Origin: Candidatus Nomurabacteria bacterium GW2011_GWA1_36_15
GTDB lineage: Bacteria > Patescibacteriota > Minisyncoccia > Phycocordibacterales > UBA9973
Length of the DNA: 46,456 nt
Direction: 5' to 3'
Assembly: GCA_000991415.1 (NCBI GenBank)
Contig: LBRM01000001.1
Span: 5,232 to 51,687 of the forward strand
Shown here: positions 1 to 46,456 of the stretch, one piece after another
Layout: each line of letters begins with the position of its first letter
Position numbering within the stretch: position 1 is the first letter of the stretch
Notes under the pieces: generated by a model
Seen by the model: the letters and a program-made list of their open reading frames with translations, nothing else
What the model was told of the DNA's origin: nothing
Database searches by the model: none
Program-made: the position numbers and the translations under genes

Positions 1-95
1 GCACAGAGGCACTTCAGTGCAACGGATGCACGACATTAGTGGTTTTGGTCATCTGGATTCTGCTCGAAAAACATTCGAACTTCGTCCAGTAGATA

Positions 96-215
96 CCGCA
101 AAAATTCGGGTGAAGCATTCCCGCCAAAAAATGCGTCGGCGCGAAGCGCCGATGATTGGGCTGAATTCCCGCCAAACCCAAACCCCGCCAAGATTTTCCA
201 CGCTCCGCGTGGCTC
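96..215. repeat. Left copy (IR-L) of the 120-bp inverted repeat flanking the serine recombinase gene
   Basis: The reverse complement of 96-215 matches 1618-1737 at 119/120 positions (one A/T difference). It is GC-rich against an AT-rich background. It contains hairpins CCACGC-TCC-GCGTGG (198-212) and CGTCGGCGC-GAA-GCGCCGATG. Confidence 0.9.
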
Positions 216-237
216 ATCGTTTGCCAATACAAAAAAT

Positions 238-1800
238 ATGAATCACACCAGAAAATTTTTCATATATACTCGCAAAAGCACCGATACCGAAGATCGGCAA
301 GTTAGAAGCATTTCGGATCAACTGGCCGAGTTAAAAAGTTTAGCGTTAAAAGAACAGATTGATGTCATAGATATATTCGTGGAAAAGCAAACGGCTAAAG
401 CCCCGGGTCGGCCAGTATTCAACGAAATGCTTTTGCGCATTGAAAAAGGAGAAGCGTCGGGAATTTTAGCTTGGCATCCCGATAGATTAGCGAGAAATAG
501 TATTGATGGTGGAAAAATAATCTATCTGCTTGATACTGAAACAATAACCGAGCTAAAATTCCCGACTTTCTGGTGTGATCCAACTCCACAAGGCAAGTTC
601 ATGCTTTCCATTGCTTTCGGTCAGTCAAAATATTATGTGGACAATTTGAGCGAGAATATCAAACGCGGACATAGGAACAAAGTGAAAGAAGGAATATGGC
701 CTCGAAATGCTCCGCTTGGATATGTAAATGTAAAAGGTGGTATTGAACATGACAAAATTCTTGCACCGCTTATCAAAAAACTTTTCGAGACATATTCCAC
801 AGGCACTTTCACTTTGCGGGAAGTCCGCGAAAAATTTCTCGCTCTCGGATTGAAAGGAAAAATTGGGCTTTCAATCTCAAATTGTCAGAATATTTTGACT
901 AATCCAATCTATGTCGGATTGATAAGGTGGCATAACGAAATATTTGAGGGAAAACACGAACCGATTATCACAAAGAAACTTTTTGACCAATGTCAGGAAG
1001 TGATGAAAAGAAAAAGTAAGCCGAAATCTAGCGGCTTCAAACCATTTCTGTATCGAGGATTTTTCCGTTGCGGAGAATGTGGTTGCTTCATTACTACCGA
1101 AACACAGAAAGGTCATAACTATTTACGATGTACCAAACGGAAAAATCCTTGTAATCAAAAATATGTCCGTGAGGAAATCATCACTTCCCAAATTCAAGAA
1201 AATGTTCAAAAAGTTTCTTTGCCACTCGATTGGTTGAAATGGATGATTGAAGAAAATGCAAAAGATCAATCATCCGAAGTTCAATCGAGTGAGATTTTTT
1301 CTCAAAAAATTCAAAATGAAATTTCTCTTTTGGATTCCAAAATAGAGAAGCTGATGAACGCGTATTTAGAGAACGCACTTTCGTTAGAGGAATATCGGGA
1401 AGCTAAAAGTGCGCTGGTTGGTTCAAAACAGCTTCTCAAAGAGAAATTACTAGCTTTTGAGAAAAAATCTCATAATCGGTTCGAACTTGCCGAGAAGTTT
1501 CTGAAAGCTTGTGTTTCCAATGTGGAATTGGCAAACGATAGAACAAATGAAGAAAATGCTCATTTGTTCAAAAAAGTCGGTTCGAACTTTTTAATTAAGG
1601 ATCGAACCGTACTTTTTGAGCCACGCGGAGCGTGGAAAATCTTGGCGGGGATTGGGTTTGGCGGGAATTCAGCCCAATCATCGGCGCTTCGCGCCGACGC
1701 ATTTTTTGGCGGGAATGCTTCACCCGAATTTTTGCGGAGGCGGAGAGATTCGAACTCTCGATACCTTTCGGTATGCCACCTTTCCAAGGTGGTGGAATAA
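238..1800 (+). CDS. Large serine recombinase (resolvase catalytic domain + recombinase domain + zinc ribbon + coiled coil)
   Basis: The N-terminus FIYTRKSTDTEDRQ..SISDQ is a serine-recombinase catalytic motif. HPDRLARN is present, as is a Cys cluster CGECGC...LRCTKRKNPC and a coiled-coil tail. The last ~60 codons are encoded by IR-R and the antisense of tRNA-Ser, so the native C-terminus probably ends near aa 460. Confidence 0.85.
   Translation: MNHTRKFFIYTRKSTDTEDRQVRSISDQLAELKSLALKEQIDVIDIFVEKQTAKAPGRPVFNEMLLRIEKGEASGILAWHPDRLARNSIDGGKIIYLLDTETITELKFPTFWCDPTPQGKFMLSIAFGQSKYYVDNLSENIKRGHRNKVKEGIWPRNAPLGYVNVKGGIEHDKILAPLIKKLFETYSTGTFTLREVREKFLALGLKGKIGLSISNCQNILTNPIYVGLIRWHNEIFEGKHEPIITKKLFDQCQEVMKRKSKPKSSGFKPFLYRGFFRCGECGCFITTETQKGHNYLRCTKRKNPCNQKYVREEIITSQIQENVQKVSLPLDWLKWMIEENAKDQSSEVQSSEIFSQKIQNEISLLDSKIEKLMNAYLENALSLEEYREAKSALVGSKQLLKEKLLAFEKKSHNRFELAEKFLKACVSNVELANDRTNEENAHLFKKVGSNFLIKDRTVLFEPRGAWKILAGIGFGGNSAQSSALRADAFFGGNASPEFLRRRRDSNSRYLSVCHLSKVVE
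1618..1737. repeat. Right copy (IR-R) of the 120-bp inverted repeat; it begins inside the last 3 nt of tRNA-Ser
   Basis: See IR-L. The outer end overlaps tRNA-Ser(GGA) positions 1735-1737. The inner end carries hairpin CCACGC-GGA-GCGTGG (1621-1635). Confidence 0.9.
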
Positions 1801-1819
1801 ACCGCTATCCGACGCCTCC
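1735..1819 (-). tRNA. tRNA-Ser (anticodon GGA), class II with long variable arm
   Basis: Manual cloverleaf: acceptor GGAGGCG/CGCCTCC, anticodon stem CCACC/GGTGG with loop TTGGAAA, variable arm ATACC-GAAA-GGTAT, T arm GAGAG-TTCGAAT-CTCTC. No CCA is encoded. Confidence 0.85.
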
Positions 1820-2065
1820 ATATTTTAATAATATACTCTTTTTATTTTTATAACCATTCGGATGTTTTAAAAACCACTCTTTTCTATAAGCATCATTCTT
1901 GTTTTCAAATTTCTCCGTGTATATTATTCTCCATGGTTTATATGGCTTTGTAGATTTATTCTTACCATTATTGTGGTAAAAAATCCTTTTTTCCAATTTA
2001 GAAGTACATCCAATATAAAATTTATTTTTACTATCGCTTTTCAAAATGTAAACTATGTAGGACAT
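1805..2065 (-). CDS. Small GIY-YIG nuclease-superfamily protein
   Basis: N-terminal YIVYILKS....FYIGCTSKLEKRIFYHN matches the GIY-(10-11)-YIG pattern of small URI-domain proteins. The last 15 nt and the stop lie inside the 5' end of tRNA-Ser. Confidence 0.7.
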   Translation of the reverse strand: MSYIVYILKSDSKNKFYIGCTSKLEKRIFYHNNGKNKSTKPYKPWRIIYTEKFENKNDAYRKEWFLKHPNGYKNKKSILLKYGGVG

Positions 2066-2103
2066 TTCTAAAATATGCGCAACCCGAAGGGTCCCTTTTG
2101 GGG

Positions 2104-2619
2104 CTAAACCACTATGCGAACCCTCCTTTTTAGTATAAAAAATTGTTCAGAAGCAAGCCATTTATCCAAAAGCGGGCTTAGGGTAAGCGCAAAACCGATA
2201 TTGCCCGCCAAATGAAGAGCTGTGAAAGGAATTTGCAGAATAAAAGCATTCCACATATTTTGCCCAAACATAGGAGCGAACAAAACCCCGGTTATCAAAT
2301 CAAAAATTATGGTGGCAAAAAATGCAAAGACTGCAAAATTAAAAGCTGAAGATTTAAACTTTTTAAAATAAAGGGAAGAAAATGCTCCAATCACTCCATA
2401 AGTAATAGCTGTTATCCAAGTCCAAGTTCCAAAATGAGTTATAACATCATATAAGAGGATACTAAGGAAACCAAAGGCAAAACCGATGAAAGCTCCATAT
2501 TTGCGCCCTAGAGGCATAATAGAGGCCATTATAGGCTCCACGTTGGGTGCCCTGAGTGGAATCAACCTAAACAACAAACAACCAATAAATATTATAAATA
2601 TCTTAAATTTATTTTTCAT
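2104..2619 (-). CDS. Polytopic membrane protein, possibly ECF-transporter S-component-like
   Basis: About 5-6 hydrophobic segments. The N-terminal RLIPLRAPNVEPI motif resembles substrate-capture membrane proteins. The family assignment is uncertain. Confidence 0.5.
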   Translation of the reverse strand: MKNKFKIFIIFIGCLLFRLIPLRAPNVEPIMASIMPLGRKYGAFIGFAFGFLSILLYDVITHFGTWTWITAITYGVIGAFSSLYFKKFKSSAFNFAVFAFFATIIFDLITGVLFAPMFGQNMWNAFILQIPFTALHLAGNIGFALTLSPLLDKWLASEQFFILKRRVRIVV

Positions 2620-2670
2620 GGGTCTTGATTATACCCTGTAGTGAAACTTTTTCAAAGTTCTACTACGGGG

Positions 2671-4818
2671 TTATAATATATCTAAAAATTCTTTCTCATT
2701 GATTATTTTTATACCTAATTTTTGCGCATTTTTCAATTTTGATCCAGATTCTTCTCCAGCTACAATATAAGAGGTATTTTTTGAGACAGAGCTTGATACT
2801 TTTCCTCCCAAAGAAATAATTTTTTCTTTAGCCAATTCACGAGACATTTGAGAAAGGGTACCCGTCAAAACAAAAATGAGTCCGGTAAATTTATTCTCTT
2901 TTATTTTCCCTACTTTTTTTATAACTACGCCATTTTTCAATAATTTTTTTATGAAAAGCAAATTATTTTTGTTTCTAAAATAATCATATACGCTTTCGGA
3001 AACGGCGGGGCCGATATTTTCTATTTCATTTATTTCCTCAAATTCGGCTTCGGCAAGTTTATCAAGTGTAATAAAATTTACAGCTAAATCCCGCGCTGTT
3101 TCTTCTCCAACATGCAATATCCCGAGAGCGCAGAGGAATTTAGAAAATGGAATTTTTTTCTTTAGTTTTATTTCTTTTATAATATTTTCCGCACTTTTTT
3201 TTCCAAAACGTTCTAAGGGTGCTATATCTTCTCTAGTAAGAGTAAAAATATCTGCCGCATCGGTGATTAATCCTTCATCTTTGAATCGCCTTAAAATTTT
3301 TGGGCCCAATTCATAAATCTCAAAAGCAGAAACAAAATGTTCAAGAAATCTCTCGTCTTTAGCTGAACATTTAGGATTCGTGCAATAGTAGGCAACAGAA
3401 GGGTTCGCCAGTTCGTAAGATTTCTGAACGGTGTGGGTCCCGCTCGGTACTCCGAGAAGGGTCAAGCCGGAAGAAATTTTACGAACTGGCGAACCTATTT
3501 CTTTCTTTTGCACTTTCCCTCCGCAAACCGGACATTTTTCAACCATTTTAAATTTCTTTTCTTTCCCCATGCGCATATGGGTTAAAACTTCTACTACCTT
3601 TGGAATTACATCTCCTGCTTTTTCTATTACCACAGTATCTCCTATTCTTAAATCTAGTCTGCCTATTTGATCCGTGTTGTGAAGAGTCGCTTTGGATACC
3701 ATAGAACCAGCTACCGAGGTCGGCGAAAAAATCGCAAGAGGAGTAAGCACTCCGGTGCGTCCAACATTTATTTTTATGTCTTTTACTATGGTTGTTGCCC
3801 TTTCAGCCGGATATTTATAGGCAATAATTCCTCGCGGGTCTTTTCCAACTACTCCTAAACTCTTAAAAATATTCGTGTCATCAATATTTATGACAACTCC
3901 ATCTATGCCAAAAGGCAGACCTTCTCTAATTTTTGAAATTTCATTTATAAAACTGGGAATATCTTTTGACGAAGAGAATTTCCTGGAATGTTCATCAACA
4001 ACAAAACCAATTTTTTTTAATATTTCGTGTTTTTGAGAATGTTTTTCTATTTGTTTTTCCCAATTTTTTCCTTTGATCTGAACAATTTCATAGGGGGAAA
4101 AATCCAGGTGCCTCTCTTTCGCAAGTTTGGGATCAAGCTGACGCAAAGAACCGGCCGCGGCATTTCGAGAATTGGCAAACAAGGGTTTGTCTTCTTTTTT
4201 ATTGCGCTCATTCAGTTTCTTCAGCACATTTTTTCTCATAAAGGCTTCGCCTCGAACTTCAATTTTTTCAGGATAAGGTGATTTCAAAACTAAAGGAATA
4301 CTTTCTATCATTTTCAAGTTTGAAGTTATGTCTTCACCAATTTCTCCATCCCCTCTAGTTACCCCTCTTATAAATTTCCCATTTTCATAAACAAGCGATA
4401 CAGCCAAGCCATCAAGTTTTAATTCACAAAAATAGTCTAGCTTAAGGTCGGACCTTTTTGAAGATTTAAGGTCCGACCTTTGAAGTAATTTTAAATTTCT
4501 TTTCTCCCACGCAAAAAGTTCTTCATCTGAAAAAACATTGCCAATCGAAAACATTTTTATCTCGTGTTTTACTTTCTCAAATTTGTCCAACGGCTTACCA
4601 CCCACTCTGTTTTCTGGAGCATTTAAATCATCAAATTCTGGGTATTTTTCTATAAGAGATTTAAGTTCTCTATTGAGTGAATCATACACATCGTCTGCAA
4701 CTACTGGGGAATCTTTTGTATGATAGGCACCTCGCAATCTTGCGATTTCACTTCGCAATTTTTGTACTCGCTTAGACTCGGCAAGGCTGGCTCTTTTTTT
4801 AACATCAGACTCTTTCAT
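2671..4818 (-). CDS. ligA: NAD-dependent DNA ligase
   Basis: Adenylation motif ELKLDGLAVSL (KxDG), an OB fold, a Cys4 zinc finger (CPVCGG...CTNPKC), an HhH region and a C-terminal BRCT-like segment (FVLTGTL). Confidence 0.95.
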   Translation of the reverse strand: MKESDVKKRASLAESKRVQKLRSEIARLRGAYHTKDSPVVADDVYDSLNRELKSLIEKYPEFDDLNAPENRVGGKPLDKFEKVKHEIKMFSIGNVFSDEELFAWEKRNLKLLQRSDLKSSKRSDLKLDYFCELKLDGLAVSLVYENGKFIRGVTRGDGEIGEDITSNLKMIESIPLVLKSPYPEKIEVRGEAFMRKNVLKKLNERNKKEDKPLFANSRNAAAGSLRQLDPKLAKERHLDFSPYEIVQIKGKNWEKQIEKHSQKHEILKKIGFVVDEHSRKFSSSKDIPSFINEISKIREGLPFGIDGVVINIDDTNIFKSLGVVGKDPRGIIAYKYPAERATTIVKDIKINVGRTGVLTPLAIFSPTSVAGSMVSKATLHNTDQIGRLDLRIGDTVVIEKAGDVIPKVVEVLTHMRMGKEKKFKMVEKCPVCGGKVQKKEIGSPVRKISSGLTLLGVPSGTHTVQKSYELANPSVAYYCTNPKCSAKDERFLEHFVSAFEIYELGPKILRRFKDEGLITDAADIFTLTREDIAPLERFGKKSAENIIKEIKLKKKIPFSKFLCALGILHVGEETARDLAVNFITLDKLAEAEFEEINEIENIGPAVSESVYDYFRNKNNLLFIKKLLKNGVVIKKVGKIKENKFTGLIFVLTGTLSQMSRELAKEKIISLGGKVSSSVSKNTSYIVAGEESGSKLKNAQKLGIKIINEKEFLDIL

Positions 4819-4819
4819 G

Positions 4820-5380
4820 TTAGTAATTCAATTCTATTTGTCTCTCTATACTATTTGATCCCTGAACACAAAGACCAGGATCATTTCCTCCATCATTATA
4901 TCCTTTTGATACAATACAAGTTAATGAATTACATGGGGCTAAGTCCGTTTTATCCACAGTTACTTTGGCACAACCTTTTTCCTCGCTACCTAAACCAGTA
5001 AGAACAAACTTCCAATATGATGTGGGACTTTCGTTTGCAGTAAAAGTACCATTATTACATGTTATTGATGGAGAAGTACCAGTTATAAAAACACCTCCAG
5101 TTGATTTATCATAAAACAAAGCACATTCAGCCCCAGTATCTGCGGCAAAAAAAGCTTCATTGGTATCTTTAGCCGAAGTGCTAAATTTAATTTCTTTAAG
5201 CGAGATATTGGCAACTCCTAATGCTATGGCCAAAAGCATACTTGAAATCATAATTGTGTAAAGTAAAGCAAAACCTTTATTCCGCTGAAGTTTCGTAGAA
5301 AGAATTTTATTTTTTTTTATTTTTTTAACAATCATTTTTTTATAATTCTGTCCAATTAAATATATTTTCCGAAAAAACAA
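4820..5380 (-). CDS. PilX-like / minor pilin-like protein
   Basis: N-terminal KGFALLYTIMISSMLLAIALGV hydrophobic helix (degenerate prepilin signal) and position in the pilin gene row. The true start is probably the internal M (MIVKKIKK). Confidence 0.55.
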   Translation of the reverse strand: MFFRKIYLIGQNYKKMIVKKIKKNKILSTKLQRNKGFALLYTIMISSMLLAIALGVANISLKEIKFSTSAKDTNEAFFAADTGAECALFYDKSTGGVFITGTSPSITCNNGTFTANESPTSYWKFVLTGLGSEEKGCAKVTVDKTDLAPCNSLTCIVSKGYNDGGNDPGLCVQGSNSIERQIELNY

Positions 5381-5915
5381 TGGTATGTATTCCGGAACCT
5401 TGCGGCCAAATTACAGTTGACAAAACTCTTTTTTCGTCCTGAGTACCATTTACATCAATTATTTGAATTTTCCTTATATAACCAGAGTCCTGGCCTGAAC
5501 TGTAATTATATTTTCCAGTCGAAGAATCATACAATAAAGTGGGGCAAGAACCTCCACAATCTGTCAGCGATATTTGATCATCAAAATAACATGCTTTTGA
5601 AGGATTGTTGGTTATGTCACAAGGCGCCATTTGGCCCATAAAAGCGTTCCAGCCAGCTTGTGAACCACCGGGATGATATAAGACGGAAGTATCTCGCATA
5701 TTTCTAACATACTCAATTCCTTCTTGAGCTAGATACCCAGCTATCATTTTCTTTTTGGCATAACCAGTATCAGAAATTCCACTACCCAAAACAGACATTG
5801 TGGCTATAATAGATAAGGAAAAAATTGAAATAGCAACAAGTGTTTCAACTAACGTGAAGCCCTTATTCTTTTGTTTTAAAGATTTTATCATTTTAGTTTT
5901 AAGGCACGACAACAT
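5340..5915 (-). CDS. Minor (pseudo)pilin with prepilin-type N-terminal methylation motif
   Basis: KGFTLVETLVAISIFSL matches the G|FTLxE class III signal. The likely start is MIKSLKQKNKG. Confidence 0.75.
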   Translation of the reverse strand: MLSCLKTKMIKSLKQKNKGFTLVETLVAISIFSLSIIATMSVLGSGISDTGYAKKKMIAGYLAQEGIEYVRNMRDTSVLYHPGGSQAGWNAFMGQMAPCDITNNPSKACYFDDQISLTDCGGSCPTLLYDSSTGKYNYSSGQDSGYIRKIQIIDVNGTQDEKRVLSTVIWPQGSGIHTIVFSENIFNWTEL

Positions 5916-6486
5916 CTATCAACCGCTGTGACACCGAAGTTTGTAATGAAAATGGTGTTTTAATTCCTTTGTAAGTTATCTCTCCAATTAATCTAATTGT
6001 CACAAACGGCTGTTGTGTATCCGGTGGTGATTCAGCACCAATCACAAAAAAACTAGAAACTGAATCAATAACAACTTCATCAGGAGTTAGTTGGATAGGA
6101 GAACTGGTTAAACCATCTGTTGATTTGTATATTTTCCCATCGCCACCAAAATAGTAAATCCATTGATCAATATCATTAGCCGGATTACCGTCTGTGGGTT
6201 CAAATGCAATTACTGTACCACCAGATGTACAACTTAAAGGAGTACTAAAATTAGATAAATTATCACTACAATGATAGTTATACCCCGTTCTCAAATTTTT
6301 GGACATATCTTCCATAATAAAACTCAGGTTATCCATTATGGAACGCATGTCCTGGGATTTTCTGTGAACTAAATTGGCATTTAAGAGAGCACCCATGCCA
6401 ATCATAATAACAACTAAAAAAAGAGAAATAGCAATCATTGTTTCTATGATTGTATACCCATTTTTGTTGTTGTTTTTATTTTGCAT
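5899..6486 (-). CDS. Minor (pseudo)pilin with prepilin-type N-terminal motif
   Basis: NGYTIIETMIAISLFLVV signal-like N-terminus. Confidence 0.7.
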   Translation of the reverse strand: MQNKNNNKNGYTIIETMIAISLFLVVIMIGMGALLNANLVHRKSQDMRSIMDNLSFIMEDMSKNLRTGYNYHCSDNLSNFSTPLSCTSGGTVIAFEPTDGNPANDIDQWIYYFGGDGKIYKSTDGLTSSPIQLTPDEVVIDSVSSFFVIGAESPPDTQQPFVTIRLIGEITYKGIKTPFSLQTSVSQRLIDVVVP

Positions 6487-6537
6487 TTTATTTTTTATAT
6501 TACTAGAACCTAGTAACTATAACCTAAAACCTAAAAC

Positions 6538-7131
6538 CTAATTTATCTGAATTCTACCAGAGGAATATACTTCTATTGTAGCGTTAATTAACTCCGGAGA
6601 AGAAACAGTAATCTTTACATACTCAGTATTATCACATAACGCTCCTCCACTTGAATCAAGAATTATAGCTTTAGAATCTGGACGTCTAAAAACAATGTTT
6701 AAATTAGTAACTGTTGAGCAGTTTACTCCTACAACTTCTAATCCCGATATAATATTGTTTTTAGTGATAAAAGATCTATCTAAAATAGAATCAGTAGGAG
6801 AAGAATCATAAAAATTATTATCAAAATTCGCGAAATAAATAAAACGTGCATTATCAGCTAAGTCAAAATAAATACCGTAAGATGGTTTCCAGTCAACACA
6901 ATCTCCAGGCGCGTCAATACAGATTTGAGGCAATTTCCCAGATAAAGCAGATTTCTGCGCTTCTACAATTTTCAAAGCGATATCATTTGCCAAAACTTTT
7001 ATGTCTATTTTTGCTTGAAATTCATTATAGTTAAAAAGAACCACAGAAGTCATAACAGAAAAAATGCTTAAAACTACGATAAGCTCTACATAAGTCATGC
7101 CAGCATTATAATTACGAATTTTTTTAATCAT
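6538..7131 (-). CDS. Minor pilin, GspH/FimT-like
   Basis: AGMTYVELIVVLSIFSV prepilin-type N-terminus, about 200 aa. Confidence 0.7.
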   Translation of the reverse strand: MIKKIRNYNAGMTYVELIVVLSIFSVMTSVVLFNYNEFQAKIDIKVLANDIALKIVEAQKSALSGKLPQICIDAPGDCVDWKPSYGIYFDLADNARFIYFANFDNNFYDSSPTDSILDRSFITKNNIISGLEVVGVNCSTVTNLNIVFRRPDSKAIILDSSGGALCDNTEYVKITVSSPELINATIEVYSSGRIQIN

Positions 7132-7138
7132 TTCTTAA

Positions 7139-7930
7139 CTAAAAACCAATCGGAAAAAGACTTAATTCAAAAAGAAATGCAATAAATACACCTAAAACTA
7201 GAAACGGAGCAAATGGAATTTCACTTTTCATTCCATACTTTTTTGTAAAAACAATAAGAAGAAATCCTATTATTGCGCCTGACCAAAAAGCCACCACTGC
7301 CCCAGAAAGTAATCTGGATAATCCAAGCAACCAACCCAACCCTAATGCAAGTTTTGCATCTCCAAGACCCATCCAAGTACCCTTAGAAACAAGCCATATA
7401 AAGGCAAAAGGTAAGGCTAATAATATGCCTGATAAAAACTCCAAAATAGACGGAATATGAGGATAAAATAGATAATTAGTAAAGAAAAATAAACCCAAAA
7501 AAGCTACACTACCAAAAACCAAAGAAAGCGTATCGGGAATTATTTTATGCTTAAAATCATAAACTGCGATGACCAAGAGGAGAGAAAACATGACAGCATA
7601 ATATGCATAAGAAACTGAAAATACAAACGTATTTATATAAAAAACATCCTGAAATTTCAAAAACAATCCTGCAAAAATCAACCCAGACATAAGTTCAACT
7701 ATTGGATATTGAATTGAAATTTTTGCTTTACAATTTCGACATCTTCCCTTTAATGCAAAAAAACTGATTAGGGGTATAAGTTCATACCAGCAAAGTTTGT
7801 TTTGACAAGTCATACACCCACTTCTCCCGCCAAAAGAACGTTCCGTGTTAAATCTAAAGATAACAACATTTAAAAAACTCCCAATAATCAGACCCAGAAT
7901 GAAAAAAATAATTGTGAGAAAGAAAGTCAT
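7139..7930 (-). CDS. pilD: Prepilin peptidase (A24 family)
   Basis: Multi-pass membrane protein with the CxxC...CxxC box (CMTCQNKL...CRNCKAKI) and a GLGDAKL aspartyl-protease motif. Confidence 0.9.
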   Translation of the reverse strand: MTFFLTIIFFILGLIIGSFLNVVIFRFNTERSFGGRSGCMTCQNKLCWYELIPLISFFALKGRCRNCKAKISIQYPIVELMSGLIFAGLFLKFQDVFYINTFVFSVSYAYYAVMFSLLLVIAVYDFKHKIIPDTLSLVFGSVAFLGLFFFTNYLFYPHIPSILEFLSGILLALPFAFIWLVSKGTWMGLGDAKLALGLGWLLGLSRLLSGAVVAFWSGAIIGFLLIVFTKKYGMKSEIPFAPFLVLGVFIAFLFELSLFPIGF

Positions 7931-7945
7931 AATAATCTTTTTAAA

Positions 7946-8464
7946 TTATTTACAAAAGGTAGCATTAATAGAGTTAGTAATTGTTTCACCACTAACCCAG
8001 GCATATGACTTACTTGCTCCTCCACTGTCTACACACCATGAGTCTGGTAAAGTATTTGACGAACCACTTGTCGCGCCGTCACTACTTCTTAAAGTGACAG
8101 CAACAGCCCAATTAAGAGAAGAATTATAACAAGCATTATTAGTGCCCCTTTTAAGCGCTTCTGCTATGGCATCAGCTATAATTTTATCTTTTTGAAGCAT
8201 ATTAGTACCAGCTGAAAGATAAGTAGGACAAGGGGTTGTAATAGCAAGAGGAGTACCACCAGTTGGTAAAAATGAATTACCATTATTGGCATAAAAAAGT
8301 TCAGACATACCCCTTATGGTATTCAAATTGCTTTTTACGCCTGCGTCTGCACCTTTATTTTTAGAATTACTTAGTGATACTAAAACAATCGAAGTTAATA
8401 AACCAATAATGGCAACTACCACTAAAAGTTCAAGTAATGTAAAACCTTTTTTAAACTTGTTCAT
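7946..8464 (-). CDS. Type IV pilin (paralogue 1)
   Basis: KGFTLLELLVVVAIIGLL class III signal. The C-terminal WCVDSGGASKS...FCK disulfide region is shared with the neighbouring pilin. Confidence 0.85.
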   Translation of the reverse strand: MNKFKKGFTLLELLVVVAIIGLLTSIVLVSLSNSKNKGADAGVKSNLNTIRGMSELFYANNGNSFLPTGGTPLAITTPCPTYLSAGTNMLQKDKIIADAIAEALKRGTNNACYNSSLNWAVAVTLRSSDGATSGSSNTLPDSWCVDSGGASKSYAWVSGETITNSINATFCK

Positions 8465-8523
8465 AATAAAATAAAACTATAATAATATCTTTTAATCTAC
8501 TAATTATATCAAATATATAAAAC

Positions 8524-8560
8524 AAAAACCACTCTAAGCATAAGCCAAGAGTGGTTTTTT
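8524..8560 (-). terminator. Rho-independent (bidirectional) terminator downstream of the major pilin gene
   Basis: CCACTCT (8529-8535) pairs with AGAGTGG (8548-8554) around a 12-nt loop. It is flanked by an A-run and a T-run. Confidence 0.7.
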
Positions 8561-8585
8561 GTATTTTACAACTACAAAGAAATAA

Positions 8586-9062
8586 TTATGATGTAGGACA
8601 TACTGTATTTGTGCTAAGTGCTGTAGTTACTGATTTAGAAGCACCTGCGCTATCTACACACCAAAAAGTAGTAGCAACAGTTTTAAGAGGCACAGCTACT
8701 GCCCAAGCTGAAGGAGTTCCACCAACATTTCCAACTGCATTATTACCTGATGCAGATGCCGCAGCAGTCATCCCTGACCTAAAGGTAGTATCAGCCATAA
8801 CATTACTTGCACATCCTGTAACTACCCCGGCACTAGTTATACTACAAGCACCTGCTGAGCCATAAGTACCTGCACCTGTGCCATCATAGTATATCTCAGC
8901 TTGAGGACGTAGGTTTGCCAAATTTGCCTTGATGGCAGCATCTGAACCTTTTGACCTAGCACTATTCAATGATGCCAAAACTACTGAAGCTAAAATACCA
9001 ATAATAGCAACCACGACCAAAAGTTCAATCAAAGTAAAACCTTTTTTAAAATTTATTTTCAT
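8586..9062 (-). CDS. pilA: Type IV pilin, likely the major subunit
   Basis: KGFTLIELLVVVAIIGILASVVLASL signal, a Gly/Ala/Thr-rich body and C-terminal WCVDSAGASKS...VCPTS. It has its own promoter and terminator. Confidence 0.85.
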   Translation of the reverse strand: MKINFKKGFTLIELLVVVAIIGILASVVLASLNSARSKGSDAAIKANLANLRPQAEIYYDGTGAGTYGSAGACSITSAGVVTGCASNVMADTTFRSGMTAAASASGNNAVGNVGGTPSAWAVAVPLKTVATTFWCVDSAGASKSVTTALSTNTVCPTS

Positions 9063-9086
9063 AATAATAAATTATTTAATAATAAT

Positions 9087-9156
9087 TTCGCCTTTTCGGC
9101 GAATCAGCCGACGGGGCTGAAATTTCGACTTACTTTTTAATGACCTTATTATAACA
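9087..9156 (-). promoter_or_regulatory. Pilin promoter (extended -10) and 5' UTR with two GC hairpins
   Basis: Minus strand TGTTATAAT (9156-9148). The UTR hairpins are TCAGCC/GGCTGA (9104-9120) and TTCGCC/GGCGAA (9087-9103), directly upstream of the pilin ATG. Confidence 0.5.
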
Positions 9157-9199
9157 TATATATGCAAACATTTATGCAAAAAAGTTATCCACACCTAAA

Positions 9200-10408
9200 T
9201 TACTGTATTCCACCTGCCAGATTATAAATCGGCATCAAAACAGAAACCAAAAGGATGCCAACACCCAAGCCTAAAATCACAATCATAACCGGTTCAATCA
9301 AACCGACTAAAGTATCAATGGCATCATCCACTTCTCTTTTATAAAAATCAGCCAAAGTCTTTAAAATCTGCCCCAAGGAGCCTGTTTCTTCTCCCACTTT
9401 AATCATTTGTATCATGATACCCGGAACTTGGAGCGTGTGTTTTTCAAAAGCAGTGGAAAAAGACAATCCTGATTTTACTCCGTCTGCCACATTTTTTAAA
9501 ATTTCTTTATAAACCCGGCTACCAACAACTTCAGCCGTAATATCTATGGCCCGAACTATAGGAATACCAGAAGTAAGCATTGTATCCATATTGTCCGCTA
9601 TTCTAGAAAGGTAAAGTTTTCTATAAAGATTACCCACAACCGGAATAGAGAGACGCATTTTATCAAGACTTATTTTACCTTTCTCTGTCCTGGAAAGTCT
9701 CCACAACCATATACCTAAAAGTATTAAGAAAATAATAACAAGAAAACCATAGTGTACAAAAAAGGAAGAGAGTCCAATAACTATTTTTGTATATATTGGC
9801 GGTTCTTGCCCTGAATCAAGAATAATAGCTGAAAGTTTTGGAATGACAACGACAAACATAAGTCCCATAACTACAAAAAAAGTGCAAATAACAAATACCG
9901 GATAAATAAGCGCATTCCTTGTTTTGGAAGTAAGTGTATATTGACGATTCAAATAATTTGCCAAATGATCAAAAACTTCATTCAGTTTACCAGTTTCTTC
10001 TCCCACTTTGACCATATTTATATAAAAATCAGAAAAAACATCGGGGTGTTTTGCCAGAGCGCCCGATATAGAATAACCGGCTTGAAGATCGTCACCTATA
10101 TCTGTAAGTTTTCTTGATAAAATTTTATTCTCTGCATTGGCAGCCAACATAGTAAAAACTTTCAGGGCAGAAACTTGCGCTTCAAATAAAGTTGAAATTT
10201 GACGAGAAAGAATGACTATATCTTTCATTGATACTTTTCCCAAAAAAGAAAAGAACAGGAAAGATTTACTTTTTGATTCGTCAGCAATGGAAATAATAAT
10301 GAGTCCCCTTCTTTGGAGACCACTTACAGCCATATCGCGATTCGGCGCGTCAATTTCTCCTTCTTTGCTTATTCCTTTGTCGTCTACTACTTTATATTTG
10401 AATAACAT
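9200..10408 (-). CDS. pilC: Type IV pilus platform protein (GspF/PilC family)
   Basis: 402 aa with duplicated T2SS-F domains (MVKVGEETGKL / MIKVGEETGSL) and three TM segments. Confidence 0.9.
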   Translation of the reverse strand: MLFKYKVVDDKGISKEGEIDAPNRDMAVSGLQRRGLIIISIADESKSKSFLFFSFLGKVSMKDIVILSRQISTLFEAQVSALKVFTMLAANAENKILSRKLTDIGDDLQAGYSISGALAKHPDVFSDFYINMVKVGEETGKLNEVFDHLANYLNRQYTLTSKTRNALIYPVFVICTFFVVMGLMFVVVIPKLSAIILDSGQEPPIYTKIVIGLSSFFVHYGFLVIIFLILLGIWLWRLSRTEKGKISLDKMRLSIPVVGNLYRKLYLSRIADNMDTMLTSGIPIVRAIDITAEVVGSRVYKEILKNVADGVKSGLSFSTAFEKHTLQVPGIMIQMIKVGEETGSLGQILKTLADFYKREVDDAIDTLVGLIEPVMIVILGLGVGILLVSVLMPIYNLAGGIQ

Positions 10409-10414
10409 AAATTA

Positions 10415-11473
10415 TTAAAGAGTTCTTTCAAGACCTTTGGGATTGAGCGAAAATTGAAAAGCATTTTCTATAGTGATTTCTCCCGCACGAACAAGCTCCA
10501 AAAGCGAATGATTTAAATCTATCATTCCAGATTTCATTCCTGTTTCTATTACCACATCTATTTCTTGGGTGCGTTTTTCACGAATCAAATTAGAAACAGC
10601 GTCATTATTTAATAACAATTCATAAGCAGGAATAAGCCCGCCGGTAATTCTGGGTATAAGTCTTTGAGAAAAAATACCGAGCAAACTGGAAGCAAGCTCT
10701 ATGCGAATCTGATCTTGCTGGTCACCCGGGAAAGAATCAATAATTCTGTCTATTGTTTGTGAAGCATTATTGGTATGCAGGGTTGAAAGCACAAGATGTC
10801 CTGTTTCAGCAGCAGTTACAGCAGTTGAAATCGTTTCGGGATTGCGCATTTCACCCACCATTATCACATTTACATCTTCACGGAAGGCCGATTTGAGAGC
10901 AGTATGAAAATCTTTAGTATCAATACCAACTTCACGTTGATTAATCATGGCTTTATTGGGAGTATAAATATATTCAATTGGATCTTCAATGGTTACAATA
11001 TGGCGTGCCTGTTCGTTGTTGATTAAATTAATCATGGCTGACAAGGTGGTTGACTTGCCTTGCCCCACAGGACCAACTACTAAAAAGAATCCCTGTTTTT
11101 TACGGGCTAGTTCCGCAATGATGGGGGGCAGATGAAGTTCTGCAATAGATTTGACTTTTGGTATTAATCGAAAAGCAACACTAATTAAACCTTTTTGAAA
11201 AAAAGCATTGCCACGAAGGCGCGCTTCTCCGCGAAAATCGTAAGAAAAATCTATTTCTTGGCTCTCCAAAAATTTATTTAATTTTGTTTTATCCAAAACT
11301 TCATTTAAAATACCAATTACATCTTCTTTGGTTAAAATTGGATGTTTCAGGAGAAAAATAAGTTCTCCCGTCACGCGGATAGCGGGAACTTTTCCGACTC
11401 CCAAATGCAAATCCGAACCGCCTTCATGAATAACAGTCAAAATAAGTTCTTCAAGTTCTTTTTTATAATCCAT
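10415..11473 (-). CDS. pilT: Twitching-motility retraction ATPase
   Basis: 352 aa with Walker A GPVGQGKSTT, Asp box, Walker B VIMVGEMR, His box LVLSTLHTN and a PilT-type C-terminus. Confidence 0.85.
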   Translation of the reverse strand: MDYKKELEELILTVIHEGGSDLHLGVGKVPAIRVTGELIFLLKHPILTKEDVIGILNEVLDKTKLNKFLESQEIDFSYDFRGEARLRGNAFFQKGLISVAFRLIPKVKSIAELHLPPIIAELARKKQGFFLVVGPVGQGKSTTLSAMINLINNEQARHIVTIEDPIEYIYTPNKAMINQREVGIDTKDFHTALKSAFREDVNVIMVGEMRNPETISTAVTAAETGHLVLSTLHTNNASQTIDRIIDSFPGDQQDQIRIELASSLLGIFSQRLIPRITGGLIPAYELLLNNDAVSNLIREKRTQEIDVVIETGMKSGMIDLNHSLLELVRAGEITIENAFQFSLNPKGLERTL

Positions 11474-11499
11474 AAATTTATGTGGCGTTAAGCTCGTAG

Positions 11500-11901
11500 T
11501 TATTTTTTAACAGCGACTTTTTTTGATAAAATTTCTACCACTTGGCTAATCACTTCTGCAGGAGTAGAACTTGCTTTTACTATATAGCCTGATGCTCCTA
11601 AATTATTACCTCGATCAATATCAGACTGCTGACTTTTGTTAGTTAAAATTATTTTCGTAGAACTAGGAGATAAATTATCTTTATTTATTTTTTCCAACAT
11701 TTCAAAACCGTCCATATCGGGCATAATTATATCCATTAAAATAATATCGGGGTTCAGTTTGTCTTTAAGTTTTTCAATAACTTGCAAACCGCCTGAAGCC
11801 GTATAAACTTCAAAATTGTGTTGGCTGAATTTAAACGCGTACATATCCAGAAGAAATGTGTCATCATCCACTATTAAAATTTTTCTTTTATCTCCTTCCA
11901 T
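11500..11901 (-). CDS. Single-domain response regulator (CheY/PilH-like receiver)
   Basis: ILIVDDD...DIILMDIIMPDMDGFE...K receiver signature. There is no output domain. Confidence 0.85.
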   Translation of the reverse strand: MEGDKRKILIVDDDTFLLDMYAFKFSQHNFEVYTASGGLQVIEKLKDKLNPDIILMDIIMPDMDGFEMLEKINKDNLSPSSTKIILTNKSQQSDIDRGNNLGASGYIVKASSTPAEVISQVVEILSKKVAVKK

Positions 11902-11988
11902 ATATTTATTTTTTCTTTTATTTAATTATATTACAAAATAACTCTTAATAATAGTACCTTGTGGACAACTTGTTTGAGTCTGAACGAC

Positions 11989-13740
11989 TTACTCATTCTC
12001 GTTAGAAAAATTGAAAACTTCCCTATATGGAATAATACCATCTAAAGCTTTTAACATGGCATCTTCTCTCATCATCAGCATTCCGCTATTGCGGGCCACT
12101 TTGTAAATTTCAGAATCAATGGGGTTCTTTAATATTGTTTTTTGCATTTCTTTGTCTACTTTAAACATTTCAAAAATAGCAATGCGACCACGAGTGCCAG
12201 AAGGACATTCGGGAGATGATACTGTATCATACATTTCATTTTTAATTTCAATTTCTTTTCTGAATTCAGCCGGCAGATCTTTTATTTCATTCTCAATTTG
12301 TAATTTAATACTTGGATCTATAGGCACAAGTTTCCTGGAGGCCGGAAAGGTCATTCTGGCTAAGCGTTGAGCAACAGATAAAATAAGAGTCGGAGCTATA
12401 AGATAAGGATCAACTCCCATATCAACCAAACGAGGAACTGCTCCGATAGCATTATTTGTGTGAAGAGTTGATAAAACAAGATGTCCTGTTAAAGCTGCTT
12501 GAACAGCCAATTGAGCTGTTTCTTTATCGCGTATTTCTCCAACCATTATTACATCCGGGTCTTGACGAAGGATAGAACGCAAGCCCGAAGCAAAGGTATA
12601 TCCAATTTCAGGCATCATTTGAGATTGATTGATATCAGGCATATGATATTCTACTGGATCTTCTAAAGATACAATATTGCTTTTTTCTTTATCAAGTTCA
12701 TTCATCATTGAATATAGAGTGGTAGATTTTCCAGAACCTGTCGGACCAGTAATTAAAATCAGTCCATACGGTTTAGTTATTGCTTCTCGGAGCATTTCAA
12801 GATTTCTTTTGGATAATCCTAGTTGATCCAGTGGTTTAACTCCTTTTTCTGCATCCAAAATACGTATTTCTACTTTTTCTCCATAATAAGCGGGCATAGT
12901 AGAAACACGAAAATCAATTTTACGTCCATCAAGATTAGTGCTAAAAGACCCATCTTGGGGTTTTCTTTTTTCATCTAAACGCAATTTGGCTAAAATTTTT
13001 ATACGTGCCACTATTCCATTATAAACATTGGGCGGTAATACTATGGTCGTATGCAGAGAACCGTCTACTCGAAAACGCACTTTTATTTTTTCTCCCGTAT
13101 TTTCTATGTGGATATCAGAAGCATTACCTTCTATAGCGTTACGCAAAATAACAGCCACAATTTTTATGACTGGAGCATCCTCTACTATTTTTACTTCTTC
13201 ATTTGATTTTACTTCTTTAATTTCTTTATTTAAATTTTTTGATTCATTTAAACTTTTTGCGTTGGCTACTTCCTCTTGATTCAGTTCATCAAGGGCTTCT
13301 TCTACCTGCACTGATATACCCTTGTAAGTTTCCATTATGCTTTTATAATCGCTGACAGAAATGAGAAAAATTTTGAAAGGAATACCTAGTTTAGTTGAGA
13401 TAAATTGCAGAGCATCAATTGCTTGCGTATTTCCCCCATCTGTAATACCAACTTCCAATACTCCATCTTTAAATTCAATCGGGGCAAAACGATAATTAGT
13501 TGCTGCATCTTCTGGAATATATTTTAAGGCATCAAAAGTCATGTCTTGGGTATTTATTTTTTTTGTCGGCATCTGCAAATACTCGCCTTTTATTGCCAGA
13601 ATTTTTTCTTCTGAAATACCAAATTCAACTAAAGCCTCGTCAAGGTTACCATCGTGCTTTTCTTTAGCAAGATTTTTTATTTCGTCTATTTGGCTTTTTC
13701 CGATTACGCCCTTTTTAGCTAATTCTTCTAAAAAACTCAT
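11989..13740 (-). CDS. pilB: Type IV pilus assembly ATPase (GspE/PilB family)
   Basis: GspE N-terminal domain, Walker A TGPTGSGKSTT, VIMVGEIRD, LVLSTLHTN and a Cys-containing C-terminal region. Confidence 0.9.
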   Translation of the reverse strand: MSFLEELAKKGVIGKSQIDEIKNLAKEKHDGNLDEALVEFGISEEKILAIKGEYLQMPTKKINTQDMTFDALKYIPEDAATNYRFAPIEFKDGVLEVGITDGGNTQAIDALQFISTKLGIPFKIFLISVSDYKSIMETYKGISVQVEEALDELNQEEVANAKSLNESKNLNKEIKEVKSNEEVKIVEDAPVIKIVAVILRNAIEGNASDIHIENTGEKIKVRFRVDGSLHTTIVLPPNVYNGIVARIKILAKLRLDEKRKPQDGSFSTNLDGRKIDFRVSTMPAYYGEKVEIRILDAEKGVKPLDQLGLSKRNLEMLREAITKPYGLILITGPTGSGKSTTLYSMMNELDKEKSNIVSLEDPVEYHMPDINQSQMMPEIGYTFASGLRSILRQDPDVIMVGEIRDKETAQLAVQAALTGHLVLSTLHTNNAIGAVPRLVDMGVDPYLIAPTLILSVAQRLARMTFPASRKLVPIDPSIKLQIENEIKDLPAEFRKEIEIKNEMYDTVSSPECPSGTRGRIAIFEMFKVDKEMQKTILKNPIDSEIYKVARNSGMLMMREDAMLKALDGIIPYREVFNFSNENE

Positions 13741-13742
13741 AG

Positions 13743-14141
13743 TTAATTTGGTTTATTCTCTTCACTTGGAGGAGTCGGGGGTGCTGGAGGCGGAGGTGTT
13801 ATGGCTGCCTCATAGCCAATTGGGGCAAATGGATTCAGTCTTCCTTGATCTCCTGGAGAAGGAGAGGTAAGTAAAATACTAGAGTCATGTAACTGAACAA
13901 AAGCTCCATCGGAAAAAATAGTATCATTCAATTTTATGCTCTTGACACTTAATAGCACAGAAAGAAAATCTCTAGCTATTAAAGAGTTTTGCTGTAAGGT
14001 ATTCGTATCTGATGACGCTGTATTAGAAGAAGAAATAAAATTTTCTTCTTCTGGAGCCTTCTTAATAAAAAAAATGTAAATTAAAATTAAAGAAGCTGCA
14101 ATTATTGTAAATATTATTATGTTTTTTATTTTTGAAGCCAT
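13743..14141 (-). CDS. Small membrane-anchored pilus-cluster protein, possibly PilP-like
   Basis: N-terminal TM helix, an RLNPF motif and a Pro-rich tail (PPPPAPPTPP). Its position is immediately after pilO. Confidence 0.4.
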   Translation of the reverse strand: MASKIKNIIIFTIIAASLILIYIFFIKKAPEEENFISSSNTASSDTNTLQQNSLIARDFLSVLLSVKSIKLNDTIFSDGAFVQLHDSSILLTSPSPGDQGRLNPFAPIGYEAAITPPPPAPPTPPSEENKPN

Positions 14142-14142
14142 T

Positions 14143-14751
14143 TTAATTTTTTAGCCAATAAGTTTTAATTTTAAAATTGTATTTATAAGCCTCTGGCAAT
14201 TGCGGATTAAGTCCTATATTCGCATTTGAAGAAAATTGAATTGAAGACATGTCCACTACCCTAAGATTGTTTTCTAAATCTTTCACAAAGTTAATAAAAT
14301 TATTATAGGTCCCTTGAGTAGAAAATTCCAAATCCCAAACTCCATAATCCTTGCGTGAAAAATCTTCTCCTGTCTGGATGGCCCCTCCTGCTCCTGCTGT
14401 TTGCGATATGACATTATCTTTATTTGTTGCATCATACTTTACATCTTTAAGCACCATACCGTAAGGTGATGCTATCTTTTCTATTTCCAGAATCAAGCGG
14501 ATATTATCGACGCTGTCAGGTAAAAGTTTTTGAAGTCTGGATAAGTCTTCTGGATTAAATGAATTATATTTTTGGGTTAATTTATCTCGTTCGGCTTCAA
14601 GAGCCTTAGAATTATCAAGAGCTTCATTATAAGATGTTATCCTTTCTCTTTCTAGAGAGATATTTTTATAAAGCGGATTGGTAAACGTAAAAAACCCTGT
14701 TAAGGCAATTCCTATTAAAATGATTGGTAAAATAAATCTAAACATAATCAA
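14143..14751 (-). CDS. pilO: PilO-like pilus alignment protein
   Basis: A single N-terminal TM, a coiled-coil then an alpha/beta domain, about 200 aa, in M-N-O gene order. Confidence 0.6.
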   Translation of the reverse strand: MIMFRFILPIILIGIALTGFFTFTNPLYKNISLERERITSYNEALDNSKALEAERDKLTQKYNSFNPEDLSRLQKLLPDSVDNIRLILEIEKIASPYGMVLKDVKYDATNKDNVISQTAGAGGAIQTGEDFSRKDYGVWDLEFSTQGTYNNFINFVKDLENNLRVVDMSSIQFSSNANIGLNPQLPEAYKYNFKIKTYWLKN

Positions 14752-15386
14752 TTGAATGTCTCTTCACTATCCTGAAGCATGCCGGTATCTTTGTTCGTAG
14801 TTTCGAGCATTTTTTTATAATCAACAAAAGTCGGATCGACCGAAAATTCCAAATCAAAAAGAACATTGCCTTTATCATCAAGTAAAAGGTTGGAAAAAAC
14901 AGGGTCAATCAAATATTTGTTTTTTGCGAAAAGATCCGATTGAAAGGCAACAGATCGATAACCTACTGCAACTCCATTCATTTTTACCTTTATTTTTGCA
15001 TTTTTACTATCATCAAAATCGTAACTGAATTTAGTATAACTGACAGTCTTCAAAGTAATCGACTGAAGCGCTTCAAAAATGGGAGAAATAGCGATGTGTT
15101 TAGACAGTATTTCACTTGAAGCTCGCAAACGTTTATCCAGGACTTGCAGTTGAATTATTTTTGAAGGTTCAAAACGATTTTTGGCTAGATTTAAATCATT
15201 TTCCATTTTGGTAATATTTTTTGCCAAAACTTTATCATAAAAATAAAGAGCGCCAGTTGCTATAATTACAGTAAAAAAGATAACAACAGAAACAACGGTC
15301 AAAAAACTAATGGGCCGAGAAGCAACTGTCCGCTCCTCAATCATTGGTTTTTTAGGTATAAAAGATGTTTGAAAATTTTGCTCCAT
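14748..15386 (-). CDS. pilN: PilN-like pilus alignment protein
   Basis: A short cytoplasmic N-terminus followed by a TM. It overlaps pilO by 4 nt and follows pilM. Confidence 0.6.
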   Translation of the reverse strand: MEQNFQTSFIPKKPMIEERTVASRPISFLTVVSVVIFFTVIIATGALYFYDKVLAKNITKMENDLNLAKNRFEPSKIIQLQVLDKRLRASSEILSKHIAISPIFEALQSITLKTVSYTKFSYDFDDSKNAKIKVKMNGVAVGYRSVAFQSDLFAKNKYLIDPVFSNLLLDDKGNVLFDLEFSVDPTFVDYKKMLETTNKDTGMLQDSEETFN

Positions 15387-15408
15387 TTTACTTATTATAT
15401 TATCTCAC

Positions 15409-16536
15409 TTATTGCAACTTTCGCAAGGCTAAACCTAAGGCAACTGCAAACTCAGGACCGGTAGTTTCCAAAACTTTTCCTAAAAATTCCGGTGCGCCTA
15501 CTTTAGAAAAAGGATGTCCTATTTCTATTTCCGCTCGAAAATTATTTGATGCCACCTCCTTTAATCCTTTTAAAAGAGCTCCGCCGCCTGTGAATATTAC
15601 TTTGCTAATAGTTCTGTTATATTTTTTCTCATATCCTAATAATACATTATCCGTTTCTGAAAAGATATAATCAATATGGATTTTAATGATGTCCGCCAGC
15701 CTTTTTTCGGCTGGATTTTCAAAAAGACCAAACTCTTTTTTCATTTCTTCGGCTTTAGGAAAGGAAATATCTAAAGATTTAGAAATGGAAGAAGATATAT
15801 CAGCCCCTCCGCGATTTATAGTATGGTGATTTTTAACCATGCCAAATTCTACCAGAGAAAGCTTGGTACTTGAGGCGCCAAAATCCATTAAAAGCACCAA
15901 GGAAAGTTCGTGCTCAAAATTTGCCCGGATGGAAGAAAAAATCTCAATCTCAAAAAAACCGGCTTCCAAGCTGCATTGAGAAACGATAGAACGATATTTT
16001 GAAACTGCATCATTTTGAATCGCCACCACAAGTACCTCTGTTTTTTCTGGTAAAACAGGAGGCAAATCCGGATTATTTACTTCTTCAAAAGAAGATTCTT
16101 TTTGGGGCAATATAAAATAATCGAGAGAAACTTCCGTAATAGGCAATGGAATATATTTGCGAGCTTCTGTTGGAACAATTGATGATATTTCACTTTCTTT
16201 AACCTGAGTTGGAAGTGAAATGGTAAAAACTAAACTGGACTGCACCGGGATAGAAAAAGCCGAAGAAGTGGTAGTTACACCGGATTGTTTTAAAACCTCT
16301 TTTAAGGCTTCCACCACCTTCTCAAGCGGAAGATTGGTAATACGCCCTATATCAGTGTCAGCATAAGAACCAAGCGCTATGGCGCCGTAAGTTTCAAGTA
16401 CCGCCTTGCCTTTCCTTTTTTTTATTTCAACCACTTTGATAGCAGAAGAACCAATGTCAATGCCAACAGCATTATCACCATCACCGCCTTTCAAAAAATT
16501 AAAACTCGAAAAAAAGTTTTTCACCGGGTTATCCAT
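15409..16536 (-). CDS. pilM: Actin-like ATPase PilM
   Basis: GIDIGSSAIKVVEI phosphate-1 motif, DFGASSTKL and FTGGGALLKGL, which are actin/HSP70-fold signatures. Confidence 0.85.
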   Translation of the reverse strand: MDNPVKNFFSSFNFLKGGDGDNAVGIDIGSSAIKVVEIKKRKGKAVLETYGAIALGSYADTDIGRITNLPLEKVVEALKEVLKQSGVTTTSSAFSIPVQSSLVFTISLPTQVKESEISSIVPTEARKYIPLPITEVSLDYFILPQKESSFEEVNNPDLPPVLPEKTEVLVVAIQNDAVSKYRSIVSQCSLEAGFFEIEIFSSIRANFEHELSLVLLMDFGASSTKLSLVEFGMVKNHHTINRGGADISSSISKSLDISFPKAEEMKKEFGLFENPAEKRLADIIKIHIDYIFSETDNVLLGYEKKYNRTISKVIFTGGGALLKGLKEVASNNFRAEIEIGHPFSKVGAPEFLGKVLETTGPEFAVALGLALRKLQ

Positions 16537-16618
16537 TTCCTTAAATTATGTTTATAATTATACCATATACGCGCCCCGTTAAAAATTCACTAACAGGGGA
16601 TAATTATAAAATATTAAA

Positions 16619-17326
16619 ATGCTTAAAATTTTTAATGGGGTGAATTTTTTAGATACTATATTAAACGTGATTTTCCCTGTGCACTGTGTCTTATGCGGAA
16701 AAGAGGGTTCAGATCTATGCCTAAAGTGTCTTTCAGACTCTCCCCCCGCATTGCGAGAAAGCGCTGATTGGATATTTCCTTTATTTGACTATCGTCATCC
16801 ACCTATCAAAAAGTCCCTGTGGTTTTTAAAATATAAAAATAAAAAAAGACTGGCCGGTATTTTTGCCGAAGTGATGTACGGCAAAATTATAGAAGAGCTT
16901 TCTGAGTTGAGCGTAATGAAAAATTTTCAAAATCCGGTTTTAATCCCTATTCCTCTCTCATTAAAAAGATACCGGGAACGCGGTTATAATCAAGCAGAAC
17001 TAATTTGTGAAGAATTAGTAAAACTGGATTCAAATAGCAATCTATGCCATGGCGTAGATGTAAAAACAAAAAGAAATTTCTATTTAGAAAAAAATGTTTT
17101 AATAAAAATAAAAGAAACCGAACATCAAGTGAACATCAAAGACCGCAGAGATAGATTGAAAAACCTTTCCGATTCTTTCTCTGTAAAAAATCCGGAAATA
17201 ATAAAAGATAAAAATATAATTTTAATAGACGACGTTCTGACTACCGGAGCAACTTTGACCGAAGCCAAAAAAATCTTAAAATCCTTCGGAGCTAAAAAGG
17301 TAATTGCTTTTACTGTGGCGCATTAG
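16619..17326 (+). CDS. comFC: ComF-family phosphoribosyltransferase-domain protein
   Basis: N-terminal CxxC..CxxC zinc motif (CVLCGKEGSDLCLKC) and a C-terminal PRTase loop ILIDDVLTTGATL. Confidence 0.85.
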   Translation: MLKIFNGVNFLDTILNVIFPVHCVLCGKEGSDLCLKCLSDSPPALRESADWIFPLFDYRHPPIKKSLWFLKYKNKKRLAGIFAEVMYGKIIEELSELSVMKNFQNPVLIPIPLSLKRYRERGYNQAELICEELVKLDSNSNLCHGVDVKTKRNFYLEKNVLIKIKETEHQVNIKDRRDRLKNLSDSFSVKNPEIIKDKNIILIDDVLTTGATLTEAKKILKSFGAKKVIAFTVAH

Positions 17327-17354
17327 AATTCTATTTTTGATATAATAAAAAAAT

Positions 17355-18542
17355 ATGAAATATTGCAAAGATTGCGAACCGGCGCAGGAGATACATTGGG
17401 TGGCTTATTTATCGGTTGTTTTGGGATATTTGGGACAACCATTTTTTGATTTTATGGAGATGCTCTTTAAAAGTACAGCTGAAGCTATATCATATAGTGC
17501 TTCTATCCCCTTTTTAAAACTGATGGTTTTTTTAGGCTTCGGACATTTTTCCAAGCATTCTGACAGCAAAGACACTTTGCGCACAAAATGTTTCTGGGAA
17601 GAAGCAGAAAGACGCGGAATAAAAATGGTTGAGTTTCATATGGGTTTGATCCGAGACGCTTTTATCGCAGAATACAAAGGAAAAACTATCACTTTCGATG
17701 GTTTGCCTCGCCCGGAATCATTAGAGTCTGATTCGTTGAAATGGATGGATAACAAAGGAATAATGAAAATAAAATTCGAAAAAGAAGGTCTGCCTGTAGC
17801 TAAGGGCGGAGTAGCTTTTACAAAAAGAAAAGCATTAAAAATATTCAATGAAATAGCAAAACCAGTTATTACTAAGCCAAATTTAGGTTCGCGTTCTCGT
17901 CATACTCTTATACACGTGGACACTCCTGAAAAACTCATTTATGGATTTAAAAAAGCAAAAAAACTTTCTCCCCTGGTAATAATAGAAGAAGAATTACGAG
18001 GATATCTTTTCAGAGCAACACTGGTCGGTGGAAAGTTGGTGGGCGTTGTCAGACGCGATCAGCCGGAAGTCGTCGGAGATGGAATCCACACATTAGAAGA
18101 ATTAATGAACAAAGAAAATGAGAGATTGGAACGAAAGGGTCCAATTTTTCACAAAATTGTCGTTGATCCGGATGCGGAAATAGAATTAAAACGTGAAGGA
18201 ATCGGAATGAAAGATATTCCAAAGAAAGATAGAGTAATTACATTTTCTCAAAAAACTAGCCGAGGGATTGGAGGCACTACCACGGAAGTAACAGACATGA
18301 TCCATCCGGAAAATGTAAAAATGTTGGAGAAACTTGGCGCTTATTTGAAAGACCCGCTGGTTGGCGTGGACCTTATAATAGAAAAAATAGAAGAACCATG
18401 GTTCAGCGAACAACATTGCGGAATAATTGAATGCAACAGTTTGCCTTTTATAGATTTACATCATTATCCCCTATTCGGAAAACCAAACAATGTCGCCGGA
18501 AAACTTTGGAATTTAGTAATGCCTGAAACAAAAATAGATTAA
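17355..18542 (+). CDS. ATP-grasp domain protein (resembles the cyanophycin synthetase N-terminal region)
   Basis: The KPNLGSRSRH...EEELRGYLFRATLVGGKLVGVVRR...GIGGTTTEVT pattern is typical of ATP-grasp ligases. The substrate is unknown. Confidence 0.55.
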   Translation: MKYCKDCEPAQEIHWVAYLSVVLGYLGQPFFDFMEMLFKSTAEAISYSASIPFLKLMVFLGFGHFSKHSDSKDTLRTKCFWEEAERRGIKMVEFHMGLIRDAFIAEYKGKTITFDGLPRPESLESDSLKWMDNKGIMKIKFEKEGLPVAKGGVAFTKRKALKIFNEIAKPVITKPNLGSRSRHTLIHVDTPEKLIYGFKKAKKLSPLVIIEEELRGYLFRATLVGGKLVGVVRRDQPEVVGDGIHTLEELMNKENERLERKGPIFHKIVVDPDAEIELKREGIGMKDIPKKDRVITFSQKTSRGIGGTTTEVTDMIHPENVKMLEKLGAYLKDPLVGVDLIIEKIEEPWFSEQHCGIIECNSLPFIDLHHYPLFGKPNNVAGKLWNLVMPETKID

Positions 18543-18564
18543 TAAAAACATCATGTTTGATTTT

Positions 18565-19062
18565 TTATTTTTTTTCTTCCATCACAATTTCTGAATCAGG
18601 ACTATAGGCATCGGGATCCATTTCAAGAGATGAAACATGTATTCCTTTTACTACAAAATCACTTAAAAATTTTAAAAAATCTTCTCTTTTATTTACCTCT
18701 CCCTTTTCTTTAAAATGTTCAATCGGATGTGCTTCAGGAGTAAATTCAAAATGTCCACGGATTTCTCCGTCGCTGAAGACTCTCAAATGATATTGATCTT
18801 GAAAATCAGTTAATTTCCTCCAACTTAAAACCTGGCCATTATCCGTCCAAGCAATAAAGTGGTTACCGAAACCCCATTTTGAGTGAAGATGCAGTTTAAG
18901 TTCTTCTAAAGTTTTACCCGGGGCCAGCCAACCAATGTGGTATTTTTGCCTTTTATTTTCGTGATGGATGATATGATGTTTCAACAAAAATCTTTGAACG
19001 GGTAGAAAAAATTCATAGACAAAATGCCAAATTTTTTGTTTAATTTTATCGAAAAAAGTCAT
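18565..19062 (-). CDS. Hypothetical protein
   Basis: Long ORF with ordinary protein-like composition. No motif recognised. Confidence 0.5.
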   Translation of the reverse strand: MTFFDKIKQKIWHFVYEFFLPVQRFLLKHHIIHHENKRQKYHIGWLAPGKTLEELKLHLHSKWGFGNHFIAWTDNGQVLSWRKLTDFQDQYHLRVFSDGEIRGHFEFTPEAHPIEHFKEKGEVNKREDFLKFLSDFVVKGIHVSSLEMDPDAYSPDSEIVMEEKK

Positions 19063-19122
19063 ATATTTACTATACCATAAATTCTGAATTGACAGAATGG
19101 ATTTAAAATATATACTTAGGGG

Positions 19123-19839
19123 ATGGAAACAGAAACAAAAGTAGAACTAAATAAATTATCAGTTCCAATGGCTATTATTATAGCTGGTGTATTGGTTGCT
19201 GGAGCAGTATATTTTTCTTCTATTAAACCAAAGGATGCAACGCCAGTAAACCAACAGCCAAATACAGGCAATACTAGTTTAGAAAATGTACGAGCTATAA
19301 ATGAGACAGATCATATCCGCGGAAATATAAATGCACCCATAAAAATAGTGGAGTATTCTGATACTGAATGTCCGTTCTGTAAAAGATTTCACACAACCAT
19401 GCAACGAGTTATGGATGAATACGGTAAAAATAATAAAGTAGCTTGGATTTATCGTCATTCTCCCATAGACACACTTCATTCAAAAGCTAGAAAAGAAGCT
19501 GAAGCAACTGAGTGTGCAAATGAATTAGGTGGTAGTGAAAAATTTTGGGCATATCTTGATCGTATTTATGAAATAACTCCAGCAAATAATGGTCTTGACC
19601 CCAAAGAACTTCCAAATATTGCCCTATATGTAGGATTAAACGTCGCAGATTTTAATACTTGTTTAAATAGTGGTAAATATGCACAACGTATCGAAGAAGA
19701 TTTACAAAATGCTAATGCGACGGGTGGTGGTGGTACTCCATGGAGTATCGTTGTTGCCAAAGATGGCAAAAAATATTCTATAAACGGCGCTCAACCCTAT
19801 GAAATGGTAAAGCAAACCATCGATTCAGCTCTTAAATAA
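19123..19839 (+). CDS. DsbA-family thiol:disulfide oxidoreductase, membrane anchored
   Basis: N-terminal TM and a thioredoxin-fold CPFC active site (DTECPFCKRFH). Confidence 0.85.
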   Translation: METETKVELNKLSVPMAIIIAGVLVAGAVYFSSIKPKDATPVNQQPNTGNTSLENVRAINETDHIRGNINAPIKIVEYSDTECPFCKRFHTTMQRVMDEYGKNNKVAWIYRHSPIDTLHSKARKEAEATECANELGGSEKFWAYLDRIYEITPANNGLDPKELPNIALYVGLNVADFNTCLNSGKYAQRIEEDLQNANATGGGGTPWSIVVAKDGKKYSINGAQPYEMVKQTIDSALK

Positions 19840-19844
19840 AAACC

Positions 19845-20462
19845 ATGGATTCTATATTCAATATCGATTTGCCGATTTTAATTAAAACTATCGGTTATCT
19901 TGGAGTTTTTTTCATCATATTTGCTGAATCTGGATTATTTTTTGGATTTTTTCTACCGGGTGATACTTTATTGTTTACCGCTGGATTATTAGCCTCTCAA
20001 GGTTATTTTAATATTGCTCTACTGGTTTTACTGATTGTCCTGGCAGCTGTTTTAGGTGATCAAATTGGATATTTCTTTGGCAAAAAAGTCGGGCCCAAAA
20101 TTTTTACTCGCGATGAATCATTTTATTTTAAAAAAAGATATATTACCGATGCTGAAAATTTTTATAAAAAACATGGTAAAAAAACCATCATTCTGGCCCG
20201 TTTTATTCCTGTTATCCGTACCTTTGTTCCTATTCTGGCTGGCGTAGGCAAAATGCACTATAAAACTTTTGTTACTTACAACATTATAGGAGGGTTATTA
20301 TGGGGAGCAGGCATAACTTTATCCGGGTATTTTTTAGGCCAAAAAATTCCAGGTATTGACCGATATTTGATCCCAATTCTATTATTGATTATTTTTGTTC
20401 CAATGTTACCGACATTTTTCTCATTCATCTATAATAAAATAAAAAATAATATGCTAAAATGA
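19845..20462 (+). CDS. DedA/SNARE-associated family membrane protein
   Basis: FAESGLFFGFFLPGDTLLFTAG and ARFIPVIRTFVPILAG signatures. Confidence 0.85.
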   Translation: MDSIFNIDLPILIKTIGYLGVFFIIFAESGLFFGFFLPGDTLLFTAGLLASQGYFNIALLVLLIVLAAVLGDQIGYFFGKKVGPKIFTRDESFYFKKRYITDAENFYKKHGKKTIILARFIPVIRTFVPILAGVGKMHYKTFVTYNIIGGLLWGAGITLSGYFLGQKIPGIDRYLIPILLLIIFVPMLPTFFSFIYNKIKNNMLK

Positions 20463-20469
20463 CACTATT

Positions 20470-21438
20470 ATGTATGAGGCAATAAAAAATTTTAATAAAC
20501 AATTTCTCTACGAACCTGAAATAAAAAATCAGGGAAAACTGGCAAAAAAATCTAGTTTCGTTGTAGTAGGAATGGGTGGGTCTGCTCTTTCTCCTTTAAT
20601 ATTGAAAACATGGAAACCAGAGTTTGATATCACCATATATAGAGATTATGGAATATCTGAAATATCTCAAGAAGAATTAAAAAATAAACTCATTATATTA
20701 AGTTCTTATTCCGGCAATTCAGAAGAGGTGGTTAGTGCTTTTGAAAAAGCAAAAAATAAAAATTTAGCTATGGCTGTAATCTCAACCAGTGGTAAATTAT
20801 TATCCTTAGCTAAAGAAAACAACATTCCATATATAGCACTACCGAATACAGACATCCAACCTCGTTCAGCTCTCGGTTATTCCATCAAAGCATTCTTAAA
20901 GCTCATTGGAGAGAAAGATGAGTTAGAAAAAATCAGCCAGTTGGCAACAACCTTAAATCCTGTTGAATACGAAGAAGAAGGGAAAAAATTAGCTAAAAAA
21001 ATAAAAAATCACATCCCTGTTGTTTACGCTTCAAATCATAATGTATCTCTGGCTTATAATTGGAAAATAAAATTAAATGAAACTGGCAAAATTCCTGCTT
21101 TTTATAATGTCTTCCCTGAATTGAATCACAATGAAATGACTGGCTTTGATATAAAAGATGCTACTAAAGAATTGGGTAATAAATTTTATTTTATTATTTT
21201 AAAAGATATAGAAGACAATCCAAAAATTTCAAAGAGGATGGAGGTGTTGGAAAAATTATACAAAGAACGTAATTTACGAGTTGAAGCAATAGAACTCAAG
21301 GGAAAAGACATTTGGCATAAAATTTTTTCTTCTCTTATTTTAGCCGATTGGGTCGCCTACTATACAGCTCTAGGATATGGATTGGAGCCGGAACAAGTGC
21401 CAATGGTGGAAGAATTTAAAAAACTCATTTCAGAATAA
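20470..21438 (+). CDS. Bifunctional phosphoglucose/phosphomannose isomerase-like SIS protein
   Basis: SIS motif VVVGMGGSAL, SYSGNSEE, and a C-terminal ELNHNE motif typical of PGI/PMI. Confidence 0.7.
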   Translation: MYEAIKNFNKQFLYEPEIKNQGKLAKKSSFVVVGMGGSALSPLILKTWKPEFDITIYRDYGISEISQEELKNKLIILSSYSGNSEEVVSAFEKAKNKNLAMAVISTSGKLLSLAKENNIPYIALPNTDIQPRSALGYSIKAFLKLIGEKDELEKISQLATTLNPVEYEEEGKKLAKKIKNHIPVVYASNHNVSLAYNWKIKLNETGKIPAFYNVFPELNHNEMTGFDIKDATKELGNKFYFIILKDIEDNPKISKRMEVLEKLYKERNLRVEAIELKGKDIWHKIFSSLILADWVAYYTALGYGLEPEQVPMVEEFKKLISE

Positions 21439-21450
21439 AAAACAAACAGC

Positions 21451-22041
21451 TTGTTACTTTCTAAAAAATGTGCCACAATAACTAGCGACAAATTAGAAAG
21501 GATAAAAATGAAGTTCTTTATGATAATTGTGCTCCTTTCTTTTTGGGAGAAAGAAGCTATTGAACAAAAAATTTCAAGAAATAATCTTGAAATAAAAAAC
21601 TATATCTTTTTGAGTGATTTTTTTGAGCAAGATGCCAAAAAAACTCAAAAATACTGGCATGGGATTGCCAACGGTTTGGAAAAAATGGTTTTTATAGATA
21701 TAAAAAATCAACAACTGAGTGTTTTGGAATTTGCTGATACTTTCCAGGTGATTTTACAAACAAAAATTTCCAGTGGAAAATTTAAGGGTTCAACTCCTGC
21801 GGGTGAGTTTAAAATTCTTAAAAAAAGACTGTTCCGTCCATCGTATCGTCACGGAGGAGTAATGACTCATTGGAATTGTTTGACAAGAGACGAGGCTATT
21901 GGAATACATGGTCTTAGAGATATCAGTTATGAAAAAAATCTTGGACGGCCGGCATCTCACGGCTGTATAAGGATAAGCAAAAGTGTTGAAAAAATCTTCT
22001 ACTCTCTTGCGCCAATCGGCACAAAAGTGTTGATTGAATGA
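21451..22041 (+). CDS. L,D-transpeptidase (YkuD fold)
   Basis: IHG....SHGCIRIS catalytic motif. The likely true start is the internal MKFFMIIVLL signal sequence (about 21505). Confidence 0.8.
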   Translation: MLLSKKCATITSDKLERIKMKFFMIIVLLSFWEKEAIEQKISRNNLEIKNYIFLSDFFEQDAKKTQKYWHGIANGLEKMVFIDIKNQQLSVLEFADTFQVILQTKISSGKFKGSTPAGEFKILKKRLFRPSYRHGGVMTHWNCLTRDEAIGIHGLRDISYEKNLGRPASHGCIRISKSVEKIFYSLAPIGTKVLIE

Positions 22042-22056
22042 GACTAAAAAAAATGA

Positions 22057-22090
22057 AACCGGCTTGATTTCCAATCAGACCGGTTTTTTA
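22057..22090 (+). terminator. Rho-independent terminator after the L,D-transpeptidase gene
   Basis: ACCGG (22058-22062) pairs with CCGGT (22080-22084), with an inner TTGATT/AATCAG helix, followed by a T-run. Confidence 0.65.
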
Positions 22091-22167
22091 TTTTTTTAAC
22101 ACCCCCAAAAAATAAAAACTGGTGGGGCGAGGCAACAATCTCCCAAAATCTGGATTCGGATAAATTG

Positions 22168-22255
22168 CGGAAGGTATGGGAGTCGAACCCATAGAGGAGT
22201 TTTAAGTTCCTCACGGTTTAGCAAACCGTTGCCTTACCATTCGGCGCAACCTTCC
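22168..22255 (-). tRNA. tRNA-Ser (anticodon GCU), class II
   Basis: Acceptor GGAAGGT/ACCTTCC, anticodon stem ACGGT/ACCGT with loop TTGCTAA, long variable arm GAGGA..TCCTC, T arm ATGGG-TTCGACT-CCCAT. Confidence 0.85.
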
Positions 22256-22337
22256 ATTTTCGTATTTAAAAATAACTTTATCACTCTATCATATTTTTAC
22301 AATATTTTCATTTTTCTGTTATACTTTTTTAGTATAA

Positions 22338-22424
22338 GGAGAGATGGGTGAGTGGTTTAAACCAACAGTTTACTAAACTGTCGTCCCCTTAAAAGGACCG
22401 CGAGTTCGAATCTCGCTTTCTCCG
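22338..22424 (+). tRNA. Class II tRNA-Ser-like gene with apparent anticodon ACU
   Basis: Acceptor GGAGAGA/TTTCTCC (one G-U pair), D arm GGT/ACC, anticodon stem ACAGT/ACTGT with loop TTACTAA, long variable arm GTCC..GGAC, T arm GCGAG-TTCGAAT-CTCGC. The anticodon read is unusual. Confidence 0.7.
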
Positions 22425-22425
22425 C

Positions 22426-24594
22426 ATGGAACTGGCTGACAGATTGGAAACAAAATTTCGGTTAGATGCCAATCAAAAAAAAGCTTTGAATAAACTAGGT
22501 CTTTTTTCCGTTCATGACTTACTTTTTCACTTCCCTGCTAGATACAGCGATGTAAGTAAAGTAAAACTAATAACAGAATTAACTCCCGGAGAAACAGCCA
22601 CGGTTTTTGGAAAAATCTCAAAATTAAAAACTAGAAAAGGTTTTCGCTCTAAAATTCCAATGGCCGAAGGAGAAATTGAAGATTCTTCTGGAAAAATAAA
22701 AATTATTTGGTTCAATCAAGCTTATTTAGCTAAAATGATTCACTCCGGTGAGAATGTAAAATTAACTGGACATGTAACTAAGGGTAAATATGGTTTATAT
22801 CTGGCTAATCCAGAATTTGAAAGAACTCCAGATATATCAATAGACGCTCACAACACTTTGTTTTCTGCCAAAAACGAAAAAGAAAGCGGCAAAGGATTTT
22901 CTTACCCTATCTATCACGAAACAAGAGGCATAACTTCCAAATGGTTTTATCATGCTATAGAAAAAATATTAAGAGAAAAAACTTTGGATAACATAGAAGA
23001 CTACATTCCAGAAGATATTTTAAAAAAATATAAGTTGCCAACCCTGAAAACATCTTTAATTTGGATCCATAAACCCAAAAACATGCGTGATGCGGAATCC
23101 GCCCGGAAAAGATTCGCTTTTGAAGAAGTTTTTTGTATTCAGTTGGAACGTCAGCACGACAAATTTGAATATAGGAAAAATAAATCTTTTCAAATAAAAG
23201 CGGACGAGAAGGACAAAGAAGAATTTGTAAAACGTTTCCCTTTCACTCCAACTAATTCTCAAAAAAAATCAGTCCAAACTATTTTAGAAGATATGGGTAA
23301 AAGTTTTCCAATGTCCAGACTCTTGGAAGGCGATGTCGGGAGTGGAAAAACTGCAGTGGCGGCTACGGCCTCATATATGGTAGTAAAACAAAGACCAAAT
23401 GGACAGGGTTTTGGTAATTTACAGACAGCTTATATGGCACCTACAGAAATCTTAGCAATTCAGCATTTTGAATCTTTTATACAGTATTTTAAGCACTTAC
23501 CAATGAACATCGGACTTATTACCGGTTCTGGTTGTCGCAAATTCCCCTCTAAAGTAAATCCTTCCGGTTGGACTGATATTTCTAGAGCGCAACTTCTAAA
23601 ATGGACGGCAAACGGGGAAATACCGATTTTAATAGGCACCCACGCTCTTATCCAAAAATCTATCAAATTCAAAAATTTGGCTCTGGTGGTAATAGACGAA
23701 CAACACCGATTCGGCACAGCTCAAAGGAGGAAATTAGTCAGAAAGGACAATATTGGACCTCATTTACTTTCTATGACAGCTACTCCAATTCCTCGTACTT
23801 TAGCCCTTACAATTTACGGAGACCTTGATCTCTCCCTATTAGATGAAATGCCAGCTGGAAGAAAACAAATAATTACAGAAATTATTACACCAAATAAACG
23901 AAATGAAACTTATGAAAAAATTAGAGAAGAATTAAAAAATGGTAGACAGCTTTATGTTATTTGTCCAAGAATAGAAGAACCAGACCCAACTAAAGAAATG
24001 GCAGTTCAAGCAAAGTCTGCCATAGCAGAAGCTAAACGTTTAAAAAAAGAAGTCTTTAGAGAATACGAGATCGAGGTACTTCATTCAAAAATGAGTAAAC
24101 AGAAAAAGGAAGCTGTCATGAAAGATTTTACGGAAAATAAAATTCATATATTATGCGCGACTTCGGTAGTGGAAGTGGGAGTAAATGTGCCAAATGCCAC
24201 AATGATAATTATTGAAGGGGCAGAAAGATTTGGCTTGGCTCAACTTCATCAGCTTCGTGGACGGGTAATTAGAAGTAATCATCAAGCATATTGTTATGTT
24301 TTTGCAGACTCTAAATCTCAAAAAACGACAGATAGATTGAAGGCACTAAAAACTGCTAAAAATGGTTTTGAATTAGCGGAATTAGATCTTACTTTGCGTG
24401 GCTCTGGGGAACTCGGGGGTACGAAACAGTGGGGTATTTCTGATCTCGGAATGGAAGCCATAAAAAATATAAAAATGGTAGAAGCTGCTCGCACTGAAGC
24501 TATCCGTTTAATTTCCGAAGACCCTGAACTTTTGAAATATCCCCTACTAAAAAATAAAGTTCACGAAAAAGCCGGCGAATTTCATTTTGAGTAA
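22426..24594 (+). CDS. recG: ATP-dependent DNA helicase RecG
   Basis: N-terminal wedge/OB domain, helicase motif I GDVGSGKT, motif II DEQHRFG, and the TATPIPRTL and QLRGRVGR-like (QLRGRVIR) motifs. The ORF starts 2 nt after the tRNA, so the true start may be downstream. Confidence 0.9.
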   Translation: MELADRLETKFRLDANQKKALNKLGLFSVHDLLFHFPARYSDVSKVKLITELTPGETATVFGKISKLKTRKGFRSKIPMAEGEIEDSSGKIKIIWFNQAYLAKMIHSGENVKLTGHVTKGKYGLYLANPEFERTPDISIDAHNTLFSAKNEKESGKGFSYPIYHETRGITSKWFYHAIEKILREKTLDNIEDYIPEDILKKYKLPTLKTSLIWIHKPKNMRDAESARKRFAFEEVFCIQLERQHDKFEYRKNKSFQIKADEKDKEEFVKRFPFTPTNSQKKSVQTILEDMGKSFPMSRLLEGDVGSGKTAVAATASYMVVKQRPNGQGFGNLQTAYMAPTEILAIQHFESFIQYFKHLPMNIGLITGSGCRKFPSKVNPSGWTDISRAQLLKWTANGEIPILIGTHALIQKSIKFKNLALVVIDEQHRFGTAQRRKLVRKDNIGPHLLSMTATPIPRTLALTIYGDLDLSLLDEMPAGRKQIITEIITPNKRNETYEKIREELKNGRQLYVICPRIEEPDPTKEMAVQAKSAIAEAKRLKKEVFREYEIEVLHSKMSKQKKEAVMKDFTENKIHILCATSVVEVGVNVPNATMIIIEGAERFGLAQLHQLRGRVIRSNHQAYCYVFADSKSQKTTDRLKALKTAKNGFELAELDLTLRGSGELGGTKQWGISDLGMEAIKNIKMVEAARTEAIRLISEDPELLKYPLLKNKVHEKAGEFHFE

Positions 24595-24600
24595 AAAGCC

Positions 24601-25254
24601 TTATTTTTTAAGCCAGAATTGTTTTATTTGTTGGAATTTTTCAATACGTTTGTCTGTTTTTAATATTTCTTTTGGATAAAACTCCAACATAGTATCACAA
24701 AGTTCAAGCATCCAAGATTTTCTAGTTAGTTTTTCATTTATTGAAATAAAGTTGGAATTTGCTATTTGTATTTGCCCCCAACCTAAAGCCCCAATTGTAA
24801 GACAACCCCAATTCATATTTTCAATAGGTGTAAAATGAACATCTTTAATAACTAAAGCATTATTTAGTACTTCATAAGAAACCAAAAGAAGTGTAAAATA
24901 ATTACTATCATCCTCATAAAATCTCGATAATCTTTCAACAGAAGTAAGATTAGGCATATTGAATTTAGTATCAAGACGATGAGTTTTTACATCAATTATG
25001 TAATAGTTTCCTAATTTATCTTCAAAAGCTAAGTCTGCCATAGCTCGTCTAGCGAAACTTGAATTAAAATTTTTTCCGTCTTCACCAATAAATTTATGAA
25101 AGTTATCTTGAAGTAAGTCTTGAATTGCATCACCGACAGCTCTGGGACTATTTACCGTTCTTTCACCTAAAAAGTCTTTTTGGTGATTAAGAAAATCTTT
25201 TATTTTTTTCTCAATTGTTTTGTGGTTATTTTTCTGGAAAAAGTTTTGGTTCAT
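24601..25254 (-). CDS. Type II restriction endonuclease (PD-(D/E)XK fold)
   Basis: An ADLAF...YIIDVKTH arrangement (D...(D/E)xK). It overlaps the 3' end of the upstream methyltransferase gene by 29 nt. Specificity is unknown. Confidence 0.6.
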   Translation of the reverse strand: MNQNFFQKNNHKTIEKKIKDFLNHQKDFLGERTVNSPRAVGDAIQDLLQDNFHKFIGEDGKNFNSSFARRAMADLAFEDKLGNYYIIDVKTHRLDTKFNMPNLTSVERLSRFYEDDSNYFTLLLVSYEVLNNALVIKDVHFTPIENMNWGCLTIGALGWGQIQIANSNFISINEKLTRKSWMLELCDTMLEFYPKEILKTDKRIEKFQQIKQFWLKK

Positions 25255-26281
25255 AAATATTATTTTTAGATCTAGTACGACCTTTTACAACATTATCTTT
25301 TTGTATATTCAAAGAATTTCTTTCCCAAAAAATTCCACCAGAATAACCCTGAATACTTTTTTCAGTATCAGCTAGAATTATTCTCTTTTCAGATAAACAG
25401 CAATACTCTTTATTCATTTCAACACCGATGTATTTTCTATTCAATTTTTTAGCTACTACAGAAGTGGTACCTGAACCAAGAAACGGATCAAAAACAACTT
25501 CATTTTCATTTGTAGAAGCAAGAATAATCTTTGCTACTAATTTTTCTGGTTTCTGGGTTGGATGATCTGTATTTTCAGGCATAGACCAAAAAGGTATAGT
25601 AATATCTGTCCATAGATTCGATGGATATGTTAAACGAAACTTACCTTCTTCATTTTCTGTCCAGTCTTTAGCGACTCCATTTTCTTTATATGGAGCAATT
25701 ACTTTTTTCTTTATTTTTACGGCTTCAACATTAAAACAGTATTTATTAGAGACAGTTGCAAACCAAATATCTTCTGAACAATTTTTCCAATTACTTAAAG
25801 CTCCTCTACCTTTTTCTCGTTCCCAAGTTATTCTATTACGAACCGTTAGATATTTATTAAGTACTGAATAAATACTTGTAGAACTTTTCCAATCACAACA
25901 AACATAAACCGAAGCGGTGTTTTTTAAAGTGTGTTTAATGCTTAAAAACCATTTTTCAAATGTTCTTTCATAATCCTTGTCGCTTTTTTCTTTAAATTGA
26001 TTATTCCCAAAATCTTTATTTAGATTATATGGTGGGTCGATAAACAAAAGATCAACAAAATGTTTTGGTAATTTTTCTGCTACATCTTCAAGCGCACCAT
26101 AAATAGTTTTATTTAAAAAATTATTAGAACTTGTATCTTTTACCGAAAGTAATCTTTTCTCAAATTTTAAAACTTCTTCCTTAGAAACGAACGTCGTTCG
26201 ATTATTTTTAGCACGAATTTTATTTTTGGCTGTTTTGTCAGTTCTGCTATCTTTAGCAGACTTAATTATTTTATTTTTCAT
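25226..26281 (-). CDS. DNA methyltransferase, beta-class amino-MTase (N6-A or N4-C)
   Basis: Motif IV DLLFIDPPYN precedes motif I FDPFLGSGTT (beta permutation). There is a Lys-rich N-terminal extension. Confidence 0.85.
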   Translation of the reverse strand: MKNKIIKSAKDSRTDKTAKNKIRAKNNRTTFVSKEEVLKFEKRLLSVKDTSSNNFLNKTIYGALEDVAEKLPKHFVDLLFIDPPYNLNKDFGNNQFKEKSDKDYERTFEKWFLSIKHTLKNTASVYVCCDWKSSTSIYSVLNKYLTVRNRITWEREKGRGALSNWKNCSEDIWFATVSNKYCFNVEAVKIKKKVIAPYKENGVAKDWTENEEGKFRLTYPSNLWTDITIPFWSMPENTDHPTQKPEKLVAKIILASTNENEVVFDPFLGSGTTSVVAKKLNRKYIGVEMNKEYCCLSEKRIILADTEKSIQGYSGGIFWERNSLNIQKDNVVKGRTRSKNNIYEPKLFPEK

Positions 26282-26282
26282 A

Positions 26283-26410
26283 CAGGGATGGGTTTTGCTG
26301 GCTTAAAACATAAAGCTCCTCGCCAGCGATAGTATTACTACTACCCATAGCCTTTCGGCTACGACCCATCCCTGAGTACTCTGACGAGGAGTTTAATATC
26401 AAGGATGGGT
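26283..26410 (-). promoter_or_regulatory. Structured RNA leader of the R-M operon (four-way junction with alternative pairing)
   Basis: Read on the minus strand. P1 is CAGGGATGGGT/ACCCATCCCTG (26364-26374 with 26283-26293) and ends 1 nt before the MTase ATG. Hairpins are TAGCC-GAAA-GGCTA (26348-26361), GTAGTA-GTAA-TACTAT (26329-26344) and GCTGGC/GCCAGC (26297-26327). An upstream ACCCATCC (26403-26410) can compete for the P1 5' strand. Confidence 0.55.
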
Positions 26411-26539
26411 ATTTTTTGCCATGCTCTAAATTGCTTTAAGGTTTAGGCTTTACTATTAAATTTTACTATTAAAGTATAACAGATTTTAGAAAAATAAAAA
26501 ATCAAAAAAGGGGCAATCTTATTCTTGGATAAAATAAAT

Positions 26540-27580
26540 TTATAATATACTCCTTAAATATTCTATAGATTTTTTCTTTATATCTTCAGTGATATCTGGT
26601 TGTACTATGCCATTCTGTCCTGTACTATTAGTTTTATGAGCTAAAGAACCTCTAATATCAAACATTGATATTCCTTCTATCTTATGTTCTTTGAGCCCAC
26701 TTACCGCATTTTCATCTGCTTTTTGGTATAATTGCAAAAAATAATCTGTGGATGAAACACCAAAAATAACATAATTTATTTCCGCATGAGACGAATTCCC
26801 TAAAACACCATTCAGCACTGAACCAATACATGTTGCACCATTACTATCTCTAAAAACATTATATATTTTTTGTCCAACTCCTAATTCTATAAAGTATGGG
26901 TCATGAGTAGTTAGAATTACATTAATATTATTTTTTGATATTTCAAATAGTGCATTATATAAACTTCTTTTTAATTTTGGGTGTAAATATATTTCTGGCT
27001 CTTCAAAAATAAGAAACAATTCGTTGTTTTGTGTATGAGCTTTTCCTAATTCTTGTAAGATGGCAACAATAATTAGTCTTTGCGTGCCTTGTCCAACTTC
27101 TTCTATTTTTAAATCACAACCTGTACCATAACTATCTTTTACAATAGAATTCAATATTTTTTTCGATATTTCATCTTTTATAACTTTTTTTACATCAACC
27201 TCATTCAATTTTTTAACTCCTAATTCTAGTTTTATGTTCTCAACATTAAAAGAATCAAAAGTTTTAGATATTTTATTTAAAAAGTCTTCTACATCTTTAT
27301 AATTTACATCTGGCAATTTATCTAAAGTAATATTTACTAATTTAGAAAAAGCATCTCTCATTGGGTCTTCTTTTGCAGCTGTTTTAAGATGTTCTTGTGC
27401 TTGTATTTTTTCCGCAGGTATATAAATAGTTTGTTCTTCAGGTAAGACACTTTTTAAGGCTTTCATAAGATTTGTCTTCCCAGCATTATTTTCACCAGCA
27501 AATATTGTGTATTTGCCTAGTTCAAATTTTATTTCTTTCGTAATACTACTATTCTCTTGTGGAGGTATTTTAATATTCAT
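26540..27580 (-). CDS. ABC/OLD-type (AAA_15/21-like) ATPase, stand-alone
   Basis: Walker A FAGENNAGKTN, signature-like GQGTQRL, Walker B LFLIFEEPEIYLHP, H-loop TTHD. No Toprim or nuclease motif was recognised in the ~100-aa C-terminus. Confidence 0.7.
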   Translation of the reverse strand: MNIKIPPQENSSITKEIKFELGKYTIFAGENNAGKTNLMKALKSVLPEEQTIYIPAEKIQAQEHLKTAAKEDPMRDAFSKLVNITLDKLPDVNYKDVEDFLNKISKTFDSFNVENIKLELGVKKLNEVDVKKVIKDEISKKILNSIVKDSYGTGCDLKIEEVGQGTQRLIIVAILQELGKAHTQNNELFLIFEEPEIYLHPKLKRSLYNALFEISKNNINVILTTHDPYFIELGVGQKIYNVFRDSNGATCIGSVLNGVLGNSSHAEINYVIFGVSSTDYFLQLYQKADENAVSGLKEHKIEGISMFDIRGSLAHKTNSTGQNGIVQPDITEDIKKKSIEYLRSIL

Positions 27581-27587
27581 TTTTTTG

Positions 27588-27661
27588 TCCGCCTGCTACG
27601 ATTCGAACGTAGGACCCTCTAGGTATAAGCTAGATGCTCTAACCAGCTGAGCTACAGGCGG
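27588..27661 (-). tRNA. tRNA-Ile with anticodon UAU
   Basis: Acceptor CCGCCTG/CAGGCGG, U8, D arm GCTC-AGCTGGTTA-GAGC (Ile-like), anticodon stem TCTAG/CTAGA with loop CTTATAC, T arm CTACG-TTCGAAT-CGTAG, discriminator A. Confidence 0.8.
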
Positions 27662-27694
27662 ATAATTAACAACAATAACTATAACAAAATAAGG

Positions 27695-28375
27695 TTAAAA
27701 TGCAATTTTTTGTTTATTTAATAAAATATCTTGTATGTACTGTATACCCATCATAACTTCAGAGCAAATAGACCCGTTATCAAGAATAACTGAGCATGTT
27801 CCCTGTCCAAAACCATTAGTATAAGTTAAAGAAGATAGTTTAGTTTTTTTAATATAAGGTTTTCTAAATTGTGTAGTAGGGATACCAAGCGTCTTTGACC
27901 AAAAATTTATCTGCTTTCTTGTGTTCATATCAGAATATAAATGCAGATGAACTTTCAGTTTTGATTTAGGAACATTAAAAAATTTTAACCAACGGATAAA
28001 CAAAATAAGCATAGAAGGGTTTGTGTTAGTAAGTCCAATTGAGAATATTTTTGTTTTAGAACCTTCAGCCCAATATAAAAATAATCCCGCAATTAAAAAT
28101 TCTCTATCAGAAATAACTCCAATCCTTCGTGCAATATTCTGATATGCAACTCTATTTTTTGCATCACGTTTTGCCTTCATCGCATTCCTATATCTTTCAA
28201 TACGTTGAGGGCTATCAGCACGCAACTCTCTGATTCTCTTTTCTGACAATGGCATATCGTGAAGCCATTCACTTAAAGTACTTTTACTTACTTTAAGCTT
28301 TTCTTTAATCTGACTATAACTCATTCCTCTCTTACGCATTTCAAGGGCTTTTTGTTTATCTTTTTTCCTTGCCAT
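27695..28375 (-). CDS. HTH + LAGLIDADG-like homing-endonuclease-domain protein
   Basis: N-terminal resolvase-type HTH (RKRGMSYSQIKEKLKVSKSTLSEWL). The central LIAGLFLYWAEGSK resembles a LAGLIDADG motif. Confidence 0.5.
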   Translation of the reverse strand: MARKKDKQKALEMRKRGMSYSQIKEKLKVSKSTLSEWLHDMPLSEKRIRELRADSPQRIERYRNAMKAKRDAKNRVAYQNIARRIGVISDREFLIAGLFLYWAEGSKTKIFSIGLTNTNPSMLILFIRWLKFFNVPKSKLKVHLHLYSDMNTRKQINFWSKTLGIPTTQFRKPYIKKTKLSSLTYTNGFGQGTCSVILDNGSICSEVMMGIQYIQDILLNKQKIAF

Positions 28376-28444
28376 AAAAAAATACGAACCATTGGCTAAT
28401 AATTACAAATAATTATACACCTGTTCGTATTTCTATACAAGCTT

Positions 28445-30367
28445 TTAACTTTTTGTTTCTAATTTCGCATCTCCCCTCTTTTTTGGTATTATGCCATGAG
28501 CAGTGATTAATTTATCATACTCATCTTGCTCTAGAGTTTCAACTTCTATCAGTTTTTTAGCAATAGCATCTAATGCTTTCCTGTGTTCAGTTAAAACTTT
28601 CTCGGCTGATTTTATACCGTCATTTATAATCCTTGAAACTTCAGCGTCAACTTTCGTAGAAACTGTTTCGGAATATCCTTCTTCTCTAACTTCACCCCAA
28701 GCCAATTTCCCCCCTTCATTTCCTAAAGTAACTGGACCGATTAAATCAGACATCCCCCAACGGGTAACCATAGCGCGGGCTAAATTGGTGGCTACCTGCA
28801 AATCACTGGATGGACCGGTAGTAATATCGCCAAAAATCATTTTCTCCGTTACATACCCTCCCAGAGACATAGCAATATCATCTATGAATTCTTTTTTAGA
28901 TTGTAATCGTCTTTCTTCCAGAGGTAATTTTAAAGTATATCCTCCGGCATTACCACGAGCAATGATAGACACTTTATGCACTGGATCAGCATAAGGAAGC
29001 ACTGAAGCAACTAGGGCATGTCCTGCTTCATGATAAGCGGTAATTTCTTTTTCTTTTTTGGAAAGCAAATGGCTTTTCCTTTCAGGCCCAAGCATCACTT
29101 TTTCAATAGCCCGAATTAAATCGAATTGAAAAACTTTTTTGCGATTTTCTCGAGCTGCCAATATCGCTCCTTCATTCATTAAAGAATATAAATCAGCGCC
29201 AGAAAAACCGGGAGTTCGTTCGGCAATCAATTTTAAATTAACATCTTCAGCTAATGGTTTTAATCGCGCATGAATATTTAAAATCTCTTCACGATCTATT
29301 CGATCTGGTAAATCAAGCAATACCTTTCTGTCAAAACGTCCTGGACGAATAAGGGCTGGGTCAAGTACGTCTGGCCTATTGGTAGCAGCCATGACAATCA
29401 CTTTTTCATTGGGTTCAAAGCCATCCATTTCCACTAAAATTTGGTTTAGAGTTTGTTCACGTTCATCATTCCCTCCTCCAAATCCACCCCCGCGAGTCCT
29501 GCCTATTGCATCAAGTTCATCCATAAATACGATAGCTGGCGCTGCCTTTTTAGCCATTTTGAATAAGTCACGTACACGAGAGGCACCGACGCCCACGAAC
29601 ATTTCCACGAATTCACTTCCAGATAAGTGAAAAAAGGGCACTACTGCTTCTCCGGCCACTGCTCGCGCTAATAATGTCTTACCTGTGCCTGGAGGGCCAG
29701 TTAGAATTACTCCTTTGGGAATGCGAGCTCCAATATCTAAAAACTTTTTCGGGTTTTTCAAAAAATCAACAATTTCTTTTAGTTCTTCTTTGGCCTCTTT
29801 ACATCCAGCTACGTCTTTAAAAGTTACTTTGTTATTTTTATCATTCGGATCAGTGATACGAGCCTTGGATTGGCCAAAAGTAAACGCTTGCATACCTGCT
29901 CCTTTCACTTGGCGTGAAAGATACCAAAAGAAAAATAAAATAAAAATAATCGGCAAAAGGAAGGGTAACAAATTCATCAGCCAATATTTGAAACCGCTTT
30001 CATTCTTCACTTCTATATTTGTTGCGTTTAAGGCCTCTGGTTTCACTCCGTAATTAAAAAGGGTTTGGGAAAGAGAAGATTCCGTTTCTTTTTTAGAAGT
30101 TTTTATTTCGTCATTTTTAAAGGTGATCGTTAATTTTTCTCCTTCTACCAAAATATTTTTAACTTCCCCGGCTGAAACACTTTTAGCTAGGTCAGAAAGA
30201 GGAATTTCTGAGACACTTTTTGAAGTACCGGATATCATTAAATAAAAAGCGGTGATAGTAATAAAAATCAAAACAGCTCCAAGTATATTGCCAGAAAATT
30301 TAGGAATCTCTTGCTTTTTTTTGCCCTTATTTTTTATGTCTTTTTGATTTAAAAAGTTGAAATCCAT
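28445..30367 (-). CDS. ftsH: ATP-dependent zinc metalloprotease FtsH
   Basis: Two N-terminal TMs, AAA+ Walker A GPPGTGKT, Walker B FMDELD, SRH region and the HEAGHA zinc site. Confidence 0.95.
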
Positions 30368-30431
30368 GATTTGTTATCATAGCACAAAAAAGCCAAAAAT
30401 TAAAATTATTAAAATATGCTAAGATTAAAAC

Positions 30432-30878
30432 ATGGCTAATTATGCCGAAAATAGAAAAGCAAGATTTGATTATGAAATTTTAGGAAAATACGAAGCTGGT
30501 ATTGAGCTTTTAGGTATGGAAGTTAAATCTATTAGAAATGGAAAAATGTCTTTAGAAAGTGCTTTTGTGATAATCAGAGGAGGAGAAGCTTTTTTAATAA
30601 ATGTCAATATTCCACCTTATCAACCAAATAATGTACTAAAAGATTATAATCCGCTTCGCAATAGAAAACTTTTGATGACAAAAAAGGAAATAGCAATCTT
30701 AGCGGGTAGTGAAAAAAATAAAAGTTTGACAATAGTGCCGATTTCAGTGTACAATAAGGGTAGAAAAATCAAAGTAGAAATTGCTTTGGTTAAGGGTAAG
30801 AAAAAACAAGACAAACGTGAAAGCATAAAAAAACGCGAGACAGATCGCGAAATCAGGCGCGAGTATAAAGGACATTGA
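30432..30878 (+). CDS. smpB: SsrA-binding protein
   Basis: NRKARFDYEI...GIELLGMEVKS...LLMTKKEI signatures. It lies directly upstream of tmRNA. Confidence 0.9.
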   Translation: MANYAENRKARFDYEILGKYEAGIELLGMEVKSIRNGKMSLESAFVIIRGGEAFLINVNIPPYQPNNVLKDYNPLRNRKLLMTKKEIAILAGSEKNKSLTIVPISVYNKGRKIKVEIALVKGKKKQDKRESIKKRETDREIRREYKGH

Positions 30879-30889
30879 TAAAAAAATAT

Positions 30890-31286
30890 GGGGATGCAAG
30901 GCATAGACAGTGGGTCTAATGTAAAGATGCATGTCGAGCATGAACATAATCTCGTTAAAATTTGTTCAAATGTTAATTGCAAAATTAACTTCCAAAGCTA
31001 GAGCAATCGCTTCTCCTTACTTCGGTATGGCAGAATTTGCTTTCGCTTCAGTTTCCGCTTCGGCGTAAGCTGATGTCTTTCTCATAGACTTCCGATATAT
31101 GAGAGTTAGGCATAATATTATCGGGATAGTACCGATGCTTTCCTGACATCGGGACAAAATAAAGGGAATCGATTAAAAAATATTTTGCTCGTTTAATAAT
31201 TTTTTAATTTAAATCAAAAACGCGTCACACATGTGGATTTCTTTACAAAAACCTTCTGCACGGGGATTCAATTTCCCCCATCTCCA
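30890..31286 (+). ncRNA. ssrA: tmRNA (SsrA)
   Basis: 5' GGGGATG pairs with 3' CATCTCC (one G-U pair), T arm GGGGA-TTCAATT-TCCCC, discriminator A. An internal tag reading frame ends ...AEFAFASVSASA-TAA (stop at 31066-31068). It follows smpB. The resume codon was not determined. Confidence 0.85.
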
Positions 31287-32850
31287 CATCGTGGGGATTT
31301 GCGACTGCAAATTCCTCAAATAACCTTATGGTTGTTGGTATTTCATTGGTTCGATAACCTTCTTTTAGGCTATATGGTAATTTGGTATCGAAAATGAAGT
31401 AAAATAACCTTCTTTGCTCTAGTAAATCCAAATTAACCCATGCTTTATATGGGCTTTTTAGCATTGTAGTTGATTTATCTAAAGCGGTTCGATAAGGAAT
31501 GGCCATATCGGCTTTGATTTCTAATTTTTCATCCAAACTCTCTATTTCTTTGACAAAGTTTTCAATCTGTTCCTCGTATGTTTGACGAACTCTTTCAGAC
31601 TTAGCGGATATAGCCATCTTTGTTAGGGCAGATATCTCATTCGATAGTTTATCCTTACGAGTTTTATTTTGTTGATCCAGATTGTTATCTTTTTTTACTT
31701 CGTCATCCCACGCCCTATCAAACATTAAAGTTACCAATTCTCCCACTTCTGGCTTAAGATTATTTTTCTTTAGAATTTCTACAAATCCATCTTCAACATC
31801 TTTTTTTCTTGCACTCTTGCCATATGCTATGCATCCTTTAGTGTGGCAAATATAGTAAGCCCAGCGAAGGTTTTTCTTTACTTTTGTTGTCCATGCCGCC
31901 GTTAGTGGCTTATGGCAGTGAGTACATATTAGAAGATTTCTAAGTGGAAAATCTGAAGATACATCAACCCTAATGCGAACTCCAGAATCTTCTTTTTTCA
32001 ATCTTTTCTGAATAAGCTCAAATGTTTCAGTAGAAATAATTCCTTTATGTTTACCAAGACGACGTGTTACTCCCCACATTGGATATTCTATGTAACCCAT
32101 GTAAAATGGATCTTTAAGAATTTGTGTCAACTTATCAATATATTTTTCTGGTGATTGTTTTGTCCAAAACCCCTTCTCTACCAGAAATTTACAAACATCA
32201 ATTTTTCGGATAAAGATCCCCGTCGAAAAGTTTTCTAATGCTGGCTTTAATACTTCCAATCCTTCTTTTGTGGCAATTGATAACCTACCATGTGTAGGGT
32301 CTTTAGGCATTATATAACCTCTTTTTGCACCAAATGACCAATATCCTAGTTCAAGTCGTGCCTTTTGTTTTTGTATAACCTGCCTCCGATTTTGTTCACG
32401 TTCTAATTCCGCTTGTCCCGCAAACATGAGCTCTACAAATTTTCCTTCAGCACTTTCATCGAAGTTATAATTCAGACAAAGTAGTTTAACATCACGCATA
32501 TGGAATTCGGTTTTTAGTTCAAAGTGAAATTTTGCATCACGAGCAAATCTCTTTAAGTCATCAAAAACTACAAGAAATCTTTTATGTGGATTAGCATCAA
32601 TATGAGCTAATAACTCTCGCATCGCTGGTCTTTTCATAAAATCTCCGCCACCGCTATAGCTATCTGGGAAGGTCTTGTCATAAGGCACGCCTATACGTTC
32701 TAATTCTTTGATACAACGACTGTCTTGGCTCATTAATCCAGTCCCGTCTGTTTCTTGTCTTTTACTTGATACACGGGCGTATATAAGCCCAATACGACCT
32801 TCATAAGTTTTTTCTTCTTTATTTAGATTTATTTTTCGCGCTTTGCTCAT
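31243..32850 (-). CDS. Large serine recombinase (island integrase)
   Basis: IYARVSSKRQ catalytic motif, recombinase domain, zinc ribbon CTHCHKPL...ICHTKGC and a coiled-coil. The last 14 codons overlap the tmRNA T arm and acceptor (31243-31286). Confidence 0.85.
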   Translation of the reverse strand: MSKARKINLNKEEKTYEGRIGLIYARVSSKRQETDGTGLMSQDSRCIKELERIGVPYDKTFPDSYSGGGDFMKRPAMRELLAHIDANPHKRFLVVFDDLKRFARDAKFHFELKTEFHMRDVKLLCLNYNFDESAEGKFVELMFAGQAELEREQNRRQVIQKQKARLELGYWSFGAKRGYIMPKDPTHGRLSIATKEGLEVLKPALENFSTGIFIRKIDVCKFLVEKGFWTKQSPEKYIDKLTQILKDPFYMGYIEYPMWGVTRRLGKHKGIISTETFELIQKRLKKEDSGVRIRVDVSSDFPLRNLLICTHCHKPLTAAWTTKVKKNLRWAYYICHTKGCIAYGKSARKKDVEDGFVEILKKNNLKPEVGELVTLMFDRAWDDEVKKDNNLDQQNKTRKDKLSNEISALTKMAISAKSERVRQTYEEQIENFVKEIESLDEKLEIKADMAIPYRTALDKSTTMLKSPYKAWVNLDLLEQRRLFYFIFDTKLPYSLKEGYRTNEIPTTIRLFEEFAVANPHDVEMGEIESPCRRFL

Positions 32851-32992
32851 ATAGGTTGTTTTTATACTTTTCTATTTCACTTCTAATCACATTTTTACAA
32901 AACGATTCGAGAAACTGAAGTCGTGATTTGACCAACTCATCGGGGGATACAAAATCTTTAAGTATCCTTCTATATTCTTCAATCGTAACCAT
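32819..32992 (-). CDS. Candidate 57-aa helical protein (possible directionality factor), not in the ORF track
   Basis: Hand translation gives MVTIEEYRRILKDFVSPDELVKSRLQFLESFCKNVIRSEIEKYKNNLYEQSAKNKSK. It overlaps the recombinase start by 32 nt. No clear SD is present. Confidence 0.3.
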   Translation of the reverse strand: MVTIEEYRRILKDFVSPDELVKSRLQFLESFCKNVIRSEIEKYKNNLYEQSAKNKSK

Positions 32993-33079
32993 GTTCTATT
33001 TTGGTTGCGATACTGTCCCAGTTTTTGCTGATAACTCATATCTTGTTTTAATAAATGCCTCGGTTTTTCCGATAGCAAA

Positions 33080-33910
33080 CTAATTATCACTAACACGTCT
33101 ATTTTTTGTAATGCGTAATGATTGACGTTTCCCATTTTCGTATTTAGCTAAAATACTTCCATACATTCTATCTTCTCCATTTAGTTTCTGTATTTCTTGA
33201 GTCGCAGATCCGATTTTAGTTTCAGATGTTTCTATATCAGTGATTTTGTTTTTGCGGAATTTTATTTTGACTTCATCTTTTTCACCACTTCTTAAGTCAG
33301 ACAAAACTTCGGTTTCTGTATTTGATAGCCATATCAATGGTCGAGGGGGCATGGGCGTTAGACCTATTTCCTTAACGATGGATTTAAGAGAAATCAAGAG
33401 CATGTCGTTTGTCTTAAAATGTTTTTGTTTTGCTATTTCAATTTCTTCCGTACTTCCTATTCCACCAACTCCATTAGCTAATGCTACTATATATGGATCA
33501 TCATCACTGAAACATGCCCTTGCCACATAATATTCAAAGGCGGGATAAATTTCGTTATGATTTTTATCCCAATCAACTATACTAGCTTTCACTCGAGCAA
33601 TTTTATCTAAAGAAAAACCATAAGCACGAAATCGCTCAATGGCTTTTAGCCACACCAACTCAACAAAGGTAAATTTACGCCAGCCCATATTACCTTTTAG
33701 GCCCTTGGGCAGTAAATTATTTTTGTCCCAGTTATTTATAACTCTATACGGAATTTTTGTATCACCAACTGTGTATTTACGCATATTAAAATTTTCTTGC
33801 GTCTTCTTAAAATGTTCTCCAGAGAAGTACTCTTGAATGGCATGACGGAAGACGTTTCCTTTTGGGATTAAGTACTTGTCCGATGGATCGACTTTAACTT
33901 TTTTCCTCAT
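33080..33910 (-). CDS. MerR-like HTH protein (regulator or excisionase-like)
   Basis: YTVGDTKIPYRVINNWDKNNLLP...WRKFTFVELVWLKAIERFRAYGFSLDKI fits the MerR-type HTH + wing + helix pattern. A unique C-terminal domain follows. Confidence 0.6.
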   Translation of the reverse strand: MRKKVKVDPSDKYLIPKGNVFRHAIQEYFSGEHFKKTQENFNMRKYTVGDTKIPYRVINNWDKNNLLPKGLKGNMGWRKFTFVELVWLKAIERFRAYGFSLDKIARVKASIVDWDKNHNEIYPAFEYYVARACFSDDDPYIVALANGVGGIGSTEEIEIAKQKHFKTNDMLLISLKSIVKEIGLTPMPPRPLIWLSNTETEVLSDLRSGEKDEVKIKFRKNKITDIETSETKIGSATQEIQKLNGEDRMYGSILAKYENGKRQSLRITKNRRVSDN

Positions 33911-33915
33911 TTATG

Positions 33916-33937
33916 AATTATACATCAATGTATAATT
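33916..33937. promoter_or_regulatory. Perfect 10+10 palindrome (operator candidate) overlapping -10-like boxes
   Basis: AATTATACAT-CA-ATGTATAATT lies 6 nt upstream of the MerR-like ATG. It contains TATAAT on both strands. Confidence 0.55.
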
Positions 33938-33990
33938 TAAGCAAGTCTATAATGTGGATAACTCTAACGACTGGATCGCATATTTTTGGC

Positions 33991-34019
33991 TTCAAATTCT
34001 TCCAATTTTGTGTTACAAT
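33991..34019 (+). promoter_or_regulatory. Sigma70-type promoter for the rightward island transcript
   Basis: TTCAAA (33991-33996), a 17-nt spacer, then TACAAT (34014-34019) with an upstream TG (extended -10). Confidence 0.6.
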
Positions 34020-34020
34020 C

Positions 34021-34216
34021 GGGTTACAAGTTAATAAGTGGCCTAACCCTTAAAAATATTTGAGGTATGGTTGTAAAGCCTGCAACGGAGCAAAAAACCC
34101 ATCATTGGGGGCTACCGTTGCAGGTCTTACGTCGAAAGATGTATGGATAGCGAAAGCTATCACCCTAGTGGTGGGCTTTTTGCGTTTCATTACTAATTTA
34201 GACTAAATAAATTTAT
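34021..34216 (+). promoter_or_regulatory. Roughly 190-nt structured 5' leader RNA
   Basis: GGGTTA/TAACCC (34021-34049); a 10-bp helix CCTGCAACGG/CCGTTGCAGG (34079-34124); and two adjacent GAAA-tetraloop hairpins (34130-34141 and 34146-34161). No ORF is present and no known riboswitch was recognised. Confidence 0.45.
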
Positions 34217-35194
34217 ATGAAAAAATATCTCGCAATTTTGTTTTTAATAGCATTCACTGTTCCATCAGTTGCCTTGGCTTCTTGGTGGAATCCTTTTAGT
34301 TGGTTTAATAACTGGAGTTTTAATAAAAAAGAAGCGATACCACAGGTACAGGTAGAAGTAGAGAAAACTACTCCATCTGCAGACAATTCGGCAATCGTTA
34401 TTAAAACAGAGCAAGATATTGCTAAACAAGAAACGAAAGAACAAGTAAGAAATAACACTGTTTCGGTTTCACCTGATGTCTTAATTTGCAATGGGAAAGA
34501 ATGGTCGAAATGTCCTGCTGGACATAACTTTTATTGTCCTGCACAAGGCGATGCACAGTGTGTACCACAACTTTCTGTCTTAACAAATAATCAAGTTAAT
34601 ACTTCCGTAAAGCAAGATCCCCCTCCATCATTAGCACCACAACAGACAAGTCAAGAAACTCAAAAGACTTCGCCATCTAATACTATTTTGTGTAATGGGA
34701 AATACTGGACACCTTGTTCGAGTGGACGTGAGCTTATCTGCCCCGCCAACGGTGATGCATATTGCAAGGTTCAATTGACGCAAGTACAACTACAACGTGC
34801 TACAAATAATAAAAATAATTTTATTCAGCGTTTTGATATTTTGTTGAAAGACTACCGAGACTTTCGAGATATACAATCAAAGGAGATTGATGCTATGAAC
34901 CAGATGCTCGTGGAGTTAGGAAAGTATACTGGAGCAATAACGGAGTTGAAAGTTACCCTTACTAAGCAAAGGAGGGAGCGATTGATTAAGAGTTTGAGCT
35001 CATTTAATCAGCTTATTACTGCTAGGGAACGAATGAAATCAGATTACCAAAATCTTGATGTTGAAATGTATCTCGAAAATAACTTTGAGGATGCTTTACA
35101 AGATGGATCTTCGTTCCTTAATAAAACGAAGACTCAATTCGAGCAAGATAAAGCGGTATATTACGACTATATCTCAAAACAAATTCACATATGA
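34217..35194 (+). CDS. Secreted protein with two Cys-rich repeats and a coiled-coil C-terminus
   Basis: Signal peptide MKKYLAILFLIAFTVPSVALA. Repeats are ICNGKEWSKCPAGHNFYCPAQGDAQCV and LCNGKYWTPCSSGRELICPANGDAYCK. Confidence 0.65.
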   Translation: MKKYLAILFLIAFTVPSVALASWWNPFSWFNNWSFNKKEAIPQVQVEVEKTTPSADNSAIVIKTEQDIAKQETKEQVRNNTVSVSPDVLICNGKEWSKCPAGHNFYCPAQGDAQCVPQLSVLTNNQVNTSVKQDPPPSLAPQQTSQETQKTSPSNTILCNGKYWTPCSSGRELICPANGDAYCKVQLTQVQLQRATNNKNNFIQRFDILLKDYRDFRDIQSKEIDAMNQMLVELGKYTGAITELKVTLTKQRRERLIKSLSSFNQLITARERMKSDYQNLDVEMYLENNFEDALQDGSSFLNKTKTQFEQDKAVYYDYISKQIHI

Positions 35195-35258
35195 AAAATA
35201 AAAAACAGCGTCTCTACTTAGATTACTCCTCTAAAATTAATAGCTTAAGATAACTAAA

Positions 35259-35495
35259 ATGCCAAAATTACTAGGATTCGTTATTGTTGCAGTGATCGCG
35301 TACTTTATAGGGTATAGCAGTGGTATTGGCAATCAGTCGCCAAAGTATGGAGATAGCGGTTTCCCAAAAAACTGCAGAGCATTAATATCGGACAACTTGA
35401 AAGGCTTTGCAATCGATGAATATACAGCCGAAGAAGCTCTTTATTCAATAGAAAGAAACTGTGGTCCTAATGGCTATATTTGGGACGAACGATAA
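35259..35495 (+). CDS. Small membrane-anchored protein
   Basis: N-terminal TM (LLGFVIVAVIAYFIGY) followed by a ~55-aa soluble domain with two Cys. Confidence 0.45.
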   Translation: MPKLLGFVIVAVIAYFIGYSSGIGNQSPKYGDSGFPKNCRALISDNLKGFAIDEYTAEEALYSIERNCGPNGYIWDER

Positions 35496-35654
35496 AAATT
35501 AGTGATATGGAGGCCTTATTTATTGCTGTAATCATTTGGATAATATTTTCTCGAATAGTGGATGGAAAATACCCCTGGAATTGAACTGTCTGAAACTTTT
35601 ATAGGAGGTCAGTATTGTCATTGCAAAAATCCAAAGTCGTGTTAGGTTTACTAT

Positions 35655-36419
35655 ATGATCCCCAAACAAAGTACCATTGACGAGATTATTACGAGTGAAA
35701 GTGAACTTTTTTATGTTGCAGAAAAAAAGTACGGTGATTATTTTGTAAATTCCTTTAAATTTAATGGTTTATTACAAAACTTCACAGTGTCCGTAGATGC
35801 AAGTAGACATGTTTTCGCTGCATTTTTATCGCAAGTAAGAAAACATCTAACATTGGCTTTATTTTCCGCTGTAAGGTTACATCACACACAGGCAATGATG
35901 AATCTTAGGCAAGTGCTAGAAGCAGGGGCATTTGCTGCATACGCTATAGCCAACCCTGATAAAGAAAATTTTGTCGAGAAAAGAGAGGATGGGTATCTAG
36001 ATGCCCCCCAGGGGCTGATAGTACAAAGATACAAATGGTTGGAAGAAAATTACCCAGAAGGTCAAAAACCCATGAAGCAATTTAAGGATATCATAAACCA
36101 AACCACTGCACACTCTAACCTTATTTATGCTTATAACAACTTCTATTTTAACGAAGAAACTGGTAAATTTGAGACGCCTTTTTTTGATATTGGAAACGAG
36201 CGTCTAGTTAAAACAGATTTATGGCAAATAGGAAATGTTGCTATGGGATTAATGGATTTGTTTTATGGAGTAGATAAAAAAATAGGGTCAATAAAATTTG
36301 TTGACAACTTTATTCCTCACCTAAAAAATCTGGAGGTTGAGAATAAGAGGCTAGGTAAAGAAATGAAAACGATTCTTGATGAGAGAATAAAAAAACACAC
36401 CATTAATAAACCTAAATAA
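35655..36419 (+). CDS. Hypothetical helical protein (possibly a DUF5677/AbiV-like fold)
   Basis: All-helical composition. The LRQVLEAGAFAAYAI segment resembles that family, but the assignment is weak. Confidence 0.45.
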   Translation: MIPKQSTIDEIITSESELFYVAEKKYGDYFVNSFKFNGLLQNFTVSVDASRHVFAAFLSQVRKHLTLALFSAVRLHHTQAMMNLRQVLEAGAFAAYAIANPDKENFVEKREDGYLDAPQGLIVQRYKWLEENYPEGQKPMKQFKDIINQTTAHSNLIYAYNNFYFNEETGKFETPFFDIGNERLVKTDLWQIGNVAMGLMDLFYGVDKKIGSIKFVDNFIPHLKNLEVENKRLGKEMKTILDERIKKHTINKPK

Positions 36420-36420
36420 T

Positions 36421-36873
36421 TCAGTACTTACTTCCAATAGTTAAAAGTTTACTTTCTCGTGCAATTTTTCTTTCTTGGTAACTCGCTGGTCTATAGGGTA
36501 ACTGGCAACATTTTCGGCAGAGAGGAGGCTCAACTTCGGTGTAAAAGTATAGGTATTTAATTCTTCGATTACACCTACTACAGATAAAATAAAAAAGTAC
36601 CCCTCTGTCTTTACCTAAGTTAGACGGAACATAATCAACTTCCTGAAAATGCCAATAAGGATTGCCTCGTAGGTCATTAACAGATTTGAATTTCGTTTTT
36701 TCAGGTATATTCATTAATGCTTTTACACGAAAAGCTTCAAACTCGTTGTTAAATTTTATTTTCTTATTTTCAAGTTGCTCTAGCTCACGCACAAAAGACC
36801 TGACATAGTCAAAAATGTCTATTCTGCGAGTAATTTCTGGCTTTCCTATGTCTTCGTACCTTGAGTTATACAT
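36421..36873 (-). CDS. Hypothetical zinc-ribbon protein
   Basis: CSRCNRR...CRKCC (CxxC-17-CxxC). It is convergent with the previous ORF, with a 1-nt gap. Confidence 0.5.
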   Translation of the reverse strand: MYNSRYEDIGKPEITRRIDIFDYVRSFVRELEQLENKKIKFNNEFEAFRVKALMNIPEKTKFKSVNDLRGNPYWHFQEVDYVPSNLGKDRGVLFYFICSRCNRRIKYLYFYTEVEPPLCRKCCQLPYRPASYQERKIARESKLLTIGSKY

Positions 36874-37085
36874 AATCGCTAATAATCTCTAAGGATCATT
36901 GGTTTGTTTTTATAAAATGATAGTATCTACTACTATAATTAACTCAATACTCTACTTGTGCTTCTTATTAAAATTAATGGCTAGGCATTTTCAAGCACCT
37001 TTTGAAGATTTGGGCTGGTTTGGTAATAGTCCCAAAATCGAGAAAGGTAGTTTTTTAAGGAGTTCAATGTTTTACCCACTGTGTC

Positions 37086-37175
37086 CACCACTTCGCCTCA
37101 CTTGCTACGCTTTGTTCGGCTTCGCGGTGCAGGCACACAAAAACCATTTATGTAATTTATTATTGCGAAGTGGTG
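37086..37175. repeat. GC-rich element closed by an 11-bp inverted repeat, upstream of the GIY-YIG gene
   Basis: CACCACTTCGC (37086-37096) pairs with GCGAAGTGGTG (37165-37175). It is followed by GTCCC...GGGAC (37174-37201). Local GC is well above the surroundings. Confidence 0.5.
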
Positions 37176-37223
37176 TCCCGCATAGCTTTAGCGGCGTGGG
37201 ACTTTGTTATATAATATATTAAT

Positions 37224-37463
37224 ATGTTTTATACTTATATTTTAAGAAGCTCTATTGATGGGACAAAATATATTGGTCATACATCAGACTTGAAAAAAAG
37301 ATTACAAAATCATAACCAGCATCAATCAAAATACACTTCGACAAAAGCACCATATATTTTAATTTGGTATTGTGCGTTTTTGACTAAAGATAAAGCTATA
37401 AATTTTGAGAAATATTTAAAAAGCTCGTCAGGTTTCGCTTTTTCAAACAAAAGATTAATTTAA
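37224..37463 (+). CDS. Small GIY-YIG nuclease-superfamily protein (paralogue of 1805-2065)
   Basis: FYTYILRS...KYIGHTSDLKKRLQNHN follows the same GIY-YIG pattern. Confidence 0.7.
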   Translation: MFYTYILRSSIDGTKYIGHTSDLKKRLQNHNQHQSKYTSTKAPYILIWYCAFLTKDKAINFEKYLKSSSGFAFSNKRLI

Positions 37464-37507
37464 AAAAATGGCGAAGAGATAAAAAAGTTGCTAGTATAAG
37501 GATAATT

Positions 37508-40495
37508 ATGATTTTGGTAAAAAAGATATTGAAATTAAGAGTGCTAATCTTTGTTTTCGCTTTTCTGGCTTTTGCTCCCAGCGCTTTTGCCGAAACCACT
37601 GTATCGGGCGTTATAGATACGAATACTACCTGGACATTGGCGAACAGCCCGTATGTCGTGGATAACGATTTGTCGATTGACTCCGCGACTCTAACCATTG
37701 AGCCGGGTGTTGTCGTAAAGGTGGCTCCTTTCGCTAGTATTGCGCTAGACCAAGACGGGACCATTTCTGCCATTGGTACACCCACAAATAAAATTTACTT
37801 TACCAGTTTGGTAGATGATGAAATAGGCGGAGATACAAATGGTGATGGGAATGCTACTATCCCCGATCTGATAACAGGAGAATATTTCTGGAGTGGAATT
37901 TACTCTTACGGGGGTAATTTAGGCATTGTGCTTAGCAACGCTGTGGTTCGATATGCCGAGCGAGGTTTTTCACTTAGAGAAGCAAGTGATGTCCAGATAG
38001 CGGATTCAATTTTTGAAAAAAATTTCATAGGCATTGAGGACCAAGGTAAAAATTCGGTGAATATCTCAAATAGTGAAATTATGAATAATAACGCTGGTAT
38101 TTCTATTTCACAAATAGACAGCGAGCCAAATTCAACTTATGCCGTGAGTGGTCTTTCTATCCATGGAAATAATTACTCCGGAGTAAGCTATTATATTTTA
38201 CCGCCCTTGGCAAAAAAGAATTCTAATCCATTTATTTGGTTTGCTAATTTATTTAAAACCGAAAAAGCCCTAGCACAAACTATAATTGACTTTACCGTAG
38301 ATTTTAGAAATACCTGGTGGGGTGATGCGTCTGGACCACAAAGCGTTGATAACCCAACCGGTCTAGGCGATGTGATTGATGACAATGGCTTCCTCAATCC
38401 TAAAGTTTTATTTGACCCGTGGCTTACGACGGATCCGTTTATAATTACACCACCACTTCGTAATCCAGTCTTAATAGTGCCAGGAGTTTTAGGTACAAAT
38501 ATATTCAAAGGAGCGGAAAAATTATGGCTTGACCTTCTTCGTAATTTTACTGACATAAGTGATCAATTCATGGATCCTTTACAGTTTGACAATAGCCTAC
38601 TCCCACTAGATACAAGTTTAGATTTAGGAAATGTTATAAGTAGAGAAACGGTTAATATCGGATTGGGGAACATTGTGGTATCAGATTATACTTTTAGTTT
38701 AATTAAAGAATTTGAAGATCAAGGATACACCCAAGGAGCAACCGCAAACGACAATCTATTCCTCTTCCCCTATGATTGGCGATACGGAGTAAGTGTAAAC
38801 AATATCAACGAGTTAAAACAAAAAATTCAAGATATTAAAACTCAAACAAGTAGTGACGAAGTTGATGTTGTAGCTCACAGCACTGGCGGTTTGTTGGTTA
38901 AAAAATATGTAATGGACAATCCTGTGAATAATTATATCGGCAAAGCGGTTTTTGTTGGGGTGCCAAATACCGGTGCGCCAAAAGCTATCAAAGTTTTATT
39001 GCAAGGAGACGGGTTTGGAATTCCATGGCTCGCGGATGGAGAAATGAAAAAAATTTCAAAAAATTTACCCGTTGTATACGATCTTTCACCAAGTCAGGAA
39101 TATTACAATCAAAAAGGAAGCTATGTAAAAATTATCAATCAAGGCTTTTTTAGTTCTACAACTCAAAATTTAGATTTTAATCAAGCCAATAGCTTCCTTA
39201 CTACTGACCATCAATTAAATTCTCAAGCGCTCGCCAATGCACAGAGTTTACACACTGCAAACTTTGATAATTTTGATTTGCGAACAGCTGGTGTAGATTT
39301 ATATAGCATTGCTGGATGTAAAGCGGGTACCATAGGTAAAATCGTAGAACGTAGGGTGCAAACTATTTTAGGGGGCATAAGCACAGGGTATGATCAACCA
39401 GAAAGAGTCCCAGGAGATGGCACTGTACCACTTGAAAGTGCCACTAACCTGCCAATTAATTCGGAAAATAAGTATTATGCGCTAGAATCTGATCATGGGA
39501 AAATGTTGAGTCAAGATAATATTAGACAACAAATCATGAATATTATTTCTGGCAGCAGTCTTGCTGTTGACAGTTCAAAAATTTCTCAAGATATTTCTGA
39601 ATGCAAATTAAATGGTAAAGCAATCTCAGTTTTTAGTCCCTTAGATATTGAGATTACAGATCAAGATGGAAATCATGCTGGACTTGTTGCTGGGGGAGTT
39701 GAAAATAATATCCCAAATGCAAGTTTTGATATTATGGGTGAGCATAAGTTTGTCTATCTGCCAGATGATGAAGGTCAAACTTATGAAATTGAAGTTAATG
39801 GCACTGGGAATGGAACATTTACATTAAAAAATGAAAAAATTACAGATAACCAAATCATTCAAACTGAAGTTTTTAGTGATATTCCGGTTACGACAAATCT
39901 AACAGGAAATTTGAATTTGGGAGATTCCTCGACATTGTCTATTGACCAAAATGGCGATGGTAACGAAGAAACGATTTTTCCGGACGGCAGTGAGTTGTTC
40001 CTAAATCAGCTTCTTGCCCTGATTAAGGAAAAAATTCAATCGCTTAATGCGAAAGATAAACTAAAGCAAAGTCTTCTAAAGAAGATAGGTAATTTGGAGA
40101 AAAAAATTGAGAAAAAGAAAGAACAAAATTCAAAAATCCTTACAAAGTTTAAAAATAAAATCACCAAACAAGAAATGAAAGGTAAAATAAACACAACTGA
40201 TGCTAACAACATTATTGAGTTGCTGGACCTTTTAGAAGCGCAAGCGGAAGACATTGCGCTTGACCCTGCTATTCTCTCACAGCTTAAAATCAAGATACAA
40301 ACACTTGGTATCAAACAAAATCAAAAAAATGATATGCTCAAGCGTGTTGAAAAACTTGAGAACAAACAAAGGCTCGTTAAAACACTTTCCAATCTGATAG
40401 TAAACATTACTAAAAAGGGGCAAAAAGGAAAAATCTCAGCTACAGATGCGCAAGAACTGTTGAATCTTTTGGGGCAGATTGAAAGTGTGATATAA
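37508..40495 (+). CDS. Secreted multidomain protein: beta-helix + LCAT/PGAP1-like alpha/beta-hydrolase (lipase/esterase) + Ig-like region + repeated coiled-coil tail
   Basis: Signal peptide ...APSAFA|ET and parallel beta-helix repeats ending in NTWWGDASGP. The lipase motifs are PVLIVPGVLGT, YDWRYG, nucleophile elbow VVAHSTGG and PGDGTVPLESA. The C-terminal repeats are KGKINTTDANNIIELLDLL and KGKISATDAQELLNLL. Confidence 0.75.
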   Translation: MILVKKILKLRVLIFVFAFLAFAPSAFAETTVSGVIDTNTTWTLANSPYVVDNDLSIDSATLTIEPGVVVKVAPFASIALDQDGTISAIGTPTNKIYFTSLVDDEIGGDTNGDGNATIPDLITGEYFWSGIYSYGGNLGIVLSNAVVRYAERGFSLREASDVQIADSIFEKNFIGIEDQGKNSVNISNSEIMNNNAGISISQIDSEPNSTYAVSGLSIHGNNYSGVSYYILPPLAKKNSNPFIWFANLFKTEKALAQTIIDFTVDFRNTWWGDASGPQSVDNPTGLGDVIDDNGFLNPKVLFDPWLTTDPFIITPPLRNPVLIVPGVLGTNIFKGAEKLWLDLLRNFTDISDQFMDPLQFDNSLLPLDTSLDLGNVISRETVNIGLGNIVVSDYTFSLIKEFEDQGYTQGATANDNLFLFPYDWRYGVSVNNINELKQKIQDIKTQTSSDEVDVVAHSTGGLLVKKYVMDNPVNNYIGKAVFVGVPNTGAPKAIKVLLQGDGFGIPWLADGEMKKISKNLPVVYDLSPSQEYYNQKGSYVKIINQGFFSSTTQNLDFNQANSFLTTDHQLNSQALANAQSLHTANFDNFDLRTAGVDLYSIAGCKAGTIGKIVERRVQTILGGISTGYDQPERVPGDGTVPLESATNLPINSENKYYALESDHGKMLSQDNIRQQIMNIISGSSLAVDSSKISQDISECKLNGKAISVFSPLDIEITDQDGNHAGLVAGGVENNIPNASFDIMGEHKFVYLPDDEGQTYEIEVNGTGNGTFTLKNEKITDNQIIQTEVFSDIPVTTNLTGNLNLGDSSTLSIDQNGDGNEETIFPDGSELFLNQLLALIKEKIQSLNAKDKLKQSLLKKIGNLEKKIEKKKEQNSKILTKFKNKITKQEMKGKINTTDANNIIELLDLLEAQAEDIALDPAILSQLKIKIQTLGIKQNQKNDMLKRVEKLENKQRLVKTLSNLIVNITKKGQKGKISATDAQELLNLLGQIESVI

Positions 40496-40551
40496 TAAAC
40501 GAGTGTATGTTTCGTGATTTATTAACTAAATTAATTTTTACTGAATAGTTT

Positions 40552-40839
40552 ATGAAAAGGAAATTTATACTTAGTAGTTTTTTGCTCATCTTAACTTACT
40601 TAATACCACTTTCTATATTGAGCCAATATCAAAACTCCCCGAACCTTGATTCGGTCCAAAAAATTACTTTTGTTACGCTATTCTTAGGTTCAACTGTCAT
40701 AATTTACTTAAATTGGAGGAAGGGAGAGAATACTGAATGGCTTCGTTGGACTTTAAAAATTCTTGGTATCTTAGGTTTTATTTACTCAGGAGTTATAATG
40801 GCATTATTATTTCTATTTAGGCATGGGATAGGTTTTTAG
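40552..40839 (+). CDS. Small three-TM membrane protein
   Basis: Three hydrophobic segments. It lies directly downstream of the lipase-like gene. Confidence 0.5.
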   Translation: MKRKFILSSFLLILTYLIPLSILSQYQNSPNLDSVQKITFVTLFLGSTVIIYLNWRKGENTEWLRWTLKILGILGFIYSGVIMALLFLFRHGIGF

Positions 40840-40867
40840 TTTAAAATGGATAATTCTTCTAGCGAGA

Positions 40868-41206
40868 ATGGTTTTTCCTAGTAAAAATTTAATGGAAGTA
40901 AAATCAAGACAACAAATTCTTGAAAGACGAAAAGAAATTGAGCAGGAATTTGTGGACATGCTTAAGAAAACTAAAAGCCCTTTTTCTCTAGAACATATTA
41001 AGGATATTATTTTTCACGAGGAAGACAACGACGACATGCAAAAAGTTATTGCTATATTTGATCGTGGTGGAGATGTTTCAGAATTAAGCACTATTCTTGA
41101 ATTGGTAAGCGATGCTTGGAATTATTTTCCACACAAAGTTATCAATGGTTTATCGCCAGCCGAAAAGCTTTTTGAGTATCAAAACAAGCAGGATAAAAAG
41201 AAATAA
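40868..41206 (+). CDS. Small acidic cytoplasmic protein, hypothetical
   Basis: 112-aa ORF with no recognised motif. Confidence 0.45.
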   Translation: MVFPSKNLMEVKSRQQILERRKEIEQEFVDMLKKTKSPFSLEHIKDIIFHEEDNDDMQKVIAIFDRGGDVSELSTILELVSDAWNYFPHKVINGLSPAEKLFEYQNKQDKKK

Positions 41207-41209
41207 TTT

Positions 41210-41365
41210 ATGAAAAAAGACAAAAAAATTATTATTGAGGTTCGAGCTATTATTTTACACGAAGGAAAATTATTGGAGCGTAGTAATGAGTTTCAAGTTT
41301 TGGTGGCACGCGGAGCGTGCGCATTAGTTCATTTGATTTTCGAAATAAGTTCGTGCAAAGGATAG
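41210..41365 (+). pseudogene. Truncated NUDIX-hydrolase-like gene fragment
   Basis: Hand translation MKKDKKIIIEVRAIILHEGKLLE resembles a NUDIX N-terminal strand. The sequence then diverges into the GC hairpin region and stops at 51 aa with no NUDIX box. Confidence 0.35.
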
Positions 41366-41396
41366 TAATACTCCACATAAATGTTAAAATATAATA

Positions 41397-42717
41397 ATGT
41401 CGATAAAACCTGAACTAAATGTTTCGGGATATAGAGGAATCTGGGGACAAACTTTAAATGAAGAAGTAGTTTCAAAATACACTCGAGCTTTTACTCATTT
41501 CGCTAAAGAAGATTCTAAAAAAGAAAAACTAACTATTCTAATTGGACGAGATGGACGTGAAAGTGGTCCTGAAATAAAAAAAATAATTATTAAAGAATTA
41601 GAAAATTTGGGAGTTGTTGTTATTGATGGTGATATTTTGCCGACACCGACAATCTTATTTGCTGTCCGAAAACATAAATATGATGGTGCTATTATTATTA
41701 CTGCCTCTCATAATCCAATAGAGTACAATGGCTTAAAATTTGTTAATAATAAAGCACTTTTTACCATCAAAGAGGAAGCAGAAAAAATAAAAAGATATTA
41801 TGACCATTCCTAACTTCACAAAAGAACACGCTGACCAAATTTTGACCCATATTAATGTAGAAGCGATTCGCGCCAGAAAGTTTAAAATAGCTGTCGATAT
41901 GATAAACGCTTCTGCTTGCGTAATGGATCCATATCTTTTTGAAAAACTTGGCGTGGAATTGATTCCTTTAAACAACATCCCTAATGGAAAATTTGCTCAT
42001 AAACCTGAACCTCTTAAAGAAAATCTGAGTGATATTGCCAATCTAGTTAAAAAGTCAAAAGCAGATCTTGGCTTTGTGCATGATCCTGATGCTGACAGAC
42101 TGGTGATTATAAACGAAAATGGAGAAGTAATTTCAGAGGAATATTCTTTGGCCCTGGGGGTAGAAAATGTCTTATCTAAAAATCCTGGCGAAAAAATCGT
42201 GATAAATTTATCTACTTCCCAAATGAGTGCAGATATTGCTAAAAAATACAATAGTGAATATTTCCGTACAAAAATCGGAGAAGGATATGTTGTCGAAGGA
42301 ATTTTATCTCATAATGCCATTATTGGTGGCGAAGGAAATGGTGGAGTTATATATCCCAAAATTAACACCGTGCGCGATAGTTTTACCAGTTTATCTCTTA
42401 TTCTTGAACTTCTGGCAGAGAGAAAGCAAACGGTAAATGAATGCATTGCCACCTTACCAAAATATTTTATCAAGAAAGACAAGTGGCCGGCCGCTGGAAA
42501 AAATTTGAATGAAATATATTCAAGATTAGAATCTCATTTCAAAGATGCAAAAACAGACAAGCAAGATGGCTTGCGTCTTGATTTTCTTAATAGTTCTTGG
42601 ATCCATTTAAGACCATCCAATACTGAACCAATTATCAGACTTTTCGGTGAAGCAAAAGATGAAAAATCTATAGAATCATTATTCAATGAAGTTAAGTTGA
42701 CTTTAGACGGAAAATAA
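41397..42717 (+). pseudogene. Alpha-D-phosphohexomutase (GlmM/PMM-PGM type) split by a +1 frameshift near 41789-41813
   Basis: ORF 41397-41813 carries the TASHNP phosphoserine loop. ORF 41800-42717 carries the DPDADR Mg site and the GEGNGG sugar loop. The second frame is closed upstream by TAA at 41788-41790, so the shift lies within about 24 nt that include an A5 run. Confidence 0.7.
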
Positions 42718-42755
42718 GCTAAGCTATTCTTAGTTTAAAGTATCAATATATCCAA

Positions 42756-43259
42756 TTGCGAGAAAGAATAAACAACCAAATACGAGCAAAAGAACTTCGG
42801 GTGATAGATAGTGAAGGTCAAAATCTCGGTGTTTTAAGTATAAAAGAGGCGCTAGAACTGGCCCAAAGCAAGGGTACAGATTTGATTGAGATATCTCCCA
42901 ATACTAATCCTCCAGTCGGTAAGATAATGGATTTTGGAAAATATCAGTACGAAATAAATAAAAAATTAAAGAAAGCCAAGGCAGGTTCTAAACCAACGGA
43001 GACAAAATCAATTCAGATAAAAATAGGCACTGGGGATCATGATTTAGGACTGAAAGCTAAAACCGCTTCAAAATGGTTAAAAGAAGGGCATAGAATCAAA
43101 GTTGAACTTTTTCTTGCTGGACGCGCAAAATATATGGATGAAAAATTTCTAAAAGAACGACTAGATCGAGTATTGCATTTGATTACCGAAAATTATAAAG
43201 TTTCTGATTCATATAAGAGAAGTCCTAAGGGTTTAATTACAACCATAGAAAAGAAGTAG
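42756..43259 (+). CDS. infC: Translation initiation factor IF-3
   Basis: INNQIRAKELRVIDSEGQNLGV..., KIMDFGKYQYE and the C-terminal domain. The start is an apparent non-AUG (TTG). Confidence 0.9.
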   Translation: MRERINNQIRAKELRVIDSEGQNLGVLSIKEALELAQSKGTDLIEISPNTNPPVGKIMDFGKYQYEINKKLKKAKAGSKPTETKSIQIKIGTGDHDLGLKAKTASKWLKEGHRIKVELFLAGRAKYMDEKFLKERLDRVLHLITENYKVSDSYKRSPKGLITTIEKK

Positions 43260-43312
43260 TTATAAAGTTTATAAAGTAGAAAGTTTATAAAGTAAAATAC
43301 AAGAATTAAAAC

Positions 43313-43501
43313 ATGATGAAAACAAATAAGTCATACACAAAAAGGCTCAAGCTTACAAAAAATGGAAAGGTCATTTCTCGCAGGCCAGGTTTTAACCATT
43401 TTAATGCTAAACAATCACGAAAAACACAATTAGCTGGAAAGAAAGGCCGGAGTTTCTTAATAAAAAATAAACCAAAGTCACACTTGCTTCCTTTCAGCTA
43501 A
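43313..43501 (+). CDS. rpmI: Ribosomal protein L35
   Basis: A 62-aa basic protein, K..K...KR.K.T..GK. It lies between infC and rplT. Confidence 0.85.
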   Translation: MMKTNKSYTKRLKLTKNGKVISRRPGFNHFNAKQSRKTQLAGKKGRSFLIKNKPKSHLLPFS

Positions 43502-43543
43502 TTTTATAACTTTAAGAACTTTAAAAACTTTTAACTAATTATT

Positions 43544-43888
43544 ATGACCAGAGTAAAAAAAGGAGTACATGCATTGAAGAGAAGAAGAAGTGTATTAAAA
43601 CAAACAAAGGGTTTTCGACATGGACGAAGTACTAAAGAACGCCAAGCCAAAGAAGCACTTTTGCATGCGGGAAATTATTCTTTCGCTCACAGGAAAGATA
43701 AAAAATCTCACAACAGGAAACTTTGGAATATCAAAATAAACGCTCTCTCTAGAGAACTCGGAATGTCCTATTCAAAATTAATTGGTACCCTAAAAAAGAA
43801 AAATATATTACTGGATCGAAAAATTTTAGCTGACTTGGCACAAAATCAACCTTTAATTTTTGCTAAAATTCTAGAAAGTCTCAAATAA
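43544..43888 (+). CDS. rplT: Ribosomal protein L20
   Basis: MTRVKKGVHALKRRRSVLKQTKGFRHGRS... is a canonical L20 N-terminus. Confidence 0.9.
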   Translation: MTRVKKGVHALKRRRSVLKQTKGFRHGRSTKERQAKEALLHAGNYSFAHRKDKKSHNRKLWNIKINALSRELGMSYSKLIGTLKKKNILLDRKILADLAQNQPLIFAKILESLK

Positions 43889-43896
43889 AAAAACTA

Positions 43897-44496
43897 TTAT
43901 TTCTTATGTTCGTCTATCCTATATTTTTTAACGGTAGCAATGACATCTGCTACAAGTTTTTTAGGATTATCTCCACTGACAATTTTATCATTAGGGCGAT
44001 GGCTTTTGGCAATTATATCTTCTAACTCTTTATCTGTTTCCCAAGATCCTTTTAAAATACCTATGGGTTTATAATCTTCAAAGGCGACAACAAATTCATG
44101 AATAGTACCAATACGTCCACATCCACATATAACTGCATCACAAGAACGAGTAAGCAGAAGATCGCGCCCTGGATAACCAAAACCGGTATAAATAATTAAA
44201 TCCATATAGTCGATAGGAAGTTTATAAGTTTCTACATGTTCCTTTTCCGAAGCGGCTGGAGAAAAACCAATTGATATTCCACCTTCTTCTTTAGCTCCCA
44301 TAACTGCCCAAAATGGAAAACCAGTGGTTGCCCCTGTCACTAAAACCGCTCCTTGACGAGCTATTTCTCGTCCAAGTTCTTTTGCTATATCTAATGTGTC
44401 TGATCCACAATGACTAGTATCAGCCGCACCAGAAACACATATTTTTATTTGGTTGTGCCCATGTTTATAGTAAGGATTCGGTGAAATAATATCCAT
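43897..44496 (-). CDS. TIGR00725/LOG-like (SLOG Rossmann) family protein
   Basis: ICVSGAA...LVTGATTG...PGRDLLLTRSCDAVICGCGRIGTIHE pattern. Confidence 0.6.
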   Translation of the reverse strand: MDIISPNPYYKHGHNQIKICVSGAADTSHCGSDTLDIAKELGREIARQGAVLVTGATTGFPFWAVMGAKEEGGISIGFSPAASEKEHVETYKLPIDYMDLIIYTGFGYPGRDLLLTRSCDAVICGCGRIGTIHEFVVAFEDYKPIGILKGSWETDKELEDIIAKSHRPNDKIVSGDNPKKLVADVIATVKKYRIDEHKK

Positions 44497-44508
44497 AAAT
44501 TTATTCTA

Positions 44509-45873
44509 TCAGAAATAAAGTAAAACGCTATCTCCTTGTGAGGGCGCAGATGCATTAACTCCTAAATTATCTCTAATCTTCTGGACTAGAAACATGGCAG
44601 ATTTTGGTTCACCCATAACTACAAAAACTTTTTTAATCGTATCTTGCATGTCTTCGACAAAGCCCAACAAACCATTTCCATCTTTGTGTCCAGAATATCC
44701 TAAAATGGTCACAATATGTGCCCGCACATTTATATCTTCTCCTGAAATATGTACTTTTTTTACTCCTTCTTGAATTAAACGCCCCATGGTACCGAGAGAC
44801 TGATATCCAGTAAGTAAAATAGTATTATTGGGATCGGGTAAATAATGTCTTTCATGATGCACTATCCGTCCTCCAGAAGACATTCCTGATCCAGCAATAA
44901 CTATTTTCGGATTGGCTATGCTATTAATCATTTTCGACTCTTCCGATCGCAAAGTAGAATGGAGCCCTGGGAAATTAAATAAATATTTATCTTTTGATAA
45001 TACTTTTTGCGCTGTTTCGTTAAAATAACTTTTAAATTGCTTAAAGATTTCAGTCAAACGAATAGCCAATGGAGAATCAAAAAAAATAGGCATTATCGGT
45101 ATACGATTATTTTCAACTAAATCATTCAGTTCAAATAAAAGTTCTTGTGAACGTTCAAGTGAGAATGTAGGTATGATAAGTGTTCCTTTTCTCTTATAAT
45201 TATCCTCTATTACTCTCTCTAAAAGATTTCTTCGATCATTTCTGGATTCATGATTTCTGTCTCCATAAACACTTTCCATTATTAAATAATCCACATCTGT
45301 AATTCTTTCGGTATCAGGTAATAATGGCGAAGGTGAGTTACCTAAATCACCAGTAAAAAGAATCTTTTTGCCGTTATAAATAAATTCAATCATAGCTGAA
45401 CCTAAGATATGTCCAGCATTTTTGAAAGACGCTTCTAAGTTCTCAGTAATTTTTATTTTTTCGTGATATTCAAATGAAAGCCATTGTAAAAATGCTTTAT
45501 TTATATTTTCTTCATTATATATTTTATCTAAATTAAACTGTTTATTTTTAGACAATATACTAGTGGTGTCTAAAAGCATTGGGCCGGTAAGTGCTCGAGT
45601 AGGTTTTGTAGAATAAATTTTTCCACGGAAACCTTCTTGGATTAATTTGGGAATTCTGCCAATGTGATCCACATGAGCATGAGTAATAAAAAGAAAATCT
45701 ATTTCTTTTGAATCATAAGGAAGGGGTGCCCAGTTAGTGTCATCTGCCAATTCTGATCCTTGAGTAAGACCACAATCAACTAAGATTTTTTTGTCATCAA
45801 TTTCTAAGAGAAAATTCGCGCCTGTCACTGAACCTGCCCCGCCACAAAATGTTATTCTAGCAATGTTCGGCAT
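44509..45873 (-). CDS. MBL-fold beta-CASP RNA-metabolising hydrolase (RNase J/CPSF-like)
   Basis: HAHVDHIGR metallo-beta-lactamase motif, a beta-CASP middle region and a C-terminal GYSGH motif. Confidence 0.8.
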   Translation of the reverse strand: MPNIARITFCGGAGSVTGANFLLEIDDKKILVDCGLTQGSELADDTNWAPLPYDSKEIDFLFITHAHVDHIGRIPKLIQEGFRGKIYSTKPTRALTGPMLLDTTSILSKNKQFNLDKIYNEENINKAFLQWLSFEYHEKIKITENLEASFKNAGHILGSAMIEFIYNGKKILFTGDLGNSPSPLLPDTERITDVDYLIMESVYGDRNHESRNDRRNLLERVIEDNYKRKGTLIIPTFSLERSQELLFELNDLVENNRIPIMPIFFDSPLAIRLTEIFKQFKSYFNETAQKVLSKDKYLFNFPGLHSTLRSEESKMINSIANPKIVIAGSGMSSGGRIVHHERHYLPDPNNTILLTGYQSLGTMGRLIQEGVKKVHISGEDINVRAHIVTILGYSGHKDGNGLLGFVEDMQDTIKKVFVVMGEPKSAMFLVQKIRDNLGVNASAPSQGDSVLLYF

Positions 45874-45880
45874 TTTTTAA

Positions 45881-46276
45881 TTATACCGTATCTCTTTTAA
45901 TAGACATAATTTGTCTGGAAAAATAGAGTATCGCAAATAATCCACCGGCAAAGTCAAAAAAGATGTCCGAAATGGTATCTAAAATATTAAAAAGATTTTC
46001 TGTAGTAGTTTTATTGATTACAATTTCAAATATTTCCCATAGAAAGCCAAATAACAATACCCCAATGATAATTTTCAAAATAGATTTGAAAGAAAATTCT
46101 TTAATTTGAAAAAATAAAATAAGAATTAAGCCAAGCCAAAATCCTCCTAAAAAATGCATGGGCATATCTAAATACCATATTGATGAATACCAATAGAATT
46201 CCAAAGCCAAATAATTTAATAAAAAGATAAAAAAAATAACAAACACTAAACGTACTAAGAGTTTTTTTGAGTCCAT
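45881..46276 (-). CDS. Small four-TM membrane protein (VanZ-like?)
   Basis: Four hydrophobic helices. The family is uncertain. Confidence 0.45.
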   Translation of the reverse strand: MDSKKLLVRLVFVIFFIFLLNYLALEFYWYSSIWYLDMPMHFLGGFWLGLILILFFQIKEFSFKSILKIIIGVLLFGFLWEIFEIVINKTTTENLFNILDTISDIFFDFAGGLFAILYFSRQIMSIKRDTV

Positions 46277-46334
46277 ACTGGTATTATACGTCTTTTAAGA
46301 AAAAATCTCCGTATTGAATGGAGAATTTTTCTTA

Positions 46335-46456
46335 GGGTTATTTCCAATGTATTACCATAGCTTATAGCTAAGTGGGTACCAGACACGGAAGGCCAAGGCC
46401 AAACATGATCAAAGCTCCCATAAAATAGTGTTCTAGGTAATAACCGGAAATAACCC
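46335..46456. other. Long imperfect hairpin / candidate ncRNA truncated by the window edge
   Basis: GGGTTATTTCC (46335-46345) pairs with GGAAATAACCC (46446-46456). An inner helix is ATTACC (46351-46356) with GGTAAT (46436-46441). The apical part is GC-rich and there is no ORF. Confidence 0.3.

Follow-up and report, generated by a model that had tools for sequence, protein, structure and literature searches.

A gap of 258 nt separates an ATPase gene (26540-27580, minus strand) from a DNA methyltransferase gene in the window, as we call the whole 46,456-nt stretch of Candidatus Nomurabacteria DNA analysed here, and it raises the question of whether the RNA read from this gap folds into a structure that controls the gene behind it. 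The initial annotation had seen a compact cloverleaf-like fold on the minus strand and had proposed it as an RNA-switch-like leader of a restriction-modification (R-M) operon. RNAfold returned the cloverleaf as the minimum free energy structure (-56.5 kcal/mol for 26283-26410 and -61.3 for 26279-26449), and the individual sequence elements that had been listed were all found where they had been placed or within 1-2 nt of it. The structure holds, but its span was drawn too short, since it cuts off a hairpin (P1) that belongs to the same RNA.

A scan against Rfam identified this RNA. The covariance model of LOOT (RF03000; 121 positions, curated gathering score 46.4 bits) matched 26328-26449 on the minus strand over model positions 1-121 of 121, with 77.7 bits and E=4.8e-13. 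Alignment with the consensus revealed the hallmarks of the family in this copy (copy 1), namely P1 with its CCUAAAC/GCAUGG internal loop, an A-rich linker, a long P2, and two adjoining hairpins capped by GNRA tetraloops; pairs that are non-canonical relative to the consensus were confined to the upper P2 stem, and the same segment pairs with the tail instead. As judged by this match, the fold belongs to a known but functionally uncharacterised family, and the idea of a new control element, or a new family, has to be given up. The tRNA model had no match in the "cloverleaf" region, Rfam tRNA matches being found only at 27588-27661, 22338-22424, 22168-22255 and 1735-1819.

LOOT goes back to the ZWD alignments of Weinberg and Breaker on which the 224-motif survey (PMC5737381) is based. 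It is shown as a "metagenomic-based RNA" among the Weinberg/Breaker motifs taken into Rfam 14 (PMC7779021), appears also in a table of Rfam 15 (PMC11701678), and serves in CaCoFold (10.1101/2020.02.04.933952) as an example with many cross-covariations. The searchable literature yielded these Rfam, motif-survey and CaCoFold mentions and no functional study. Rfam, which has held the family since release 14, types it as "Gene; sRNA", and it was known only from metagenomes. The FtsH protein encoded in the window shares 85-92% identity with proteins of Candidatus Nomurabacteria / Paceibacterota MAGs. Three copies of LOOT were detected in the 617-kb source genome, two in the window (Table 1) and one on another contig. 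LOOT was also present in 22 of 61 close relatives (0-7 copies per genome), and in 90 of 401 (22%) sampled genomes of the class, representing 73 of 282 genera; none of 14 control genomes had a match. What had been an orphan "sRNA" is now placed in Candidatus Nomurabacteria and in 22% of the class genomes sampled. For comparison we gathered 131 LOOT loci with their flanks and used the 130 with non-identical cores.

Table 1. Positions in the window of the elements of LOOT copy 1, the genes behind it, and LOOT copy 2
Feature	Position	Strand	Basis or remark
Extended -10-like box TGTTATACT	26473-26481	-	sequence
Two tandem TTTAATAGTAAA units	26462-26473 and 26449-26460	-	sequence
LOOT RNA core (P1, P2, P3, P4)	26328-26449	-	RF03000 match
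P1 hairpin with conserved CCUAAAC/GCAUGG internal loop	26418-26449	-	alignment
a, P2 5' strand ACCCAUCCUUGA, including ACCCAUCC at 26403-26410	26399-26410	-	consensus partner of a'
tip, P2 loop core CUCCUCGUCAG, with CUCCUCG at 26385-26391; pairs with the 3' tail to give a pseudoknot	26381-26391	-	
a', P2 3' strand UCAGGGAUGGGU; pairs with either a or a2	26364-26375	-	
P3 hairpin, GAAA tetraloop	26346-26363	-	alignment
P4 hairpin, GUAA tetraloop	26328-26345	-	alignment
Tail t' (G)CUGGCGAGGAG, complementary to tip; contains the GAGGAG first read as a Shine-Dalgarno sequence	26316-26327	-	
U-run CUUUAUGUUUU (6 U in 8); contains the "mini-ORF" of the initial annotation	26305-26315	-	
t2, GCCAGC; re-pairs with the 5' part of the tail, closing the third hairpin	26297-26302	-	
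Third hairpin GCUGGC...GCCAGC enclosing GAGGAGCUUUAUGUUUUAA	26297-26327	-	
a2, ACCCAUCCCUG, which repeats the P2 5' strand; 1 nt before the methyltransferase AUG (26279-26281)	26283-26293	-	
Closing helix, 11 bp: a' CAGGGAUGGGU with a2 ACCCAUCCCUG	26364-26374 with 26283-26293	-	
N6/N4 DNA methyltransferase gene, proposed target of the leader	25226-26281	-	Pfam N6_N4_Mtase 2.7e-42; PADLOC MTase_II 2.9e-64
217-aa ORF, presumed restriction enzyme; overlaps the methyltransferase stop by 29 nt	24601-25254	-	
Second LOOT copy, core; with tail and U-run to 34181	34040-34161	+	RF03000 86.6 bits; no a2 (class A)

The family consensus and the cloverleaf differ in the partner of one strand. LOOT P2 consists of GGGAUGGGU paired with the upstream ACCCAUCC, while in the cloverleaf the same strand (a') closes the structure with a2. 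The LOOT fold using the upstream strand a was calculated at -59.2 kcal/mol, compared with -61.3 for the cloverleaf; the pseudoknot described below, unscored by the folding programs used, would tip the balance towards the LOOT fold. Of these two alternative predicted folds, the one with the upstream strand, and not the cloverleaf, is the family consensus. The upstream ACCCAUCC had been taken for a competitor of the closing helix; the alternative pairing is there, but the role assigned to that segment was wrong, as it is the consensus partner of a' in P2.

The tip, as we call the P2 loop, has its complement in the tail, the segment directly behind Rfam position 121. The duplex of a locus's own tip and tail averaged -24.7 kcal/mol, against -13.3 for cross-locus combinations, and in copy 1 tip CUCCUCGUCAG (26381-26391) and tail CUGGCGAGGAG (26316-26326) gave -21.2. 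Conservation in homologous loci, which the initial annotation had named as a check, was found for this pairing in 128 of 130 loci (-15 kcal/mol or lower). When the register was fixed by Watson-Crick pairs only, the non-Watson-Crick positions of the tip:tail helix were G·U in 225 cases and A·C in 45 (p=6e-30), which indicates selection for a helix of the LOOT-strand RNA and not for an inverted repeat in DNA. Behind the tail, 121 of 130 loci have a U-run (median position +14); its strength did not differ between leaders with and without a2 (p=0.25), and that of copy 1 is typical of the family. The two-codon mini-ORF that had been noticed here does not hold up, as its AUG sits in the U-run and just 19 of 130 relatives have an ATG in the tail/U-run region. 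A second partner of the tail, on its 5' side, is t2, the tail:t2 duplex averaging -12.2 kcal/mol over LOOT loci and -8.4 after shuffling (p=4e-16).

With regard to termination, the U-run follows the long-range tip:tail helix; a simple hairpin scan found no intrinsic terminator at copy 1 and one at copy 2. The U-run would be terminator-like when the tip:tail helix precedes it, and termination is its most likely function, judging from this arrangement. A point against such a reading is that a helix enclosing ~60 nt of structured RNA would be an unusual intrinsic terminator. The predicted tip:tail helix and the U-run are constant features of LOOT that lie outside the 121-nt Rfam model, and a2 is an add-on. 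We also observed that the P2 helix is hypervariable and yet almost strictly Watson-Crick, with 13 G·U in 1,409 pairs over the 130 loci, compared with ~12% G·U in tip:tail. Since this strictness is found also in loci without a2, matching to a2 offers no explanation for it.

A copy of a locus's own P2 5' strand was scored as a2 when at least 9 of 10 positions were identical and the copy lay at +20 to +150; loci with a2 are referred to as class B and those without as class A. Such a copy was present in 28 of 130 loci (22%), whereas the frequency in cross-locus comparisons was 0.56%, and two controls, a direct copy of the P2 3' strand downstream and a 5'-strand copy in the upstream flank, were each found in 0 of 130. 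The 28 loci carry 24 distinct a2 sequences, each matching its own P2. By script, 25 of the 28 copies end 0-7 nt ahead of an ATG; one of the others has a GTG start (L111), another an ATG right after the copy (L045), and only L042 is off. The duplex of a' with the locus's own start region averaged -17.7 kcal/mol in class B, against -6.7 cross-locus. Class A showed no weak form of a2 (own duplex -3.1 kcal/mol, cross-locus -2.9). The per-column pairing of a2 with a' was 97%, a figure that is partly circular, class B having been chosen by similarity of a2 to a. Over the 28 loci the median ΔΔG between cloverleaf and LOOT fold was 0.7 kcal/mol, that is, the two are nearly isoenergetic. Both alternative pairings thus recur with different sequences in relatives, far beyond chance; the mutually exclusive pairings suspected at this locus are real, and the predicted helices (a:a' versus a':a2, and tip:tail versus tail:t2) are conserved and co-vary. 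Because a2 is absent from 78% of loci, a lock on the start site cannot be the core function of LOOT.

Whether LOOT acts on the adjoining gene or elsewhere was judged from its surroundings. The downstream gene was co-oriented with LOOT in 108 of the 130 loci, opposed in 4 and ambiguous in 18, and between the LOOT 3' end and the first ATG there were 58 nt (median). Co-orientation to this degree means that LOOT behaves as a 5' leader and not as a free sRNA, so the free-standing sRNA gene of the Rfam entry does not describe these loci; this concerns the annotated function and not membership. Upstream genes showed neither a preferred kind nor a preferred direction (37 same, 47 opposite), which leaves no room for the suggestion that the RNA is a noncoding partner of the upstream ATPase. 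Neighbour proteins at 31 LOOT loci did not cluster, and since none recurs between loci, there is nothing to tie the ATPase to LOOT. That protein (346 aa, encoded directly downstream of the tRNA gene at 27588-27661) is an ABC-type ATPase matching Old/AriA/GajA models (PADLOC 3e-27 to 1e-17) without a Toprim or nuclease domain.

A trans-acting sRNA is nevertheless the alternative to be weighed first: LOOT would be free-standing, with its own promoter and terminator, and a2 would be a trans target as in phage P1 c4, with other targets elsewhere. Nearly all loci show a ~150-nt unit flanked by a promoter-like box and by the tail with its U-run, no a2 is nearby in 78% of loci, and a hypervariable, almost strictly Watson-Crick P2 is what an antisense "address" would look like. 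The copies within one genome all differ in their P2 sequence, but this is expected by chance anyway, and in the free RNA a' is locked in a perfect helix of 10-14 bp. When the a strands of the three copies in the source genome were used to scan it (at most 1 mismatch in 11), only the known a2 and chance intragenic matches were recovered, leaving the two class A copies without trans targets, and further copies of the P2 5' strand in the flanks of the 130 loci did not exceed the control. The lack of further copies of a in the flanks or in the source genome favours a cis effect on the following gene, as does the strong co-orientation with that gene at a fixed distance. We therefore regard a trans-acting sRNA as unlikely, if a serious competitor of the cis-acting leader.

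A cis-acting leader would be transcribed together with the gene behind it. Upstream of copy 1 lies an extended -10-like box; a consensus promoter scan found no -35/-10 pair that passes. Among the 130 relatives, 73 have a TAWAMT hexamer, its median distance ahead of LOOT position 1 being 18 nt. The tandem TTTAATAGTAAA units, which sit where a conserved "ACAAnTTAATAA" box precedes LOOT in relatives, probably form the 5' end of the transcript. In four relatives (L011, L016, L021 and L030), ~40-90 nt ahead of LOOT, a conserved "AAGCTAGGATGG" comes before a short inverted repeat over the promoter -35/-10, e.g. acctctgaaaaagaggTATAAT; the two together are possibly an operator or the end of another element. 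A possible pairing of UUAAUAA in the 5' box with UUAUUAA in the spacer was seen by eye in some loci, in very A/U-rich sequence.

RNA runs from the same samples as the source genome contained nothing covering the source organism. Wastewater metatranscriptome contigs, unstranded and of low depth, touch the LOOT locus of one relative (L025:1504-1700): an exact contig of 151 nt spans LOOT, tail and U-run, and a 219-nt contig of a near relative extends from the 3' half of LOOT into another coding sequence. No reads for the L025 locus were found in raw-read runs.

Shine-Dalgarno (SD)-like 4-mers precede 10% of 236 long ORFs of the source genome, against a background of 10%, i.e., there is no SD usage; the absence of an SD before the methyltransferase AUG, correctly noted at the outset, is the norm. 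The GAGGAG that had been called a strong SD is the 3' strand of the conserved loop-tail helix. Start regions in this genome are A/U-rich, with an A-rich stretch at positions -11 to -3. As starts are SD-free and A/U-rich, a G+C-rich segment locked in an 11-bp helix beside the AUG is a plausible block to initiation.

We propose that copy 1 is a cis-acting, self-promoted 5' leader of the methyltransferase gene with a terminator and a start-site lock, and we put the probability of this model at roughly 0.6. An RNA-switch-like leader remains the best reading of the locus, one of the two pairings covering the region that abuts the methyltransferase start. It rests on family membership, on three pairings (tip:tail, tail:t2 and a':a2) that are conserved and co-vary, on the constant placement of a2 at the start codon, and on co-orientation with the downstream gene; to these we add, as inferred parts of the model, the transcription start, termination, translational blocking and the trigger of the switch. 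Transcription would proceed from the extended -10 (26473-26481), starting ~10-25 nt before P1, and the nascent RNA would fold P1, P2 (a:a'), P3 and P4. The emerging tail would pair with the P2 loop, and the pseudoknot helix followed by the U-run would act as an intrinsic terminator, so that most transcripts would be LOOT RNAs of ~150 nt. Read-through RNA would carry t2 and a2 and could refold to a':a2 and tail:t2, with P3 and P4 unchanged, and the resulting cloverleaf would bury the 11 nt abutting the methyltransferase AUG and block initiation. Given that the two folds are nearly isoenergetic, the balance between them could be set in two ways, by a factor acting on the core or by kinetics. Either something would stabilise or open the LOOT core, or nascent RNA would be open and older RNA locked. 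In the phage MS2 maturation gene and hok mRNA, a long-range helix shuts the start site once the downstream strand is made, the nascent form being open and the mature form closed; these serve as an analogy only, for the kinetic version of the model. The elements outside the Rfam model (pseudoknot tail and U-run, t2 and a2) make this a concrete proposal that mutations could test.

Two further alternatives bear on the start-site lock and on the repeats themselves. The cloverleaf of copy 1 might be incidental, LOOT working by core and terminator only and a2 being a neutral remnant, e.g. of a duplication; most LOOT loci do without a2 and U-run strength is the same in both classes, but a neutral remnant would hardly account for 28 loci with 24 sequences that match their own P2, lie at the start codon and give near-isoenergetic folds, nor for the enrichment of a2 before one functional gene class, and we give this account little chance of being right. 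That the direct (a/a2) and inverted (a/a', tip/tail) repeats are instead recombination or attachment sites, a target-site duplication, or protein-binding sites of mobile islands is hardly credible, even though both window copies lie in islands adjoining tRNA-Ile and the tmRNA gene and serine recombinase genes lie just upstream of several LOOT copies, since the G·U excess bespeaks selection of one strand as RNA, a target-site duplication cannot explain an a' complementary to the repeat, P1 and the promoter are conserved along with the duplicated segment while lying outside it, a2 is tied to the start codon (0-7 nt) and not to island ends, and sequences that differ at every locus offer no common protein site.

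The leader model leads to the question of which genes are controlled. Genes downstream of LOOT, surveyed in 122 relatives, were very diverse, and included many for signal-peptide proteins as well as DUF4352, DUF2726, DUF4145, T5orf172, DUF5655, trypsin-like, LamG and GmrSD_N proteins. This lack of a common function makes a metabolite-sensing riboswitch unlikely. N6_N4 methyltransferase genes were, however, found behind 6 of 27 a2-bearing leaders and 1 of 95 others (Fisher p=4e-4), and further a2-bearing leaders precede HSDR_N, SNase, UDG, HNH and VRR-NUC proteins. The methyltransferase loci can be counted as independent, because the proteins are only 25-32% identical and each has a different P2. 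The link to R-M control that had been suggested from this locus is thus upheld by the enrichment before DNA methyltransferases, but specificity to R-M is not; our comparison lends some statistical support to a connection between LOOT and R-M control, the RNA itself not being R-M-specific. As for the operon of copy 1 as a type II R-M system, the methyltransferase is clear; its 217-aa partner had no match in Pfam, NCBIfam, PADLOC or PDB sequences, and a single-sequence AlphaFold model of it has a pLDDT of 42. By eye only, a FED...IIDVK stretch in the latter resembles the PD-(D/E)XK nuclease motif.

The arrangement has parallels in known systems. The phage P1 c4 layout was reportedly described by Citron and Schuster in 1990 as a1b1 / a'b' / a2b2. 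In P1/P7 c4 (immI operon, RF01695), as in LOOT, the RNA and the target that closely follows it share one transcript, a short a' is complementary to a2 over the start of the next gene, a same-sense copy lies further upstream, and the pairing sequence, which sets specificity, varies between related elements; both RNAs are carried by mobile elements. The two differ in that there is no sequence or structure homology, the upstream copy in LOOT makes a stable helix with a', and there is one site instead of two; the C4 model had no match in 26000-34500 at E<=0.1, nor did any match in the window reach its gathering score. The expression of ant is under the control of C4 antisense RNA (PMC8201110).

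Riboswitch and attenuator leaders resemble LOOT in having a conserved folded core in the 5' UTR, a core strand (here a') that alternatively pairs with the start region, and a U-run after a helix made by the core. LOOT further has the 5' UTR position and co-orientation of riboswitch-like leaders and mutually exclusive conserved helices, a2 being present in 22% of loci only. It departs from them in that its downstream genes are not coherent but diverse and share no common function, the terminator helix is a pseudoknot with its own loop, and the switching helix is hypervariable and not conserved. The Rfam model extends no further than P4, under an entry of the sRNA gene type, and leaves the tail:loop pseudoknot and U-run, t2, a2 and co-orientation outside.

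Expression of R-M systems is controlled by C proteins with C-boxes, by antisense RNAs and by methyltransferase autoregulation. Copy 1 is like these controls in preceding a methyltransferase that is type II-like, and DNA methyltransferases are over-represented behind leaders with a2; copy 1 is unlike C-protein systems in that the operon has no C-protein gene, the 258-nt gap has no conserved ORF, and LOOT precedes many non-R-M genes. A broader proposal, which we advance as possible but tentative, is that LOOT is a portable self-promoted control cassette of CPR/Patescibacteria mobile islands, composed of a terminating pseudoknotted core and a re-programmable strand that in about one-fifth of cases is matched to the start of the next gene, preferentially for DNA methyltransferases and nucleases. 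If this were true, LOOT would be an RNA-only counterpart of C-protein R-M control, with P1 c4-like logic, in a phylum in which almost no regulation is understood, and the start-matched variant would serve genes whose dosage or timing matters on entering a new cell. CPR bacteria are uncultivated and SD-poor and their gene regulation is almost unexplored, and a module as compact as LOOT, open to tests in vitro or in a cell-free system, would be a rare handle on how they control horizontally acquired genes, those of R-M included.

The remaining observations concern the other copies and a neighbouring match. Opposite the tRNA gene, at 27587-27661 on the plus strand, a sub-threshold Plastid-ycf2 match (35.9 bits; gathering score 65.7) is almost certainly spurious. 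Copy 2 has a promoter-like TTCAAA-17-TACAAT and a terminator-like site, and precedes a gene for a signal-peptide (secreted) protein. It lies in a tmRNA-adjacent island, with the tmRNA gene at 30890-31289 and an adjoining large serine recombinase gene at 31243-32850 on the minus strand. The third copy (L002, C11:61743-61857), located before a gene for a DUF5655 protein, has a tip of a different type, CUGAACCCCGCGUUCAG, and a tail matching that tip. The P2 5' strand of copy 1, ACCCATCCTTG (26399-26410), is one base off the tip of copy 2, ACCCATCATTG (34097-34107); pairing between a' of copy 1 and the copy 2 loop is conceivable in principle, but the resemblance may be coincidence.

Follow-up and report, generated by a model that had tools for sequence, protein, structure and literature searches.

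A predicted split-gene serine integrase element stacked on a probable older insertion at the 3' terminus of the tmRNA gene in a Candidatus Nomurabacteria bacterium

We analyzed a 46,456-nt stretch of DNA (the window) from a Candidatus Nomurabacteria bacterium (CPR), in which the 3' end of the tmRNA gene ssrA is an insertion site. The block that follows ssrA (31290-41378) is interpreted, with a probability of about 0.8, as two insertions stacked at this 3' end, one of them an element with a split integrase gene. The latter, island A (31288-37088, 5,801 bp), would be an intact integrative element of a family widespread in Patescibacteria, whose large serine recombinase LSR2 presumably recombines an attP within the 3' end of the gene encoding it; the partner attB would consist of the last tmRNA gene bases (...TCCAC) or, in some relatives, lie in a tRNA gene. 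Segment B (37089-41378, 4.3 kb) would already have been present between ssrA and the phosphohexomutase gene (PGM) when island A arrived.

Insertion site and core flanks

The left core flank of the block consists of smpB (30432-30878, plus strand; Pfam SmpB, 1.2e-52) and ssrA (30890-31289, plus strand; Rfam RF00023, 122.5 bits, gathering score 47), the latter being missed by ARAGORN. The 3' strand of the tmRNA acceptor stem, CATCTCC, extends to 31285, position 31286 being the discriminator A; the next bases are CAT, so that the gene encodes no CCA, and the tmRNA end is placed at 31286-31289. The right core flank, identified by Pfam, includes PGM (41397-42717, plus strand; two overlapping ORFs matching PGM_PMM_I to IV) together with infC, rpmI, and rplT, all beyond 41397. 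The window has exactly two copies of the octamer CTCCACAT, one at 31282-31289 and the other, 18 nt ahead of the PGM start, at 41371-41378; together they bound a block of 10,089 bp. By itself the repeat is not significant (two or more copies in 16 of 100 shuffles); the block boundaries are nevertheless beyond chance because an empty site exists in the closest species of the GTDB set (L007; SmpB 89% identical). There, ssrA is directly followed by PGM, with CCCCCATCTCCACA on the ssrA side of the joint and AAAAATGTTAAAATATAGTGATG leading into PGM, and the junction equals the left and right flanks of the window joined at the repeat. The sequence-only reading of this DNA had described the repeat at both positions, had located the insertion precisely at the ssrA 3' terminus, in agreement with the Rfam tmRNA end and the L007 junction, and had suggested a search of related genomes for the empty-site allele, which L007 provides.

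The same reading had proposed a k-mer and GC comparison of the block with its flanks, and this gives no difference and no sign of foreign origin: GC content is 0.355 in the block and 0.347 in the core, and the tetranucleotide correlation of the block is 0.96, core 5-kb chunks ranging from 0.956 to 0.987. Such a core-like composition, as well as the presence of the ssrA-PGM block in all contigs of the source species, would fit ancestral genes that were precisely deleted in L007, the recombinase being domesticated or of the resolvase type. This explanation is highly improbable, given that this junction carries widely differing content in related species, which lies 3' of ssrA in every case, even where smpB-ssrA is inverted, that the same integration module is combined with unrelated cargo in L095, L098, L100, L101, and L102, that each element is bounded by conserved att arms, and that a contig in the attP form exists (L103/P0048).

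Boundaries of island A

Eight related elements share a right end of ~90 nt that closes in TCCAC, and the window contains it only at 37004-37088. Alignment of the eight right ends places the attR core of island A, GTCCAC, at 37083-37088 (plus strand), which is the right boundary of the LSR2 element, while intersection of the attL/attR identities of the window, L095, L098, and L097 gives the attL core CTCCAC(AT) at 31282-31289 (plus strand). The shared core comprises 5-8 bp, as had been anticipated from the short att identity of serine integrases, and conserved att arms flank each LSR2-type element. Crossover is predicted to fall in CCAC (31284-31287), the likeliest position being the CC (31284-31285) that closes the acceptor stem, so that the tmRNA would be left intact; in nine reconstructed attP sites the best dyad axis lies at the CC of TCCAC. 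The B' half-sites of different attB sites are unrelated to each other, which is unusual compared with characterized serine integrases, and we assume that chiefly the tDNA half-site is recognized. Six of the eight LSR2-type loci examined adjoin ssrA and one adjoins tRNA-Arg. In L095, an element with an 84%-identical recombinase sits cleanly between ssrA and PGM, with an attR in which CTAACTCCACA meets AAAAATGTTAAAATA.

The whole block had originally been taken for one ~10-kb island, in which case LSR2 would mobilize 31290-41378 as a single unit with the CTCCACAT repeats as attL and attR. The absence of the entire block from L007 and the 8-bp repeat at both edges agree with this proposal, the ORF of such a composite circle still closes after 13 codons (DVEYYYPLHELISKIK-stop), and a similar YPLHE tail follows the L104 recombinase. 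However, the cognate right end of the family, including the tail exon of the recombinase, is at 37004-37088 and not at 41378, the right end at 41306-41378 lacks the conserved arm, and in L030 and L039 the DNA that comes immediately after ssrA is colinear with the sequence starting right of 37088. A single island is therefore very unlikely. The colinearity implies that the DNA right of 37088 was chromosomal flank when island A inserted, and, with island A ending at 37088, that the repeat copy at 41371-41378 belongs to an older segment without a recombinase.

Segment B

The older segment encodes a GIY-YIG protein, a secreted lipase, and small ORFs. Its left end is a GIY-YIG module (37089-37463, plus strand; ORF 37224-37463; Pfam GIY-YIG, 1.2e-17), followed by a gene for a secreted 995-aa beta-helix/LCAT-like lipase (37508-40495, plus strand; Pfam LCAT, 6.2e-19, and Beta_helix) with an 88% homologue in a variable block 3' of tRNA-Ile in L022. 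Three further plus-strand genes from the ORF list, namely p95 (membrane; 40552-40839), p112 (40868-41206), and p51 (41210-41365), have no family matches in Pfam or PHROGs. The right end (41306-41378, plus strand) is a recurrent ~70-nt module closing in the att-like core CTCCACAT; it is 97% identical, in inverted orientation, to L055 11488-11558 and 96% identical to L085 12102-12147, is homologous to the sequence past the recombinase core in L104, and is marked in metagenome contigs by 4-5x depth and by contig breaks. Segment B is absent from L007 and has no associated recombinase. The single att-like core and the recurrent end module suggest that it is a decayed remnant of an earlier insertion.

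LSR2 and its detached C-terminus

The gene for LSR2 in its integrated form (535 aa; 31243-32850, minus strand) lies at the ssrA-proximal edge and is convergent with ssrA, where a large serine recombinase had been recognized before. LSR2 is assigned to this family by its domain order, catalytic and zinc-ribbon residues, and a predicted coiled coil: it matches Resolvase (PF00239, 6.7e-18), Recombinase (PF07508, 1.1e-7), and, under the Pfam cut-off of 25.3 bits, Zn_ribbon_recom (PF13408, 3e-4, 21.5 bits), as well as the integrase family phrog_95 (3.2e-53, residues 5-488). In an alignment of 50 sequences, Y24, R26, S28, Q32, D97, D98, R101, and R104 and the zinc-ribbon residues C309, C312, C335, and C340 are invariant, and the AlphaFold2 model contains a coiled-coil insertion in the zinc ribbon (helices 367-415 and 419-444, pLDDT 83-94). 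PDB sequence matches are confined to the catalytic domain.

The ORF overlaps the tmRNA gene by 47 nt (Rfam call) or by 44 nt if counted to the discriminator, so that the described run into ssrA stands; its reading as the native C-terminus does not, since the last 13 aa (EMGEIESPCRRFL) correspond to antisense-tmRNA codons and the native last 34 codons are found at 36984-37085, at the far end of island A. Among the 120 closest LSR2 homologues, the terminal motif is VEMxxIEP (antisense tmRNA) in 81 and VDPxGxEP (antisense tRNA) in at least 21, and the relatives of LSR2 can be assigned to a tDNA-targeting clade of large serine recombinases that is common in CPR bacteria. Most of the best 150 alignments from a search of 1.84 billion representatives end at LSR2 query residue 526-528, the position of the att core.

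The detached 3' end of the gene (36981-37088, minus strand; V-DTVGKTLNSLKNYLSRFWDYYQTSPNLQKVLENA-stop) also forms the P arm of attP and is the in-frame continuation of LSR2 in the circular form. When the two ends of an element are joined, the recombinase ORF continues in frame for a further 34 aa up to a stop, both conserved; this holds for each of the eight elements and gives circular-form ORFs of 553-558 aa (556 aa for LSR2) with the common tail consensus DV[DE]x5LNxLKxYLxRFWxYYxxSxxLQKxLxNx-stop. The tail frame is the only one of six that is open in all sequences (no stops, compared with 6-26 in the other five), with the highest amino acid identity and the most third-position variation. For close pairs, pN/pS is 0.15-0.3, the two closest (window-L097 and window-L095) having pS of 0.33-0.46 and pN of 0.07-0.10. 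An uninterrupted gene that includes the tail is present in the attP-form contig L103/P0048 and also in P0248, P0123, and others. Codon comparison thus shows the detached tail to be under purifying selection, and the split-gene architecture is family-wide as judged from these genomes. A tail that is selected and conserved must be used in at least one state, and hence the integrated protein lacks a conserved segment of the native one; likewise, in-frame closure of all eight circles places attP inside the recombinase gene, so that integration swaps the C-terminus for antisense-tmRNA codons. AlphaFold2 predicts two helices in the tail (pLDDT 52-68) behind a low-confidence linker, a model that gives no support to the tail being an integral part of a domain.

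A simpler explanation, to which we give appreciable weight though well under even odds, is neutral compaction: attP within the gene merely saves space, both C-terminal variants are equivalent, and the tmRNA read-through is an annotation curiosity. A trivial version of this arrangement occurs at the left of the window, where LSR1 (238-1800, plus strand) overlaps tRNA-Ser(gga) (1734-1819, minus strand) by 67 nt, a collision that the sequence-only reading had correctly noted; since the native LSR1 stop is one codon past the att core, the 28 codons that it shares with the tRNA represent simple read-through. In addition, McMurdie et al. (2011; PMC3146451) judged the overlap of the Dehalococcoides recombinase DsiB probably non-functional, and the AlphaFold2 confidence of the LSR2 tail is only moderate. 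Against neutrality stand the purifying selection on the 34-aa tail, the conservation of its length and stop position across elements that are 54-58% identical overall, and its retention in more distant members of the clade.

Integration module and cargo

The predicted integration module consists of LSR2, a MerR-like HTH gene, a small ORF, and the divergent LOOT small RNA, whereas the cargo varies from element to element; the LSR-MerR-LOOT arrangement of the window recurs in L095. The MerR-like protein (276 aa; 33080-33910, minus strand; Pfam MerR_1, 7.3e-8), whose homologues adjoin the recombinase in L095, L097, L100, and L102, may be a regulator or a recombination directionality factor. Between its gene and LSR2, a small ORF (82 aa; 32887-33135, minus strand), 67-74% conserved in L095 and L097, encodes a candidate accessory or directionality factor. 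LOOT (34040-34161, plus strand; Rfam RF03000, 86.6 bits) is divergent from the MerR-LSR operon, with a promoter-like site at 33991-34019, a terminator-like hairpin at 34157-34174, and a fold z-score of -5.0. The RF03000 matches, at 86.6 and 77.7 bits, exceed the gathering score of 46.4. With our own covariance model, LOOT was found in seven of eight LSR2-type elements and elsewhere in 1.47 Mb only at 26328-26449 of the window. LOOT thus co-occurs with LSR2-type elements and may have a role in their cycle.

The cargo of island A comprises p325 (secreted, Cys-rich; 34217-35194), p78 (35259-35495), and p254 (35655-36419) on the plus strand and the CxxC protein p150 (36421-36873) on the minus strand. 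These proteins (34217-36873) have no Pfam, PHROG, or PADLOC matches, and no homologues of them were found in other LSR2-type elements. Prophage genes (capsid, tail, terminase, lysis) were not found, PHROGs giving integrase and weak GIY-YIG homing-endonuclease matches only; neither were Pfam domains of relaxases, coupling proteins, or type IV secretion in 31290-41378, nor a second Pfam resolvase in 31290-37088.

Comparison with known systems

By description, the closest precedent is the group of Dehalococcoides ssrA islands with the serine recombinase DsiB (McMurdie et al., 2011; PMC3146451), so that the suggestion that a serine-integrase island at ssrA would be unusual holds in that such islands are rare in the literature; ours is not unprecedented, and its clade is common in CPR. 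DsiB is a ~540-aa large serine recombinase on the reverse strand adjoining attL at ssrA, its ORF crosses attL into the ssrA 3' end, and the island holds no stop for it; the authors raised the possibility that a fully functional gene exists on the circle alone (PMC3146451). These islands form tandem stacks 3' of ssrA and are small and non-conjugative with variable cargo (PMC3146451), and island A resembles them in all these respects, including the convergent recombinase of similar size with an ORF across attL. In contrast to insertion in the tmRNA T-loop with a 20-bp direct repeat (PMC3146451), island A uses the last acceptor-stem bases, CTCCAC(AT), with 5-8 bp of identity; whereas the six-gene Dehalococcoides module includes the small serine recombinase DsiA and RecF-like, ParB, and Mom proteins (PMC3146451), island A lacks their homologues and has the MerR-like gene and LOOT; and a conserved tail exon separated from the gene, at the distal island end, was not reported for DsiB.

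Like the phiC31, Bxb1, A118, TP901-1, and SPbeta integrases, LSR2 combines a resolvase domain, a recombinase domain, and a zinc ribbon with a long coiled coil, and, as in phage large serine integrases generally, its att sites are short with minimal attP/attB identity. To our knowledge, characterized phage serine integrases have protein-coding or intergenic targets, and integration leaves their genes in one piece. Durrant et al. (2022; PMC10083194) nowhere mention tRNA targets. Insertion at a tDNA 3' end with the gene left functional and the integrase adjoining the tDNA is shared with tyrosine-integrase tRNA/tmRNA islands (Islander/TIGER; PMC4383910), of which ssrA is a preferred target; the 2015 Islander study knew only tyrosine recombinases to target tDNAs (PMC4383910). 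LSR2, in contrast, belongs to a different recombinase superfamily, and its island lacks a long displaced tDNA copy. Islander defines such islands by an intact tDNA, a displaced tDNA fragment at the far end, and an enclosed integrase gene; here the tDNA is intact and the island encodes an integrase, which is of the serine type, and the displaced copy is of 5-8 bp only.

Among tyrosine recombinases, the SSV1-type fusellovirus integrases have attP in the coding sequence, the gene being split near its 5' part, and in mycobacteriophage integration-dependent immunity attP lies in the repressor gene, so that the repressor and not the integrase is truncated. Island A shares with both an attP in a coding sequence of the element, by which integration would change the protein made, but LSR2 is serine-type and its own gene is split at the 3' end.

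Proposed integration cycle and its significance

We propose that integration carries the last 34 recombinase codons to the far end of the element, that the integrated copy receives its 13-aa tail from the antisense strand of the tmRNA gene, and that the full 556-aa protein would be encoded by the excised circle only. The tail swap may alter the activity or directionality of the recombinase. Large serine integrases exchange short att sites at a crossover staggered by 2 bp, are unidirectional unless a directionality factor is present, and are expected to need such a factor for excision. A tentative and rather doubtful extension is a state switch, in which the full 556-aa circle form, carrying the conserved C-terminal helices, favors integration, the tail-swapped integrated form is altered in activity, stability, or directionality and needs the MerR-like protein or the small ORF product for excision, and LOOT is a dedicated regulator or cofactor of the cycle. 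Island A may be mobile at present; the search for a circular junction, suggested with the original description, yielded neither circular (attP) nor A-empty junctions in the assembled contigs of four groundwater/soil runs holding this population, contigs being the only data used and prone to drop rare variants.

Island A thus appears to widen the known range of serine-recombinase ssrA islands by a conserved tail exon that, from the comparison of related elements, would be rejoined only in the excised circle. If the state switch were true, it would represent a self-sensing serine integrase system specialized on tmRNA and tRNA genes throughout the CPR.

Composite insertion at the 3' end of ssrA

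In the Candidatus Nomurabacteria genome studied here, which derives from groundwater, the tmRNA gene at 30890-31289 (+) is recognised by Rfam at 122.5 bits, the gathering score being 47; ARAGORN did not call a tmRNA in the window. The 3' strand of its acceptor stem, CATCTCC, pairs with 5' GGGGAUG, a G3:U pair included; the discriminator A is position 31286, and CCA is not encoded. The smpB gene lies to the left of ssrA, and the phosphohexomutase gene, followed by infC, rpmI and rplT, forms the right flank of a block of additional genes. The repeat CTCCACAT is present in the window only at 31282-31289 and 41371-41378. Its two copies alone are unremarkable, because 16 of 100 shuffles also yield two, and a search for long direct repeats surrounding the block was negative.

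A SmpB scan of species-representative genomes gave 80 Nomurabacteria loci, onto which the window proteins were mapped. The sequence-only reading had proposed a real insertion at ssrA, and we judge this core idea right: L007, the closest of the loci (SmpB 89% identical), carries the empty-site allele, in which ssrA is directly followed by the phosphohexomutase gene (...CCCCCATCTCCACA|AAAAATGTTAAAATATAGTGATG). Comparison with the left (...CATCTCCACAT|CGTGGGG...) and right (...GTAATACTCCACAT|AAATGTTAAAATATAATAATG) junctions of the window therefore defines 10,089 bp (31290-41378) inserted relative to L007, with the repeat as the exact bounds. The composition comparison suggested by the same reading was uninformative, since GC is 0.355 in the block vs 0.347 in the core and the tetranucleotide correlation between them, 0.96, lies inside the spread of core chunks.

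The block contains the large serine recombinase LSR2 at its ssrA end. LSR2 has more than 1,890 homologues in the database at E <= 1e-20; the best 120, the window's own sequence aside, are 51-84% identical, and every lineage-bearing source name among them indicates Patescibacteria. For element comparison, we examined the genomic context of eight homologues. Besides the window, LSR2-type elements adjoin ssrA in L095, L098, L100, L101 and L102; the L097 element, with a recombinase 83% identical to LSR2, adjoins tRNA-Arg(gcg), L099 carries an LSR2-type recombinase without adjacent tDNA, and L103 is a contig in attP form. The left junction is common to all integrated copies (tDNA end ...TCCAC, then ATCnnnGGnnTTTGnAG...GCAAATTCCTCAAATA), and so is a right end of ~90 nt, ...AAGGTAGTyTTTTAAGGAGTTCAATGTTTTACCCACTnnnTCCAC. 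The window copy of this right end is located at 37004-37088, not at 41378, and a scan of both strands found no further copy. Beyond 37088, the DNA begins with CACTTCGCC... and includes a GIY-YIG gene (37224-37463); it matches, base for base, the sequence directly 3' of ssrA in L030 and L039. We therefore conclude that the segment 37089-41378, termed segment B, was at ssrA first and the LSR2 element, termed island A, came later. Initially, ssrA preceded the GIY-YIG module and the remaining segment B; island A (31288-37088, 5,801 bp) was then inserted between ...CTCCAC and CACTTCGCC. Thus, the block is not the single island of roughly 10 kb originally proposed; given its right end, the island is about half that size and sits atop an older insert.

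Segment B, which is absent from L007, encodes, besides the GIY-YIG protein, a secreted beta-helix/LCAT-like lipase of 995 aa, and also carries three small ORFs. In L022, another tDNA-adjacent variable block contains an 88% homologue of the lipase. The terminus of segment B bears an att-like core beside a recurrent module of ~70 nt, and we regard the segment, less securely than the rest, as a remnant of an earlier insertion. The module occupies 41306-41376 at the right end of segment B, 11488-11558 in L055 (97% identical, inverted, beside a duplicate tmRNA 3' end), 12102-12147 in L085 (96% identical) and 10420-10500 in L104, after the recombinase core. It forms a GC-rich hairpin (GCACGCGGAGCGTGC), adjoins att-like TCCAC cores in each of four unrelated contexts, with both orientations represented, and keeps an open frame on both strands (the p51 C-terminus and a YPLHE tail); its depth in metagenome contigs is 4-5x that of the genome.

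Several further features of these loci were observed. Stand-alone GIY-YIG proteins of 79-86 aa repeatedly adjoin tRNA or tmRNA genes, both in the window (1805-2065 (-) and 37224-37463 (+)) and in L008, L098, L010, L051 and L086; their genes, which have conserved flanks (CTTCGC...), precede tRNA-Ser and tRNA-Ile, separate smpB from ssrA, or immediately follow ssrA on its 3' side. Of the 80 related species (L007-L086, set against window 28445-43259), about half carry the smpB-ssrA cassette flipped with respect to its flanks, ftsH and phosphohexomutase/infC; in either orientation, insertions are always on the 3' side of ssrA. An inverted copy of the tmRNA 3' end (TGGTGGAGATG) lies ~50-170 nt downstream of ssrA in L037, L049 and L055. 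The phosphohexomutase is encoded by two ORFs, 41397-41813 and 41800-42717, that overlap by 14 nt (...YYDHS-stop / MTIPNF...) and divide it between domain I and domains II-IV. The split point is kept in L007, L008 and other species, and L095 and L100 have a single ORF of 466-477 aa with a linker; the two-ORF form looks like a conserved split gene, not a sequencing error.

Recombinase gene split by integration

LSR2 (31243-32850 (-)) encodes a protein of 535 aa with Resolvase, Recombinase and Zn_ribbon_recom domains, matches a PHROG serine-integrase family over residues 5-488, and shares 44-47 nt with the tmRNA gene. In a reconstructed excised circle, where the right end of an element meets its left end, the recombinase ORF of every element extends in frame by 34-35 codons, with the tail consensus DV[DE]xxxxxLNxLKxYLxRFWxYYxxSxxLQKxLxNx. 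The stop codon takes the same position in seven of the eight elements; that of the eighth lies one codon further downstream. In the 105 nt preceding the core, the tail frame is the sole one of six that is open in all sequences (0 stops vs 6-26), its amino-acid identity is the highest (0.55, with 0.66 at the nucleotide level), and its third positions vary most; in the two closest pairs (window-L097 and window-L095), pS is 0.33-0.46 and pN 0.07-0.10. A plus-strand gene in the conserved right end was considered and rejected, as every other frame contains stops.

Contiguous tails exist as well. On contig L103 (protein P0048, 570 aa), the tail is continuous with the gene and is followed by cargo, not tDNA; in P0248 and P0123, the tail is likewise continuous with the gene, and recognisably similar tails occur in more distant clade members. 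In a search of 1.84 billion representatives, the att core (query residues 526-528) marks the end of most of the 150 best alignments. Of the 120 homologues nearest to LSR2, 81 terminate in VEMxxIEP..., which is CATCTCCAC plus the tmRNA T-arm read in antisense; at least 21 terminate in VDPxGxEP..., a tRNA 3' half read in antisense; and one has a circular-type tail. The integrated gene of the window ends in ...NPHDV-EMGEIESPCRRFL, and its reconstructed circular form, of 556 aa, would end in ...NPHDV-DTVGKTLNSLKNYLSRFWDYYQTSPNLQKVLENA; the att core itself (gATGTG) supplies the codons for the conserved D-V residues. AlphaFold2 models the LSR2 body confidently (mean pLDDT 82) and predicts two helices for the tail at a pLDDT of only 52-68, preceded by a low-confidence linker, with just three alignment rows covering the tail. 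A PDB sequence search with LSR2 matched the catalytic domain only. As a separate observation, the LSR2-family genes of L099 (P0023) and L104 (P0054) end at the att core beside non-tDNA sequence (DVEHL-stop and DVVKSYPLHEP..., respectively); these copies may represent tandem arrays, attP forms or secondary-site insertions.

Attachment sites and excision

The attL/attR identity is TCCAC for island A, CTCCACA for L095 and TCCAC for L098; the part that these have in common with the left junction at tRNA-Arg in L097 (...GGGACCAC|AT) is CCAC (31284-31287). In nine reconstructed attP sites, dyad symmetry is best about the CC of TCCAC, with half of the positions complementary vs a quarter expected. 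Both observations point to a crossover probably located at the CC closing the acceptor stem, which would leave the tmRNA whole. The chromosomal half-sites past the core (among them the phosphohexomutase leader, infC leader, ftsH side and GIY-YIG module) are mutually unrelated, and we infer that recognition occurs mainly via the tDNA half, which would permit insertion beside an earlier insert and hence stacking.

The circular junction predicted by the sequence-only reading was not seen: assembled metagenome contigs (Logan, four runs) contained neither empty-site nor circle junctions, and an LSR2 scan of metagenome contigs returned identical copies only. Joints listed from the Logan contigs had short sides of 20-24 nt and were judged spurious or derived from related taxa.

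Integration module, LOOT RNA and cargo

LSR2 is adjoined by an 82-aa ORF and a 276-aa MerR-like HTH gene, which are kept in three and five of the eight elements, respectively. Divergent from these two genes is a LOOT RNA (RF03000, 86.6 bits) at 34040-34161. A promoter-like site precedes this RNA by ~20 nt, its 3' end carries a terminator-like hairpin, and its fold z-score is -5.0. Using our own covariance model built from five copies, we detected LOOT in seven of the eight LSR2-type elements and, apart from a second window copy, nowhere else in 1.47 Mb of related loci; it is absent from elements with recombinases similar to LSR1, the recombinase at tRNA-Ser(gga) described below. The second copy (26328-26449 (-), 77.7 bits) lies in a 3-kb block (24601-27580) that spans from the tRNA-Ile(tat) 3' end to recG and encodes an AAA_15/OLD-GajA-like ATPase, an N6_N4 methyltransferase and a 217-aa ORF. 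L008 lacks this block, with only ~0.5 kb between tRNA-Ile and recG. A canonical LSR2-type right end was searched for near the second copy and was absent; the block looks like a recombinase-less remnant island. Within 31290-41378, PADLOC found no defence system, no conjugation genes were found, and PHROGs gave no phage genes apart from the integrase match and weak GIY-YIG homing-endonuclease hits; the block is not a prophage.

A second recombinase lineage at tRNA and tmRNA genes

As claimed from the sequence alone, a similar layout occurs at the left of the window, where LSR1 (238-1800 (+)) overlaps tRNA-Ser(gga) by 67 nt. The LSR1 island, whose cargo includes a reverse transcriptase (RVT_1), two DNA methyltransferases and an HTH gene, extends beyond the left edge of the window. 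In L087 (4404-11478), a 15-nt direct repeat, ATTTTTTGGCGGGAA, is present in copies 7,060 bp apart, one of them 19-33 nt past the tRNA 3' end, and thus the LSR1 att core is outside the tRNA. The overlap of LSR1 with the tRNA is plain read-through, because the circular-form ORF stops one codon past the core. LSR1-like genes, which share 38-43% identity with LSR1 and only 21-25% with LSR2, also lie directly after ssrA, overlapping it by 12-22 nt (L058, L075, L083 and L085) or ~70 nt (L065), and in L008 and L037, close relatives of LSR1 run into tRNA-Ser(gct). Therefore, two distant serine-recombinase lineages use tDNA 3' ends in these genomes. A search for direct repeats bounding the L065 island found nothing convincing.

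Three side observations concern these loci. In L065 (10466-10843), the tmRNA 3' acceptor strand is seemingly replaced (...GGGGTTCGAATCCCCAT|AATAGAAC) at the LSR1-like overlap; this may reflect a disrupted tmRNA or an inaccurate Rfam end call. In L008, an LSR1-like gene (16325-18061, 78% identical) has its own 3' end (aa 461-512) repeated upstream in inverted orientation, and the recombinase gene thus lies between inverted att-bearing repeats next to tRNA-Ser(gct). Finally, a tRNA-Ser at 22338-22425 (+) with the anticodon loop UUACUAA (anticodon ACU) adjoins a normal tRNA-Ser(GCU) and is kept in L008, L037 and L095; a serine tRNA with A34 is unusual in bacteria.

Relation to known systems and implications

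Serine integrases are usually described at protein-coding or intergenic sites, and tRNA and tmRNA genes are known as targets of tyrosine integrases. The Islander study named tyrosine recombinases as the only ones then known to target tDNAs (Islander, 2015; PMC4383910), and a large survey does not mention tRNA (Durrant et al., 2022; PMC10083194). Our literature search found no paper linking CPR/Patescibacteria with serine recombinases in the tDNA-targeting sense. Direct precedent for a serine recombinase next to attL at ssrA is provided by the Dehalococcoides islands, in which the 540-aa serine recombinase DsiB is encoded on the reverse strand and adjoins attL; these islands stack in tandem, and the authors wondered if dsiB is complete only on the circle (McMurdie et al., 2011; PMC3146451). 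The suggestion that a serine-integrase island at ssrA would be unusual holds only in part: published cases are few but include DsiB, and the LSR2 clade is common in CPR genomes. The two systems differ in their crossover (the 3' terminus with 5-8 bp identity here, the T-loop with 20 bp in DsiB islands) and in their module, which here includes the MerR-like gene and LOOT and lacks the DsiA, RecF, ParB and Mom of DsiB islands. Moreover, a conserved tail exon at the far end is demonstrated here, unlike in DsiB islands. As far as we have searched, the split-gene architecture and the LOOT association are undescribed.

The LSR2 clade reverses the usual target pattern of serine integrases; more than 100 of the 120 closest LSR2 homologues read into tDNA. 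The detached, conserved 34-aa C-terminal segment turns the old speculation on DsiB into a defined, testable case. Protein catalogues hold mostly chimeric, integrated-form ORFs for these recombinases, and genome-engineering prospecting needs the native gene rebuilt across attP; the antisense-tDNA tails (VEMxGIEP and VDPxGxEP) offer a quick marker of integration state and target. The orphan LOOT RNA gains a concrete genomic setting. The mobile elements of CPR bacteria are poorly known, and the LSR2 clade is a main source of gene flux beside ssrA in these organisms.
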